The notes below the pieces were generated by a model. It had not been told where the DNA came from. It made no database searches and worked only from the letters and a program-made list of their open reading frames with translations. A DNA stretch of 63,917 bases, counting the filler, from Candidatus Rokuibacteriota bacterium (lineage in GTDB: Bacteria > JAUVQV01 > DATDCY01), in the NCBI GenBank assembly GCA_031406795.1. It is 11 parts of 11 records of this genome, joined end to end, with 100 filler letters (N's around TTAATTAATTAA, not from the genome) between each part and the next. Parts side by side here need not be neighbours in the genome. Positions count along the whole stretch, not along the records: positions 46,777 to 50,760 come from JANOHV010000067.1; 10 more parts are not named here. The stretch is one strand, 5' to 3'. This document shows positions 1-63,917 of this stretch, piece by piece (the stretch's first letter is position 1; every line of letters begins with the position of its first letter). The translations under genes and the position numbers were made by a program.

Positions 1-1
1 C

Positions 2-166
2 TCCGGGCTCGGGCTCGACTCCCTGGACGCGCTGGAGATCGTGCTGTGCGTCGAGAGCTGCTTCAAGGTCAAGGTGCCCGACAACAGCATGTCGATCCTG
101 CGTTCCATCAACACCCTGGTTGACTTCGTGATCGCCGAGCAGGATGCTCAGGCGGTGCCCCGATGA
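2..166 (+). CDS. Acyl carrier protein (5'-truncated)
   Basis: Frame 2 reads SGLGLDSLDALEIVLCVESCFKVKVPD...RSINTLVDFV, with the LDSLD phosphopantetheine-serine motif. Its TGA overlaps the next ATG (ATGA). Confidence 0.9.
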   Translation, partial: SGLGLDSLDALEIVLCVESCFKVKVPDNSMSILRSINTLVDFVIAEQDAQAVPR

Positions 167-1263
167 GACGGCTGCACCTCGGTCCGCGCTGGGAAGGCGC
201 CACGCTGGCCGAGCGGCATGGCGTGGAGGTCGTCTCCCGGGTCTCCGACTACGAAACCGAATACCGTCTGGTCCGCGACTCGGTCGCCATGACCGATTTC
301 TCGTTCATGCGGCGCTACCGGATGCCGACCGACCAGGGGATCGACCTGCTCGACGGACTGCTGCCGGGGAATGTCGCGAGGATCCGCTACGGCCGCGTCA
401 TGCAGACCTTCCTGGCGGACGACGACGGCCGCCTGCTGGCCGACTGCTACGTGGCCAACAACGACGAAGAGCTGATCCTGCTGTGCGAGTCCGCGGCGCC
501 GGACGACCTGATGGCCCGGATCATCCGGGAGGCCGATCGGGAAGGCATCGCCGAGGACCTGACTGACAGCCATGCGCTCCTCTCCATCGATGGCTTCCGC
601 GCCTGGGCGGTGGTCCGGGACCTCTTCGGGGCGGACGCGCTGGGCCTGCCCTACCTGTCGATCGAGATCTACCCGTTCGCCGAAGAGAAGGTGCACCTCT
701 TCCGGGCCGGCAAGACCTCCGAGTTCGGCTACCTGCTCATGGCGCCGCACAGCATCGCCGGCGGTCTCTTTGCGGCTGTGCGCGAGGCGGTCGTCGCTCA
801 GGGGGGAGGCGCCTGCGGCGTCGAAGCCCACGACTCCCTGCGCCTCGAGGGACGGTTCTTCAACATCCACGCCGAGGGGCTTCGCGTGGGCGATCCGCTG
901 GTTCTTGGCCTGCAGTGGATGATGGATTTCGAGAAATGCGACTACCGCGGGGCCGCGGCCATCCTGCGGCGGCGGGCGGAGGGTCTCTCGCGCAAGCTGA
1001 TCGGCGTGCTCGGCGCTCCCGGCGAGCATCGCCTCAAGACCGGGGTCCGCCTCTTTCACGGCGCAGAGGAGGCCGCCGAGGTGGTGGCCGACGCCTGGTC
1101 GCCGGCGTTGGGTTGCCAAGTCGCCCTCGCCGTCTTCCGGATCGACCTGGCCTTTGCCGGGCTGGCGTTCTCTCTCGGCGCGCCCGGAGGCCCCGAAGTG
1201 CGCACCACCTCCATGCCGCCGATCATGGCCAAGAGCCTCTCCGTCAAGCTCGACGAGATGTAA
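163..1263 (+). CDS. GcvT/YgfZ-like aminomethyltransferase-family (folate-binding) protein
   Basis: EYRLVRDSVAMTDFS, RAGKTSEFGY and SLRLEG match the GcvT fold. Translationally coupled to the ACP. Confidence 0.75.
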   Translation: MRRLHLGPRWEGATLAERHGVEVVSRVSDYETEYRLVRDSVAMTDFSFMRRYRMPTDQGIDLLDGLLPGNVARIRYGRVMQTFLADDDGRLLADCYVANNDEELILLCESAAPDDLMARIIREADREGIAEDLTDSHALLSIDGFRAWAVVRDLFGADALGLPYLSIEIYPFAEEKVHLFRAGKTSEFGYLLMAPHSIAGGLFAAVREAVVAQGGGACGVEAHDSLRLEGRFFNIHAEGLRVGDPLVLGLQWMMDFEKCDYRGAAAILRRRAEGLSRKLIGVLGAPGEHRLKTGVRLFHGAEEAAEVVADAWSPALGCQVALAVFRIDLAFAGLAFSLGAPGGPEVRTTSMPPIMAKSLSVKLDEM

Positions 1264-1276
1264 GGCCGGGCCGGCG

Positions 1277-1786
1277 ATGACGCCTGCAACCCGCGCCGCC
1301 GCCGACCCCGACCCGGCGGGCAGGACCCGCTCGATCCGCCGCCGGATTCATCTCACGCCCGCCTTCCACCAGGTGGACATGATGCGCGTCGTGCACAACG
1401 TGCAGTTCTTCTACTGGTTCGAACTGGGCCGCACGCAGATCATGGAGGAGTTCATGTCCCTGGAGGCGGCCATGAAGCTCGGCGTGGCGATGCCCGTGGT
1501 GGAGAACCACTGCCTCTATCGCAAGCCCGTGCGCTACGGCGACCCGCTGGTGCTGCTGACCGAGCACCGCTGCCTGGACGCCTGGGCGGGGCGGCTGGTC
1601 TTCTCCCACTCGCTGGTCCACCGCAAGCTCAAGGCGGAGGTGGCCTGCGGACATACGACGACCACGCTGATCGATCTGGGAACCGGCCGCCTGGTGAAGG
1701 AATGGCCGGAAGACCTCTGGCGGCGCTATCTGGCCCTGGCGGACCCGGACCGGACGGTGAACAATTGTAATGCAAGCGACATTTGA
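1277..1786 (+). CDS. 4HBT/YbgC-family acyl thioesterase (hotdog fold)
   Basis: VDMMRVVHNVQFFYWFELGR and YRKPVRYGD motifs. Confidence 0.85.
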   Translation: MTPATRAAADPDPAGRTRSIRRRIHLTPAFHQVDMMRVVHNVQFFYWFELGRTQIMEEFMSLEAAMKLGVAMPVVENHCLYRKPVRYGDPLVLLTEHRCLDAWAGRLVFSHSLVHRKLKAEVACGHTTTTLIDLGTGRLVKEWPEDLWRRYLALADPDRTVNNCNASDI

Positions 1787-1795
1787 TGTTTCCCT

Positions 1796-1866
1796 CGGGA
1801 GGGTATCAAACCCTCCCCTACAGCAACACGAATCTCAACAATGTAGGGGCGGGATTTACTCCCGCC
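1796..1866. repeat. GTAG-type REP doublet (REPIN-like)
   Basis: Minus-strand GTAGGGGAGGGTTTGATACCCTCCCG at about 1796-1821 and plus-strand GTAGGGGCGGGATTTACTCCCGCC at 1843-1866: two GTAG-tailed palindromes in inverted orientation. Confidence 0.7.
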
Positions 1867-1929
1867 AGGAATAGTGAACTGCAACCATAATGGGTTACTG
1901 ACAGTGAACCTCAGCAGGAGCGCTGGCGA

Positions 1930-2664
1930 ATGAGATCGGTCATTGTGACGGGGGGGTCGCGGGGCATCGGTCGCGCCGTGGTGACGCGCTTCGCCCAGGG
2001 CGGGGCCAAGGTCTACTTCACCTACCACCAGCACGAGGAGGCGGCGACTCAGACCGCCGCCGACTGCGGAGCCGTCGCGCTGCGCTGCCCGCAGTCGGAC
2101 GCCGGGGCGATCGCCGGCGTGGTGGACCGGGTCGTCGCCGAGACGGGCCGCGTGGACATCCTGGTCAACAACGCCGGGATCTCCCGGGATCAATACCTGA
2201 TGATGATGCCCCCCGAAGACTGGGATGCCGTGGTCGACACCAACCTCAACGGCGTGTATCGCTGGTGCAAGTCGGTTTCCCGCCCGATGATGGAAGCCCG
2301 CGCCGGCGCAATCGTGACGGTCGCCTCGGTTTCGGGCCTGGTGGGGATCGCCGGCCAGACCAACTACGCCGCGACCAAAGGCGCCCTGATCGCCTTCTCC
2401 CGCTCCCTGGCGGCCGAACTGGGGCCGAAGGGGATCCGGGTGAATACCGTGGTCCCGGGCTTCATCGACACCGACATGACCGCCCGGATGCCCCGGCAGA
2501 TCAAGCAGCAGAACCTCGACCGCATCCTGCTGCGCCGCTTCGGGCGGGCCGAAGACGTGGCGGCAGCCGTGAACTTCCTGGCATCCGAAGACGCCGCCTA
2601 CGTCGTCGGTCAGACCCTGGTGGTGGACGGCGGTCTGTCGGCCACGGTCGCCTTCTCCCGGTGA
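1930..2664 (+). CDS. fabG: 3-oxoacyl-ACP reductase (SDR)
   Basis: TGGSRGIG, NNAG, YAATK and PGFIDTDMT motifs. Confidence 0.92.
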   Translation: MRSVIVTGGSRGIGRAVVTRFAQGGAKVYFTYHQHEEAATQTAADCGAVALRCPQSDAGAIAGVVDRVVAETGRVDILVNNAGISRDQYLMMMPPEDWDAVVDTNLNGVYRWCKSVSRPMMEARAGAIVTVASVSGLVGIAGQTNYAATKGALIAFSRSLAAELGPKGIRVNTVVPGFIDTDMTARMPRQIKQQNLDRILLRRFGRAEDVAAAVNFLASEDAAYVVGQTLVVDGGLSATVAFSR

Positions 2665-3596
2665 CCGCGCGGGCCTTCCTCTTCCCCGGGCAGGGGTCCC
2701 AATCCGTGGGGATGGCCGCCGATCTGTTCCGCGAGGACGAGCGCTTCCGCGCGCTGATCGCGCACGCCGAGGCGCTCGTCGGCCGCGACCTGCGCACGCT
2801 GTGCCTGCGCGGACCGGAGAAACTGCTGGCGCGGACCGACCTGCTGCAGCCGCTGCTGGTGGCGGTCTCGCTCGGCTACCACCGGCGGCTGGCCGATCGG
2901 GGGATTGCGCCCGATCTGGTCGCCGGACACTCGCTGGGGGAGATCACCGCGCTGGCCGCCGCCGGCGTGGTGGCGGACGAGACCGCGGTGACCCTGGCCG
3001 CATGGCGGGGCGAGCTGATGCAGGCGGCGGCCGCCGATCTGGACGGCGGCATGCTGGCCGTCGTGACCGACCGCCGGGAGGAATTCCTGAGCTGGTTCGC
3101 CGCCGCTGCCCCCGCGGGCGAGGTGGTGCTCGCCAATGACAACGCCCCGGGGCAAGTGATCCTCTCCGGCAACCTGCGGCTGCTCGAGGAACTGGCCGGA
3201 AGCATCTCCCGGGCGGGCCTCGGCCGGCACCGGCGCCTGGATGTGGCCGGCCCCTGGCACGGTCCCTGGATGGCGCAGGCTCGTGATCACTTCGGTCGGC
3301 GCGCCGGGGGGGTCCCCTTCGCTCCCCCCCGCATCCCCATCCTGCTGAACGCGACCGGCCGGCCGTCGATCGACCCGGTGGAAATCCGCGCCCGGGTTGT
3401 CGAAGCCCTGGCCGCCCCCGTCCGCTGGCGCACCGCGATGGCCTGGCTGCGGGAGTCGGGCGCCGGCGAGGTCTTCGAAGTCGGACCCGGGCGGGTGCTC
3501 TGCGGCCTGGCCAGGCAGAACAGTTTCCCCGAGACGACGAGGATCCTGCCGGTCGGCAGCCTGCGCGGCGTCGAGGCCGCGGCGGCAACAGCCTGA
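2661..3596 (+). CDS. fabD: Malonyl-CoA:ACP transacylase
   Basis: GTG start overlapping the fabG stop; FPGQGSQ, GHSLGE, ANDNAPGQ and EVGPG motifs. Confidence 0.9.
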   Translation: MTARAFLFPGQGSQSVGMAADLFREDERFRALIAHAEALVGRDLRTLCLRGPEKLLARTDLLQPLLVAVSLGYHRRLADRGIAPDLVAGHSLGEITALAAAGVVADETAVTLAAWRGELMQAAAADLDGGMLAVVTDRREEFLSWFAAAAPAGEVVLANDNAPGQVILSGNLRLLEELAGSISRAGLGRHRRLDVAGPWHGPWMAQARDHFGRRAGGVPFAPPRIPILLNATGRPSIDPVEIRARVVEALAAPVRWRTAMAWLRESGAGEVFEVGPGRVLCGLARQNSFPETTRILPVGSLRGVEAAAATA

Positions 3597-3597
3597 T

Positions 3598-4656
3598 CTA
3601 CGTCCTGAAATCTATCTCCCGGCCCTTCCAGGACGAGGATCCGAGCTTCTGGAAAAACTCGTCGTGGGCGAACCGGTGGGAGACCTGGTCGGGTGACCCC
3701 GACCCGGGCCAGAACGAGATGATATCGACCTGAGCCTCCCGCGCCAGCGCGACCGCCCGCTCGATCTCCGCTTCGCGGTCGTTCCAGCTGAAGACGACGT
3801 ATTTCCAGTCGATCACGGGTTTGACCAGCCTCCGCGAGTTCCTCAGTCTGACCAGTTCTTTCATGTTGCCGTACGATTTCTCGAAGTTCCCGCCGGCCTG
3901 ATACCGGGTGACGCTCTCGGTCGTGGCGCCGTCCAGCGAGACATAGAGGTAATCCAGCAGCAGGGCCGCTTCGAACTTGCTCTGCTGATTCATCAGCAAG
4001 CCGTTGGTCGAGAGGTAGATAGCTGCCTGCGGGTTGTGCTTGCGGATGATCGCGAGTTCTTCGTAGATTGCATTCGACATGAACGGCTCACCCAGGTTGA
4101 AGTAGTTCACCAGGCCGATCTCGTTGCGCTTGATGTTCATCGCGACGTTCTCGATGTCCGGCAGGGACATCCCCAGCTTCTTCCTCGTCGCCAGTATCGC
4201 TTTGCGGCTGCAGTTGACGCAGCGCAGATTGCACAGCACGGTATTCTCGACCATGATCCCGCGCTTCGGGGTGGTAAAGTTCGTCAACGCGGCCTGTGCC
4301 TGTCTTCTCGTGGTCCTGGTCAGCTCCCGGCACTCCAGGCACCTTCTGATCGGCAGAACTCCCCGCGAGAGCGATTTTCTGAATTTCGTCGCCGTCGCGC
4401 CGCGAAAGATCTCTTCGAGCGTGCTTGCGCTCAAGTCGCCGAGATGCCCGCTGGCGTCGATGTCAAGGCAATTGCACGAAACGGTCATGTCCGAGTTGAT
4501 GCAGATGTTGTAATCGGAATTCCCGCTCAACGCGTTGCAGACATAGGATTCGCCTCGTGCCGCTCGGACGATATTCGAGAGGATGAGTCTTCTGTTCCTG
4601 ATCTGACGGCGAAACGGCAACCAGCCGAGTATGAACTTCTTGATCGAATCGTCCAA
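3598..4656 (-). CDS. Radical SAM protein with an N-terminal SPASM/twitch-like Cys-rich region
   Basis: CNLRCVNC (CxxxCxxC), LGEPF, STNG and VSLDG motifs. N-terminal INSDMTVSCNCLD...RRCLEC. Start is TTG and uncertain. Confidence 0.8.
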   Translation of the reverse strand: MDDSIKKFILGWLPFRRQIRNRRLILSNIVRAARGESYVCNALSGNSDYNICINSDMTVSCNCLDIDASGHLGDLSASTLEEIFRGATATKFRKSLSRGVLPIRRCLECRELTRTTRRQAQAALTNFTTPKRGIMVENTVLCNLRCVNCSRKAILATRKKLGMSLPDIENVAMNIKRNEIGLVNYFNLGEPFMSNAIYEELAIIRKHNPQAAIYLSTNGLLMNQQSKFEAALLLDYLYVSLDGATTESVTRYQAGGNFEKSYGNMKELVRLRNSRRLVKPVIDWKYVVFSWNDREAEIERAVALAREAQVDIISFWPGSGSPDQVSHRFAHDEFFQKLGSSSWKGREIDFRT

Positions 4657-4950
4657 AACCAGAATCCCATCCTTTCAGAGCGGGCGCCGGCGCAGCGCAC
4701 CGCCGGAGTCTCCTGCTGCAGACGGCGAAAGTCAAGGCGCCGCGCCGGCACCCAACGATTCCGCAACAAGGAGGTCGGGCGACCGCGGCGACCGGCTCAA
4801 GTTGTTACTTCGTATCGGATTCCGGCTGGCTCACGCAGCGGCGTGCCCTCNNNNNNNNNNNNNNNNNNNNNNNNNNNNNNNNNNNNNNNNNNNNTTAATT
4901 AATTAANNNNNNNNNNNNNNNNNNNNNNNNNNNNNNNNNNNNNNNNNNNN

Positions 4951-5338
4951 GCACGGCATCGGCGGGAAGCTCGAGCGCGCGGGTCAGGGCCTCGATGTCG
5001 TCGACATCGGCGGCCCGCTCGACGCTTCTGCCGCCAAGCAGCGAGCCGGCCGCGCCGCCGGCGATGCGCACCGGGACCGCGAAGCACTGCAGCCCGGCGT
5101 GGCAGCGGTAGAAGATCGCGCGGTTCCCGGTTGCGGCCAGTTCGCGATGTCGCCCGCACCAGGCGGCGCAGCGCCGCTGACCCTCGGCGTCGGTGGCGAT
5201 GAGCCGGCACAGGGCGGGGACGCCGGTCGCCGCAAGCTCGCGGCCGGCGGCGTCGTACGTCAACAGAGAGAGACCGGCGATCCGCCCGATGGACTCCTGG
5301 ACCGGACCCCAGTCCGGAGGCACGGTGTCTTTAGGCAA
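4951..5338 (-). CDS. PocR ligand-binding sensor domain protein (3'-truncated)
   Basis: LCRLI...RRC...YRCHAGLQCFAVP is PocR-like. TTG start overlaps the pyrE stop. Confidence 0.7.
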
Positions 5339-5948
5339 GCCCTCTTCCTTCGGTGCCGCATGGCGCGATCTGGCGGCTCCCGGGCTTGACTGCCTGCAGT
5401 TTGCCCTCGCGGCAGAGCGGGCAGACCTCGGGGGCGTAGGTCGCCACCTTGAGTTGCAGCAGCGATCGGAACGGGTAGGGGAAGGCGACGCCGCCGCTGC
5501 GGTCGACAATCGCGGCCAGGCCGACCACCAGGCCGCCGGCGGCGGTGACTGCCGCTGCGGCCTCGAGCGTGGACTTGCCGGTGGTCACCACGTCTTCGAC
5601 GACGAGCACCCGCTCGCCCTCGGCGATCGTGAAGCCGCGGCGCAGCCGCATGATCCCCTGCTCGCGCTCCGTGAAAATCGCGCGCACGCCGAGCGCCCGT
5701 CCGGCCTCGTGGCCGATGACCACGCCGCCCAGCGCGGGCGAGACCACAAGCTGGGCGCCGAAGGGGCGGCAGAGCTCGGCGATCGCCCGGCCGACGCGCG
5801 CGGCGCGGCGCGGGTACTGCAGCAGCCGGGCGCACTGGAAGTAGCGGTCGCTGTGCAGACCGGAGGAGAGCAGGAAGTGTCCTTCGAGCAGGGCCTCGGT
5901 GCGCTTGAGCAGCCGCAGTACCCAGTCGGATGATTCGGTTGCGCTCAT
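5331..5948 (-). CDS. pyrE: Orotate phosphoribosyltransferase
   Basis: GHFLLSSGLHSDRYFQCA and the PRPP-binding motif VVEDVVTTGKS. Confidence 0.95.
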   Translation of the reverse strand: MSATESSDWVLRLLKRTEALLEGHFLLSSGLHSDRYFQCARLLQYPRRAARVGRAIAELCRPFGAQLVVSPALGGVVIGHEAGRALGVRAIFTEREQGIMRLRRGFTIAEGERVLVVEDVVTTGKSTLEAAAAVTAAGGLVVGLAAIVDRSGGVAFPYPFRSLLQLKVATYAPEVCPLCREGKLQAVKPGSRQIAPCGTEGRGLA

Positions 5949-6613
5949 CGTGCATCCCCCTTGAGACCGGCGATCATCGCCCGGTAATCCGTGTGACCGT
6001 AGATGCCCGAGCCGGAGACGATGGCGTCGACGCCGGCCTCCCGCACGGCTGCGGCGTTGTCGGCTTTGATCCCCCCGTCGATTTCGAGCAGCACCTTCGG
6101 GTTGACCCGGTCGATCAGCTCGCGCGCGGCGCGCAGCTTGGCGAGCGCGCCCGGGATGAACGACTGTCCGCCGAAGCCGGGGTTGACGGACATGATCAGC
6201 AGCAAGTCGATCTCCGGGAGGATGTCGCTCAGCGTGCTCAGCGGGGTCGAGGGGTTGAGGGCGACTCCGGCCTTCACCCCGAGTTCCCGGATGCGCGACA
6301 CGAGCCGGTGCAGGTGCGGCTGGCCCTCCTGGTGCACGACCAGATAGTCGGCGCCGGCTTTCGCGAAGTCCTCGATGAACAACGCCGGGTCGTCGATCAT
6401 CAGGTGCACGTCCAGCGGAAGCGCCGTGACCCGGTCGACCGCGCTTACAATGCCGGGGCCGATCGTCAGGTTCGGCACGAAGTGGCCGTCCATGACGTCG
6501 AGGTGCATCCAGTCGGCACCCGCGGCCTCGACGGCGCGAACCTCTTCTCCGAGGCGCGAGAAATCCGCCGAGAGGATCGATGGGGCAATGATAATCCTGC
6601 GTTGAGCTGCCAC
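5945..6613 (-). CDS. rpe: Ribulose-phosphate 3-epimerase
   Basis: IAPSILSADF, HLDVMDGHFVPN and MSVNPGFGGQ motifs. GGAGG RBS before GTG 6613. Confidence 0.96.
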   Translation of the reverse strand: MAAQRRIIIAPSILSADFSRLGEEVRAVEAAGADWMHLDVMDGHFVPNLTIGPGIVSAVDRVTALPLDVHLMIDDPALFIEDFAKAGADYLVVHQEGQPHLHRLVSRIRELGVKAGVALNPSTPLSTLSDILPEIDLLLIMSVNPGFGGQSFIPGALAKLRAARELIDRVNPKVLLEIDGGIKADNAAAVREAGVDAIVSGSGIYGHTDYRAMIAGLKGDAR

Positions 6614-6709
6614 GTTCACCTCCGGGCACGGTCTTGGTCTGCTGCCGGAAAATCGAGTGCGCTCATGATATCACATCCACATGACCGGTCTGAAGGTGGG
6701 GATCCGCCC

Positions 6710-6862
6710 GTCGCGGGGAACTCAAATCCGCGCGTAACGCGCGGATCAGTTGAGGCAGGCTTGTTGACCTGTCCTGTTTTTCGGGTGTCAGCGAAATCAG
6801 GCTTTTCATGGTGAGTTGAGATGCCTGCTGTTCTGCTGGATCCGCGCGTACGCGCGGATCCA
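6710..6862. repeat. Two-palindrome REPIN/MITE-like element, copy 1
   Basis: Palindromes ATCCGCGCGTAACGCGCGGAT (about 6726) and GGATCCGCGCGTACGCGCGGATCC (about 6838). Homologous to 37975-38199 in reverse orientation. Confidence 0.8.
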
Positions 6863-6922
6863 GGGGGAAGGAAAAGGCTGATCAGAGGGGTCTGGTGGAG
6901 CGCTGCAGCGGCCGTGCCGGGA

Positions 6923-7363
6923 TCAGATCGTGTAGGTGGCCATGCTTTCGCTGCGTTGATGATGTCGCACCGCGAGATCGGCGAGCGTGATGTTCTCGAG
7001 CGTCTCCGAGACCACGCGCGACACCTCGCACCAGACCTGCTGGGTGACACAGCCGGCAAAACGGGTGCAGGAGCCAGGGTCGGCGACGCATTCCACCAGG
7101 TTCAGATCGCCTTCGAGGGTGGCGACGATCTCGCGCACGGTGATCTTCTCGGGATCGCGCTGGAGCGTATACCCGCCGTGCGCCCCGCGGAAGGACTTGA
7201 CGAGCCCCGCCGCCTTGAGGGGCATGACGATCTGGCCGAGATATTTCTCGGAGATCTCCTGGCTGCGACTGACCTCTTTGAGGAAGATCGGGCCTTTCCC
7301 GTGTTTGAGTGCGAGATCAAGCATGAGCCTCAAACCGTACCGCGCCCGGGTGGATATTCTCAT
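6923..7363 (-). CDS. Rrf2-family transcriptional regulator (IscR/CymR-like)
   Basis: MRISTRARYGLR, SFRGAHGGY and three Cys (ECVADPGSCTRFAGC). Divergent from metY-cysK. Confidence 0.93.
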   Translation of the reverse strand: MRISTRARYGLRLMLDLALKHGKGPIFLKEVSRSQEISEKYLGQIVMPLKAAGLVKSFRGAHGGYTLQRDPEKITVREIVATLEGDLNLVECVADPGSCTRFAGCVTQQVWCEVSRVVSETLENITLADLAVRHHQRSESMATYTI

Positions 7364-7426
7364 GATCGGTATAATATAGTTTGAATCGCGATTCAATTGC
7401 TAGTGTTATTTTCACAGAATCCTGGG

Positions 7427-7585
7427 GTAATCCTTCAGTGAAGGGTGGGAAAATGCTATCGTTCGCCCTGAGCATGTCGAAGGGCGCTTGTGGACAGGTT
7501 AAATTTCCGTTCATGGTTCGACCGTTCGTCAAGCTCACGGCTCACCACGAACGGAAAAGGTTTCCGCGCTTCACTGAAGGATTAC
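7427..7585. mobile_element. 159-bp MITE with 17-bp TIRs and an 8-bp target-site duplication
   Basis: TIRs GTAATCCTTCAGTGAAG (7427-7443) and CTTCACTGAAGGATTAC (7569-7585). ATCCTGGG is duplicated at 7419-7426 and 7586-7593. Internal CGTTCGCCCTGAGCATGTCGAAGGG-type REP motifs. Confidence 0.88.
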
Positions 7586-7605
7586 ATCCTGGGGTCGGAA
7601 AACCA

Positions 7606-7649
7606 TTGACAAAATGAGAAGCGCTCATATACTATTCATTCAATAGTAT
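7606..7649 (+). promoter_or_regulatory. Sigma70-like promoter of metY with an overlapping inverted-repeat operator (probable Rrf2 site)
   Basis: TTGACA (7606-7611), 16 nt, TATACT (7628-7633). ATACTATT-N5-AATAGTAT (7629-7649) overlaps the -10. Confidence 0.65.
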
Positions 7650-7658
7650 CAGTAGTAA

Positions 7659-8981
<1,323 letters not shown>

Positions 8982-9013
8982 ACGGGCGGGGAAAACGGGA
9001 GGCGCGAAACATC

Positions 9014-9973
9014 ATGACCCGCGTGTACGAAGACAACTCGCGATCCATCGGCAACACGCCGCTTGTGCGTCTGAACCACGTCACCGAGGGCGCCGCCGCA
9101 ACCGTGCTGGGCAAGGTCGAGGGGCGCAATCCCGCCTTCTCGGTCAAGTGCCGCATCGGGGCGAACATGGTCTGGGATGCCGAAAAGCGCGGCGTGCTCA
9201 CGCCCGGGGTCGAGATCATCGAGCCGACAAGCGGCAACACCGGCATCGCGCTCGCGTTCGTCTGCGCGGCGCGGGGCTACCAGCTCACGCTGACGATGCC
9301 GGAGACCTTCAGCATCGAACGCCGCCGCGTGCTTGCCGCGCTCGGGGCGACCCTGATTCTGACGCCCGGCTCCGAGGGTATGAAGGGGGCGATCGGCCGC
9401 GCCGAGGAGATCGCGAAGGCGGATCCGCAGCGCTGGTTTCTGCCGCAGCAGTTCAAGAACCCGGCGAATCCGGAGATCCATGAGCAGACCACCGGGCCGG
9501 AGATCTGGAACGACACCGGCGGTGCGATCGACGTGCTGGTGTCGGGGGTGGGCACGGGGGGGACGATCACCGGGGTTTCGCGTTACATCAAGAACACCCG
9601 CGGGAAGAAGATCCTCTCGGTGGCGGTCGAGCCGAGGGAGAGCCCGGTGATTTCGCAGAAGCTCGCGGGGCAGCCGATCAAGCCCGGTCCGCAAAAAATC
9701 CAGGGCATCGGCGCCGGCTTCGTGCCGGACACGCTCGATCTCTCGATCGTCGATCGCGTTGAGCTCGTGGACAGCGCCGAGGCCATCGAATTCGCCCGGC
9801 GCCTGGCGCGCGAGGAGGGTCTGCTCGTGGGCATCTCCAGCGGCGCGGCCGCCGTCGTCGCGGTGCGCCTGGCGAAGCAGCCGGAGTTCGCCGGCAAGAC
9901 GATCGTCGTGATTCTCCCGGACCTCGCGGAGCGCTATCTGTCGACGGCGTTGTTCGAGGGGATCGGGGTCTAA
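9014..9973 (+). CDS. cysK: Cysteine synthase A
   Basis: [26 protein letters not shown] and IQGIGAGF motifs. Confidence 0.95.
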
Positions 9974-9979
9974 GCCGGC

Positions 9980-10483
9980 ATGGCCGGCGGACAATTGACG
10001 GGGGCAACCGTGGAGCGGATCAGTCCCGTGGACCGCGCCTCGAGCTGGCGCGCCACGGCCTCGGGGCCGACCGCGACCGTCGCGCAGCGCGCACGGCGTC
10101 GCCGGCCGGGGCTGCCGTCGGCGCGGGTTCTGGTTCTCTCGCGGAGCACCCCGGGCACGGAACTGGCGCTCGCGCTCGACGAGTTGGGTTTCCAGGCCGA
10201 ATGGACCGACAGCGGCGCGGTGGCAGTCTGCGAGGCCGCCGCGGGGGACGTCGCGCTTTGCGTGATCGGACTGAGCCGGGAAAGCGAAGAGGACGTGGAG
10301 TATCTGCCCTGCCTCAATCAGGTCGACCCCTGGCTGCCCGTGATCGTCGTCAACGATTGCGACTCGCTCGAGACGCAGCGCAAGGTCCGGAGCCATCGCG
10401 TCTTCTACTATCTGGTCGAGCCGCTGGACCGGGAAGAGGTGCGGGCCGTCATCGACGCCGCGGCGCGCGAGCGGGTGAAGTAG
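9980..10483 (+). CDS. Atypical receiver-domain-like protein
   Basis: RVLVL...LPVIVV...[10 protein letters not shown] follows the receiver pattern but lacks the conserved Asp/Lys. Start uncertain. Confidence 0.5.
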
Positions 10484-10509
10484 TCGTCCACGATCCGGAG
10501 AAGGCGCCA

Positions 10510-10590
10510 ACGTTCATCGGCCTGCCGTTCGTCGTGCGCACGGTTCAGCCGACGCTGCTCGAACTCGAGCGCGAACAGGAAGAGGCGATG
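10510..10590 (+). pseudogene. Sulfate ABC permease (CysT-like) internal fragment
   Basis: Reads [26 protein letters not shown], the EAA-loop region of CysT, with no surrounding gene. Confidence 0.7.
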
Positions 10591-10615
10591 GCCCGAGCGC
10601 CGCGCAGGAGATACC

Positions 10616-10682
10616 GTGAGCATCGAGCTGCAGCACATCACCAAGACCTTCGGCGGTTTCCGGGCCCTTGACGACGTCAGCT
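10616..10682 (+). pseudogene. Sulfate ABC ATPase (CysA-like) N-terminal fragment
   Basis: RBS AGGAG plus GTG, then SIELQHITKTFGGFRALDDVS. Homology breaks before Walker A. Confidence 0.7.
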
Positions 10683-10686
10683 GGCG

Positions 10687-11298
10687 GTGGTTGCTGGCGG
10701 CGCGGGCCGGGCTGGCCGGCTGGCGGTCTCGCAAAAACCCGAGAGCCAGGACCTCCGCTTTGCCGGGGGCGCGAGCCATCGGGACCTCCTGGTGCGACGG
10801 CGGGCGATCTCGGCGCCCGGCCCGATCGTCGACATGTCGGGGTGCGTCCTGGGTCGGCATCCGGGGCTCTTCGGATTCACCGTCGGCCAGCGTTCCGGAC
10901 TGGGGGTGAGTGCGGGCCGTCCCGTGTATGTCGTCGCCAGGGATTTTGAAACCAACCGGCTCGTTGTTGGAGCCAAGGGGGAGTTGCTTGCGTCTTCCTG
11001 CACCGTCGAAGACGTGAACCTTCTGTTCTACAGACTGCCCGCACTGCTGACCGCCCGGATCCGCCACCGCGGGCGCGAGGTGCCCTGCACGGCGATCGTC
11101 GCCGGCGACTGCCTGACGGTCTCGTTCCTCGAACCCGCCGATGCCGTGGCCCCGGGCCAAGCGGTCGTTCTCTACGAGGGCGCCGTTGTCGTCGGGGGGG
11201 CACGATCAGCGTTGCCCACGGTCCTCGGGAAGCGGATCCAGCGAATCATGGTGGTCCGCAATAGGGTCCTCGGCCTGCGCCGGGCGGTGCTCCTGTGA
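10687..11298 (+). pseudogene. mnmA: tRNA 2-thiouridylase MnmA C-terminal fragment
   Basis: KPESQDLRF, GPIVD..G..LGRH.GLFGFTVGQRSGLG and AVAPGQAVVLY. The N-terminal SGGVDS domain is absent, and Arg stands where the catalytic Cys of SQDxCF is expected. Confidence 0.75.
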
Positions 11299-11339
11299 CT
11301 ATTGTTCCACCGTGTCAAGATAATAGTCACAAAGAAGGT

Positions 11340-11607
11340 ATATGCTTATCCGGTTGACGCAACGGACCACAACATCTGGGGTCGGGGGTGGCCAGTCGCC
11401 CGACAACGCTACTGCCGCGCTTTGGGCACCAGGACCCGTTGGGCCACCAGATCCTCGACAAGGCGTGGATGCTGGCGTCATCTTCGCGAAACAGGCGGTA
11501 GGACGCGCCGGGGGAGCACCTCACTGCGGGGAAAGTCACCTGGTTCTCCGCCACCCATGTATCGACGCAACATCTAGTGGCATGTTGCGTCAACCGGATA
11601 AGCATAT
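11340..11607. repeat. 268-bp segment bounded by perfect 24-bp inverted repeats
   Basis: ATATGCTTATCCGGTTGACGCAAC (11340-11363) and GTTGCGTCAACCGGATAAGCATAT (11584-11607). Confidence 0.85.
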
Positions 11608-11619
11608 TGTCTCCTGCCC

Positions 11620-11859
11620 GTCGACGAGCATTGGGGAGAAGACACGCGGCAGCCGGCTCTTCTTCGGGGGAAACTGGGGCGGGTGCCGTTCCTGGGCCGG
11701 CCGGTGTTCGGTGTGCTCACCGGGACGGAGGAGATTATCGCGGTCATCGGCGAGGCTCTGGCGTTCTTCCGTTTGCAGGGTCGTGCCCGCGAGCGCTTCG
11801 GCGACACGCTCCAGCGGGTGGGTTTCGAAGCGTTGGAGACGCACGCCGACGGCTGGTGA
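11620..11859 (+). pseudogene. Sulfite/nitrite reductase-like C-terminal fragment (frameshifted)
   Basis: GSRLFFGGNWG in one frame, then EEIIAVIGEALAFFRLQGRARERFGDTLQRVGFEAL in another. Confidence 0.6.
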
Positions 11860-11908
11860 GCATCACGAGGAGGCGCCGTCGTGAGCGGCGCGAGCGCGGT
11901 CCCCGTCC

Positions 11909-14888
11909 TCAGCCGCCAGCGGCCGGATCCGGCGCCGGAGTCGCCGGCGCCCCTCTCCCGGCGACGGCGTAGAGGACCGGCAATACGAGCAGGGTCAGCA
12001 GCGTGGAGGAGATGACGCCGCCGATGACCACCGTCGCCAGGGGGCGCTGAACTTCTGCGCCGATGCCGGTGTTGAGCGCCATGGGGATGAAACCCACGCT
12101 TGCCACGAGAGCGGTCATCAGCACGGGCCGCAGGCGCTGTTCGGCGGCCTGTTCGATGGCCGCTCGCAGCGTCGCGCCTCTTGCGAGCAGGTCGCGGATC
12201 GCGGAGACGAGAACCAACTCCCCGAGCACCGCGACCCCGGAGAGGGCGACCAGGCCGACTCCCGCGGAGATGCTGAACGGCAACCCGCGAAGCCAGAGCG
12301 CGGCGATGCCGCCGACCGCGGCGAACGGCACCCCGGTGAAGACCAGCGTCGCATCGAGCGCGCTCCCGTAGGTGAAATACAGCAGCGCGAAGATCAGCAC
12401 CAGCGCGATCGGCACGACGATCATCAGCCGCTTCTGCGCGCGCTGCAGGTTCTCGAACTGGCCGCCGAAGCGGACGAAGTAGCCGGCCGGGAGGGCGACC
12501 TTCTTCTCGATGGCGGCCGAGGCCTCGGCGACGAAGCTTCCGACGTCGCGCCCCCGGACGTTGACCTGGACGACCACGCGCCGCCGGGCCCACTCGCGGT
12601 TGATCGTCGACGGTCCCTCGGTCTGCTTGATCCTTGCGAGGCCCGCGAGCGGGATTCGCCCGCCACCGGCGGTCGCGACCATGATGTGGCCGAGGCCCTC
12701 GGGGCTCATCCGGTACCGGTCCTCCAGGCGCACGACGATCGGGAATCGCCGATCGCCCTCCTGCACCATGCCCGCCTCGAGACCGCCAAGCGCTTCGACG
12801 GCTTCGAGCACCTCATGTGAAGGGATGCCGTGGCGGGCCGCGGCGTCGCGGTCCACCTCCACCTGGACGAGCGGCTGGCCCGTCACCTGCTCGACGCTGA
12901 CATCGGCGGCGCCGGGGATCGCCTTGAGCACGCCCTCGATTTCCCGGGCTTTCGCCTTGAGAATCTCGAAATCGTCCCCGAAGAGCTTGACGCCGACGTC
13001 GGAGCGGATGCCGGCGATCATCTCGTTGACCCGCATCTCGATCGGCTGCGTGAAGATCATCCGCATGCCGGGCAGGGCGTCCAGCTCCTTCTCCATCGCG
13101 GTGACGAGTGTGCCCTGGGTCGCTGCCCGCTTCCACCGCTCGCGCGGGTGCAGGGTGATGAAGATGTCGGAGAGCTCGACACCCATGGGGTCCGTCGCCA
13201 CTTCGGCGCTCCCGGTCCGGGTCCAGATGCGCTCGATCTCGTCGGGGAATTTCTCCAGCAGGGCGCGCTCGAGCAGCGTCCCGTAGCGCACCGACTCGTC
13301 CACGGAGACGCTCGCGAGCCGGACTGTGTTGATCACGATCGAGCCCTCCATGAGCCGGGGGACGAACTCCGATCCGAGCCGGGTGGCCAGCAAGCCCGCT
13401 CCCACGAGACAGGCGATCGCCGTCCCGAGCACCGCAATGCGCTGCCGCAGTGCGAATTGAAGAACCGGTCGATAGCCGGCCTTGAGCCAGCGGATCAGGA
13501 ACAGCTCCTTCTCGCCGGTTTTGCGGCTCAGGCCGAGGCTCGCGAGCACCGGCATCAGCGTCAGCGAGAGCGCCATCGAGCCGAGCAACGCGAAGATCAC
13601 CGTGAGCGCCATCGGCCGGAAGAGCTTCCCCTCCACGCCCTGGAGCGCGAGGATCGGCAGATAGACGATCATGATGATCAGCTCGCCGAACATCGTCGGT
13701 TTGCGCACTTCGATGGCCGCCTCGCGCACGACGTCGATGACGTTGCGGCCGCTGCGGTCCTCCCCGAGCCGGCGCGCGGAATTCTCGACCATGATCACCG
13801 AGCTGTCGACGATCAGCCCGAAATCGATCGCGCCGAGACTCATCAGGCTCCCGGCGATTCCGGCCCGGAGCATCAAGTCGAACGCGAAGAGCATCGAGAT
13901 CGGTATCGCCGCCGCCACGATCAGCCCGGCGCGCAGATTCCCCAGGAAGACGAAGAGCACGGCGATCACGAGAATGGCCCCTTCGAACAGGTTCTTCTCG
14001 ACCGTGTGCAGCACCTGATCGACCAGCGTTGTGCGGTCGTAGACGGTCGCGACCTCGATCCCGGCGGGAAGGGTCTTCCTGACCTCGTCGAGGCGGGCCT
14101 TGAGCCTCGTGGTCACCTCCCGGCTGTTTTCGCCCATGAGCATGAACCCGAGCCCCAGAACCGCCTCGCCCTTCCCGCCGGCCGTGACTGCGCCGCGGCG
14201 GATCTCGCGGCCTTCCACGACGCGCGCGACGTCGCGCACGCGCACCGGCACGCCTTCGCGCGCGAACAGGACGATGTTCTCGAGATCCGCGGCGCCGGTC
14301 ACGATCCCGACCCCCTGGATCAGGTGCGATTCACCGGCCTCGTCGATCGTGCCGCCGCCGACGTTCGCGTTGTTCGCTTCGACGGCCTCGACGAGGGCGG
14401 CCAGCGTCAGGCCGCGCCGGCCCAGCTCCTCCGGGTCGACGAGGATCTCCAGCCGGCGCTCGTCGCCGCCCCAGGTGTTGACCTCGGCGACGCCCGGGAC
14501 AGCGCTCATGCGCGGCTTCACGACCCAGTCGTGCACGCTTCGCAACTCGGCCAGCGTCCTGTCCTTGCCGCTGACGAGGTAGTGGAAGACCTCGCCGAGG
14601 CCGGTCGCCACGGGGCCGAGTTCGGGCCTGTCGATCCCGGACGGCAGTTCGACCCCCTGCACCCGTTCCATGACCACCTGGCGAGACAGATAGATGTCGG
14701 TGCCGTCCTCGAAGATGACCGTGACCTGGGAGAGGCCGAATTTCGAGATGGACCGGACCTCCCTGAGCTTTGGGAGCCCCGAGATCGCCTGCTCCAGCGG
14801 CGCGGTCACCTGCCGTTCGATCTCGAATGGCGAGAGTGCCGAGGCCACCGTGTTGATCTGCACCTGGACCGGCGTGGTGTCCGGGAAC
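11909..14888 (-). CDS. czcA: Heavy-metal RND efflux pump, CzcA/CusA family (5'-truncated)
   Basis: SLGAIDFGLIVD, GVEGKLFRPMA, RLRPVLMTA and GAEVQRPLATVVIGG motifs. Confidence 0.92.
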
Positions 14889-15067
14889 NNNNNNNNNNNN
14901 NNNNNNNNNNNNNNNNNNNNNNNNNNNNNNNNTTAATTAATTAANNNNNNNNNNNNNNNNNNNNNNNNNNNNNNNNNNNNNNNNNNNNTTTTCGTCTTCG
15001 CTCTCATCTGCCTTTTCCCCTTGTTCTGGTTGCAAAACCTGTCGGAACGGTTAGATTATTCCCCACC

Positions 15068-15232
15068 ATGACTGCGCTTGCAAGCAAATCCGTCGGCATC
15101 TGGATCCGGTCTGTACTGAAGACCAGCCCCGTAGCGACAGCCCTGAGCACCACGAGAAGCGCCCGGTATTAGGCAGAAGCCAAGCGCTGGCGCGTCCGGG
15201 AGGTCTACCACGTGGAGGCGGTTTTCGGGAAA
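15068..15232 (+). pseudogene. Degenerate 5' remnant of a serine recombinase
   Basis: GTCGGCATCTGGATCCGG...GAGCACCACGAGAAGCGC...GAGGTCTACCAC closely parallels 16993-17137 but has frameshifts and a stop. Confidence 0.85.
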
Positions 15233-15311
15233 AAGGTCTTCGGTTATACCTGACCAGGTGCAGATGCGCTTAGAAACAATCTGACTGGCCTAATGTGTTG
15301 ACCACTTCCGA

Positions 15312-15339
15312 GGGTGGGTCATGGACGAATGACCCACCC
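15312..15339 (-). terminator. Hairpin, probable terminator after the DUF1508 gene
   Basis: GGGTGGGTCAT-GGACGA-ATGACCCACCC, a perfect 11-bp stem. No strong U-tract. Confidence 0.55.
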
Positions 15340-15352
15340 CCTGTTCATTCAC

Positions 15353-15523
15353 TCAATCTTCCCGGATCGGCGCCGCCGCGGACCCCTTCACCAACTGAAT
15401 CGCCGCCTGACAATCGGCCTTGTTGTTGTACCCCTCGCCAGCGTTGGCGATCTTCCTGTTGTTCGCAGCCTGAAGGTACCAACGCCACTGACCGTTCGCG
15501 TCTTTGTAGATGTGATACTCCAT
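15353..15523 (-). CDS. DUF1508/YegP-family small protein (56 aa, absent from the ORF track)
   Basis: AAGGAGG RBS. MEYHIYKDANGQWRWYLQAANNRKIANAGEGYNNKADCQAAIQLVK. Confidence 0.85.
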   Translation of the reverse strand: MEYHIYKDANGQWRWYLQAANNRKIANAGEGYNNKADCQAAIQLVKGSAAAPIRED

Positions 15524-15575
15524 CGTCGACCTCCTTCTCGCTTCTTTGTTGATTCAAGCTCCGCCTACGTCCTTA

Positions 15576-15806
15576 CTAGTACTTCTTGTCCCTCGGAGGC
15601 ATCGGATCGTTACCGTAGCTATCTTTGTCTCGAATCTTTGCGTCCCTCCCGTGGATCACCACTTCGCTCCTCTGATTCTTCGCAATCTCTGTGGCGCGTT
15701 CGATAGCCTCCTTCTGCGTTGGCTTGATCGACGTATCACGCTGATTGCCCGCACCGAGCACTGCCCATCCATCCGGCCTTTTCACTACGTGCTGATTCTT
15801 TCCCAT
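15576..15806 (-). CDS. DUF2188-family protein
   Basis: NQHVV...GWAV...TQKEAI..A..IAKNQ.SEV.IHGRD.KIR.KDSYGNDP.PP signature. AAGGAG RBS. Confidence 0.9.
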   Translation of the reverse strand: MGKNQHVVKRPDGWAVLGAGNQRDTSIKPTQKEAIERATEIAKNQRSEVVIHGRDAKIRDKDSYGNDPMPPRDKKY

Positions 15807-15875
15807 GAAATTTCTCCTTTCTCATGGTGTTGGCACACGTTAGCATACAGTGACTAACACTTCAAGCAAAAAAAA

Positions 15876-16571
15876 TCACAGCTCCAGCTGGCACGATTCG
15901 ACATACAGCTCTTTTAGTCTGATTTCCGCCACGACAGGGTTGACCTCAAAGGCATCGGCAACAAGAACCTTGGCCCGTAAAAACATGTCAGGGGGAAGGC
16001 ACTTCCGCCCCATCGAGCCGGCTTCTTCCAAGAGTTGTCCAAGAGCCAACTCAAGAAGCTGATTCGGCAGGAGCAATCCACCGATGGCTCGGTTAGCTTG
16101 GTATTCCCACCATTTACCACCGGTTCCATTCTGTTCGAAATCACCGCGCCTGCACATGATCCTACTATTCCTAAAATCGAGATTCTCAGTCTGAGGAAGT
16201 CCAATCTGACCGCTGCCCTCTATGAAGAGAATCTGGTGCAACAGGCCATGCCCAGCCTCGTGAGCGAGGGTAGAGCGCACCCGACGCCGCCCAATCTGAG
16301 TACCGTCGTACAGAGAAGAGGCTACGCCAACCCTCTTCACTGTACCTTCCTTATCAAATACCGTGCATCCGAGGACTCCATCCGAGAAGTCGGTATATTC
16401 GATATGACTCTCGAACCTTTTCTCGATAAACCGCTCTACTCGAATGGGGCACGGCTCTTTCGGGAGTAATCCGACATCTGCCAAAGCTTCACAGCAGATC
16501 CTATCAATTTCATCTTTTGGAAAGAACAGCCTTTCTTTGTACTGGCCGAATGGACTGTATGCAATCTTCAT
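15876..16571 (-). CDS. ImmA/IrrE-family metallopeptidase
   Basis: RSTLAHEAGH (HExxH) and EYQAN...LLLP motifs. Directly downstream of the XRE gene. Confidence 0.85.
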   Translation of the reverse strand: MKIAYSPFGQYKERLFFPKDEIDRICCEALADVGLLPKEPCPIRVERFIEKRFESHIEYTDFSDGVLGCTVFDKEGTVKRVGVASSLYDGTQIGRRRVRSTLAHEAGHGLLHQILFIEGSGQIGLPQTENLDFRNSRIMCRRGDFEQNGTGGKWWEYQANRAIGGLLLPNQLLELALGQLLEEAGSMGRKCLPPDMFLRAKVLVADAFEVNPVVAEIRLKELYVESCQLEL

Positions 16572-16927
16572 TACTTCTTCTTAGAAGTTGCCTGCTTCAA
16601 AAATGCATCGGCCGTCAATTGGCCACTCTTCAACTGCTCAGCAGTGGTTCGAAAGGCAAGTCCGACTGTGGGATCCGACTGAATCAAGCGCTTGATGGAA
16701 GCATACACTTCTCGATGGTCGTACTTCTTTAGTTCGCTTAATGAAGTCCCAAGCACTTCCGCAAGTCTCTCTAGCTTCGGATCGGATGGATATCTTCGGC
16801 CATACTCGACATCTGAGAGGAATGGAGCGCTCACTTCAACCTTTGTAGCCAACTCCCTTAAGGACATGTCTTTCTTATCCCTAAGCTCCCGAATTACTTC
16901 TCCTAGTGTCTTGCTTTTTATATTCAT
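16571..16927 (-). CDS. XRE-family HTH transcriptional regulator
   Basis: IRELRDKKDMSLRELATKVEVSAPFLSDVEYGRRYPS. Upstream TTGACT-17-TAAGCT promoter. Confidence 0.92.
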   Translation of the reverse strand: MNIKSKTLGEVIRELRDKKDMSLRELATKVEVSAPFLSDVEYGRRYPSDPKLERLAEVLGTSLSELKKYDHREVYASIKRLIQSDPTVGLAFRTTAEQLKSGQLTADAFLKQATSKKK

Positions 16928-16973
16928 AGTCCATAAGCTTATTCAGGCTTACAGTCGAAGTCAAGGGGCGCTT

Positions 16974-18476
16974 ATGAAAGAGACTACTAAGAACGTCGGC
17001 ATCTGGATCCGGGTCTCAACCGAGGACCAAGCCCGAGGCGATAGCCCCGAGCACCACGAGAAGCGCGCACGACACTACGCCGAGGCTAAGGGCTGGCGCG
17101 TCAAAGAGGTCTACCACCTGGAAGCAGTCTCCGGCAAAGCCGTGTCCGCCCACCCCGAGACCAAACGGATGCTGGAGCATATCCGCTTAGGACACATCAC
17201 CGGACTGATCTTCTCCAAACTTGCACGCCTCGCCAGGAACACCCGGGAGCTCTTGGATTTCTCGGACTACTTCAGGGAGCACAACGCCGACCTCATCTCC
17301 CTCCAGGAATCCATCGACACCTCCACCCCTGCCGGCCGGCTCTTCTACACGATGATCGCCGCCATGGCCCAGTGGGAACGAGAGGAAATCGCCGATCGGG
17401 TAGCAGCCTCCGTCCCCATCCGGGCCAAGCTCGGCAAGAAGATCGCCGGCGCGGCATGCTTTGGCTACCAGTACAAGGAGAGCAAGTTCTCCCCTCACCC
17501 GGAAGAGGCGCCAGTCCGAAAGCTGATCTACGAACTCTTCCTCGAACACAAACGGAAGAAGTCCGTCGCCCGCATCCTCAACGAACGAGGATACCGGACC
17601 CGGAATGGGTCCCAGTTCTCCGACACGACAGTCTCCCGGCTCCTCCGGGATTCCACCGCCATGGGTATCTATCGGGCGAACTACTCCAAGAGCCTTGGCG
17701 ACGGCAAGAAGTGGGTCTTGAAGCCCAAGGAGGACTGGGTCTTCATCAAGGTCGAACCGATCGTCTCGGAAGAGATCTGGAAGGAGTGCAACGCCATCCT
17801 GGACGACCAGGAGAAGCGAAACCGCCGACCCGCCAAGAAGGCCGTCCACCTCTTCACCGGGTTTGCCTATTGTGACTGCGGGAACAAACTCTATGTCCCC
17901 TCCGAATCAAAAAAGTACATCTGCTACAAGTGCCGGAACAAGATCGGGGTGGCCGACCTGGAAGAGATCTTCCATACCCAGCTCCGTGAGTTCTTCATGT
18001 CACCAACCGAGATCACCGGGTATCTCGCGACGGCCGACCAGGTGATCCGGGAAAAGGAGGAACTCCTCCGAGCACTGGAAGAAGAGAAGAAGAAAACCGA
18101 GAAGGATCGCGACCGAGTCTTCCGCTCCTACCTCGACGAAGAAATTGACGTCAGGACTTACGGGAGCCAGTTTCGTCCAATGGAGGAAAGAGTCCGCCAG
18201 ATCGAAGACCAGATCCCAGAGATCCAAGGAGAGATCGACTTCCTAAAGATCCAGTACCTTTCCTCCGACCGGATCCTCTTCGAAGCCCGGGACCTCTACT
18301 CCCGCTGGCCTCAACTGGCCAGCGAAGAAAAACGCCAAATCATTGAAAACATTACCGACAAAATCCTCGTCGGCAAAGAAGACATCAGCATCAATCTATG
18401 TTATCTCCCTATCTCTTCAGAGAAGACCGCAGAAAGGCAACGCAGTCACAGGGATTCATCGCCGCGGCGAGCATGA
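16974..18476 (+). CDS. Large serine recombinase/integrase
   Basis: IRVSTEDQ (catalytic Ser), SKLARLARN, recombinase domain, Zn ribbon CDCG...YICYKC and a coiled coil. Confidence 0.93.
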
Positions 18477-19497
18477 AGCGGGCCGGGTAAGTCAACGTGA
18501 GCGCCGCACGGGCGATGGTCACCTCCCCGGCCTCCATGGGTTGGCGCAAGTTCTCGAGGACCCGGCGCGGGAACTCCGGCAGTTCGTCGAGGAACAACAC
18601 CCCGTTGTGGGCGAGGCTGACCTCGCCGGGCCGTGGGTGCGAGCCGCCGCCGATGAGCCCGGCGTTGCTCACGGTGTGATGGGGTGCTCGGAACGGGCGC
18701 CGGCGCACGAGCGGCCTCTCGGGAGATACAAGTCCAGCCACCGAGTGAATCCTGGTGGTCTCGAGCGCCTCCTCGAACGAGAGCGGCGGCAGAATCCCCG
18801 GCAGGCAGCGGGTCAGCAGCGTCTTGCCCGACCCAGGCGGGCCGACAAAAAGCAGATTGTGCCCGCCGGCGGCCGCAATCTCCAGTGCCCGGCGGGCGAA
18901 CTCCTGGCCGCGCACATCCTCGAGAGCGCCGTCACCGGCCACGGCGTTGTCTTCCTGTTCTGCCGATTGAGCCCGCACCAGCACCTGTTCGCCGTTGAGG
19001 AACGCCGCCACCTCGGCGAGTGTGCGCGCGGGGTAAACCTCGATCTCGCGCACGAGCGCCGCCTCGGCCGCGTTTTCCGGCGGCAGGACCAACCCCCGAA
19101 AGCCTCCCGCGCGCGCCGCCAGCGCCATGGGCAGCACCCCACGCACCGGTTTCAAACCGCCGTCGAGCGAAAGTTCCGCGACGAGAAGCAGGTCGGCTGC
19201 CACCTCGGCGTTCGCCAGACCCTGGGCCGCGAGCAACCCAATAGCGATCGCGAGGTCGAAGGAACTGCCCTCCTTGCGCAGGTCGGCGGGGGCCAGGTTC
19301 ACCGTTACCCTGGCCGCCGGGAAGGGAAACCCCGAGTTCATGATCGCCGAGCGGACGCGATCCCGGCTCTCCCGCACCGCTTCGTCCGGTAGTCCCACGG
19401 TGGCGAACGAGGGCAACCCGGACTGGAGATCCGCCTCGACGAGCACCGGGAACGCCTGCACGCCGAGCACGGCGGCGGCACGGACGCGGGCGAGCAC
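18448..19497 (-). pseudogene. comM: ComM/YifB Mg-chelatase-like ATPase, 5' part, interrupted
   Basis: [29 protein letters not shown] and LFLDELPEF. Homology stops at AAMNPC instead of continuing PCG. Confidence 0.9.
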
Positions 19498-19498
19498 G

Positions 19499-19894
19499 TC
19501 ACCAACTCCCGCTTGCCGGAAAAGCATTGCGGAAATGGCGCACGCGTTTTGCGCCGGAGTCATCCCAGTCGACAGCCACGACGTCGAACCGCGCCGGCCG
19601 GCCGAGCCAGCCCCGCCGCTGCAGGTACCACGCCGCCAACCGCGTCAATCGCCGCTGTTTGGCGGGGGTGACCATCTCCTCCGGCGCCCCGTACCGCCGG
19701 CCCCGATTCCCCTTCACCTCGACGAAGACGATCACCCCGGCATCGATCGCGACCAGATCGATCTCGCCGAGCCGACAGCGCACATTCGCCTCGACGATGC
19801 GATAGCCGCAACCATCGAGGTGCCGCGCCGCCGAGGACTCGCCCGCCGCCCCGAGCGCCCGGCGAGGGTCGCCGGCGCCTGTCGCCTCAGCCAT
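19499..19894 (-). CDS. yraN: YraN-family protein (UPF0102)
   Basis: GEIDLV, VFVEVK and RFDVVAV motifs. Usual position upstream of comM. Confidence 0.92.
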
Positions 19895-20226
19895 GCCGCG
19901 CACCCTCCTGCTGAGTCGAGATGCAAGAGACACGCCTGAAGACTGCGGGGCAAGCCCCGCTCTGGAAACGCAGCGTATTTCTGCTGATTTCCCGGTGTCG
20001 GTCCTCCGAGCCGCCGAGGGGGACCCGATGCGATCGACCACTGACTCGGTAATACGTTCCCCGGAGGCGCAGGAACCAGCCCAGAGCTGCTCCCGGGCGC
20101 CCACTCCGCCTCGCACTTGGAAACGGTGACAATCACGGACTCCCTTTACTTCACCCGTCGGGAGCGGCTACATTGTTTCACACGGGCAATCTCGCCCGTC
20201 ACGGCGAGCGGGGGCACACTTCGACC

Positions 20227-22401
20227 ATGTTCCGGATCGGCGAGATCATCGACCTCGTGCTGGCCTATTACCCCGAGGCCGACGCCGAAGCGATCGAACG
20301 CGCCTACATCTACTCGGCGGTCGCCCACCGCGGCCAGCTGCGCACCTCGGGCGAGGCGTACCTCTCGCACCCCCTCGAAGTCGCCGGCATCCTCGCGAAA
20401 ATGCACATGGACGTCACGGCGATCATCGCCGGCCTGCTCCACGACGTCCCCGAAGACACCGGGACCACGATGGCGGAGATCGAGGCCAAGTTCGGCCGCG
20501 ACGTCGCCGTGCTCGTCGAGGGCGTGACCAAGATCGGCAAGATGGCCTTCTCGACCAAGGTCGAGCGCGAGGCCGAGAACTTCCGCAAGATGGTCCTGGC
20601 GATGGCCAAGGACATCCGCGTCATCCTGATCAAGCTCGCCGACCGCCTCCACAACATGCGCACCATCGACCCGCTGCCCGAAACCAAGCGCCGGCGCATC
20701 GCACTCGAGACCCTCGACATCTACGCCCCGCTCGCGAACCGCCTCGGGATCGCCTGGATGAAGACCGAACTCGAGGACCTGGCGTTCCGCCAGCTGCACC
20801 CGGCGGAATACGCCGACATCAGCCAGCGCGTCACGAAGAAGCACCAGGAGCAGGAAGCTTACATTGCAGAGGTGCAGCAGCTGATCCAGGAAAAGCTCGC
20901 CGACGCCGAGGTGCCGGCGGAGGTCTCGGGCCGCGCCAAGCACTACTACGGCATCTGGGCCAAGATGGTGCGCCAGAACATCCCTTTCGACCAGGTCTTC
21001 GACATCATCGCGGTCCGCGTCATCACCGACAGTGTGCGCAACTGTTACGCGGTGCTGGGCACGATCCACTCGCTCTGGACGCCGGTGCCCGGGCGGTTCA
21101 AAGACTTCATCGCGATGCCCAAGGCCAACGGCTACCAATCGCTGCACACGACGGTCATCGGGCCGGGCGGCGAGCGGGTGGAATTCCAGATCCGCACCCG
21201 CGACATGCACGGCATCGCCCAGCACGGCGTCGCCGCGCACTGGAAATACAAGGAGGGATTCAAAGGCGAGAGCCGCTTCGACGCGAGCCAGAAGTGGCTC
21301 AAAGGGCTGCTCGAGTGGCAGAAGGAGCTCAAGGACCCGCGCGAATTCCTCGAGACCGTGCGGGTCGACCTCTTCCCCGACGAGGTCTACGCCTTCACGC
21401 CCCGGGGCGACGTGCGGGCGCTGCCGCTCGGCGCGACCCCGGTCGATTTCGCCTACGCCGTGCACACCGACGTCGGCCACCGCTGCGTCGGCGCGAAGGT
21501 CAACGGCCGCATCGTGCCGCTGCGCTACCAGATCGTCAACGGCGACATCATCGAGATCCTGACCCAGAGCGGCCACGTGCCGAGCAAGGACTGGCTGAAG
21601 CTCGTCAAGACCTCGCGGGCCAAGGCCCGGATCAAGTCCTGGATCAAGACCGAGCAGCGCGCCCAGAGCGTGACGCTCGGGCGCGACCTGCTCGAGAAGG
21701 AATTGCGCAAGTACGAATTGCCGACCGCGAAGACCCTCAAGTCGGAGGAGTTCACCGCCGCGCTCGCCGCGCTGAACATCCGCAGCGCCGAAGAAGCCTT
21801 CGCCGCCGTCGGCTACGGCAAGATCGCGGCGCACCAGGTGGTAAGCCGGCTGCTCCCGCCGGAGGAGCTGGCCAAGCGCGACGAGCGCAAGGACTCGAAG
21901 ATTCGCGACTTCGTCAAGCGCATCACCGGCAAACGCGTCGAGGAGAGCGTGCGCATCGGCGGAGTCGGCGGCGCGCTGACACGTTTCGCGCAGTGCTGCA
22001 ACCCGGTGCCCGGCGACAAGATCATCGGCTTCATCACCCGGGGCCGGGGCGTGACCGTCCACGCCGCCGACTGCCCGAACGCCGAACCGGCGCTGCTCGA
22101 CCGCGAGCGGCTGGTGGCGGTGGAGTGGGACATCGCCTCCGAACAGCACTACCCGGTGCGCATCCTCGTCGAAAGCCGCGACAAACCGGGCATTCTGGCC
22201 GCGATCACCGGGGTGATCGCCGAAGCGGCGGTGAACATCGCCGGGGGCAAGGTCTCGACCGAGAGCGGACGCGGGCTGCACGAGTTCGAACTGGAGGTCA
22301 AGAGCCTCGAGCAGCTGCGCAAGCTGCTCGAGCAGATCCGCCGGATCAAGGGCGTGACGCGGGTCGAGCGCCTGCGCTCCGGCACCGGCTCGCCGCAATG
22401 A
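20227..22401 (+). CDS. relA: Bifunctional (p)ppGpp synthetase/hydrolase (RelA/SpoT)
   Basis: HD motif (LLHD), KLADRLHNMRT, PKANGYQSLHT, TGS and ACT domains. Confidence 0.95.
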   Translation: MFRIGEIIDLVLAYYPEADAEAIERAYIYSAVAHRGQLRTSGEAYLSHPLEVAGILAKMHMDVTAIIAGLLHDVPEDTGTTMAEIEAKFGRDVAVLVEGVTKIGKMAFSTKVEREAENFRKMVLAMAKDIRVILIKLADRLHNMRTIDPLPETKRRRIALETLDIYAPLANRLGIAWMKTELEDLAFRQLHPAEYADISQRVTKKHQEQEAYIAEVQQLIQEKLADAEVPAEVSGRAKHYYGIWAKMVRQNIPFDQVFDIIAVRVITDSVRNCYAVLGTIHSLWTPVPGRFKDFIAMPKANGYQSLHTTVIGPGGERVEFQIRTRDMHGIAQHGVAAHWKYKEGFKGESRFDASQKWLKGLLEWQKELKDPREFLETVRVDLFPDEVYAFTPRGDVRALPLGATPVDFAYAVHTDVGHRCVGAKVNGRIVPLRYQIVNGDIIEILTQSGHVPSKDWLKLVKTSRAKARIKSWIKTEQRAQSVTLGRDLLEKELRKYELPTAKTLKSEEFTAALAALNIRSAEEAFAAVGYGKIAAHQVVSRLLPPEELAKRDERKDSKIRDFVKRITGKRVEESVRIGGVGGALTRFAQCCNPVPGDKIIGFITRGRGVTVHAADCPNAEPALLDRERLVAVEWDIASEQHYPVRILVESRDKPGILAAITGVIAEAAVNIAGGKVSTESGRGLHEFELEVKSLEQLRKLLEQIRRIKGVTRVERLRSGTGSPQ

Positions 22402-22405
22402 CGGC

Positions 22406-22451
22406 AAAAAAAAACGGGGAGGACTCCGTTTCCGGAATCCCCCCCGCCGTT
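22406..22451. terminator. Intrinsic terminator between convergent relA and rplQ
   Basis: An A-run followed by the imperfect GC hairpin CGGGGAGGACTCCG...CGGAATCCCCCCCGCCG; the run is a U-tract on the minus strand. Confidence 0.6.
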
Positions 22452-22461
22452 CGGTGTCAGG

Positions 22462-22978
22462 CTATGAGGAGGAACTGCTCGCGGGCGCCTTCCCGTGGCC
22501 GCGCTTCTGGGGCGCGTGCTTCGGGGCGGCCGGGCTCTTCTTGTCCGCCTTGATCTCGGGCTTCTTCTTCACCGGCGCCTTGGCGCCCGCGCCGGCCTTC
22601 GGCGCCGCCTTGGCCTTCGCGCCAGCCTTCTTCCCGGGCGCCTCGACCACGACCGCCCTCGGCCGGTCGACAAACTCGATGATCGCCTTGGTGGCGTTGT
22701 CACCGGGCCGGTTTCCGAGCTGCAGAATGCGGGTATAGCCCCCCGGTCGGGTCTGACTCCAGAGTGCCACCTCGCTGAACAGCTTCTTCAACGCGGAATC
22801 GCTGCGGATGAACGAGCCGGCGCGCCGGCGCGCGGCCAAGTCACCCTGCTTGCCGAGCGTCACCATCCGGTCGGCGACCCGGCGCAGTTCCTTGGCCTTC
22901 TCGAGGGTGGTCGTGATGCGGCCCTTTTCGATCAGCGAAGTCACCATATTCCGCAGCATGGCGTCGCGATGACTCGAC
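22462..22978 (-). CDS. rplQ: 50S ribosomal protein L17 with a Lys/Ala-rich C-terminal tail (5'-truncated)
   Basis: MLRNMVTSL...ITTTLEKAKELR and RPGGYTRI motifs. Confidence 0.95.
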
Positions 22979-23079
22979 NNNNNNNNNNNNNNNNNNNNNN
23001 NNNNNNNNNNNNNNNNNNNNNNTTAATTAATTAANNNNNNNNNNNNNNNNNNNNNNNNNNNNNNNNNNNNNNNNNNNNC

Positions 23080-23205
23080 TGCGTCGAGACGATCCAGAAG
23101 CTCCGCAAGATGGATGGGGTCGCCGGCGTGCACATCATGGCCATCGAGTGGGAAGAGGCGGTGCCGGAGATCGTCGAGAAGGCCGGCCTGCTGCCGCGGC
23201 CGTAG
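23080..23205 (+). CDS. metF: Methylenetetrahydrofolate reductase C-terminus (partial)
   Basis: CVETIQKLRKMDGVAGVHIMAIEWEEAVPEIVEKAGLLPRP is typical of the MetF C-terminus in anaerobes. Confidence 0.75.
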   Translation, partial: CVETIQKLRKMDGVAGVHIMAIEWEEAVPEIVEKAGLLPRP

Positions 23206-23215
23206 GGGAGGGGCA

Positions 23216-24625
23216 ATGGCTAAGAAGTACCACATCGCCACCAAAGCCGCGCCGCCGCGGTTCACGATCATCGGCCGGCACGGCATCGTCGACTTCAACG
23301 AGGACTGCGCCGGCGCCTGCCACCACTGCGTCAAGAAAGAGTGCATCTACGACATCTACAAGAAGGAAGGCATCTTCACGCGGGAGATGCAGGGACCGCT
23401 GCACTACCTCTACAACTGCATGAACTGCCTGCGCTGCGTGCAGAACTGCACCCGGGGAGTGGTGACGCGGACCATCAACCCGGAGTTCCGCTGGCTCGGG
23501 GACAGCTACTGGAAACCCGAGATCCTGCTCAGCCTCTGGTACCAGGCCGAGACCGGCAAGATCCCCGTCTCCGGCGCCGGCTACCGCGGACCGTTCTCCG
23601 GCCCCGGGTTCGACGCGATGTGGACGGACATGTCCGAGATCGTGCGCCCGACGCGCGACGGCATCCACGGCCGCGAGTACATCAGCACCTCGGTCGACCT
23701 CGGCGCGAAGCTGCGGGACCTGGCGTTCGACGAGCAGGGCCGCCTCTGCGTCGAGGCGCCCGTCGTGCATGAATTGCCGGTGCCGTTCGTTTTGGCGAAC
23801 CCGCACTTCGGCGATTTCTCGCCGCAGGTCTACGAGGCGGCCGCCCGCGCGGCGCAGGAGATGGGCACGCTCTACGTGATCGACCCGGCGCTGGTCACCG
23901 GCAATCTGAAGAAGTACCAGGCCGCGCTCGCCCCGGCCGTGACGGGCGCGACGATCGCCGGCAGCGGCGATCTGATCCGCGGCGCGAAGATGGTGCAGCT
24001 CGAGTATGACGACTGCGTGCTCGCCAACGTCGCCGCGATCAAGGCGATCGAACCGGATGCGGTGGTCAGCGTGCGGGTCGCCCTGGCGCCGGGCGCGCCG
24101 CTTCTCGCCGAGAAGCTGATCCGCGACGGCGTGGAGTCGATCTTCTTCCACGCCGATTTTCACGGGCAGTGCCCGAACGACGACGGCGGCACCGAGTTTC
24201 TGAAGGAGTCCTTCCGGCGGATCCACACGCACCTGGTCGAGCGCGGCCTGCGCGATCTGGTGACGCTGATCGCCGGGGGCGGCATCGCCCAGGCCGAGCA
24301 CATGGCCAAGATCATCATCTGCGGCGCCGACATGGTGGTGCTGGACATCCCGTTCCTGATCGCGCTGGAGTGCCGGATGTGCATGAACTGCACGAAGGGG
24401 CGCCCGTGCCCGGTCGACATCGCCAACGTGCCGGCCGACTTCGGGGCCCGCCGGATGACCAACCTCGGCGCCTCCTGGCACAGCCAGCTGCTGGAGGTGC
24501 TGGGGGCGATGGGGATCCGCGAGGTGCGCCGCCTCAGGGGCGAGTACGGGCGCGCGATGTTCTACGAGGACCTCGAGCGCGAGACGTTCCAGGCGCTCTT
24601 TGCCGGCCAGAAGGTGAACAGATAA
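23216..24625 (+). CDS. Ferredoxin-fused glutamate synthase FMN-domain paralog (divergent)
   Basis: N-terminal Cys clusters, LIAGGGI...AKIIICGAD and ECRMCMNCTKGRPCPVDI. Lacks the QGAKPG motif. Confidence 0.8.
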   Translation: MAKKYHIATKAAPPRFTIIGRHGIVDFNEDCAGACHHCVKKECIYDIYKKEGIFTREMQGPLHYLYNCMNCLRCVQNCTRGVVTRTINPEFRWLGDSYWKPEILLSLWYQAETGKIPVSGAGYRGPFSGPGFDAMWTDMSEIVRPTRDGIHGREYISTSVDLGAKLRDLAFDEQGRLCVEAPVVHELPVPFVLANPHFGDFSPQVYEAAARAAQEMGTLYVIDPALVTGNLKKYQAALAPAVTGATIAGSGDLIRGAKMVQLEYDDCVLANVAAIKAIEPDAVVSVRVALAPGAPLLAEKLIRDGVESIFFHADFHGQCPNDDGGTEFLKESFRRIHTHLVERGLRDLVTLIAGGGIAQAEHMAKIIICGADMVVLDIPFLIALECRMCMNCTKGRPCPVDIANVPADFGARRMTNLGASWHSQLLEVLGAMGIREVRRLRGEYGRAMFYEDLERETFQALFAGQKVNR

Positions 24626-24662
24626 TGAATAACACCCATCAATCCGTGAGAAAGAGTCAGCG

Positions 24663-26018
24663 ATGAGCGACATCAAACAGGTCGTGACCGCGAAGATCAC
24701 CCGGAAGGGGTCGAAGATCCCGACCCGTTTCCGCAACAACATCGGCAAGTACAAGGTCATCCGGACCGACCGCTGCATCGGCTGCGGCAAATGCGCCGAG
24801 CTGTGCCCCCACGGCGTGCACGTCCGGTACAAGGGCTACAACCGCACAGTGCGCCCGAAGGACCACCTCTGCCGCGGCTTCCACTGTCGCGAGAACTGCG
24901 ATTATTACTGCATCGACAAGTGCCCGGTCGGCGCGCTGAGTATGGGGCTGAACCCGGTCTACGAGTCGATGGGCGACCCGCGCTGGACCCCGGACATGAT
25001 CCTGAGCACCTGGGATCAGGCCGAGAACGGCACGATCACCAACAACACGCTGGAGACCAACCTCGGCAAGTCCGGCGGCGGCTTCGACAAGCTGCGGCTC
25101 AACTTCCCGAAGGAGCCGGCGAGGAAGCTCAAGCCCGCGCAGATCGACACCCGGCTCAAGCTCAACAAGCGCAAGGGCAAGCAGGTCGTCATCGACGTGC
25201 CCTGGTACGGCGGCGGCATGTCTTACGGCTCGGTCAGCCCGGCGACGATGGTCGGCAAGGCGCACGCCGGCCGCGTCTGGAACACCTTCACCTGCACCGG
25301 CGAGGGGGGCTACCCGCCGCACCTGTTCCCGTACGACGCCAATGTCATCACGCAGGTGGCCACCGGTCTTTTCGGCGTGCGCGAGGAGTCGATCCAGCGC
25401 GTCAAGATCGTCGAGTTCAAGTACGCCCAGGGCGCCAAGCCGGGCCTCGGCGGGCACCTGCTCGGCGACAAGAACACCCCCGCCGTCGCGAAGATGCGCG
25501 AGGCGGTCGCCGGCGTGTCGCTCTTCTCGCCGTTTCCTTTCCACAGCGTCTACTCGATCGAGGATCACAAGAAGCACGTCGACTGGATCCTGGCGATGAA
25601 CCCCGACGCGCTGGTCTCCTCGAAGGTTTCGACCCCCAACGACGTGGACATGGTCGCGGTCGGCAGCTACTACGCCGGCTCGCACATCGTGCACATCGAC
25701 GGCAGCTACGGCGGCACGGGCGCGGCGCCGGACATCGCGAAGAAGAACATCGCGATGCCGATCGAGTACGCGATCCCGAAGGTCCACAACTTCCTGGCCG
25801 CCGAGGGGATCCGCGACAAGGTAACATTGATCGCCTCAGGGGGCATCCGCAACGTGCACGACATGGTCAAGGCGATCTGCCTCGGCGCCGACGGCGTGGT
25901 CATCGGCACCGCCGAACTGGTCGCGCTCGAGTGCATCCGCTGCGGCGCCTGCGAGAGCGGCCGCGGCTGCGCGCGCGGCATCGCCACCACCGACCTGGAG
26001 CTGAGCCTGCAGTTCGAT
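24663..26018 (+). CDS. Ferredoxin-fused glutamate synthase FMN subunit (GltB2-like); continues at 50861-51032
   Basis: CIGCGKCAELCP, GGMSYGS, TGEGG, QVATGLFGV, KYAQGAKPGLGGHL and ECIRCGACESGRGCARGIAT. Confidence 0.9.
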
Positions 26019-26210
26019 GCGCCCGACCATCTCGTGGACGGTGGCGACGCCGAAGCGGACCATGATGTTCACGAGCTGCTCGTGCCAGGACTTGTAGAGA
26101 TTGACGATCCGCCGGGAGGCCCACTCGTAGTCGAACTGCAGGCTCAGCTCCAGGTCGGTCGTCGCAATGCCGCGGGCGCAGCCGCGGCCGCTCTCGCAGG
26201 CGCCGCAGCG
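26019..26210 (-). other. Fold-back (inverted) copy of the same gene's 3' region, probable assembly/amplification chimera
   Basis: The reverse complement matches about 25938-26018 plus 50861-50982. Confidence 0.85.
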
Positions 26211-26310
26211 NNNNNNNNNNNNNNNNNNNNNNNNNNNNNNNNNNNNNNNNNNNNTTAATTAATTAANNNNNNNNNNNNNNNNNNNNNNNNNNNNNNNNNN
26301 NNNNNNNNNN

Positions 26311-29300
26311 CTCTCGGTCTGGCCGCCGCGCACGAGCGCCGCCGAGAGGCCCCGGCCGAGGACGAGCCGCAGTCGCTTGTCGCCGCGGGGCAGCGTGAAG
26401 CGGCGCGCGCCGGCGAAATCGAGGGTTCCCATCGCCGTGCCGGTCGGCAGCTGTTCCTCGGAGAGCTTCGCGAATTCGAAGAGACGCAGCGTCGCCCGCG
26501 CAGCCGGCTGCGCGGGATCGGCGCGCCAGAGCAGCGCCGTGGCCGGGCCGTCCGCGACCAGCAGCGCCGTGGCTGCGTTCTCCCCGAGCGCGGCTGTCGC
26601 GGTGGCAGCGACGCCGCCGCCGCGTGCCTGGCCCCGCGACACGATGGCCACTGCCGGCCGGCCGTCCGCCGCGCTTGCCGTCACCATCAGCGGCCCGGGG
26701 CCGCGCGGCTCGATGTCGCAGGCCACGGCGGTGCCGTCGGCGGGCAGGTCGACCGACACCGGTTCGTCGGCCGTCAGAGACACTCTCGCGCCCTTGAGCG
26801 TTGCCTCGCGTGCGCCCGGGGCGAGGTCGGTGGCGACCCAGATGCTGGTGCCGCGGGAGGAGGTGGCGTCGGCGGCCGCCAGCGTCCGGTGGACGTCCCC
26901 GGAGGCGCGCCAAGGCGATGCGGCATCGAGCCGCAGCAGGCCGGGACGCTCGAGCGCGATCTCGGCGAGCGCGACCGGCGGGTTCGATCCCGCGGCGACG
27001 GCGACCCGCGCGCCGCGAGCGAGGTCGCGCTCGGCGACACGCGGGGGCGCGGTGGCCGTGGCGGAGAGACGGACCGCCGAGCCGCGGCGATCGAGTGACC
27101 AGAGTCGCAGCCGGTACCCCGCAGCCGGTTGTGCAGTCGGATGTGCGGCCGGATCCACGACGAGCGGGACCTCGAAGGCGTGGGCGCGGCCGAGTTCGCT
27201 CCTCAGGGTCGTCCAACGGTCGCCGGCGCCGTACTCGAGGCCGAGTCCGACGGTCTCGTCTGCGGCGGCCCGCACGACGAGCAGCGGCAGCCCCGCCGGG
27301 ATCGTCAGCGGGATGACGGCGACGTCGTCGCCGGGGCGGACCTCGCGGGAGCCGGGGAGGGCGAAGGGCAGTTCCTGGCGCTCGGCCACGGCGCGCAGCG
27401 CGACCCGGGTGGCGGCGCTCGCGGCGGCCGTGGGCGCCAATTCGAGGCGGTAGGCGCCGGGGGCGAGGCGGGCGGCAAGCTGGACGTTCCAATCGTCGGG
27501 CCGGTCTTGCTGCTCGGCGATCGTCGCGCCGTTGGCGTCGGTGAGCCGCGCCTGGACATCGGCGCTCCCGGAGGTCGTGAATTCGTAGAGGCCGGCGCTC
27601 CCGATCGAGACGGGCAGGGCGGCAGGCGCCGTCACGGCGCGCGAGGTGCCCGGCACGAGTTCGTCGGCGCGGATCGTGACCTCGTAGGGGGCGTGGTTGT
27701 TCCGCCGGGAGCAGACCGCGGCCAGCGTGTAGGCGCCTGCGGGCAGCCGGCCGGACCAGTCCCGTCCCGGTTGGATTCGGGCGAGCGGCTCGGCGTCCGG
27801 CGTGTCGGCTCGTCGGCGGATCTCGCCTTGCATCTCGCCGGTGAGCGTGACGCGCAGCGTGGCCGGGGCCGACAGCTCGAATTCCCAGCGGTCCGGAGTG
27901 CGCTCGGCGTCTGCGACGGGTTCCGTCCAGGTGTGCCCGACCGTGGCCTCCAGTGCGAGCGGGTGCGGGCCATGACCCGCGAATCGCACGGGATCCGGCA
28001 CCCGCTCCAGCAAGGTCACGCGGCGGGATCCGACGGCTTCGGGCAGCAGCAGCAAGCGGTAGCGTCCCCGCTCGAAGCGGCGCTCGAACTGCGCTGGCGT
28101 CCCCGGGGTCTCGATCGGCCAGCCGTCGGCGTCTTCGAGACGGCAAGGCAGGGTGCGGCCGGCCGCCGCGGCCGTGAGGCGGTAGACGCCGGCCTCGGCG
28201 ATTTCGAATTCGTGCGCAACGCCCTCGGCCGCGCCGACCGTGACCCGGGAGGGGGACCCTGCCCGCAGCGTCCCGCCGTTGCGAAGCGCGGCACGCCGCA
28301 GCCGCACCCCGAGATGGCCGCGGGACGCCCCCTGCGCCGCCACCGTCAGCTGGTACTCCCCCTCGCGCAGGTAGCTGCCGACGAGGAAGTTGCGGCCGCT
28401 CCCGCCCCCCGTCGAACGGGCGAGCGCGGGGAGGTAGCGGGAGCGCAGCGTCCCCGAGGTCGCCAGCAGGCCGGTGCTCTCGATGGTGTGAAAGGCGGGC
28501 TCCGCGGCGCGGATGCTGAACGTCGCGGTGCCGCCGCGCTCCAGGTCGAGGAACCGGACCCCGTCCCCGGCGATCGCCGGGAATTGTGGCGGGGCCGCCG
28601 GCTGTCCCTGCGGGGGCGCCGGCGACGGGGCATTCTCGTGCAGGCGCGACGCGTCGAAGCGCAGGGCCGCCAGCACCGTGGCGGCACCGGCGTTTCGAAC
28701 GCGCACCTCCAGCGTGGCGGCGCGAGTCTCCAGCGCCTTGAGCCACGGGCCCTCCCCGGTGCGTACCTCGAGGCTCTCCCCCGATTCGCTCTCGGCGCGG
28801 ATGGTCCCCGTTTCCGCGACGCGCGCGGCTACGGCGATCTCCTCGCCGGGCCGCAGCGCGAGCGGCAGCGGCCGCACCAGATCGATGGGCAGTTCCCGCA
28901 GGACGAGCCCGCTGCGCACGCCCGGCCGCGTGTTGAGGTGCACGGTGTAGGTGGTGTTCCATTCGAGATCCACGGCAGGGAAGCTCACGGCCGGCCGGAC
29001 CGGCTCACCGCGCAGCGGGCGATCCGGCGCGAGCAGATCCCAGATCGCGTCGAGTTTGCCGACGGGGCGGACCGCGGCCTCGATGATTCCCGGCTCGTCG
29101 GGGACGATCGTCAGCACGTGCCAGCCGGGCTCGAGTTTCCAGGTCGTGCCGCCCGCCTTGAGTTCCGGCTCGCGGTAGTTCTGTGGCCTCGTGACCAAAA
29201 ACGGCTCGAAGCGGGCGCGAGCCGCCCCGCCCCGCAGCAGCACTTCGTAATCGCCGGCCTCGCGAGCGTGGAAGAAGACCGTCAGGGTCTCGAGCAGGTT

Positions 29301-30512
29301 GCAGCGTCGCGCCCAGCCGTGCGACCCGTCGATCTCGACCACCTGCGCGAGGAAAGGCTCGAGACTCCGTTGCGCCGCGGCGCCGCTGCTCGTGACGATC
29401 GCCGTGGCGTCCGCCGCGTCCTGCGGGTGTCCGGAGTGCACCGACCCGAGCCAGTAGCGCCCCGAGCGCTGGAAGGAGTAGCGCTCGCGAAGCTCGAAAT
29501 GCTGCAGGACGTAGGGCTGTCCCGCCGCGGCGCGCACGGTGATCAGGCGCGGCTCGGGCTGCGGTTGCGGCTCCAGCGTCGCGACGGGCTCGCGGTGCTG
29601 CTTCGTGATCTCCGCCTCGGAGCGGGCGCCGCCGAAGGGGTCGCCCTCGGCCGCCAGCGGCGCCTCGCTCAGGCTGGCCGCGGTCGCCTCCGGCAATTCC
29701 AGCTGCAGAAAATTCACGGAACCGGGAACGACGTAGTGGTCGGCGCCGAAGGGACTGATACGGTAGCGCGTGCGGCCGGCGTCGCCGAGCGTCGGCAGGC
29801 CGAAACGCAGGTGCAGCGGGTGCTCCTTCCCGCCGGCGGGCCAGGGCTGCTCGGGGCCGCCAAAGGCGGTCAGCAGGTAGCGTCCGGGCTCGAGCCGGGC
29901 GACGAGGCGGCAGGAGCGCAGCGATCGGCCCGCCTCCGGTTCGACGGTTTCAACGGTGGGGGCGGCAGCCATCAGCCAGCCGCCGTCTTTGAAGAGGCGC
30001 AGGTCGGCGAGGTTGCGTCCGGCGGCTTCGAGGATCACCCGCCGCGGCTTGTCGATCTGCAGCCGCCAGGTGCGCTGCTCGAAATCCTGAAGGGAGGTGC
30101 TCAGCGGCCTCCCCTCGATGAGGAGCGGGGGCGCGGGCGGGTTCGCCTCGAGGAACTGGCGCGTCTCGAGGCGCACTTCGCCCGCCGCCCGCTCCGGCCC
30201 GAGGGTGACCAGCCGGTAGCTTCCCCGATCGAGGAGCAGGTCCAGCCGCCCGTCGCGCTCCCCGGCGACGCCGGCCGGTTCACCGGGCCCGGCCAGCCGG
30301 TCAATCAGCTGGAGCGCGGTTCCCGAGCCGCTGCTGGCGGCGATCGCGTAGCGCCCGGGTTCGGCGATGGTCAGGTCTGCGGTCCAGCGTCCGGCGGCAG
30401 GCAGCCGCGGCGGCTCGATGAGCGCGGGTGCGGCGGGCGCAGTCGCTGCTGGCAGAATCGTCAGCAGCAGGGCGACCAGCAGGGGGTTGGCGAATCGCTT
30501 CAAGCCAGCCAT
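26311..30512 (-). CDS. Very large (about 1400 aa visible) exported hypothetical protein with repeated beta-sandwich-like modules (3'-truncated)
   Basis: Signal peptide, then recurring 'PGxYxL' and 'D.rL.d..G..l' modules. GC3-rich coding frame. Confidence 0.75.
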
Positions 30513-30702
30513 TGCGCGCACCGGCGACCCTCGTTATGGCGCTTCGGGTTCGGGGAGGCGCAGCGCGCTCTCCCTCAGCACGCCGAATCTATCATGGCGG
30601 GGCCGGGGGAACAATGCCGGCGCGTCCTTGCGGCTGTTTTGACAGGGCAAAGCGGAAGCGGCTATCATCCTTCCCAGAAACCCGATGGAGGAGGTGGGGC
30701 CC

Positions 30703-31220
30703 ATGACAGGAAAGTTCGCCGCCGCGGTCGCCTTTCTTTCGCTGGCGGCGGCCTTGCCCGCTCATGCCGGCTATCGCATCGAAACCGCCGATCTGGAGTT
30801 TCCCCAGGATGTCACGACCTCCTGGTTTCAGGGGGGCAAGGCGCGGGTCGACGGCGCTCTCGAGGGTCTCTCGGTGATCGTGGACGTCAAGAACGGCGAG
30901 GGGTGGTTGATCGACCGCGCGTCAAAACGCTACGCGGGCGGAACGTTTGCCGAAATCGCCGTGGAGCTGCGGAAGATCGACGTGTCGCTGCAAGACGACA
31001 CGTCCGGCGATCCGGCGGGCAGGAAGGCCGCGGCGGCACCGGCCAAGCCCCTTGCCGTCGTGGTCAAGGAACTCGGAGCCGGTGAGCGCCTGCAAGGGTA
31101 CGAAACCCGTCGTTATCAGGTGCTGATCGGTGGCGAATTGCTCGAGGAGTTGTGGCTCGCGCCGATGATCAAGGTTGGCAGCGAGGTCGACCTGGTCGCA
31201 TTCGAGACCGCGATTCGCGC
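30703..31220 (+). CDS. Exported hypothetical protein (DUF4412-like), 3'-truncated
   Basis: GGAGG RBS, signal peptide ending AHA, and E.lqGYETRRY...EELWLAP pattern. Confidence 0.6.
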
Positions 31221-31320
31221 NNNNNNNNNNNNNNNNNNNNNNNNNNNNNNNNNNNNNNNNNNNNTTAATTAATTAANNNNNNNNNNNNNNNNNNNNNNNN
31301 NNNNNNNNNNNNNNNNNNNN

Positions 31321-31662
31321 GACATCGTCGCGCGCACCGCCGGCAACCGGGTCGTCGAGGAGGCCATCCTCAAAACGCGCCAGGCGATCTCCGAGGGCAA
31401 GACCATCGCCGAACCGCTGGGGCAGACCAAGGTTTTTCCCCCGATGGTGGTCCAGATGATCGGCGTCGGCGAATCGGCGGGCGCGCTGGACACGATGCTG
31501 AACAAGATCGCGGATTTCTACGACGAGGAGGTGGACACCGCCGTCGGCGCCCTCTCCTCGATGCTCGAACCGCTCATCATGGTGTTCTTGGGTTTTGCGC
31601 TCGGCTACATCGTCATCGCGATGTACCTGCCGATCTTCAAGATCGCCGGGTCCATCGGCTGA
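31321..31662 (+). CDS. pilC: Type IV pilus platform protein PilC, C-terminus
   Basis: FPPMVVQMIGVGESAGALDTML.KIADFYDEEVD...MYLPIF. Confidence 0.93.
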   Translation, partial: DIVARTAGNRVVEEAILKTRQAISEGKTIAEPLGQTKVFPPMVVQMIGVGESAGALDTMLNKIADFYDEEVDTAVGALSSMLEPLIMVFLGFALGYIVIAMYLPIFKIAGSIG

Positions 31663-31675
31663 CGCGGAACCGCGC

Positions 31676-33391
31676 GTGAAGGACCACCGGGTGGGCCCCG
31701 CGGGGCGGCCGGGGCCCGACCCGGACCTCTCGGGGAGCATCCGGTGGCTGATGATCCTGCGGCTGACGGTCGCGGCCGTCATGCTGCTCGTCTCGATCCT
31801 GCTCCAGGTGCGCGAGGGGGCGGGCTTCTTCTCGACCCCGATGCGGGGGCTGTACCTCTTCGCGGGTCTCGCCTTCCTGGTGACGATCGTCTACGCCTCG
31901 CTCGCCCCGCGAGTGCGCGACCAGACCCGCTTCGCCACCGTGCAGCTCTCCGGCGACCTGGTGCTGCTCTCCGGAGTCGTCCTGATCACCGGCGGTGCGG
32001 CCAGCCCGTTCATCATCCTCTACTTCCTGATCATCATCGGCGCCGGCATCCTTTTCTACCGGGCCGGGAGCCTGATCGCGGCCGGAGCGAGCGCCGTGCT
32101 CTACGGCGTTGCCGCGGCCGCGCCGCTGATCCCCCAGGTGGCGAATTTCATCGACCCCGACGGCTCGACCCTCGCGATGAGTCGTTCGGCGATCGGCTAC
32201 CGCCATCTGCTCGCGGTCTTCAGCTTCTTCCTCGTCGCATTCCTCGCGAGCCACCTCGCCGAGTCGCTGCGCAGCATGGGCGAGAAGCTCAGCATCACGA
32301 GCGCCTCGCTCGCCGAACTCGAGCGGCGCAGCGAACTCATCCTGCAGTGCATCGCCAGCGGGCTGGTGACCATCGACCTCGAGGGCCGGATCACCTACTG
32401 CAATCGCGCCGCGGAGCGCATCGCGCACGTGGAGGCCGCGGACGTGGTCGGGGTCGCGTTCGCGGAGGTCTTCCTGACACCCGCGCGCCCGGAGCCCTGG
32501 CGGGACTCGAAAATGCTCGAGAGCGCGCCGCTGCGGCTCGAGGGTCGGATCTCCGGCAAGTCGGGCGAAGAAGATCTCCTGCTCGGCATGACCTTCTCGC
32601 CACTGCGGGACGAGAGTGGGAGCCTGACCGGGGTCATCTGCGCCTTCCAGGACCTGACGAACATCTGCCGCATGGAAGAGCAGGTGCGCCGTTCGGACCG
32701 CCTCGCCGCGATCGGCGAACTGGCTGCGGGGATGGCCCACGAAATCCGCAACCCGCTGGCCTCGTTGAGCGGGTCGCTGACCATGCTCAGCGAGGAACAG
32801 CGTTTCGAAGGCACGAGTCGGGAGCTGATGGACATCGTGACCGGCGAGGTCTCCCGGCTCGATGCGCTGATCACCGACTTTCTCGGGTTCGCCAGCCCGC
32901 GCGAGCCGGTGCTGCGCCCGGTCGATCTGGGCGCACTCGCGCAGGCGACCGCAACGCTGCTGCGCCAGGCGCATCAGGGCGCCTGGCGGATCGAAGTCGT
33001 CGAGCGGGGCGGCGGCGCTCTGGCCGAGGTCGACCAGCAGCTGGTGCGGCAGGTCTTCTGGAACCTCTCGCTCAACGCCATCGAAGCGATGCCGGCCGGC
33101 GGCCGGCTCGAGATCCGTCTCGAAGCTGCGGCCGATGCGGTGACGGTCGCGTTCGCGGACACGGGCGTCGGGATTCCGCCCGCGGCGATGGCGAAGATCT
33201 TCACGCCCTTTTATTCCACCAAGGAGCGGGGGACGGGCCTCGGCCTGGCCATCGTGTTCAAGATTGTCGAGGCCCATCTGGGGCGCGTCGACGTCGAAAC
33301 CACACCGGGACGCGGAACGACGGTGCGGGTGAGCTTCCCGGTCAAGCCGACGGTCGCGTCGGCGGTTGCGCTGCTCGAGGGGGCGGCGTGA
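31676..33391 (+). CDS. pilS: PilS-like sensor histidine kinase
   Basis: N-terminal TMs, PAS domain, AHEIRNPL and FYSTKERGTGLGL. Located between pilC and pilR. Start uncertain. Confidence 0.85.
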   Translation: MKDHRVGPAGRPGPDPDLSGSIRWLMILRLTVAAVMLLVSILLQVREGAGFFSTPMRGLYLFAGLAFLVTIVYASLAPRVRDQTRFATVQLSGDLVLLSGVVLITGGAASPFIILYFLIIIGAGILFYRAGSLIAAGASAVLYGVAAAAPLIPQVANFIDPDGSTLAMSRSAIGYRHLLAVFSFFLVAFLASHLAESLRSMGEKLSITSASLAELERRSELILQCIASGLVTIDLEGRITYCNRAAERIAHVEAADVVGVAFAEVFLTPARPEPWRDSKMLESAPLRLEGRISGKSGEEDLLLGMTFSPLRDESGSLTGVICAFQDLTNICRMEEQVRRSDRLAAIGELAAGMAHEIRNPLASLSGSLTMLSEEQRFEGTSRELMDIVTGEVSRLDALITDFLGFASPREPVLRPVDLGALAQATATLLRQAHQGAWRIEVVERGGGALAEVDQQLVRQVFWNLSLNAIEAMPAGGRLEIRLEAAADAVTVAFADTGVGIPPAAMAKIFTPFYSTKERGTGLGLAIVFKIVEAHLGRVDVETTPGRGTTVRVSFPVKPTVASAVALLEGAA

Positions 33392-34758
33392 GCGGGCAGC
33401 GGCGCGTCCTCGTCGTCGACGACGAACCCGGCATCCGCAAGGTGCTCGCGGTCATGCTCGCGAAGGAGGGCTGCGCGGTCTCGACGGCCGCCGGGCGCGC
33501 GGATCTGGAGCGCCTGCTGGAGGAGGGGGAATTCGACCTGGTGGTCACCGACATGCGGATGCCGGACATCTCGGGCCTCGACGTGCTCAAGATGGTGCAG
33601 CAGCGGCTGCCGGCTGCCCGGATGCTCGTCATGACGGCCTTCCCCTCCGCCGACGCCACGATCCAGGCGATCCAGCGGGGGGCGGTCGATTACATCATCA
33701 AGGAGGGCGACTACCTCGCGAGGATCCGCCAGTTCGTGCGCGAGACGATCGCCCGCAGCAGCGAGGCGGGCCGGGGCGCCGCGGTCATGGAGGTGCGGGG
33801 CGAGACGCGCACCGACTTTCTGATCGGCGACAGCCCGGCCATTGTGGAGATCTTCAAGATCATCGGCCGGGTCGCCGAGCGCAAGAGCACCGTGCTGATC
33901 ACCGGGGAGAGCGGCACCGGGAAGGAACTGGTCGCCCGCGCCATCCATGCGCACAGCCCGAGACGCGCCCGGCCGCTGGTGTCGATCAACTGCGGCGCCC
34001 TGACCGAGACGCTGCTGGAAAGCGAGTTGTTCGGGCATCTCAAGGGGTCGTTCACCGGAGCGGTCTGCGACAAGAAGGGGCTGTTCGAAGCCGCGGACGG
34101 GGGGACGCTTCTGCTCGACGAGATCGGCGAGACGAGCAAGGCCGTGCAGGTGAAGCTGCTGCGCGTGCTGCAGGAGGAGAAGGTCCGCCGCGTCGGCGAC
34201 ATCCGCGACATCCCGGTCGACGTGCGCATCATCGCGGCCACGAACCAGAATCTGGCCGCCCTGATCCGTGAAGGGACGTTCCGGGAGGACCTCTACTTCC
34301 GCCTCAACGTGATCCCGATCCAGCTGCCGCCGCTGCGCGAGCGCGTCGAGGATCTGCCGAAACTGGTCCTCTATTTCGTCGGAAAATACGGGGCGCAGAG
34401 CGGGCGCAGCATCGAAGTCCGGCCCGACGCGCTGGCGGCGCTCGCCGGCTACCCCTGGCCGGGCAACGTGCGCGAGCTGGAAAACCTCGTGGAGCGCGTC
34501 ATCGCGATGAATCCCGGCGACGCCATCAGCGTCGAGTCGTTGCCGGATTTCATCCGCTTCGGGGCGCAACCGCCGGGCAGCCTCGTGCCCGACATCCCGC
34601 CCGAGGGGATCAACCTCGAGGAGGCGGTGAATGAGTACGAGCGGCAGTACATTATCAAGGCGCTGCGGCTGGCGGGGGGACGCCGGGCGGAGGCCGTGCG
34701 GCTGCTCGGCCTGACCGATCGTACGTTGCGCTACCGCCTGGACAAGTACGGCCTCTGA
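33388..34758 (+). CDS. pilR: Sigma54-dependent response regulator PilR-like
   Basis: Receiver domain, GESGTGKE, ESELFGHLKGSFTGA, WPGNVREL and a C-terminal HTH. Confidence 0.88.
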   Translation: MSGQRRVLVVDDEPGIRKVLAVMLAKEGCAVSTAAGRADLERLLEEGEFDLVVTDMRMPDISGLDVLKMVQQRLPAARMLVMTAFPSADATIQAIQRGAVDYIIKEGDYLARIRQFVRETIARSSEAGRGAAVMEVRGETRTDFLIGDSPAIVEIFKIIGRVAERKSTVLITGESGTGKELVARAIHAHSPRRARPLVSINCGALTETLLESELFGHLKGSFTGAVCDKKGLFEAADGGTLLLDEIGETSKAVQVKLLRVLQEEKVRRVGDIRDIPVDVRIIAATNQNLAALIREGTFREDLYFRLNVIPIQLPPLRERVEDLPKLVLYFVGKYGAQSGRSIEVRPDALAALAGYPWPGNVRELENLVERVIAMNPGDAISVESLPDFIRFGAQPPGSLVPDIPPEGINLEEAVNEYERQYIIKALRLAGGRRAEAVRLLGLTDRTLRYRLDKYGL

Positions 34759-34870
34759 TAATGGCCCATCTGCGGCGTTGGGCTCCTCCCGGCTCCCTGC
34801 GGCGGCCACCAGGCCGCCTCAGTCACCGGATCGTCGCCCGCCTTGCACCTGGACCATTCTGAGAGGCCTC
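34759..34870. repeat. Hairpin-forming intergenic MITE-like element
   Basis: AATGGCCCATCTGCGGCGTTG...GCCTTGCACCTGGACCATT imperfect terminal IR with an inner GCGGC..GCCGC stem. Confidence 0.5.
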
Positions 34871-34907
34871 TCCGTTCGATCACGGCCACGAGAGGAGACG
34901 TGTCGGT

Positions 34908-36629
34908 GTGAATCATGTACGTGGCGGAGCGCTCGCCTCGCTTGCTGATCGTCAATTATTACCGTCACCGCAGTTGCCGGTGGGATTCTGGCTGGCCTTG
35001 GCCTTCGGACTCGCGCTGCGGGCCTGGTATTTCTCGGATCTGGTCGCTCAGCCCTGGTACGGTTTCCCCCTGGTCGATGCGCTGACGTTTGATCGCACCG
35101 CGCTCGGCATCCTGCGGGACGGCAGCCAGGGAGCGTTCTTCCGGCCGCCGCTCTACCCGCATTTTCTCGCTCTCATCTACCGTCTGTTCGGCCACGGCGC
35201 AGCCGCGGTCGTCTGGGTCCAGTTCGCCCTCGGCCTGGCCGCGCTCGTTCCGGCGTACCGGCTCGGTGAACGCTGGTTCGGCGAGCGGGCGGCGCTTGCC
35301 GGGGTCTGGATCGCCGCGTGCTACCCGCTGCGCATCTTCTTCGAGGCTGAACTGCTCGACGTCACGCTCTTCGCATTCCTCTTTCTGGCTGCGACCTGGC
35401 AGCTCTGGCGGGCGTTGGAGCGTCGTGAGAAGGCGCGGGTCCTACTCGCCGGGCTGCTCTATGGAGCCGCCGCGCTGACCCGGCCGAACGTCCTGCTCGC
35501 ACTGCCGCTGATCGCGGCGGGATTCGCGTGCGCCCTGCGGGTTGGTTGGCGTCGGCTGCCGGCGCTGGGGCTGGCCGGGGGGCTGGGCGTCGCGATCGCG
35601 CTCGCCCCGGCGGCCGTCCACAACTGGCGCGCCGAAGGGGTACTGATGCCGGTGGCGGCGAACGGCGGCGTGAACTTCTACCTCGGCAACCAGCGGGGCA
35701 CCACCGGATTGACGCCGGTTCCCCCGGGGTTGCGCTGGGAGCAGACGATGGTCCGGCCGCTGCACGCCGGGCGCTTCTCGCTGTCGGCACAGGATCGCTG
35801 GTGGTACGCGCGCGCCGCGGAGGAGATCCGCGCTGCGCCGCGCGCCTGGGCGCTCCTGCTCGCGAAGAAGTCGGCGCTGTTTCTGAACGCGGCCGAGTCC
35901 GGCAACAACAAGGCTCTCGGGCACTTCACGGCTGTCTCGGTCCCGGTGCGGCACTACCGGTGGTGGTTCGGGGCACTGATCTGCCTCGCTCTCCCCGGAT
36001 TGGCGGCCCGGCCCGGCGGCTTTGTCGGGTTCGCATCCGTCCTGGCGGGATTCGGCGTCTCGGTCGTCCTCTTCTTCGTCAGTGAGCGCTACCGCCTGCC
36101 GCTCGTGCCGCTGCTGGCGCCCGCCGCCGCCGCGGGCGCCGGCGCACTGTTCGCAGCCTTACGCGCCCGGCGGGGCCTCCGGGCAGCCGGGCTGGCCTCG
36201 CTCTGCGCCGCGGCGGCGCTCGCCGTCTTCCCCGACTGGTTCGGCGCCGGCGTTGAGCGGATCAGCGCCGATTTTCAGATGGGCCAGGTTTTTCTGATGC
36301 GCCATGAGCCGCAGCGGGCCCTCGCCGTGCTGGAGCGGGCGCGCGCCGCCGACGCGCGGGACCCCGACGTGCTCAATTCGCTCGGGGCGGCGCGCCTGGG
36401 TCTCGGCGACCTCGACGGCGCGGAAGCCGCCTACCGCGAGGCGCTCGCGTTGGGGGAGTTCGGCGAAATCTGGTTCAACCTCGGCGTCCTCGCCGAACGG
36501 CGGGGCGCCGGCCAGCTTGCCGCCGCCGCGGACTGCTACCGGCGGGCGATTGCGATCAACCCTGCGGACGGACGCCCGCGCGCCAATCTGGCCGCCCTCG
36601 ACGGGGCGCAGCTCCGCGGGAACCGCTGA
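34908..36629 (+). CDS. GT-C (GT39/PMT-like) membrane glycosyltransferase with C-terminal TPRs
   Basis: DALTFD..A, FFRPPLYP, LTRPN, NGGVNFYLGN and RYRLP motifs, then TPR repeats. Start uncertain. Confidence 0.8.
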   Translation: MNHVRGGALASLADRQLLPSPQLPVGFWLALAFGLALRAWYFSDLVAQPWYGFPLVDALTFDRTALGILRDGSQGAFFRPPLYPHFLALIYRLFGHGAAAVVWVQFALGLAALVPAYRLGERWFGERAALAGVWIAACYPLRIFFEAELLDVTLFAFLFLAATWQLWRALERREKARVLLAGLLYGAAALTRPNVLLALPLIAAGFACALRVGWRRLPALGLAGGLGVAIALAPAAVHNWRAEGVLMPVAANGGVNFYLGNQRGTTGLTPVPPGLRWEQTMVRPLHAGRFSLSAQDRWWYARAAEEIRAAPRAWALLLAKKSALFLNAAESGNNKALGHFTAVSVPVRHYRWWFGALICLALPGLAARPGGFVGFASVLAGFGVSVVLFFVSERYRLPLVPLLAPAAAAGAGALFAALRARRGLRAAGLASLCAAAALAVFPDWFGAGVERISADFQMGQVFLMRHEPQRALAVLERARAADARDPDVLNSLGAARLGLGDLDGAEAAYREALALGEFGEIWFNLGVLAERRGAGQLAAAADCYRRAIAINPADGRPRANLAALDGAQLRGNR

Positions 36630-36686
36630 AGAGCTCGAATCAAATGCCCCGGCGCGGTCCGGCGCTGCTGTTCGCCCGGAGAGCCG

Positions 36687-37901
36687 TCAGCCGGCCAGCC
36701 TCGCCGCGACCGCATCGATGAAGCCCGCCGTGTCGACCCAGGAGTCGCGCGGCGGGTCCATCGTGCCGTGGATGATGCGGGCCAGGTCGCGGGTCATCGT
36801 TCCGCCGGTGATCGTGCCGATCACCGCGGCCTCGATGCGCTCGGCGAACGCGCAGACTGCCGGTGTCCCGTCCAGTTCGCCGCGCTTGCGCAGCGCCCCG
36901 GACCAGGCGAAAATCGTCGCCACCGAATTCGTGCTCGTCGTCCTGCCCGCGAGGTAGTCCTTGTAGTGACGGGTCACGGTGCCGTGCGCCGCCTCGTACT
37001 CGAACTTCCCGTCGGGGGAGACGAGCACCGAGGTCATCATCCCCAGCGAGCCGAAGCCGGCCGCCACCATGTCGCTCTGCACGTCGCCGTCGTAGTTCAT
37101 CAGCGCCCAGAGGATGCCCCCCTCGTGCTTGATGATCTGCGCCACGGCGTCGTCGATCAGCAGGTAACGGTACGAGACGCCGGCGGCCGCGAGGTCCGCG
37201 GCCCGCGTGGCGGCCTCTTCGGCGAAGATCGTCTTGAAGAGCGTGTGGTAGGTCTTGCTGATCGTGTCCTTGGTCGCGAACCAGAGGTCGACTTTCTCGG
37301 AGAGCGCATAGCCGAGGCAGGCTTTCGCGAAAGAGCGGATCGACTTCTCGGTGTTGTGCATCCCCAGGATGACACCCGGGCCGGTGAAATCGTGGATCGT
37401 GATGCGCACCGTCTCGCCGCCGCCCGCCGGCGTGAAGACCAGCTCGGCCCGGCCGGGGCCGGGCACCCGATACTCGCGGTTGTTGTAGATGTCGCCGTAG
37501 GCGTGGCGGCCGATCGCGATCGGCTTGACCCAGCTCTTGACCGCGGTCGGGATGCCGGGACAGATGATCGGTTTGCGGAAGACCGTGCCGTCGAGTGCGC
37601 TGCGGATCGCGCCGTTCGGGCTCGGCCAGGCCTTCTTGAGCTTGTGTTCGGCGACCTGGGCCATGCTCGGCGTGATCGTGGCGCACTTGACGCCGACGCC
37701 GTGGCGGGCGATCGCCGCCGCGGCGTCGAACGTCACGCGGTCGTCGGTCGCGTCGCGGTGCGGCAGGCCGAGGTCGTAGTACTCGAGTTTCAGGTCGAGA
37801 AACGGCAGGATCAGCTTGTCCTTCACGAGTTGCCAGATGATGCGGGTCATCTCGTCACCATCGAGCTCGACGAGTGCGGTCTTCACAGCGATCTTCGACA
37901 T
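36687..37901 (-). CDS. icd: NADP-dependent isocitrate dehydrogenase (eukaryote-like type)
   Basis: [28 protein letters not shown] and [11 protein letters not shown]. Confidence 0.95.
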
Positions 37902-37974
37902 GGTTTTTCCCTTTCTGTCGTCTGCAAGTCTTTCCTTGTACCAGAACTCGGCTTCGCGCTCCAGTGCAATTGCA

Positions 37975-38199
37975 GGACCCAGATCCGCGCGTACGCGCGG
38001 ATCCAGCAGCAGAGAAGGCATTTCAACCGCTGAAAAAGCACGATTTCTTGCAGGAAGCATGGGGTGGCACAGGTCAAGTTTCGCTTGAAGCATGCATTGC
38101 GATCAGATATGGGCAACGACCGGGATAAACCGGACCAGGTGACAAGCCTGACTCTCCTGATCCGCGCGTTACGCCCGGATTTTGGCAGCGCCGGCGACA
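37975..38199. repeat. Two-palindrome REPIN/MITE-like element, copy 2 (longer, inverted)
   Basis: GATCCGCGCGTACGCGCGGATC (about 37982) and GATCCGCGCGTTACGCCCGGAT (about 38159), with flanks shared with 6710-6862. Confidence 0.8.
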
Positions 38200-38289
38200 T
38201 TTGACTATTGCCCACGCAAGGATGAGAATTCTTGCACAAGCTCCGTTCGCAGGATCCACGCCGCTGGGGCGGCGGAAACCTTCGGGCGG

Positions 38290-38502
38290 GAGGGAACGCA
38301 CCAGCCGGTCGCCATCGAATCGAAGGACGAAGTCGGCGAGTTGGCGCGCGTCTTCAACACGATGGTCGAGAACCGCACCCGGATCGAGTCCTGCATCAGA
38401 GGGCATTCGGGCGCCGAGTTCAGCCACGGGATCTGCCCGGAGTGCGCCAAGGCGCTGTATCCGGAGCACTGGGAGCGGATCAGGGAGCAGACCGGAGACT
38501 GA
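38290..38502 (+). pseudogene. Signalling-gene remnant: HAMP fragment fused to an SHGICPEC C-terminal tail
   Basis: PVAIESKDEVGELARVFNTMVE directly followed by IESCIRGHSGAEFSHGICPECAKALYP. No credible start. Confidence 0.55.
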
Positions 38503-38503
38503 A

Positions 38504-38758
38504 CTAGGGTCCCTGGTAATCCCCTTCGCCGTAGGCCGGAACCGTGAAATTGTCGACCATCCGTTGGCCGAACTCCCGGCTGGCCGCGAGCGCTTCCTCG
38601 CGGGTGGCGTAACTCGTCAGGTGGTCGTGGTAGTAGATGCGCTCCGTCTCGCCCTTGGCGTGCACCTCGACGACCACCTGGGCTTCCCACTTCTCCTTGC
38701 TCTGCACGGGCTCGAGCCGGACGTAGTGACCATGGTAAGGGAATCCCGACACGGCCAT
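38504..38758 (-). CDS. Small hypothetical protein (84 aa)
   Basis: GGAGG RBS, ATG and GC3-rich frame; YATREEALAASREFG. Confidence 0.65.
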   Translation of the reverse strand: MAVSGFPYHGHYVRLEPVQSKEKWEAQVVVEVHAKGETERIYYHDHLTSYATREEALAASREFGQRMVDNFTVPAYGEGDYQGP

Positions 38759-39141
38759 CGCACCCTCCTGGGTTAGGGTCCAGCTATCGCCTCCGGCAAT
38801 GCCACATTTCACAATAACCTCGTCATGGCGCCAACCGCAAGTCGTCCTGGATGACCGGGTGCACGACAAGAAAGTGTGAGTTGACATAGGGCTGCGATCT
38901 GGCATCATGTCTGTCATACAGTTCAAATGACAGGGAGGATGCCATGACCGAGACNNNNNNNNNNNNNNNNNNNNNNNNNNNNNNNNNNNNNNNNNNNNTT
39001 AATTAATTAANNNNNNNNNNNNNNNNNNNNNNNNNNNNNNNNNNNNNNNNNNNNCGGCGATCTTCCAGCGCAGAGGCGGCGACGCCAGCGCGCGCGCGCT
39101 GGGTGTCGCGGCGCCGCACGCCGCCGGCCGCCCCGGGAGGC

Positions 39142-40098
39142 TCACGGTTTGCTCAACCCCTCTCGCACCGCGGTGAAGAGCAGCGGGAGCATCAATTCGT
39201 GGTGCCCGGTGATCTGGTAGCCGGTGCCGCCGCCGGTCGTCGGCCGCCGCACGACGTTCGTCAGCGGCCGGTAGGCCGGGATGAAATCGAGATTCGCGGT
39301 CACGAATCGCCGCGGCAGCCCCTTCCTGCGGTTGCGCGCCATGGCCAGCACCTTGAGAAAGACCTCGGGCAGGATGACGGCGCTGCCGGCGTTGAGATAG
39401 ACCCCGCCCTCCAGTCGCTCGACGCGCGCGGCGAAGCGGTGAAAGTCGTTCAGCGAGGCCTCCCCGATCGCGGCGCCGGAAGCCGACGGGTGCATGTGCA
39501 CGATGTCGGTGCCGATGGCGACGTGGACGGTGACGGGGATGCCGAGGCGCGCCCCGGCCGCGGTGATGCTCAGGCCGGCGTTGGGCAGCTCCTCGTCGAG
39601 GATCGCCTGGCCGAGCGCCTCGCCGAAGCCCAGCCCGCCGAGCGCCGCGTCGGCCGCCGCGCCGTTGACGAAGTCGGCGGTCTCGTGCGCCATGCCGAAG
39701 GACCCGTCCTCGAGTGCCGGGCCGACGTCCTCGGAGGTCGAGCCGGCATAGGCCAGCTCGAAATCGTGGATCGCCCCGGCGCCGTTCATCGCGACGCCGG
39801 TGAGCAGGCCCTCCTCCATCAGGGCGACGATCCACGGCGAAAGCCCGCACTTGATGACGTGCGCGCCGATGCCCAGCAGCACTTCACGCTTGCGCCGGCG
39901 CGCGGCGACGATGGCCGCGGCCAGATCGCGCAGGTCGCGCCCGGCGAGTATCCCCGGCAGGGCGTCGAGCCAGTCGACGAACGAGGAACCGGCCGGGAGC
40001 GGCCGTGCCAGGTCGCCGCGGCGGACTTTGCCCCCGCGCTTCTTCAGCGAAGTGGTGAGCAGCGGCAGCGGCTCCGGCTTGCCGCGGCGCGCGCTCAT
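39142..40098 (-). CDS. Conserved protein adjacent to gmhA (deoxyhypusine-synthase-like fold, GSU2086-like)
   Basis: GAHVIKCGL, AMNGAGAIHDFE, GSAVILPEVFLK and GHHELMLPLL motifs. Confidence 0.65.
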   Translation of the reverse strand: MSARRGKPEPLPLLTTSLKKRGGKVRRGDLARPLPAGSSFVDWLDALPGILAGRDLRDLAAAIVAARRRKREVLLGIGAHVIKCGLSPWIVALMEEGLLTGVAMNGAGAIHDFELAYAGSTSEDVGPALEDGSFGMAHETADFVNGAAADAALGGLGFGEALGQAILDEELPNAGLSITAAGARLGIPVTVHVAIGTDIVHMHPSASGAAIGEASLNDFHRFAARVERLEGGVYLNAGSAVILPEVFLKVLAMARNRRKGLPRRFVTANLDFIPAYRPLTNVVRRPTTGGGTGYQITGHHELMLPLLFTAVREGLSKP

Positions 40099-40682
40099 CG
40101 GGTCTCGTGGGTCGGGTGGACGATTTCCTGCTCGACGATGTCGCAGATGGCGTGCCCGGCGATGATGTGCAGCTCCTGGACGCGCGCCGCGGTCTTCGAA
40201 GGCACGATGATGCAGTGGTCGGTCTCGCGCAGCAGCGCGCCGCCGTCGCCCCCGGAGAAGCCGACCGTCACGAGCCCCTGTCGCCGCGCCAGCCGGATGC
40301 CTTCGATTACGTTCGCCGAGGCGCCGCTGGTCGAAAGCCCGACCGCGACGTCGTCCGGGCGCCCGAAGGCCTCGATCTGCCGGGCGAACACCCGGTCGTA
40401 CCCGGAGTCGTTGGCGATGCTCGTGAGCACCGAGGTGTCCACGTTCAGCGCGAGCGCCGGCAGGGCGCGCCGATCGACGCGAAAGCGGTTCACGAATTCG
40501 GCGGCCAGGTGCTGCGAATCCGCCGCGCTGCCGCCGTTACCGAAGAAGAAGACGGTGCGCCCCTTGCGAAAGGCCTGCAGCACGACCTCGGCGATCTGCG
40601 TCAGCATTTCGGTGTTGTGCTTGAGAAACTCCTTCTGCAGCCGGGCGTGTTCGTCGAAAATCCGGACAATCCGTTCTTTCAT
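40095..40682 (-). CDS. gmhA: Phosphoheptose isomerase
   Basis: GNGGSAADSQHLAAEF, STSG.SANV and RVQELH motifs. Confidence 0.94.
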   Translation of the reverse strand: MKERIVRIFDEHARLQKEFLKHNTEMLTQIAEVVLQAFRKGRTVFFFGNGGSAADSQHLAAEFVNRFRVDRRALPALALNVDTSVLTSIANDSGYDRVFARQIEAFGRPDDVAVGLSTSGASANVIEGIRLARRQGLVTVGFSGGDGGALLRETDHCIIVPSKTAARVQELHIIAGHAICDIVEQEIVHPTHETR

Positions 40683-40906
40683 GCCAACCTCCCCGATGTT
40701 AGGCGTATCGTAGGGGTGCGGGCAGAACGTGTCAATTCGGACATTCGCACGGTCCGGGTGCGGACCACGGCTGTTGGGCCGGCTGTTGGCAACACTCCAC
40801 CCCTCGACATTGACAGATGCCTCTTGCCCCGCGAGAATTGCAGTTACTGAAGCGATAGCCACGGCGTGAATCGTGGAGTGAGGCGGGAAGCCGCGGAGGG
40901 AGCCGA

Positions 40907-41110
40907 ATGAAGACGTTCATGCTGGTTGCGATGCTGATCGGCCTGCTGGTCACGATGTGGCTGGTGGTGCGCGGCCTGCAGGACCAGACCACGAACGGCC
41001 CGGGCGCGGTGGTGGTCAAGCCGATCGAGCGGGCCGCGGAGATGCGCCGCACGGTTGAGGCGGCCGACGCGCTCAAGGAGAAGAAACTCGACGCTGCCGC
41101 GCGCGATTAG
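40907..41110 (+). CDS. Small membrane-anchored hypothetical protein
   Basis: GGAG RBS and a hydrophobic N-terminal helix. Confidence 0.65.
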   Translation: MKTFMLVAMLIGLLVTMWLVVRGLQDQTTNGPGAVVVKPIERAAEMRRTVEAADALKEKKLDAAARD

Positions 41111-41149
41111 ATCCGGGCGCGGCGATCAACAACCAGGAGGGCTGGATCA

Positions 41150-41377
41150 ATGAGTCTGTTCAGCAAAGACAGCAGTGAAAAGGCGGTCGTGCACATCGAG
41201 GGAATGAGCTGCGGGCACTGCGTGATGCGCGTCGAAAAGGGCATCGCCGCGCTGGCCGGGGTCAAGTCGGCGAAGGTGGATCTGGCCAAGAAGGAGGGCA
41301 CCTTCGAGTTCGACCCGGCGCTCGTCAGCGCGGAGGCGATCAAGGCCAAGATCAACGAGATCGGCTACAAAGCTTAG
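41150..41377 (+). CDS. copZ: Heavy-metal-associated (CopZ-like) chaperone
   Basis: IEGMSCGHC motif and GY near the C-terminus. AGGAGG RBS. Confidence 0.88.
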   Translation: MSLFSKDSSEKAVVHIEGMSCGHCVMRVEKGIAALAGVKSAKVDLAKKEGTFEFDPALVSAEAIKAKINEIGYKA

Positions 41378-42585
41378 ATCGACAGTACCTCACGCCGCGC
41401 GAGGGTGATGATCCCGATCGCGGCGCAGAGGGCGACCCCGAAGGTGGCCACCGCCGCCATGGTCCCGATCAGTCCGGCCAGTGCGCCGATCAGGATGTTG
41501 CCCAGCGGCATCGCCCCCATGAGCACCAGCGTGAATATGCTCATGATCCGGCCGCGCAGCGCGTCGGGGACCATCGATTGCACGAGCGTGTTCGCCGTCG
41601 CGGCCTGGGCAACCATCGCGGCTCCGGCCAGGATGAGCAGCGGCACGGCGGTCACGAAGGAGCGGCTCGATGCGAAGAGCAGCAGGGCGGCGCCGAAGAC
41701 CAGGCCGGCGCCCGCAACCACCGTGCCGCTGATCGGCTTCTGCCGGCTGGCGAGCACGAGCACCGAGACGATCGCGCCGACGCCGGTCACGGCCATCAGC
41801 GCGCCGTAGCCGCGGGCGTCGGTGTGCAGCACGTCCCGGGCAAAGGACGGCAGCAGTGTCACGCACGGGAAGCCGAAGAAACTCGCCGCCGCCACCAGCG
41901 CGATCAACCCCTGGAAGCGGCGCTCGCGCGCGGCGTAGGCGAACCCCTCGCGCAGGTGCGAGGCCATGGATGCGCCGTCGGAGGTTCGCGCGGGCGGGAG
42001 ATCCCGCATCATCGCCAGCGCGGCGATCACCGGCACGAAGCTCGCGGCGTTGACCAGAAAGCACGCGGCGGTCCCCGCGGTCGCCACGATCACCCCGGCG
42101 ACCGCCGGTCCGATGACGCGCGCCGCGTTGAAGGTCAGCGAGTTCAGCGCGATGGCGTTGAGCAGGTCCTCGCGGCCGACCATTTCGACGACGAACGACT
42201 GGCGGGCGGGCAGATCCAGCGCGTTCGCCGTGCCGAGCAGCAGCGCGGCGGCGATCACCTGCCAGACCTGCACCTGGCCGAAAAGCACGAGCAGGCCAAG
42301 CGCCAGGGCCACCGCGGCGGACACGCTTTGGGTCGCGACCAGCAGCGAGCGCTTCGGGAGCCGGTCCGCCGCCACGCCGCCGATCAGCGAAAAGGCGAGC
42401 ACCGGCAGCGTGCCGGCCGCCCCGACCGCGCCGAGCCAGAACGGCTGGTCGGTCAGCTCCAGGATGAGCCAGCCTTGCGCGACCGTATGCATCCAGGTGC
42501 CGCTCAGGCTCACCAGTTGCGAGAACCAGAAGAGCCGGTAGTTGCGGTGCCGCAGCGCGGCGAAGGTGCGACGGTGCAGGTTCAC
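41374..42585 (-). CDS. MFS transporter (MFS_3/DHA3-like)
   Basis: FAALRHRNYRLFW, GGVAADRLPKR and FNAARVIGPA motifs; about 12 TMs. Confidence 0.9.
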   Translation of the reverse strand: MNLHRRTFAALRHRNYRLFWFSQLVSLSGTWMHTVAQGWLILELTDQPFWLGAVGAAGTLPVLAFSLIGGVAADRLPKRSLLVATQSVSAAVALALGLLVLFGQVQVWQVIAAALLLGTANALDLPARQSFVVEMVGREDLLNAIALNSLTFNAARVIGPAVAGVIVATAGTAACFLVNAASFVPVIAALAMMRDLPPARTSDGASMASHLREGFAYAARERRFQGLIALVAAASFFGFPCVTLLPSFARDVLHTDARGYGALMAVTGVGAIVSVLVLASRQKPISGTVVAGAGLVFGAALLLFASSRSFVTAVPLLILAGAAMVAQAATANTLVQSMVPDALRGRIMSIFTLVLMGAMPLGNILIGALAGLIGTMAAVATFGVALCAAIGIITLARREVLSI

Positions 42586-42607
42586 CCCGGCCGGGCCTCC
42601 GCGGGGC

Positions 42608-42814
42608 TCAGCCGCGCGGGCGCGGCGCCAGGCGCAGCGCGAGGCCGTCGGTCAGGGCGCCGTCAAGGCCGCGCTCCCGCCCCTTGCCGTCGAGGACGAC
42701 GAGTTCGCCCTGCTGCACCCGGACAACCTGGTCCCGGGAGAGAAGGCTGCGCACCCGCAGCCCCGCGGCGAGCTGGCGCTCTTCGTCGTTGAATCGGATG
42801 CGCACGAGACTCAC
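42608..42814 (-). CDS. Small hypothetical protein, possible ThiS/MoaD-like beta-grasp without the C-terminal GG
   Basis: GTG start overlapping the upstream stop, with GGAGG RBS; 68 aa. Confidence 0.5.
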   Translation of the reverse strand: MSLVRIRFNDEERQLAAGLRVRSLLSRDQVVRVQQGELVVLDGKGRERGLDGALTDGLALRLAPRPRG

Positions 42815-44298
42815 GGCCGGACCTCCGCGATGCGGCCATCGGTCGCGTACGCGACGTTCCCGCGCCGCCGCCACCAGTCCTCGAGGACGACGCGCAGCCA
42901 GCGGCCGGAGTCGTTGTAGACCGGATCGTGGCCGGCGAAGACGGTGTAGCCATTGCCGCCGGCCGCGAGGAAATCGTGGGTCGCGATCACATAGCGGTGC
43001 GACTCGTCCAGCGGCTGGCCGCCGACGCTCACCGCCACGATGCGCGAACCGGCCGGAGCCTTCGGGTCGAAGGTGAAGCTCATGCCGGAGACCTGCGAAA
43101 AGCCGCCGTCGCGAACCTCGACGCGCGCGACGCCGGTCTCGAGCGCCTCGCGCAACTCCTTGCCGGTGATCGCGAACGAGATCAGCCAGTTGTCGAAGGG
43201 CAGCGCGTTGTAGATCGTCCCGCGGGTGACCGGCCCGGCCGGGATGCCGGCGCGGATCGTGCCGCCGTTGACCAGCGCCACGTCGGCGCCGGCCGCCTCG
43301 CGCATCGCGTCGGCCACCAGATCGCCGAGGTTGGTCTCGCGGGTGCGCATCGCCTCCTTGCCGCCTTCGAGGTCGACCAGCGCCGTGCCGACCGGCTCGT
43401 TCATCCTGTCGCACAGTCTCTGCTGGTAGCCGGTCACGAGCGCGGCGACCGCCGGATCCTCGCCGCCGGCGGCGGTCACCGGCAGCAGGCGGTAACGGTG
43501 CGCGGTCACCTTGCCGTCCGTCACGTCGAGGTCGAGGCGACCGAGGAAAACGCCCCGCTCGTAGGCCTGGAGCACGAGCGCGCCGCCGATTGTCTCGGGC
43601 TGCTCGATCTTCGTGTGGGTGTGGCCGCCGACGATGACGTCGATCCCGGGCACGGCCGCCGCGAGCTTCTCGTCCTCCTCGACGCCGAGGTGGGTCAACG
43701 CGACGATCAGGTCCGCCTGGGGTCGCAGCTCGGCCACCAGCCGGCGGGCGGTGGCGACGGGGTCGCCGAAGACCAGCCCTTTCACGTTGCGCGGGTGGGT
43801 CGCCACCGGCGTTTCCTCCGTCGTCAGGCCGAAGAGCGCCACCCGCAGCGAGCCGACGGTCAGGATCACCGCGGGTTTCCAGGGGCCATCGCCCGTGATG
43901 TTCGCGGCGAGGAAGGGGAAGCGCGCGGCGGCGGCTCGCTCGCCCAGCGCGGGCTGCCTGTTGTCGAACTCGTGGTTGCCGACCGCCGAGGCGTCGAGGC
44001 CCATCAGGTTGAATGCCTCGATCGCCGGCTGCCCGGCGAAGAGGTTCGAAAGATTCGTCCCCTGCAGCAGATCGCCCGCCGCGAGAAAGAGCGTGGTCGG
44101 CGTGCGCTCGGCCTTGACCAGGGCCGCGAGCCGGGCCGCGCCCCCCTCCTCGGGCCGCTCCGCCGCGGGGCGGGTCGGCTGAAGGGCGCCGTGGAAGTCG
44201 TTGATGTGCAGGATGGTCAGCGTCTCCGCGGCCGCGAGGGCGGGATCGTGCAGACAGAGCAGCAGGAACAGGCCGGCGAGAGGACGGCGGAGCTTCAT
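42811..44298 (-). CDS. Periplasmic 5'-nucleotidase / metallophosphoesterase
   Basis: HINDFHG, AGDLLQG, GNHEFD and GGHTH motifs; 5'-nucleotidase C-domain (NGGTIR); signal peptide. Confidence 0.93.
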   Translation of the reverse strand: MKLRRPLAGLFLLLCLHDPALAAAETLTILHINDFHGALQPTRPAAERPEEGGAARLAALVKAERTPTTLFLAAGDLLQGTNLSNLFAGQPAIEAFNLMGLDASAVGNHEFDNRQPALGERAAAARFPFLAANITGDGPWKPAVILTVGSLRVALFGLTTEETPVATHPRNVKGLVFGDPVATARRLVAELRPQADLIVALTHLGVEEDEKLAAAVPGIDVIVGGHTHTKIEQPETIGGALVLQAYERGVFLGRLDLDVTDGKVTAHRYRLLPVTAAGGEDPAVAALVTGYQQRLCDRMNEPVGTALVDLEGGKEAMRTRETNLGDLVADAMREAAGADVALVNGGTIRAGIPAGPVTRGTIYNALPFDNWLISFAITGKELREALETGVARVEVRDGGFSQVSGMSFTFDPKAPAGSRIVAVSVGGQPLDESHRYVIATHDFLAAGGNGYTVFAGHDPVYNDSGRWLRVVLEDWWRRRGNVAYATDGRIAEVRP

Positions 44299-44359
44299 AC
44301 GCCAGAGGATACGGGAGTGCCCGGGGACCGTCAAATCGGCGAGACTTCGTGGGAAAGCT

Positions 44360-45796
44360 TCAGCGCATCGGCGCGGGATTGGCGTCCCGCTTGAAGGCGG
44401 CGAGGCGTGGGTCACGCCGGGCTGTGGCGAGGAATTCCCCGGCGAAGATGCGATGGGCCTCGGCATTCGGGTGCCCCTCCCAGCGACTCACCGTGAGGTT
44501 GCGGCCGCGGTGGACCCGCAGGTACTCCGCCGGGACGACCGCCATGCCGGCTGCGGCCAGGTGCTTCTCCGCCAGCCGGCCGATCTGCCAGCCCGGCCCG
44601 CTCGTGTCCGGCGACTGGTTGAGGACCAACGCGGCGACCGGGGGCAGCCCGCTGGCGGTGACGAAGCGGTTCATCGCCGCCACGTCGCCGGCAAAGCGCG
44701 TCTGGTAGTTGCGGAAGTCGCGCAGGATGTCGGTGTAGAAATCCGTCCGGATTCCGGCCCGCATCAGCAGGCGGTCATACGCGGCCGCGAAGAGCGCGCC
44801 AAGGCGCGTGCCGTGTTCGAGGTGGAACCCATACGGGAGGTTCACGGTCCAGGCCCGGTTGTTCCGGTACTCCCCGCGGCCGGAGGGCAGGAAGTCGTTC
44901 AGGCAGACGCCGTAAAGCACGAGGTCGGCGGCCAGCGACGGCAGCAGTCGCTCGGCGAGTCGGCGGATCTCCTCGCTTTGCAGGCCGCTGACGCCAAGAT
45001 TCAGGACCTCGGTCCGGTATTCCCGCTGCAATTCACGCTCGAGCACCGCGGGCCAGGCTTCCTCGGCGGCGACTCCCTCCCCGTAGGTCAGCGAGTCGCC
45101 GAAGGCCGCGATACGGAAGGTTCCCGCGGCCTTCGGGGGCAGGGGCGTGGTGCGTCGCAGCCGGTTGGCGTCCAGGACATGCAGCTGTCCTTGCCACCAG
45201 AAGGCCTCGATTGCGCCTGGCACCTGCGTGTCGCGGCGCTGGAGGGCCTCAGGCATGACCAGGCGCTCGACGGCGGCCGCGGCAGCGGGCGGCGGCGGCC
45301 GGCGGGCCAGGCCGGCGAGGAGCCCCTCGATAAGTGCGGCCGAGAGCGTCAGCGTGGCGACGGCCAACAGCGGCCCCGTCGCAGGGGGAACGCGCCGGCG
45401 CATCGCCAGAGCTTCGGCAAGCAGGGCGGCCGCGCCACGCAGGGCGAACAGCAGCAGTCCGACCGCCGTGCCGGCCCAGAGCACCTCGAGGACGCCGGAG
45501 CTTGCGGAGAACAGCAGCGCCGCGCCCTGCATGCCGGCAAACGCCGCCGCAATCGCCGCGAGCTTGCGCAACGGCAAGGGGCCGGCGACGGTTCGCCGCT
45601 ACCACAGCACCGCGATGCCGCCGGCGAACGCCAGCGACTGCGCAAGCCGCCCGGCGATCAGCGCGATGGGTGTTTCGGGCGCCGCGCGGCCGCCGAACCA
45701 GGGAAAAAGCGCCCCGGCGTCGAGCAGCGGGCTCGCCGCGACGAGCGCCAGGCCGATCCAGAGACGGGAGCGGTTCGGGACTTGCTTCGTGGTCAC
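44360..45796 (-). pseudogene. Membrane-anchored SGNH/GDSL hydrolase interrupted by an in-frame TAG at 45599-45601
   Basis: GDSLTYG, NLGVSG, CLND and EGHPN motifs. The upstream hydrophobic ORF (GTG 45796) is in the same frame: VLW*RRTVAGPLPLRK. Confidence 0.65.
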
Positions 45797-45881
45797 GCCC
45801 CTTTGTACCAGAAGTTCCGCCCGTTTCGTGCGGCCGCGGTGTGCGTTTCCGGCCGCCGGCGCGTGATGGTATCCTTGCGCG

Positions 45882-46676
45882 ATGCCCGAGTTGTTCAAAC
45901 TTCCCCGCGCCCCCGCGGTCGCAGCCGCGACGGCCGACGTGACCCTCGAGGGGGTGCTCGAGTCGGTCACGTTCGCCAACGAGGAGACCGGCTGGAGCGT
46001 CGTGCGTTTCGAGGTCGAGGGCCGGCGCGGACTGGTCACCGCGGTCGGGCTGCTGCCCGGGGTGCGCCCCGGCGAGTGCCTGCGCCTCACCGGCCGCTGG
46101 GAGACCGACCGGCGCTTCGGCGAGCAGTTCAAGTTCAGCGGCTACCTGCCGGTTGTGCCCTCGACGCTTGCCGGCATGGAGCGCTACCTCGCCTCCGGCC
46201 TGATCAGGGGGATCGGCAAGGTCATGGCCGCGCGGCTGGTCAAGCGCTTCGGACTCGAGACGATGGACATCATCGAGCGTACGCCCGAGCGCCTCGGCGA
46301 GGTCGAGGGCATCGGGCCGGCGCGCAGCGCGCTGATCCTGGGCGCCTGGAACGAGCAGCGGGCCGTGCGCCAGGTGATGCTGTTTCTGCAGTCGCACGGG
46401 GTCGCGACGGCGCACGCCCACCGCATCTGGCGCCAGTACGGCGACGGCGCGATCGCGATCGTGCGCGACAACCCGTACCGGCTGGCCGAGGAGGTCTTCG
46501 GCATCGGCTTTCGTACCGCCGACACCATCGCGCGCTCGCTCGGCCTGCCGACGCAGGCGCCGCAGCGGCTCGAGGCCGGACTGATCCACGCGCTCGTCGA
46601 GGCCGCCGAGAGCGCCGGGCACGTCTACCTGCCGCGCGGCGTGCTGGTGCAGCGGGCCGCCGAGCTGCTCCAGATC
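45882..46676 (+). CDS. recD2: RecD2-like helicase, N-terminal part
   Basis: YLASGLIRGIG, NPYRLAEEVFGIGFRTAD and GHVYLP motifs. Confidence 0.92.
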
Positions 46677-46980
46677 NNNNNNNNNNNNNNNNNNNNNNNN
46701 NNNNNNNNNNNNNNNNNNNNTTAATTAATTAANNNNNNNNNNNNNNNNNNNNNNNNNNNNNNNNNNNNNNNNNNNNGAGCTTCCAGTCCGGCAATTCAAG
46801 TTCCGTGTCGACCACGAGGGGCAACAGTTCTGGAGTGATCTGATCTCGGTGGAGGAGACGGGCACACAACGCGTGAGCGTCGGCGTCGCGCCCTGAAGCG
46901 GAGGCTGAGCGCCAAGCAGGTGCCGGGGCGGACGCGCCGCCGAACCGCGATCGCGCAGGGCGCGCGCCCGGGAATCCCCC

Positions 46981-47652
46981 CTACCCCTCGGGCCGTCGCA
47001 GCAGCCGGGCGAGGGCCGCGGCCTGGCCGGTGCGCACGACCGCGATCACCTCGTCCCCGGGCAGCAGCACCGTGTCGCCCCGCGGGGCCAGCACCTCTCC
47101 TCCGCGCACGATGGCGGCGAGCGTGCAACCCGGCGGGATCGCCAGACCCTGCACGGGCCTCCCCGCCGCGGGTGCGCCCTCCTCGATCCGCTCCTCGGCG
47201 AGGCTGACCTCGCCGCGGCGCAGTTTGACCAGGATCGTCATGTCGCCGAGCGACATCTCCTCGGCGATCAGCTTGGCCATCAGGTCGGCCTGGTTGAGGA
47301 CCACGTCCACCCCCATCGCCGGCGTGAAGAGCCAGGCGTTACGCGGGTTGTTCACGCGGGCGATCACCCGCGGGACCGAGAACTCGGAGCGCGCCATGGT
47401 CGCCACGACGAGGTTGTCCTCGTCGGCGCCGGTCACGACGGCGACGACCTGCGCCTCGCGGATGCCGGCGGCGATGAGCACTTTCGGGTCGGCCCCGTCG
47501 CCCGCCACCACGGCTGCCGCCGGCAGCTCGAGGCGCAGCTTGACGACGGTCTCGTCCCGGCTCTCCACGACCCGCACCTGGTGCCCGCCGGCGAGCAGCA
47601 GCCCGGCCAGGTGCGACCCGGTCCGTCCCCCCCCCACGATGACGACGTTCAT
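46981..47652 (-). CDS. trkA: TrkA-family RCK protein (second copy)
   Basis: VVIVGGGRTG, VTGADEDNL and ARVNNPRN motifs; TrkA-C domain. Confidence 0.92.
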   Translation of the reverse strand: MNVVIVGGGRTGSHLAGLLLAGGHQVRVVESRDETVVKLRLELPAAAVVAGDGADPKVLIAAGIREAQVVAVVTGADEDNLVVATMARSEFSVPRVIARVNNPRNAWLFTPAMGVDVVLNQADLMAKLIAEEMSLGDMTILVKLRRGEVSLAEERIEEGAPAAGRPVQGLAIPPGCTLAAIVRGGEVLAPRGDTVLLPGDEVIAVVRTGQAAALARLLRRPEG

Positions 47653-47653
47653 C

Positions 47654-48316
47654 TCACTCCCCTCCCTGGCGCAGCCCGAGCAGGTGCTCGAGTCGTCCGC
47701 GCGCGTGCGCCATCACGGCGATGACCGCCAGATCGCCCTGCTGGAAGACCGTCTCGCGCGCGGGCAGCAGCGCCGCCTCTTTGCGCAGGATGGCCGTGAC
47801 GCTGATCGCGCCGGGCACGCTGACGTGCCCCACGTCGCGGCCGACCCAGTGGCTGGGCACCTCGTGCTCGACGAGCGAGAGCGTCCCCGTGCCGATGCTG
47901 CGGATCACGTTGAGCTCGCCGTGCACCAGCAGCTGCTGGACCCGGCTCGCCCCCCAGGCGGTCGTCGACACCGTCTGGAGCCCGAGCCGCGCGTAGACCT
48001 CGGCGCGGCGGGGGTCGTAGACGCGCGCGACGACCTTCGGCACGCGGAAGATGGTGCGCGCGATCCGCGCCGTGAGGATGTTGGCGTTGTCCCCGGAGGT
48101 CAGCGCGGCCAGCGCATCGCTGCGCTCGATGCCGGCGCGCAGCAGCACCTCGCGGTCGAAGCCGACCCCTTCGACCGTGGCCCCGGCAAAGCCGGCGCCG
48201 AGGCGCTCGAAGGCGCGGCGGTCGCGGTCGACCACGGTCACCTCCCGGCCTTCCCGGGCGAGCGCGAGCGCGAGCTCCGCCCCCATGCGGCCGCAGCCCA
48301 CGACGATCACTTTCAT
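47654..48316 (-). CDS. trkA: TrkA-family RCK protein (first copy)
   Basis: MKVIVVGCGRMG, TSGDNAN and ARVYDPRRAE motifs. ATG overlaps the ATPase stop. Confidence 0.92.
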   Translation of the reverse strand: MKVIVVGCGRMGAELALALAREGREVTVVDRDRRAFERLGAGFAGATVEGVGFDREVLLRAGIERSDALAALTSGDNANILTARIARTIFRVPKVVARVYDPRRAEVYARLGLQTVSTTAWGASRVQQLLVHGELNVIRSIGTGTLSLVEHEVPSHWVGRDVGHVSVPGAISVTAILRKEAALLPARETVFQQGDLAVIAVMAHARGRLEHLLGLRQGGE

Positions 48317-50760
48317 GGCGTCCCCCTCCCGATGTTCCGCGTCTCGGCGCGGAACCATGTGGTGGCAAATCTCGACGGTGGTTCCTTCGCCGGTGCTTGC
48401 GATTGGTGAACGGTATTCGCGCCCGCTCCCTTTGGCGGCAGGCCGCCATCTGGTCCTCGTGCGGCCCGCCGCTCCCGCCGGCGAACGAAGGCCTTGCGGC
48501 CCTCCTCGGCAAAGAGCATGATCGGCGGATAGAGCATCAGGAACAGCCAGTACTTCAGGGGCAGCGGCCCCTCCTCGAACAGCCTGCGCAGCGGCGGCAC
48601 GTAGATCAGCGCCGCCATGAGCGCCAGCTCCGCGGCGAAACCCGCCAGCAGCAGGCGGTTGCTCCAGAACCCGACCGTGAAGACCGAGCTGCGCTCCGTG
48701 CGGCAGGCGTAGGCGTTGCCGATCTGGCTCGCGACCACGCCGGCGTGGAACATGCTCGTCGCCGCCACGTAGACCAGGCCCTCCTTCGACAGCAGGCGCT
48801 CGTCGTAAGGGAGCAGATCCGGGCGCGGCAGGTGCAGCAGGTCGCGGTACCCCATCGTCCAGTAGAAGAAGAAAAAGCCGGCGAAACAAAGCAGCGTCTG
48901 GATCGAGCCGAGCCAGAGCAGCGAGCGCAGGATGAGCGGGCGGTTGACGAGCCGCTCGCGGGGGTTGCGCGGCGGTCGGTCCATGAGGCCGGGCTCGGGC
49001 TTTTCCGTCCCGAGCGCGAGCGCCGGCAGGATGTCCGTGCCGAGGTCGACGGCGAGGATCTGCATCACGGGCAGCGCGAGCGGGACGTTGAAGAGAATCT
49101 GCAGGATGAAGGGCCAGGCCTCCGGGGTGTTGCTGGTGAAGATGTAGGTCGTGAACTTGCGGATGTTGGCGTAGACGGCGCGCCCCTCCTCGATGGCGCT
49201 GACGATCGAGGCGAAGTTGTCGTCGAGCAGGATCATCGGGGCCGCCTCCTTGGCCACGTCCGTGCCCGCGATGCCCATCGCGATGCCGATGTCCGCCTTG
49301 CGCAGCGCGGGGGCGTCGTTCACCCCGTCGCCCGTGACGGCGACGACCTCGCCGAGCGCCTGCAGCGCCGTCACGACGCGCAGCTTGTGCTCCGGCGCCA
49401 CCCGCGCGAAGACCGCCTCTCCGCGCAGGACCTCCGCGAGGGCCTCGTCGGTCATCGCGTCCAGGTCCTGCCCGGTCACGATGCGCGCCCCCTCCCCGAC
49501 GATGCCCACGCGGCGCGCGATGGAGGCGGCCGTCAGGCCGTAGTCGCCGGTGACCATCGTGACGCGGATGCCGGCGCGCCGGCAGGTGAGCACCGCCGCG
49601 GCGACCTCGGGGCGCGGCGGGTCCATCATCGCCACCAGCCCGAGAAACGTGAGTTCGCTCTCCACCCATGCGGCGGTGGTCAGCTCCGGGCGGGGCGGGA
49701 GGGTGCGCCGGGCGATCGCGAGAACGCGCAGGGCGCCGCGGGCGTATTCGTCGTTCACGGCGAGGATGCGGGAGCGCGCCTCCGCGTCGAGCGGCGTCTC
49801 CTTCCCGTCGGCAAGAAGCGCGGTGCACAGCTCGAGGACCTCGCGCGGCGCCCCCTTGACGTAGGCGACCTCGCCGCCGCGCCCGGCGTGCACCGTGCTC
49901 ATGCGCTTGCGCCGTGAGTCGAACGGCAACTCGCGCGTGCGGGGAAGCGCCCCGGCGAGCGCCGCCTCGTCGATGCCGCCCTTGGCCGCGGCGACCAGCA
50001 GCGCGGCCTCCGTCGGATCGCCGAGGATCGACCAGCCGCGTCCCTCGCGCGGGGGCAGCAGCCGCGCGTTGTTGCAGAGCGCCGCCCCCGAGAGCAGCTC
50101 GCGCAAGTCCGCTTTCGCATCGTCGGCGGGACCCTCCGCGAGACGGAATTCCCCCGCCGGGTCGTAGCCGCCGCCGCTCGCGCTCCAGCGCCGGCCGGCC
50201 GTCCAGGCCTCGCGCACCGTCATCTCGTTCTGCGTCAGGGTCCCGGTCTTGTCCGTGCAGATCACCGTGCAGGCGCCGAGGGTCTCGACCGCCGAGAGCT
50301 TCTTGATCAGCGCGTTGCGCCGCGCCATGCGCTGGACGCCCATCGCGAGCGCGAGCGTGACGGTGGGCAGCAGCCCCTCGGGCACGAACGCGACCACCAT
50401 CCCCACCGCGAAGATGAAGCCGACCGCGAGCGGGCGCCCCGCCAGGGTGACGGAGATGACGAAGAACACGACCCCGATCGACACGGCGAGCAGGGTGACG
50501 ACCTTCGTCAGGCGGTTGACCTCCTTCTGCAGGGGCGAGAGCTCGTCGGCGACACTCTGGGTCAGCAGCGCGATCGTGCCGAAGGCGGTGCCCATGCCGG
50601 TGGCGAAGACCACGGCGCGGCCCGTGCCCGAGGCGACCGCGGTTCCGGCGAAAACCAGGTTCGGGCGCTCGGTCGGCGGCAGATCCCCGCGTTCGGAGGC
50701 TTCCTCCGTGCGGGGGGCGGGCATCGACTCGCCCGTGAGCGTCGAGAGGTTGACCCGCAG
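48313..50760 (-). CDS. P-type II cation-transporting ATPase, Na,K-ATPase-like (5'-truncated)
   Basis: TGES, VPEGL, DKTGTLT, GDGVNDAPAL, YIFTSNTPE and VDLGTD motifs. Confidence 0.92.
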   Translation of the reverse strand: MRVNLSTLTGESMPAPRTEEASERGDLPPTERPNLVFAGTAVASGTGRAVVFATGMGTAFGTIALLTQSVADELSPLQKEVNRLTKVVTLLAVSIGVVFFVISVTLAGRPLAVGFIFAVGMVVAFVPEGLLPTVTLALAMGVQRMARRNALIKKLSAVETLGACTVICTDKTGTLTQNEMTVREAWTAGRRWSASGGGYDPAGEFRLAEGPADDAKADLRELLSGAALCNNARLLPPREGRGWSILGDPTEAALLVAAAKGGIDEAALAGALPRTRELPFDSRRKRMSTVHAGRGGEVAYVKGAPREVLELCTALLADGKETPLDAEARSRILAVNDEYARGALRVLAIARRTLPPRPELTTAAWVESELTFLGLVAMMDPPRPEVAAAVLTCRRAGIRVTMVTGDYGLTAASIARRVGIVGEGARIVTGQDLDAMTDEALAEVLRGEAVFARVAPEHKLRVVTALQALGEVVAVTGDGVNDAPALRKADIGIAMGIAGTDVAKEAAPMILLDDNFASIVSAIEEGRAVYANIRKFTTYIFTSNTPEAWPFILQILFNVPLALPVMQILAVDLGTDILPALALGTEKPEPGLMDRPPRNPRERLVNRPLILRSLLWLGSIQTLLCFAGFFFFYWTMGYRDLLHLPRPDLLPYDERLLSKEGLVYVAATSMFHAGVVASQIGNAYACRTERSSVFTVGFWSNRLLLAGFAAELALMAALIYVPPLRRLFEEGPLPLKYWLFLMLYPPIMLFAEEGRKAFVRRRERRAARGPDGGLPPKGAGANTVHQSQAPAKEPPSRFATTWFRAETRNIGRGTP

Positions 50761-50861
50761 NNNNNNNNNNNNNNNNNNNNNNNNNNNNNNNNNNNNNNNN
50801 NNNNTTAATTAATTAANNNNNNNNNNNNNNNNNNNNNNNNNNNNNNNNNNNNNNNNNNNNG

Positions 50862-51032
50862 TTCGACTACGAGTGGGCCTCCCGGCGGATCGTCAATCTC
50901 TACAAGTCCTGGCACGAGCAGCTCGTGGACATCATGGTCCGCTTCGGCGTCGCCACCGTCCACGAGATGGTCGGGCGCATCGACCTGCTGCACCACGTCG
51001 ACTATTCCAATCAGCGGGAGGGCGGGCAGTGA
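50862..51032 (+). CDS. C-terminus of the glutamate synthase FMN subunit begun at 24663
   Basis: FDYEWASRRIVNLYKSWHEQLVDIMVRFGVATVHEMVGRIDLL. Begins GTTCGA, matching 26013-26018. Confidence 0.85.
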   Translation, partial: FDYEWASRRIVNLYKSWHEQLVDIMVRFGVATVHEMVGRIDLLHHVDYSNQREGGQ

Positions 51033-53740
51033 GCACCAACGCGTTGGAGACCATCCGCAGGATCGTCGCGTCGCGCGAGCGGCTGTACACCGGCATGCCG
51101 GCGACCTTCCTGGAGAAGGCCGAGGAAGAGGGGGGCTGCGGCGTCACCGGCTTCGCCTGCACGATCCCGGTGGCCGGGCGGCACATCTTCACGCCCTCAA
51201 AGCAGATGCACAACCGCGGCAACGGCAAGGGCGGCGGGATCGCGGCGGTCGGCTTCGACCCCGACCAGCTCGGCATTTCCCGCGAGGTGCTCGAGTCGCA
51301 CTATTGCCTGCAGATCGCGGCGCTCGACCCGGAGTGCATCGAGGAGCTGGCCGCCAAGCACATCCGCCCGGTCTTCGACATCGCCGCCGAGTCCAAGCTC
51401 AAGACCGTCAAGAACTGGCAGGAGCTGCCGAGCCTCGAGGTGCGCCCGCCGGACATCTTCCGCTACTTCGTCCGGATCAAGCCCGAGGCGCTCGACGCGT
51501 TCATAGCGGCTGCCGGCCTCGAGCTGATGGACCGCGAGAAGGCCGAGGACGAGTTCGTCTACCAGAACTCGCTGAAACTCAACGCGGAGTACTACGCCTC
51601 GCTCGGCGAGAAGAAAGCCTTCGTCGTCTCGCAGGGGCGCAACATGCTGGTGCTCAAGATCGTCGGCTACGCCGAGGACGTCGTGCGCTACTACTGCATG
51701 GACGACTTCAAGGCGCACGTCTGGATCGCGCACCAGCGCTTCCCGACCAAGGGGCGCGTCTGGCACCCGGGCGGCGCGCACCCGTTCGCGGGGCTCGACG
51801 ACGCGCTGGTGCACAACGGGGACTTCGCCAACTACCAGTCAATGGTCGACTACCTGAAGCAGCGCGGCCTGCGCACGATGTTCCTGACCGACACCGAAGT
51901 GGCGATCCTCGTTTTCGACTACCTCAGCCGCGTGCACAACTACCCGCTCGAGTACATCATCGAGGCGCTGGCGCCGACCACCGAGATGGACTTCGACCAG
52001 CTGCCCAAGGCGAAGCAGGAAATCTACCGCAAGATCCAGGTCGCGCACATGCACGGATCCCCCGACGGGCCGTGGTTCTTCATCATCGCGCGCAACAAGC
52101 AGTACGAGCGCGAGTTCCAGCTGCTCGGGATCACCGACACCGCGATGCTGCGGCCGCAGGTCTTCGCGGTTCAGAACGGCGAGGTTCAGATCGGCCTGAT
52201 CTGCTCGGAGAAGCAGGCGATCGACGCGACGCTCAAGTCCCTGGCGGCCGAGGACCCGCGCTTTTGCACCGTGGCCGACAAGTACTGGAACGCCAGAGGC
52301 GGCAGCAGCAGCAACGGCGGCTCGTTCATCTTCAGCATCAAGGACGACCCGAACAGTCCGACCGGCAAGACGCTGACCTGCGAGGACAAGTTCGGCAACC
52401 CGGTCACGACCCCCGAGGGGCAGACGCACTGCGACGTGTCCTTGCCGGCCGCACGGGTGGGGACAGATCTGAAATCTGTCCCCAAAGGCGACATCGCCGC
52501 CGCCGACATCGCGGAGCACCTGCAGGACCGAACCGTCGGCAAGCTCGCCGCCATCGCGCTGAAAAAACTCAAGGCCTGGGACTACGACGCGCTGCGCCGC
52601 TTCTGCAACGACCTGGTCGCGGCGGCGAACGCCAAGGACGCGCTGCGCGAGCCGGCGATCGCCACGCTGACCAAGCTGATCGACACCCCCTGCCACACCG
52701 GCGAGAAGAAGCGCTCCTCGGTGCTGCAGATCCTGCACATCGCGCTGCACGAGATCTTCAACGCGCTGTCGCCGATCGAGTCCACCGTCAAGAGCACCTA
52801 CAAGCGCATCGCGTGGAAGAACCGCAAGAAGTTGCGCAAGCCGGCCAAGGGCGAGCAGACGCTCGTCATCGACGCCGACGGCTTCGAGCCGGAGCTGGAA
52901 GACCGCGACTCCAAGCTGATGGTCGACGGCTTTCGGCTCGGCTGGAAGAACTTCATCGCGTACAACCTGGTCGGGCAGCGCTTCCACGGGGTCGGGCTCG
53001 GGCCGGACACCGTTGGCGTGCGCATCGATCTCTACGACAGCTCCGGCGACTACGAGGCCTCCGGCATCGACGGGCTGGAGATGCACATCCACGGCAACGC
53101 GCAGGACCAGCTCGGCCAGATCATGAAGGCCGGCAAGCTGGTCGTGCACGGCGACGTCGGTCAGACCTTCATGTACGGCGCCAAGGGGGGCGAGGTCTAC
53201 ATCCGGGGCAACGCCGCCGGCCGCCCACTGATCAATGCCGTCGGCAAGCCGCGCGTGGTCATCAACGGCACCTGCCTCGACTACCTCGCCGAGTCGTTCA
53301 TGGCCGGCAACCCGCTCGAGGGGGGCGGTTTCGTGATCCTCAACGGCCTGCAGTTCGACGACTTCGGCGGGTACAGCCCGCGCAAGCGCCCCTTCCCGGG
53401 GAGCAATCTCTTCTCGCTGGCGTCCGGCGGCGCGATCTACATCCGCGACCCCGAGCACAAGACCGTGGGCGAACAGCTCAACGGCGGCCACTTCCACCCG
53501 CTGGCCGACGCCGACTGGGCGCTGATCAAGCCCTACCTCGTCGAGAACGAGAAGCTCTTCGGCATCAAGGTCGACGACCTGCTGACGCATAACGGCAAGA
53601 AGCTCGCGCCCGCCGAGGTGTTCCGCAAAGTCGGCGCGATGAAGCCCGCCGAGGCGGTGAAGATCATCGCCGACGATGACGTGAACCTGGGGATGATCTC
53701 GAGCGTCGGCGGGAAGAAGCGCAAGAAGGGCGCTGCATAG
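51029..53740 (+). CDS. Glutamate synthase amidotransferase (Ntn GATase) plus GXGXG domain fusion (GltB1/GltB3-like)
   Basis: Propeptide then EEGGCGV; IAHQRFPT, AHPF and VHNGDFANY; C-terminal HGDVGQTFMYGAKGG repeats. Confidence 0.88.
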   Translation: MSTNALETIRRIVASRERLYTGMPATFLEKAEEEGGCGVTGFACTIPVAGRHIFTPSKQMHNRGNGKGGGIAAVGFDPDQLGISREVLESHYCLQIAALDPECIEELAAKHIRPVFDIAAESKLKTVKNWQELPSLEVRPPDIFRYFVRIKPEALDAFIAAAGLELMDREKAEDEFVYQNSLKLNAEYYASLGEKKAFVVSQGRNMLVLKIVGYAEDVVRYYCMDDFKAHVWIAHQRFPTKGRVWHPGGAHPFAGLDDALVHNGDFANYQSMVDYLKQRGLRTMFLTDTEVAILVFDYLSRVHNYPLEYIIEALAPTTEMDFDQLPKAKQEIYRKIQVAHMHGSPDGPWFFIIARNKQYEREFQLLGITDTAMLRPQVFAVQNGEVQIGLICSEKQAIDATLKSLAAEDPRFCTVADKYWNARGGSSSNGGSFIFSIKDDPNSPTGKTLTCEDKFGNPVTTPEGQTHCDVSLPAARVGTDLKSVPKGDIAAADIAEHLQDRTVGKLAAIALKKLKAWDYDALRRFCNDLVAAANAKDALREPAIATLTKLIDTPCHTGEKKRSSVLQILHIALHEIFNALSPIESTVKSTYKRIAWKNRKKLRKPAKGEQTLVIDADGFEPELEDRDSKLMVDGFRLGWKNFIAYNLVGQRFHGVGLGPDTVGVRIDLYDSSGDYEASGIDGLEMHIHGNAQDQLGQIMKAGKLVVHGDVGQTFMYGAKGGEVYIRGNAAGRPLINAVGKPRVVINGTCLDYLAESFMAGNPLEGGGFVILNGLQFDDFGGYSPRKRPFPGSNLFSLASGGAIYIRDPEHKTVGEQLNGGHFHPLADADWALIKPYLVENEKLFGIKVDDLLTHNGKKLAPAEVFRKVGAMKPAEAVKIIADDDVNLGMISSVGGKKRKKGAA
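52459..52483. repeat. REP palindrome embedded in-frame in the CDS
   Basis: GGGGACAGATCTGAAATCTGTCCCC, translated as GTDLKSVP. Second copy at 53758-53781. Confidence 0.75.
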
Positions 53741-53757
53741 CTGCCCGATTACGAAGA

Positions 53758-53781
53758 GGGGACAGATTTGAAATCTATCCC
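53758..53781. repeat. REP palindrome (intergenic copy)
   Basis: GGGGACAGATTTGAAATCTATCCC. Confidence 0.75.
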
Positions 53782-53796
53782 TGAATGAAGCGACGA

Positions 53797-53830
53797 AGCC
53801 CCGGCGGCAATCCCGCCGGGGCTTTCCTTT
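53797..53830 (+). terminator. Rho-independent terminator
   Basis: AAGCCCCGGCGG-CAATC-CCGCCGGGGCTT followed by TCCTTT. Confidence 0.8.
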
Positions 53831-53887
53831 AGATGCTTGCCGCGAAACATACAGCGGCAGTGAGGACGTACGACTTTCGGATGACGA

Positions 53888-54316
53888 TCAGGCGCTTACG
53901 GCCAGCATAAAACCTTCCTTGCGGCTCGCTTCGATCAGTCGCTGATCCAGACACACAAATTCCAGGCGGCCCGGATCGTGATCCGCGGCGATCAGCGCCG
54001 CCGCCAACTGCAGCGCATCAGCCACCCGCAGGGCATGCACCCGCAACATGCGTTCGGCAGTACGCCGACAGGCTTCGCCAGGCAGGACTTCATCCCAGCC
54101 ATTGCGCAGTTCGTGAAGACGCCGTTCCGCGGCGCGCACATCGTCGTCGGACAATCGGCCCTCACGAACCAGTCGCATGAGCGCCGAAAGACACTCAACC
54201 GGCGTGCCCCACCACGTTACCACCGCCGGGTCCTGCGCCAGGAGATGCTCCATGTCCCGGGTCCTCGCCTGCCGCACGAGCAGCGGCACGATGCCGGAGG
54301 CATCCCAGAACCTCAT
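53888..54316 (-). CDS. vapC: VapC PIN-domain toxin
   Basis: FWDASGIV, VECLSAL, LRVADALQLAAA and FVCLDQRL motifs. Confidence 0.9.
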   Translation of the reverse strand: MRFWDASGIVPLLVRQARTRDMEHLLAQDPAVVTWWGTPVECLSALMRLVREGRLSDDDVRAAERRLHELRNGWDEVLPGEACRRTAERMLRVHALRVADALQLAAALIAADHDPGRLEFVCLDQRLIEASRKEGFMLAVSA

Positions 54317-54612
54317 CGGCCTTCCTCCCTATCGGCAAGAAGGGCGTCCAGGATATCCCCCCCTCCCTGGGGCGTCGGCAGCGGCATCGCGCCGAGCGCT
54401 TTTGCGTCCAGGCGGCCACGAGCCGGTCGGACCAGTCCCCTCCGAACCAGGTCAGCCTGCCAGGGCAGCCCCTGGGCAGACGGTCCGGCGACCGGTTCCA
54501 GGCGGGCCACAGGTTGCTGTCGGTCAACGATCAGGATCGTCTCGCCTTCCCTTACTCGGGACAGCAACTCGCTGAGATGGTTTCTGGTGTATGAAATGTT
54601 TGCTTTATTCAT
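54313..54612 (-). CDS. Phd/YefM-family antitoxin
   Basis: ISYTRNHLSELLSRVREGETILIVDRQQPVARLEP. Overlaps vapC (ATGA). Confidence 0.9.
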   Translation of the reverse strand: MNKANISYTRNHLSELLSRVREGETILIVDRQQPVARLEPVAGPSAQGLPWQADLVRRGLVRPARGRLDAKALGAMPLPTPQGGGDILDALLADREEGR

Positions 54613-54647
54613 AACGCCAACATAGCCATCACGTTATGTACTGTCAA
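54610..54647 (-). promoter_or_regulatory. Leaderless sigma70 promoter of the TA operon with an inverted-repeat operator
   Basis: TTGACA-17 nt-TATGTT-6 nt-ATG. CATAACG/CGTTATG inverted repeat. Confidence 0.75.
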
Positions 54648-54673
54648 GCATCGGCAGAGCGGATTTGTGCAAT

Positions 54674-55804
54674 TCACCGCGGCGTCAGCAGGTGCGCCAG
54701 CGACCGTGCCAGATTATCCAGGGCCGAGGCGTCAGGCAGGGTGACGGTCATCTTCAATTGGCCGTCCTCGCCGGTTTCCAGGCATTCGGAGAGACGAGAA
54801 CGCAGCCCCTCGGCAACCTGACGCATCGACTCTGTCTCCTCTCCCCGAGGCAGGAGCTCGCCCAGGAAGCCGAATGCCGCGCCAAGGAGTTGACCGCCGG
54901 CGGCAGCGATCTTCTGCTTGCGCTCGGCCAGCGCAAGTTGCGCCGCAACCTGCTGTTTTTGGCTCACGTCGACGGGAGCATCCGGCCTGGCGCCGATCAG
55001 GACCTCAAGGCGTCTCTTGAGTTCCTCCACTCCGCTGGAGAGATCGACAGATGTCACATCCGACTCCGGATCCAGGGCCGCGAGCGCCAGCTCGTGCTTC
55101 GCCGAGAGCGTCCCGAGCAAACTTTCCTCAAGCGTCCCCTCGGTCACCAGCAGGTAGACCTGGACCGGCCTTTTCTGCCCCATCCGGTGGGCGCGGGAGA
55201 TCCGCTGCTCGAGCACCGCCGGATTCCAGGGGAGGTCGACGTTGATGATCGTGTCGGCGGCTTGAAGGTTGAGGCCGGTGGAACCCGCATTCGTGGTGAG
55301 GAAGAACGTCGTGTCCGGATCCTTCTGGAACTGGTGGACGAGCCCCTGGCGCTTCTGTTGCGGCACGGAGCCATCAAGGCGGACATACTTCACGCCGCGG
55401 CTCCCGAGCAGGGGCTCCACCAGGCCAAGCATCGTCGTCCACTCTGAAAAGAGAATGACCTTGCGCCCCTCCTCAGCGGTGAGCTGGTCCAGGAGAACCT
55501 CAAGCTCGGCAAGTTTGCTGGAGTAGCCCGGTGCCTTCTTGTCCACGAGGAACGTGCTGTTGGCCGACATCCGGCACATCAGGAGCGCCTTCTGCAGCCG
55601 CAGCAGATCCATCTCCGAGATGTACCTCTTGCGGATAATGAGCGCGACGATCTTCTTGTGAGCATCGTGGACATCGAGTTGCTCGGCCGTTGGCGGGATC
55701 CTGCGGATGTCCGTGGTCCGCTTCGGAAGTTCCCGCAGCACCTGGCCGCGTGTGCGGCGCAGCAGCACGGGCTTGAGCTTCGAGCGCACATCATCAAGGT
55801 TCTT
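54674..55804 (-). CDS. SNF2/Swi2-family helicase, C-terminal part
   Basis: LLRRTR, KVILFSEW, GSTGLNLQAAD and PWNPAVLEQRISRAHRMGQ motifs. Confidence 0.92.
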   Translation of the reverse strand, partial: KNLDDVRSKLKPVLLRRTRGQVLRELPKRTTDIRRIPPTAEQLDVHDAHKKIVALIIRKRYISEMDLLRLQKALLMCRMSANSTFLVDKKAPGYSSKLAELEVLLDQLTAEEGRKVILFSEWTTMLGLVEPLLGSRGVKYVRLDGSVPQQKRQGLVHQFQKDPDTTFFLTTNAGSTGLNLQAADTIINVDLPWNPAVLEQRISRAHRMGQKRPVQVYLLVTEGTLEESLLGTLSAKHELALAALDPESDVTSVDLSSGVEELKRRLEVLIGARPDAPVDVSQKQQVAAQLALAERKQKIAAAGGQLLGAAFGFLGELLPRGEETESMRQVAEGLRSRLSECLETGEDGQLKMTVTLPDASALDNLARSLAHLLTPR

Positions 55805-55988
55805 NNNNNNNNNNNNNNNNNNNNNNNNNNNNNNNNNNNNNNNNNNNNTTAATTAATTAANNNNNNNNNNNNNNNNNNNNNNNNNNNNNNNNNNNNNNNN
55901 NNNNCGCGGATCGACCTTTACCTGTCGGCCGCGAGGTCCTACTATGAATCCGGCCCGGGTCTCGTCAATGCACACAAGGAGGCGATCG

Positions 55989-56987
55989 ATGCACATCCGG
56001 ACGTTCGGTGTGGCCGTCCTGGCCGGCATCCTGCTCTTCTCCCCGGCCCTGGCGGCCGAGGCGGATCGACTCCGGGGCGATCCGTTCTCCGATCCGGCCG
56101 CCACGTTCCCAATGCCCGCAGACTGGATGCTCAAGCCGATCAAGTACGAGGCGTGGTCCGGTAAGGCCGACCTGACCGTCACGCTCGAGCAGGACGTCTA
56201 TCAGATCCTTCTCCCGCTCATCCGCGCCTACGGGAAGGAGAAGGGGATCACGATCGCCGTCCAGGAGGGGACCTGCGGCATATCGGCCGGCGCTCTTTCG
56301 CGCAGAGCGGTCGACATCGGCGGTTTCTGCTGCCCCCCCGGGCGGGAGGACCGGCTGCCCGGGTTGCGGTTCCACACCCTGGGGATCGTGGCGAAAGCCA
56401 TTCTCGTTCACCCGGAGAATCCGCTGAGCAATCTCTCCCTGCAGCAGGCGCGGGAGATCTTCGGCGGGAAGGTCTCCCGCTGGTCGGAGGTGAAGATGCC
56501 GGGAGGCAAGACGGGGTCGGAGCGGCCCATCCGGGCCGTCGCCCGGTTCCACTGCCCGACGCGCCCCGGGCACTGGCGGCTCCTGCTGGACAACGAGGAC
56601 CTCTTCAGCCTGAGGATCAACGAGGTGCGGACGATCTCCGACATGGTCTCGCAGGTCGCGGGCAGTCCGGATGCCATCGGCTGGGAAGTCATGGGGATGG
56701 CCGAGCAGTATCGCAACCTCGGACGCGTCAAGGCCTTGATGATCGACGGGTTCGCTCCCACCGACATTCAGGCGCTGGTGACCGGGAAGTACCCGATCTA
56801 CCGCACCTATAACATCACCACCTGGGAAGGTCAGAGGATCGCGAGCGCTCATGCCGCCGGGCTCGTGGCGTATCTGAACAAGGAGGTCGTGAAGATCGAA
56901 CCCCGCTACGGCTTCGCGCCCGCGGCGCGTCTGCGGGAGGCCGGTTGGCGCTTCAGCGGGGATGAGCTAATCGGCGAGCCGAGGTAG
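55989..56987 (+). CDS. Periplasmic binding protein (PstS/PBP2-like)
   Basis: AGGAGG RBS, signal peptide, VHPENPLSNLS...IFGGKVSRWSEV and GKYPIYR. Confidence 0.75.
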   Translation: MHIRTFGVAVLAGILLFSPALAAEADRLRGDPFSDPAATFPMPADWMLKPIKYEAWSGKADLTVTLEQDVYQILLPLIRAYGKEKGITIAVQEGTCGISAGALSRRAVDIGGFCCPPGREDRLPGLRFHTLGIVAKAILVHPENPLSNLSLQQAREIFGGKVSRWSEVKMPGGKTGSERPIRAVARFHCPTRPGHWRLLLDNEDLFSLRINEVRTISDMVSQVAGSPDAIGWEVMGMAEQYRNLGRVKALMIDGFAPTDIQALVTGKYPIYRTYNITTWEGQRIASAHAAGLVAYLNKEVVKIEPRYGFAPAARLREAGWRFSGDELIGEPR

Positions 56988-56991
56988 AGCC

Positions 56992-59900
56992 ATGCTCAAA
57001 CGCCTGCCGCTGATGGTCAAGATGCTGCTGGTCACCGTGCTGGCGGCGTCCGCCATTTTCGCGGGGCTGGACTCCTTCCAGGCCAGGCGTCTGCGCGCGA
57101 CGCTCTACGGCCAGCTGGAGCTGCGGCTCCAGGAGCAGGCGCGCGAGGATCGTCTGAGGTTTCACAGCTACGTGAACGCCCACCGGCAGGCGGTGAAGCT
57201 GCTGGCCTCCCAGAGGAACTTCGTGGAGTACCTCGAGACGCCCGCCTGGGTCGGGGGGGATCCCGGACGGATCGTCTTTCATCGCGAGATTCCCCCCTGG
57301 TTGCCCAAGCCCTCGGTCCTCCGGGCCTTCGTCACCGTCCCGTTCGCGATGCTTCTCGATCCCGAGGGACGGGTGCGGGAAGTTTTCCTGAATCATCCGG
57401 ACCCCCCTCCCGCTTCGCTGCTCAAACCCTCCGACCTGCTGCGCACGCTCAGCCACAACCAGAGCATCATGACCGAGCTCGACGACGCGCCCTTTCTCGT
57501 CACCTCGGAGATGGTCGAGACGGGAGGACGGCTGAGTGCCGAGCTCATGGTCGCCTCGCCGCTCGACGAGGACTTCCTGATCCGCTCGCAGGGCGCCGTC
57601 GAAGAGCCGCGCCTCGTGGCGCTGCTCCGGGGGGATCCGGCGAAAATCGTCGCCAGCAGCAACCAGACCGCGCTGCCCGCGGGAGCCCCGGCGGAGTCGG
57701 CGCAGGGCTCCTACCTGCTGACCGGAAAGTCGTTCTTCGACCTGGCCTCCTCGGACCTCGTGATGATGTTCGCGTCGTTCATCTCCACCGCCGAGGTCGA
57801 CGCGGTGATGCGCTCCATCCTCGCCGAGGGGCGCCAGGGGCGCGCGCTGACGGCACTGCCGCTGATCCTGGTCTCGGCGCTGATCGTCTTCTGGATCACC
57901 CTGCACATCCGGACCCTCTCCCGGGGGATCGAAGAGTTCTCGAGTACCGTGCTCGGCGCGGAGCCCGGGGGGGCCGCGGCAGGAGACGAGCTGCACGTCA
58001 TCGAGAGTCGGTTCCGGAACCTGACCGACGAGGTGGTCGCGGCGCGGGAGACCCTCAGGCGCGAGGCCGAGGAGAAGCTCGCGCTGCAGGCCCGGGCGAT
58101 CGTCGCCGAGCGCCAGGAGCAGGAGCTCAAGCTGCTGCAGGCGCTCAAGGTCTCGGAGGAGAACTACCACGCGATCTTCGATTCCGCGAACGACGCGATC
58201 TTCGTCTTCGACGCCGACACCGGGCTCATCCTCGACGCGAACGTCAAGGCCGGCCAGCTCCTCGGTCTGCCGCGGCAGAGCATCATCGGGATGCACTACT
58301 CCCGGATGCACCCGCCCGCGGAGGCGGAGCAGTGCCTCAAGATCTTCCAGCGGGCCGTCCAGCAGGCGAGCACGATCTCCAGCGACATCTGCGTGCTGCG
58401 CTCCGACGGCACCACGATGCCCGTCGAGATCAGCACGAGCGTCATCGGGCGCGACGGCAAGCGGATCGCGCTGGGGATCTTCCGGGACATCACCGAGCGC
58501 CGGCGGGCCGAGGCCGCGCTCGAGGAGGAGATGAACCGGGCGCAGCGCTACCTGGACATCGCGGAAGTCATCATCGTGGCGATCGGCACCGACGAAAAGG
58601 TGCGGTTGATCAACCGCGCCGGCAGCCGGATTCTCGGCCTCGAGGAGCGGCAGATCGTCGGTCGGAACATGTTCGAGAACTTCATCCCGGAGCGGTTGCG
58701 CGTCGAAGCGCATGCGATCTTCCGCCGGCTGCTCTCGGGGGAGAGCGGCGCGGCCGAGTCCTTCGAGTTTCCGGTGCTCGCGAAATCCCGCGAGGAGCGG
58801 ATGATCGCCTGGCACAACGCGCTCGTGCGGGACGAGGAGGGAAGCGTCGTCGCGCTGCTCAGCTCCGGCGAGGACATCACCGAGCGCAAGCACGCCGAGG
58901 AGCAGGCGCGTTCGCGATTCCGGCAGCTCACGGCGCTGCACAGCATCGATATGATTATCAACTCGAGCCTGGATCTGCACGTGACGCTCAAGGGATTCAT
59001 CGGTCACGTCATCGCCCAGATGGGCGTGGACGCCGCCGATGTGCTGTTGCTCGATCCGTTCACGCAGACCCTGGAATTCGCCGAGGGGAGCGGGTTTCGC
59101 ACCGAGGGGATCAGGAAATCCCGCCTGCGCCTCGGCGAGGGCATCGCCGGGATCGCCGCGCTGGAGCACCGGAGCATCCAGATCGAGAACCTTCTCGATC
59201 CCGCCAGCGGATTCGTGCGCTCGGGGCTGCTCGCGGGCGAAGGCTTCCTGGCCTACTACGCCGAGCCGCTGGTGGCCAAGGGGCAGATCAAGGGCGTGCT
59301 GGAGATCCTGCACCGCTCGCCGCTGCCGCTGGATGAGGAACAGCGCGAATTCCTGCACGCGCTGGCGTCGCAGGCGGCGATCGCCATCGACAACGCGACG
59401 CTCTTCGACGAGCTTCAGCGCTCCAACATCGAGCTCACGCTGGCCTACGACGCCACGCTCGAGGGGTGGGCGAAAGCGCTGGATTTGCGCAACCGGGAGA
59501 CGGAGCGCCACTCCGAGCGCGTGACCGAGATGACGCTGCGCCTCGCGCGGGCCATGGGCATGGGCGATCGGGATCTGGTGCAGGTGCGCCGCGGGGCGCT
59601 GCTTCACGACATGGGCAAGATCGGCATCCCGGACAGCATCCTGCTCAAGCCCGCCCCCCTCACCGATGAGGAGCGGCAGATCATGCAGCGTCACCCGGAC
59701 GACGCGTTCGAGATGCTCCGCAAAATCGCCTATCTGCGCCCGGCCCTGGACATCCCGTACGCCCACCATGAGCGATGGGACGGGAGCGGCTACCCGCGGG
59801 GACTCAAGGGGGAGCAGATCCCGCTGCCGGCCCGGATCTTCGCCGCGGTGGACATCTGGGACGCGCTGCGCACCGCGGAGCGCCCGTACCGCACGCCGAT

Positions 59901-59994
59901 GAGCGACGAGGAGCTGCACACCCACCTGCGCTCCCTCGCCGGGACGCACCTGGACCCGAACGTGGTGGAGGCGTTTCTTAAACTGGAGTGGTGA
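56992..59994 (+). CDS. Membrane PAS-PAS-GAF-HD-GYP cyclic dinucleotide phosphodiesterase
   Basis: Two TMs, two PAS domains (RDITER, EDITERK), GAF, LLHDMGK and HHERWDGSGYPRG. Confidence 0.92.
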   Translation: MLKRLPLMVKMLLVTVLAASAIFAGLDSFQARRLRATLYGQLELRLQEQAREDRLRFHSYVNAHRQAVKLLASQRNFVEYLETPAWVGGDPGRIVFHREIPPWLPKPSVLRAFVTVPFAMLLDPEGRVREVFLNHPDPPPASLLKPSDLLRTLSHNQSIMTELDDAPFLVTSEMVETGGRLSAELMVASPLDEDFLIRSQGAVEEPRLVALLRGDPAKIVASSNQTALPAGAPAESAQGSYLLTGKSFFDLASSDLVMMFASFISTAEVDAVMRSILAEGRQGRALTALPLILVSALIVFWITLHIRTLSRGIEEFSSTVLGAEPGGAAAGDELHVIESRFRNLTDEVVAARETLRREAEEKLALQARAIVAERQEQELKLLQALKVSEENYHAIFDSANDAIFVFDADTGLILDANVKAGQLLGLPRQSIIGMHYSRMHPPAEAEQCLKIFQRAVQQASTISSDICVLRSDGTTMPVEISTSVIGRDGKRIALGIFRDITERRRAEAALEEEMNRAQRYLDIAEVIIVAIGTDEKVRLINRAGSRILGLEERQIVGRNMFENFIPERLRVEAHAIFRRLLSGESGAAESFEFPVLAKSREERMIAWHNALVRDEEGSVVALLSSGEDITERKHAEEQARSRFRQLTALHSIDMIINSSLDLHVTLKGFIGHVIAQMGVDAADVLLLDPFTQTLEFAEGSGFRTEGIRKSRLRLGEGIAGIAALEHRSIQIENLLDPASGFVRSGLLAGEGFLAYYAEPLVAKGQIKGVLEILHRSPLPLDEEQREFLHALASQAAIAIDNATLFDELQRSNIELTLAYDATLEGWAKALDLRNRETERHSERVTEMTLRLARAMGMGDRDLVQVRRGALLHDMGKIGIPDSILLKPAPLTDEERQIMQRHPDDAFEMLRKIAYLRPALDIPYAHHERWDGSGYPRGLKGEQIPLPARIFAAVDIWDALRTAERPYRTPMSDEELHTHLRSLAGTHLDPNVVEAFLKLEW

Positions 59995-60179
59995 GGTTCG
60001 CTGGGGTGCACGACAGGATTGTTGAGTGAGCACCATCGGGGGCCGCATTGATCACGCGGCGCATTTTGAGCGTCGCTCCNNNNNNNNNNNNNNNNNNNNN
60101 NNNNNNNNNNNNNNNNNNNNNNNTTAATTAATTAANNNNNNNNNNNNNNNNNNNNNNNNNNNNNNNNNNNNNNNNNNNN

Positions 60180-60343
60180 GGTAGTCGGGATTGAGCATCG
60201 GTCATCCCCCGGAAGGCCCAAGCATCGAGCGTGAGCGGCCAGACCATGCCGATCCTCTCCGCGGGTGTCGTGTCGGCGAAGTCCTTCTCGGTACCCTGGA
60301 GCTTGAGGCGGCTCACGCGAACGGCGATGGCGGAACGATCCAT
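60180..60343 (-). CDS. Inverted second copy of the small protein at 60661 (3'-truncated)
   Basis: MDRSAIAVRVSRLKLQGTEKD..., near-identical to 60661-60824. Confidence 0.75.
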
Positions 60344-60393
60344 GATTTTAGTATACCGGAATTGAAGGAATATACATCGATTCAACCCGGACC

Positions 60394-60610
60394 TGTTCCC
60401 GTGCGCGAGGCGGCGGGGACCCTCCTTCGGTCGTGCGTCTGCGCCGCCGGCCCGGGATCGCGGCCGGGGCTCGCGGTCTCGTAACTCGCCTTCGGCTCAA
60501 ACAACGAGCTCGCGTCCCTGCGGGACCGCCCCGGGCACCGCTCCGGGCTGATCGGCGTCTTCGCGCCATCTCCCTGCGGGGAAGCCCCCGCCGCCTCGCG
60601 CACGGGAACA
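60394..60610 (-). mobile_element. About 215-bp MITE-like element, copy A
   Basis: 25-bp TIRs TGTTCCCGTGCGCGAGGCGGCGGGG / CCCCGCCGCCTCGCGCACGGGAACA. Homologous to 62623-62833 and 63830-63917. Confidence 0.8.
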
Positions 60611-60660
60611 AGCCCGGTTTGAACCGATGTTTATTGCTTTAATTCCGGTATACTAAGACT

Positions 60661-60861
60661 ATGGATCGTTCCGCCATCGCCGTTCGCGTCAGCCACCTCA
60701 AGCTTCAGGGTACCGAGAAGGACTTCGCCGACACGACACCCGCGGAGAGGATCGGCATGGTCTGGCCGCTCACGCTCGATGCTTGGGCCTTCCGGGGGAT
60801 GACCGATGCTCAATCCCGACTACCGAGACATCTTGTCCGCGTTCAGCGCGGAAAAAGTTGA
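60661..60861 (+). CDS. Small protein paired with the nucleotidyltransferase (putative TA partner)
   Basis: TPAERIGMVWPLT...SRLPRHLVRV. Overlaps the downstream gene. TATACT 6 nt before the ATG. Confidence 0.7.
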   Translation: MDRSAIAVRVSHLKLQGTEKDFADTTPAERIGMVWPLTLDAWAFRGMTDAQSRLPRHLVRVQRGKS

Positions 60862-61267
60862 GTTTCTCCTCGTAGGCGCCTACGCCCTCGCCGCCCACGG
60901 AGCGCCCCGGGCGACTGGCGACCTCGATCTCTGGGTACGCCCGAGCACAGAAAACTCCCGTCGGACGTGGCGGGCGCTGGTGGTGTTTGGGGCGCCACTC
61001 GAGAACCTTACTCAGACCGATCTGTTGACTCCCGGCACGGTAATCCAGATCGGTCGCGAGCCACGCCGCATCGACCTGCTGACCGCAATTGACGGCGTCG
61101 AGTTCGACGAGGCCTGGGACGCGAGAAACGAGATCCAGGTCGACGGAATGACGATTTCGGTGATCGGCCGCGACGAGTTCCTCAGAAACAAGCGCGCGAG
61201 CGGCAGACTCAAGGACTTGGCCGACGTCGAGCGACTCGAGAACTTTGATGGCTCGGAGTCACGTTGA
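60806..61267 (+). CDS. Nucleotidyltransferase-family protein (DUF6036/AbiEii-like)
   Basis: LVGAYALAAHG.PRATGDLD and NKRASGRLKDLADVE motifs. Confidence 0.85.
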   Translation: MLNPDYRDILSAFSAEKVEFLLVGAYALAAHGAPRATGDLDLWVRPSTENSRRTWRALVVFGAPLENLTQTDLLTPGTVIQIGREPRRIDLLTAIDGVEFDEAWDARNEIQVDGMTISVIGRDEFLRNKRASGRLKDLADVERLENFDGSESR

Positions 61268-61555
61268 GGCCCCGCAGGGCAACCGTCACGGCTCGTCGTC
61301 GCTCGGGATGCCGTTACCGGATTTGCACGCGGGATTTCCTTCTGTCCTGCCGGTGGGCTTTGGACAGGTGAGAATTGTGTCGCGGTGGCATTGCAGATGT
61401 GTGTTGACCGTCGCAAGCGGCGGGTTCTCTGTCGGGAGCTGCGTCTCCATCTTCCCGCGGTCCCTCACTCACTGGGTAACAGTGGCCATTTTCCCGGGCT
61501 TCGCACCCGTTCCCAAGGCCTCGGACTTACTTGGCGCTACAGCGTGATCGGTCAG

Positions 61556-62386
61556 CTACAACGCCTGGTTGGCCGTCCTCTTTGTTGCGTGCACTGAGCT
61601 TAGAACCGACTGCCCCCCACCGATGATGTTGCCACGGTCCACGAGTTCGGGCCATTCCGGGTGTTTCGCGCTGCGCAGATCAATTGGAATCTCAGTCTCG
61701 TGATCAATATCTGTGCTCGTGAATGGCGACAGGTCAGATAGGCCCTCATACGAAGTCAGGTTCGTGACCAAATATGCTACCGGGAAGTACTTGAGGATAC
61801 TGAAGAACCCCCAACTATTGAAGTTGCCGCGATGACTGGGCATGACAACATCCCTGACAACAATGATGTTCGGGTGAGGATAGAGCCAGTACAGTATTCG
61901 AAGCTCCGGTGGCAAGGATTCAGCGGGGTTACGTACGTACCTCCGCATTGAGACATCTGCGGTGGTGCTCTCCGGCTCGCCCTTGGCTGCAAGCAAGTGG
62001 CCAAGGATTGCCCTGGCGAGCCGATTCGGTTTGATTCTGTGATGAACGATTGGAGGTAAAGCGAGTGAGGTCTTGAGGTAAAGTCCAACACCGGTCGCGA
62101 ACTCGATCAGGGTTGGGTCATACTCGGACCCGAGAGAGCTGTTGCAGTCCCTGCATATCGTACGGTACTTGACCCCATTTTGTGATATTGCGACCTTCTG
62201 AAGGGCTCCGCCAGTTGCGGTCATGTGCTGGAGAATGTTGCGCTGGTCAACGGGTGACAGGTCAAGACTACCCTTTGGAGGAACATGGTCCCAAGAGAGC
62301 GGTTCGCTGTGCTCACAGATGTTGCACGTAGAGATCTTGTCTCGTTTGACCTTTACGTAGTACTCGTGAGGAATGTTCTTCATCAT
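61556..62386 (-). CDS. HNH-endonuclease-like protein (lower GC)
   Basis: CNIC...SWDHVPPK...TICRDCNSSLG Zn/HNH pattern. Confidence 0.65.
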   Translation of the reverse strand: MMKNIPHEYYVKVKRDKISTCNICEHSEPLSWDHVPPKGSLDLSPVDQRNILQHMTATGGALQKVAISQNGVKYRTICRDCNSSLGSEYDPTLIEFATGVGLYLKTSLALPPIVHHRIKPNRLARAILGHLLAAKGEPESTTADVSMRRYVRNPAESLPPELRILYWLYPHPNIIVVRDVVMPSHRGNFNSWGFFSILKYFPVAYLVTNLTSYEGLSDLSPFTSTDIDHETEIPIDLRSAKHPEWPELVDRGNIIGGGQSVLSSVHATKRTANQAL

Positions 62387-62523
62387 TTCTTTTCAGGCCA
62401 ACGTTGAATTAGAACGCTGCGGCTTAATCCGGTCGTACCCGCCGCGGCAATATCCAGCCCTGGCGGTGGCGGCCGAGCATGCCGTGACTCTCCCGGTAAT
62501 AAACTCGTCAGAACATGACCGCA

Positions 62524-62833
62524 TTGCTCGCTCCAAGTATGAAGATTTCCCCCGCCCTCGGAGGCTGCGACACGCTGCGCTCTTCGACAATATGCCCAAC
62601 GGATACGGGGATCAATCGTATATTCACCAGCGAGGCGGCTGGGACTCTCCTGAGGGAGATGGCGCGGAGCCGCCGTTAAGCCCGGGAGCGCGGCCGGGGC
62701 GGTCCCGCAGGGACGCGAGCTCGTTGTTTGAGCCGAAGGCGAGTTACGAGACCGCGAGCCCCGGCCACGATCCCGGGCAGGCGGCGCAGACGCACGATCG
62801 AAGGAGGGTCCCCGCCGCCTCGCGCACGGGAAC
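62524..62833 (+). repeat. About 310-bp direct repeat, copy 1 (about 100-bp unique part plus MITE copy B)
   Basis: Nearly identical to 63731-63917, with three substitutions visible in the shared part. Confidence 0.92.
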
Positions 62834-62900
62834 CAGTGCAGTCAGACGTAGATGAACACCTTCACGTACGCCATCACGAGGCCTGCGAGCGGCTGGCTTC

Positions 62901-63653
62901 TTACCGCTGCAGTCGAGATCCTGTCCAGTACGAGGGTTCCTTCATGCGGATTTCATTCGCCAGGCTCTCCATCGCGGTGTGGAGACCCTCGCCCACCAGG
63001 TCCGCGAATTTTTCGTACCCGGAATAGCCGTAGTACGCACCGACGAACATCCGCCCGGAGCCCTCCACCGCGTGCGACCAAACGATGACGTCATCGGACG
63101 CCCGCCGCATCTCCAACGCAAATGAAACCGAGTACTCGCAAATATCGGACGGCAGCCCCGCCAAACCCATCAGAAGTTGCATTTCCGGCAGCATCCCGAC
63201 AAATGACAAGCCGTAGGTGAGGTTCTTCCGCACGAAGCGCGTCGTGGTCACACTCCCGCTCACGATCAAATCGACATCGCTCTCGGCAGCCCCGCCATCA
63301 TAGACAACATCCTGGAAGAAGCGATTCTGCCGCAGTTCACTGACCACAGCCTGAGGGAAGTCCTCCGCAGGATTGAACGAAAAGAACGGAAGGGCGCCGG
63401 TGCCTTCCGGGCGGTCGTACGTCTTCGTGCCGTACGGCACGAGGGGGACAAGTGCGAGCAGAAAGCGATCGACGACCTTGTTTCCCCTGAGATCCTCGAA
63501 AGATCTCACGGCAACCTTGAGCGGAAGGGGTGTTGCTGCCAAATCGTCCGAGACCGGTTTGCCGGGTTTGTACACAAAAGTTGTCGCGCACCCCGCAACC
63601 TGCAACAGGAGCACTGCGGCGAGAGTGCAGCGCATGCGACCCACCCGCTTCAT
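62901..63653 (-). CDS. Lipoprotein of unknown function
   Basis: GGAG RBS, signal peptide with lipobox VAGC, and KVAVRSFEDLR. Confidence 0.75.
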   Translation of the reverse strand: MKRVGRMRCTLAAVLLLQVAGCATTFVYKPGKPVSDDLAATPLPLKVAVRSFEDLRGNKVVDRFLLALVPLVPYGTKTYDRPEGTGALPFFSFNPAEDFPQAVVSELRQNRFFQDVVYDGGAAESDVDLIVSGSVTTTRFVRKNLTYGLSFVGMLPEMQLLMGLAGLPSDICEYSVSFALEMRRASDDVIVWSHAVEGSGRMFVGAYYGYSGYEKFADLVGEGLHTAMESLANEIRMKEPSYWTGSRLQR

Positions 63654-63730
63654 AACCATCTCCACAGAGAAATACTCGGACGGCAGGGCACCCCACGTCG
63701 CCTCTGAGCCGCCAGGTGGCTTACGGCTGT

Positions 63731-63917
63731 TTGCTCGCTCCAAGTATGAAGATTTCGCCCGCCCTCGGAGGCTGCGACACGCTGCACTCTTCGACCATAT
63801 GCCCAACGGATACGGGGATCAATCGTATATTCACCAGCGAGGCGGCTGGGACTCTCCTGAGGGAGATGGCGCGGAGCCGCCGTTAAGCCCGGGAGCGCGG
63901 CCGGGGCGGTCCCGCAG
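63731..63917 (+). repeat. Direct repeat, copy 2 (truncated by the window end)
   Basis: Matches 62524-62710. Confidence 0.92.

Follow-up and report, generated by a model that had tools for sequence, protein, structure and literature searches.

A P2-type ATPase gene followed by two RCK genes is a conserved arrangement without TrkH/KtrB in bacteria and methanogens

In a Candidatus Rokuibacteriota bacterium (assembly GCA_031406795.1), the gene for a P2-type cation ATPase is followed by two genes for TrkA-like RCK proteins, trkA1 and trkA2. Many phyla, as well as methanogens, share the order and tight spacing of these genes, and the cassette lacks TrkH/KtrB. From sequence comparisons we read it, with confidence a little above even, as a self-contained unit of a Na,K-/H,K-ATPase-like P2 pump for monovalent cations, probably importing K+, and a dedicated RCK regulator of the split-TrkA kind. 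The recurrence of the pump–RCK unit across phyla and methanogens suggests that an ATP-driven ion pump may be switched by RCK proteins. TrkA-type RCK proteins normally control potassium channels, and the known regulation of P-type ATPases involves autoinhibitory tails, small single-helix subunits and phosphorylation. Searches of the literature revealed neither pump–RCK coupling nor any RCK-regulated P-type pump, in line with the initial annotation, to which such coupling was not known to be characterised.

Gene layout

The window, that is, the whole stretch of 63,917 nucleotides that was analysed, consists of 11 short contigs chained via N...TTAATTAATTAA...N spacers. The three genes fill a single contig of 3,984 bp (46777–50760, minus strand; Table 1). 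The ATPase reading frame (815 aa) runs in from the contig end at 50760 and closes with the stop codon at 48313–48315; the window shows nothing upstream of it. The trkA1 stop codon (TGA, 47656–47654) is followed by one base and then by the trkA2 ATG at 47652. The coordinates thus agree with the earlier description of an ATGA overlap between the ATPase and trkA1 and of a 1-nt spacing between the trkA genes. Of the two Shine-Dalgarno-like sequences, GGGAGGGGGA is situated 4 nt upstream of the trkA1 ATG, within the 3' end of the ATPase gene, and GGGAGGGGAG precedes the trkA2 ATG, within the 3' end of trkA1. The convergent plus-strand frame ending at 46896 would mark the end of the operon.

Table 1. 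Features of the ATPase–trkA1–trkA2 contig in coordinates of the window
Feature	Position	Strand	Basis and remarks
P2-type cation ATPase, 5'-truncated at contig end	48313..50760	-	815 codons + stop; translation, Pfam
trkA1, RCK protein, 220 aa	47654..48316	-	TrkA_N lobe and weak TrkA_C lobe (Pfam)
trkA2, RCK protein, 223 aa	46981..47652	-	TrkA_N and TrkA_C lobes (Pfam)
ATGA, overlap of ATPase stop and trkA1 start	48313..48316	-	ATG 48316-48314, TGA 48315-48313
Purine-rich Shine-Dalgarno-like GGGAGGGGGA	48321..48330	-	read from sequence; putative function
Shine-Dalgarno-like GGGAGGGGAG	47657..47666	-	read from sequence; putative function
ATPase C-terminal tail, non-conserved, strain-variable	48320..48461	-	homologue alignments and strain contigs
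Tail of convergent open frame, 39 codons + stop	46777..46896	+	putative; enters from contig end

The earlier statement that no TrkH or KtrB gene follows the pair is true of the window, where tblastn yields no match to TrkH. However, the contig extends for only 204 bp beyond trkA2, including the tail of the convergent frame, so that the absence of a channel or TrkH gene from the window itself is nearly uninformative.

Conservation of the cassette

Among 80 related genome loci, trkA1 directly follows the ATPase gene in 75, and both RCK genes are present in 71. Sixty-four loci offer 1500 nt of room or more; 61 of them have both RCK genes and three have none. The 4-nt overlap of the ATPase and trkA1 recurs in 38 of 75 loci, and trkA1 and trkA2 are −4 to 28 nt apart in 68 of 70. 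The ATPase–trkA1–trkA2 order spans at least ten bacterial phylum-level groups and the Methanomicrobiales, complete genomes included; the record titles name Thermotogae, Bipolaricaulota, Betaproteobacteria, Geobacteraceae, Syntrophobacterales, Chloroflexota, Bacillota, Actinomycetota, Meiothermus, Gemmatimonadota and Methanomicrobiales. The neighbourhood survey proposed in the initial annotation, for an ATPase with two trkA genes and no trkH, returned a conserved, often translationally coupled pump and RCK pair, without TrkH/KtrB.

A reciprocal search starting from TrkA2 gave the same arrangement. All 45 metagenome loci that leave room for it have TrkA1 upstream (43 according to the script filter, two on inspection), and 23 of 26 have the ATPase there. 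The RCK pair of this subfamily occurs mainly behind the ATPase of the cassette. On the other hand, an adjoining RCK pair is missing from three ATPase orthologues (L021, L028, L080) and from an archaeal clade that is more Na,K-like (L176–L179), hence the pump can exist without RCK.

As the window is made of chained short contigs, and the pump gene is cut in a contig of 4 kb, the adjacency might be due to chance or to misassembly of a fragmented metagenome bin. This is refuted by the 61 of 64 independent related loci, complete genomes among them, and by the reciprocal TrkA2 search, and we assign it practically no probability. Moreover, contigs of run X1 (records 5 and 6), which is possibly the source sample, span both gene junctions with zero differences.

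The beta subunit is obligatory in the P2C Na,K- and H,K-ATPases. Pfam analysis of the 131 immediate neighbours of the cassette, covering adjacent genes only, revealed nothing conserved, including any third gene resembling a beta subunit; the top family occurs in eight members, and the unlisted families in at most two each.

The pump

The translated ATPase carries TGES, FVPEGL, DKTGT, GDGVNDAP, YIFTSNTPE and VDLGTD, the TM4, TM5 and TM6 motifs being those reported initially, and contains the Pfam domains E1-E2_ATPase, Cation_ATPase, Hydrolase and Cation_ATPase_C. Compared to homologues of 935–939 aa, it lacks about 160 N-terminal residues (TM1–2 and a part of the A domain): the tblastn alignments with the 935- and 939-aa homologues begin at homologue residue 161. 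At the other end the alignments stop at 48436 and 48484, and in contigs of runs X1 and X2 140 letters of the tail are swapped for 163 others.

The pump has the general features of type II P-type ATPases, as DKTGT, TGES and GDGVNDAP are invariant in 63 of 63 sequences and Cation_ATPase_C is found. The residues corresponding to P2C cation sites I and II in the alignment with PDB 8d3u, namely Glu in TM4, Ser, Asn and Glu in TM5, and two Asp in TM6, are almost universal: E128, N544, D572 and D576 are present in 63 of 63 sequences, S543 and E547 in 62. The same alignment contains the animal Na,K-ATPase motifs quoted in the initial annotation (VPEGL, YTLTSNIPE, IDLGTD). The pump shares with the Na,K-/H,K-ATPases VPEGL in TM4, Y..TSN.PE in TM5, DLGTD in TM6, the TM8 Gln and DE.RK after TM10. 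In contrast, the TM8 position aligned to the Asp of Na,K-ATPase is Asn in 51, Ala in 7, Met in 2 and Val in 2 of 62 family members, and never Asp; in the window ATPase it is Asn. We take the acidic TM8 residue (QWAD motif) to form the third Na+ site of Na,K-ATPase, and its absence from all 62 members argues against a 3Na+/2K+ pump.

Na,K-/H,K-ATPase alpha subunits (P2C; PDB 8d3u, 2zxe, 5ylu) are the nearest relatives of known structure in both the sequence and the profile comparison. They account for all of the best 36 distinct PDB sequences, with 561–524 bits for the single protein and 737–693 bits for the family profile, whereas LMCA1, SERCA and SPCA score 652–630 bits with the latter. At that, the P2C model TIGR01106 with its cut-off of 946.1 bits is missed both by the window fragment (539) and by four full-length members (622–635), and the P2A cut-offs are missed as well: 489–611 against 703.4 bits for TIGR01116 (SERCA), and 503–686 against 798.3 bits for TIGR01522 (PMR1). 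No NCBIfam subfamily cut-off is reached, and two of the four full-length members score better with the PMR1-type Ca2+ model than with the IIC model, so that Ca2+ or another cation is a possible substrate. Of the two proxies for P2C versus P2A, the PDB ranking favours P2C and the NCBIfam models are ambiguous. Thus the initial assignment to P2C-like Na/K pumps holds for the nearest solved relatives and the ion-site motifs, but not for the TIGR01106 score, the comparison with PMR1 or the TM8 Asp. The pump also differs from the Na,K-/H,K-ATPases in being prokaryotic, about 935 aa long and paired with two RCK genes, with no conserved beta-like gene nearby.

The pump could then be a Ca2+ (P2A-like) or Na+-efflux ATPase, with the RCK pair sensing Ca2+ or Na+ rather than K+ or energy status. 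Some RCK domains do bind Ca2+, as in MthK. The preference for PMR1 in half of the full-length members agrees with such a function, and LMCA1, SERCA and SPCA are only about 45–105 bits away from the P2C matches. According to PMC6957272, some RCK domains require cation cofactors. Nevertheless, we consider this rather improbable, as the aligned TSNxPE of TM5 and DLGTD of TM6 are of the Na,K-/H,K-ATPase type, both RCK proteins retain the nucleotide-type GxGxxG, and the surrounding genes are related to K+ (KdpD/E, APC/KimA-like carriers, a Kef-like CPA2-RCK protein). The TM5 and TM6 motifs are presumably unlike those of Ca2+ pumps.

The RCK pair and its possible partners

Both proteins have the features of RCK/KTN proteins: PF02254 and PF02080, GxGxxG, and an acidic residue after beta2, the motif columns being invariant or nearly so in 63 sequences. 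TrkA1 scores 89.6 bits for TrkA_N and 27.0 bits for TrkA_C, the C-lobe being exactly at the cut-off, and has GCGRMG and the acidic residue at the end of beta2; TrkA2 scores 94.5 and 55.4 bits, respectively, and has GGGRTG. The two are 34% identical. In the PDB, TrkA1 is closest to TrkA (92.6 bits) and TM1088A (85.3 bits), and TrkA2 to the second half of TrkA (122.9 bits) and to TM1088B (106.6 bits).

The TrkH or KtrB pore partner characteristic of Trk/Ktr systems is missing from the cassette. Three TrkH seeds match none of the ORFs in 160 loci. Three genomes with the cassette, those of Methanospirillum stamsii, Flexilinea flocculi and Geomonas diazotrophica, were searched in full with PF02386 and gave no match; as a control, the same search gives matches in 11 of 14 genomes. 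Kdp too is wholly absent from three genomes (G001–G003), M. stamsii among them. Genes of the KdpD/KdpE type adjoin the cassette in four of the 80 loci, all from a single Bacillota group.

The pair might still serve a TrkH/KtrB pore or a K+ channel whose gene lies elsewhere, in the manner of E. coli trkA, in which case co-expression alone would account for its position beside the pump. In some bacteria trkA and trkH are indeed unlinked. Genomes G004 and G005 carry TrkH genes elsewhere, and the closest relatives of the pair, TrkA and TM1088A/B, gate TrkH, as described in PMC4380455. However, each of these TrkH genes has its own adjoining TrkA gene (G005 1856307, 3131916-3132667; G004 C18:16668), three whole cassette genomes have no TrkH family match, and the ATPase adjacency is near-universal in both search directions. 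We find this explanation very unlikely.

A stronger candidate is a carrier of the APC type. In 9 of 16 metagenome loci, the ATPase gene is immediately preceded by a same-strand gene for a 608-aa APC-like membrane protein, which could be the RCK partner there. RCK pairs of the same kind follow an APC permease without an ATPase at L129, L147 and L180, and precede an APC gene at L131 and L100; KimA-like APC genes are present elsewhere in the genomes of Geomonas (G003) and a Lachnospiraceae member (G004). All this would fit an RCK pair regulating another K+ transporter, APC- or KimA-like, encoded upstream or elsewhere, and sharing an operon with the pump as part of a K+ homeostasis regulon. We regard that as unlikely. 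Among the 80 genome loci, 73 of which have an upstream neighbour, an APC-like ORF is seen only in the flanks of L031 and L041, in both upstream of the ATPase; there is none at L002–L005, the four nearest loci whose upstream side is available. M. stamsii and an Oscillospiraceae chromosome keep the cassette with no homologue of either APC type found by the two queries, and the ATGA couples trkA1 to the ATPase, not to an APC gene.

Finally, TrkA1 differs between ATPase-linked and APC-linked pairs. Its scores are 129–168 bits in the three pairs without an ATPase link and 200–240 bits in 40 linked pairs, while those of TrkA2 overlap (251–272 and 239–270 bits, respectively). This suggests that TrkA1 may be the subunit recognising the membrane partner.

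Proposed mechanism and significance

If the cassette is a K+-importing pump with its own regulator, the pump would most likely exchange K+ for H+ or Na+. Two cations would be occluded by the Glu of TM4, the Ser, Asn and Glu of TM5 and the two Asp of TM6, and, with no acidic TM8 residue, it would not be a 3Na+/2K+ pump. TrkA1 and TrkA2 would form a hetero-oligomeric ring like that of TrkA or TM1088A/B, bind adenine or nicotinamide nucleotides through the intact GxGxxG...D/E motifs, and contact the pump directly, possibly via TrkA1, switching the E1–E2 cycle on and off by energy or K+ status. A more specific proposal is in our estimate tentative, somewhat short of an even chance: the catalytic cycle of a Na,K-/H,K-ATPase-like P-type pump would be gated, according to nucleotide state, by a hetero-oligomeric RCK assembly bound directly to it, and TrkA1 would be an interchangeable adaptor through which one RCK core can serve a pump or an APC-type K+ carrier.

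Should the pair gate the pump, this would be a new regulatory principle for primary ion pumps, as RCK control would reach beyond channels and secondary carriers to a pump of the primary type. The animal sodium pump would then have a regulated relative in this prokaryotic K+ pump family, which would provide a tractable model near the Na,K-/H,K-ATPases; prokaryotic relatives of the latter have explicitly been termed uncharacterised (PMC10654040, section 7). The pump would also provide a route of K+ uptake in organisms without Trk/Ktr and Kdp (Methanospirillum, Flexilinea, Geomonas). The cassette is small, widespread and amenable to complementation and reconstitution.

Comparison with known systems

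The cassette shares with TrkAH and KtrAB (PDB 4j9u, 4j7c) the TrkA_N and TrkA_C architecture and the nucleotide motifs, TrkA being the best PDB match, but it has no TrkH/KtrB, in the three whole genomes either, and the membrane partner would be a primary pump. The TM1088A/TM1088B pair of Thermotoga maritima (PDB 3l4b) is likewise encoded by two adjacent, overlapping genes and works with the TrkH homologue TM1089, according to PMC4380455. A gating ring of this type is a hetero-octamer of the two RCK chains, and the link of TrkA1 and TrkA2 to it is their sequence similarity to both chains of 3l4b. TrkA1 is nearer to TM1088A (85 versus 69 bits) and TrkA2 to TM1088B (107 versus 50 bits); however, TM1088A has the N-lobe only (143 aa), while TrkA1 has a C-lobe.

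With KdpFABC and KdpD/KdpE the cassette would share ATP-driven K+ uptake by a P-type ATPase, K+ uptake being putative here. Unlike KdpFABC (P1A), it has no KdpA, KdpC or KdpF, and the pump is of the P2 type with its own ion sites.

The mycobacterial CeoB/CeoC, an adjacent pair of TrkA proteins, is described as a K+ uptake system; the text of PMC13163235 mentions neither TrkH nor a P-type ATPase partner. The loci L129, L147 and L180 suggest, by analogy, an APC-type carrier as a possible partner of CeoB/CeoC.

The Kef/CPA2 antiporters with KTN/RCK domains resemble the cassette in RCK control of a cation transporter that is not a channel, such control being putative for the cassette. In these antiporters the RCK is fused to a secondary antiporter, whereas the cassette has two free RCK proteins and a primary pump. 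In Geomonas, a Kef-like CPA2-RCK fusion follows another P2 ATPase (L181).

Structure of the cassette

The window comprises 11 contigs of 3–10 kb each, joined by 10 spacers, N...TTAATTAATTAA...N (e.g. 46677-46776, 50761-50860). Contig ends cut genes, and adjoining contigs are not necessarily neighbours in the genome. The cassette, formed by a gene for a P2-type ATPase (the pump) and two trkA genes encoding RCK proteins, fills one whole contig of 3,984 bp (46777-50760). The translated pump carries the motifs TGES, FVPEGL, DKTGT, GDGVNDAP, YIFTSNTPE and VDLGTD and the Pfam domains E1-E2_ATPase, Cation_ATPase, Hydrolase and Cation_ATPase_C. Since alignment with homologues of 935-939 aa starts only at their residue 161, about 160 N-terminal residues must have been removed by the contig break; the corresponding piece of the gene was not found elsewhere in the window. 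TrkA1 and TrkA2 are 34% identical, each has the TrkA_N and TrkA_C domains, and the starts of both genes are preceded by purine-rich runs. Every element of the initial annotation, which described a pump, an ATGA-coupled trkA1 and a trkA2 at a gap of 1 nt, was confirmed in the sequence. Its further remark that no channel gene follows is true in the window but carries little weight, as only 204 bp remain 3' of trkA2, within which a convergent open frame ends. The upstream side of the pump is invisible because of the contig break, and the window copy is a truncated example with no upstream context.

Contigs of sequencing run X1, possibly made from the source sample, bridge both gene junctions; they are fragmentary, and the run contigs give no sequence upstream of the pump. 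The last ~48 pump codons (window 48320-48461) are not conserved in homologues, and in related strains from X1 and a second run, X2, this stretch is swapped for a different one of 163 letters. In the closest loci (L001, L002 and L004) 157-315 nt separate the end of the pump from trkA1, so that a lineage-specific frame extension accounts for the ATGA overlap in the window.

No Rfam riboswitch was found on 11 Bacillota and Actinomycetota loci, which yielded three tRNAs only, nor on the window. A promoter and terminator scan of the window contig gave no promoter-like sites and one terminator-like site, situated inside the pump gene; shuffled sequences give as many.

Coordinates of the cassette genes and of the APC-type genes found next to pumps or RCK pairs
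Feature	Location	Strand	Length	Remark
Pump frame	window, contig end 50760 to stop 48313-48315	-	815 residues	
trkA1	window	-	220 aa	start overlaps pump stop as ATGA
trkA2	window	-	223 aa	ATG one base after trkA1 stop
Upstream APC-like protein	L103:3058-4884, L109, L111, L127, L134, L142, L161, L163, L164, L166; L031:2163-3956	pump strand	597-609 aa	
APC permease (AA_permease_2) + TrkA1-type + TrkA2-type	L180:3269-6603, L129:7572-10729, L147:7307-10693		647-667 aa (permease)	no P-type ATPase

Conservation of the cassette

The genome scan, with an alignment of pump homologues as the query and one genome per species, yielded 80 loci whose pumps are 52-74% identical to that of the window. A TrkA1-type gene directly follows the pump in 75/80 of them, and a TrkA2-type gene comes next in 71/80; in four loci with TrkA1 alone and in two with neither gene the sequence ends too soon to judge. 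Where at least 1,500 nt are available 3' of the pump, both RCK genes are present in the same order and on the same strand in 61/64 loci, the remaining three being two Gloeobacterales and one Methanothrix with no RCK genes. The trkA1 start shares 4 nt with the pump stop in 38/75 loci, and the distance between trkA1 and trkA2 is -4 to 28 nt in 68/70. By record titles, the bacterial loci belong to Thermotogae, Bipolaricaulota, Betaproteobacteria, Geobacteraceae, Syntrophobacterales, Desulfobacterales, Chloroflexota, Bacillota, Actinomycetota, Meiothermus and Gemmatimonadota, and 8 of the 80 loci come from Methanomicrobiales archaea.

The reciprocal search, in which a TrkA2 alignment was run against metagenomes, produced another 80 loci. 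Wherever there is room, TrkA1 lies directly 5' of TrkA2 (45/45 loci, 43 by an automatic filter and two, L142 and L147, added by inspection since the TrkA2 frame was overextended), and the pump is found 5' of the pair in 23 of the 26 loci where more than 3.7 kb are available. The arrangement for which the initial annotation had proposed a neighbourhood survey, an ATPase with two trkA genes and no trkH, recurs in both search directions. Pairwise identities of the ATPase correlate with those of TrkA1 (Mantel correlation 0.59) and TrkA2 (0.70), neither value being reached in any of 999 shuffles. This fits co-inheritance, but shared ancestry by itself would give the same, and we do not count it as evidence of contact.

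Several loci have additional pumps. L071 contains two complete cassettes in tandem (3311-11696), a paralogous pump lies just 5' of the cassette in the Flexilinea loci L031 and L041:4180-6982, and in L073:5649-8384 a further P-type ATPase directly follows the RCK pair.

Type of the pump

The best 36 distinct PDB sequences are all alpha subunits of Na,K- or H,K-ATPases. A full-length homologue scores 561-524 bits with these, compared to 508 for SPCA1, 500 for LMCA1 and 460 for SERCA, and the family profile gives 737-693 bits for Na,K/H,K vs 652-630 for Ca2+ pumps. In the PDB alignment VPEGL, TSN.PE and DLGTD stand opposite the Na,K-ATPase motifs, and the TM4 Glu, the TM5 Ser, Asn and Glu and both TM6 Asp are kept in 62-63 of the 63 family members. 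With the NCBIfam model of the Na,K/H,K subfamily (IIC, TIGR01106) the window fragment scores 539 bits and four full-length members 622-635, below the cut-off of 946. The PMR1-type Ca2+ model (TIGR01522) gives 606-686 bits for the same four and exceeds the former in two of them. As none of the NCBIfam subfamily cut-offs is reached by these five sequences, the assignment is ambiguous. Hence the initial description of a P2C-like pump holds for the nearest solved relatives and the site residues, but sequence comparison does not establish membership of the family in P2C.

In TM8, the residue opposite the Asp of the Na,K-ATPase QWAD motif is Asn in the window pump. Among 62 readable sequences it is Asn in 51, Ala in seven, Met in two, Val in two, and Asp in none. 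We take this Asp to be a part of the third Na+ site of Na,K-ATPase. Changing it to Asn weakens Na+ binding. If the Asp indeed has this role, the family would comprise two-site pumps rather than 3Na+/2K+ pumps.

A separate archaeal clade (L176-L179, four genomes) has ATPases of 889-913 aa that are 41-43% identical to the homologue P0005. These look more Na,K-like: TIGR01106 scores are 674-747 bits, above those of the cassette pumps, and the motifs are ANVPEGL, YILTSN(V/I)PE and IDLGTD, TM8 likewise having Asn. No RCK pair was found within 1.5 kb of them. The TIGR01106 search of 201 archaeal genomes scored three candidates per genome and missed the cassette pump of genome G001, so its tally is a lower bound. 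The Palmgren review (PMC10654040, section 7) calls Na,K-ATPase-like genes of methanogens uncharacterised and does not mention RCK partners.

In Geomonas (L181:3705-8383, contig G003:C57) there is a second P2-type ATPase of 895 aa, scoring 575 bits with the window pump and directly followed by a Kef-like protein in which a CPA2 antiporter is joined to TrkA_N and TrkA_C.

Search for TrkH/KtrB and Kdp

Three TrkH proteins from two of the compared genomes, used as queries, matched no ORF in the 160 genome and metagenome loci (80 each), and no match was found in the window. Pfam analysis of 131 immediate neighbours (73 upstream and 58 downstream) revealed no conserved family; the commonest were response regulators and histidine kinases, with eight members each, families beyond the most frequent ones having at most two. 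At the level of whole genomes, no TrkH-family match was obtained in Methanospirillum stamsii, whose genome is complete, nor in Flexilinea flocculi or Geomonas diazotrophica, the same search detecting the family in 11/14 control genomes, and KdpA and KdpB are absent from these three genomes as well. In two Bacillota genomes that have both the cassette and TrkH, each TrkH has its own trkA gene beside it, far from the cassette. Three genomes whose pump has no adjacent RCK pair contain ordinary TrkH-TrkA loci elsewhere.

APC-type carriers

The initial annotation had allowed for an APC partner beyond the contig break. In 9/16 metagenome loci where the pump is complete and preceded by 1.9 kb or more, a membrane protein gene on the same strand directly precedes the pump, forming with it and the RCK pair a four-gene variant of the cassette. 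The 608-aa protein is distantly APC-like (54-80 bits with APC seeds). Among four such proteins scanned against Pfam, those of L103, L111 and L142 (608-609 aa) reach no gathering score, and AA_permease_2 is found at 33.8 bits in Flexilinea L031. In the genome set, this gene occurs only at two Flexilinea loci, and it is absent in the four closest relatives of the window pump with available context (L002-L005, 67-74% identity). An upstream APC-like gene exists in some lineages but is not seen in those nearest to the window.

Moreover, some RCK pairs of the same type adjoin APC permeases with no pump. The order is permease-TrkA1-TrkA2 in L129, where TrkA1 consists of the N-lobe only (152 aa), L147 and Flexilinea L180, and the permease follows the pair in L131 and L100. 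This suggests that the split-TrkA pair is a module serving more than one kind of transporter, and the pump of certain clades may have the pair in common with an APC-type carrier, or lose the pair to it. As a general explanation of the pair, a hidden APC partner is unlikely: M. stamsii and an Oscillospiraceae chromosome keep the cassette, and the queries used found no homologue of either APC type in them.

RCK pair

TrkA1 scores 92.6 bits with TrkA in PDB, 85.3 with T. maritima TM1088A and 68.6 with TM1088B; for TrkA2, the scores are 122.9 with the second half of TrkA, 106.6 with TM1088B and 49.6 with TM1088A. In PMC4380455, TM1088A/B are described as a two-subunit octameric ring working with the TrkH homologue TM1089. 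GxGxxG and the acidic residue after beta2 are kept in both TrkA1 and TrkA2 across 63 sequences, and residues ~97-147 of TrkA2 form a strikingly conserved stretch. TrkA1 scores are 129-168 bits in three pump-less pairs vs 200-240 in 40 pump-linked ones, and TrkA2 scores are alike (251-272 and 239-270, respectively). These three cases hint that TrkA1 may be the partner-specific subunit.

Complex prediction for TrkA1 1-138, TrkA2 1-147 and ATPase 61-775, with a 63-row alignment per chain and run without controls, gave ipSAE of 0.14 and 0.10, compared to the mark of 0.32, and weighs neither for nor against binding. No docking region was revealed on the pump: out of 337 conserved columns, only 6 are different in two or more of the three unlinked orthologues.

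Potassium and the proposed mechanism

A true KdpD (PF02702) and a response regulator flank the cassette in 4/80 loci, all from Bacillota (L035, L045, L063, L079), KdpA/B being elsewhere or unseen near the cassette. One APC carrier adjoining an RCK pair, the Flexilinea L180 permease, has a weak K_trans match. PMC13163235 regards paired TrkA proteins of mycobacteria as a system for K+ uptake and does not name TrkH. Together with the Kef-like CPA2-RCK protein of Geomonas, the KdpD context, the APC partners and the mycobacterial pairs hint, indirectly, at potassium.

In the mechanism that we infer, as regards RCK ring assembly, ligand, direct pump contact, transport direction and ion, the P2-type pump would import K+ or at least transport a monovalent cation. 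TrkA1 and TrkA2 would combine in a hetero-oligomeric RCK assembly, which would sense nucleotides, attach to the pump and control its cycle. What the sequences themselves show is the cassette, its recurrence in both search directions, the lack of TrkH/KtrB and the residues of the ion sites.

The free RCK regulator makes the cassette similar to TrkAH/KtrAB, and the ion sites make it similar to the H,K-/Na,K-ATPases; it belongs to neither as those systems are defined. A search of mainly open-access literature found no paper linking a P-type ATPase to TrkA/RCK partners, in line with the initial remark that this coupling was not known to be characterised. We conclude that the cassette is real, ordinary-looking and, as far as this search reaches, undescribed.

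Other frames in the window

Pfam gives no family for a 1,031-aa open frame at 56956-60048 (-), which a frame of 1,000 aa mirrors on the opposite strand. The 955-aa frame at 50873-53737 (+) has a GXGXG domain only (glutamate-synthase-like). Other contigs of the window carry AcrB, a sigma-54 activator, a 5'-nucleotidase and the start of RecD2.
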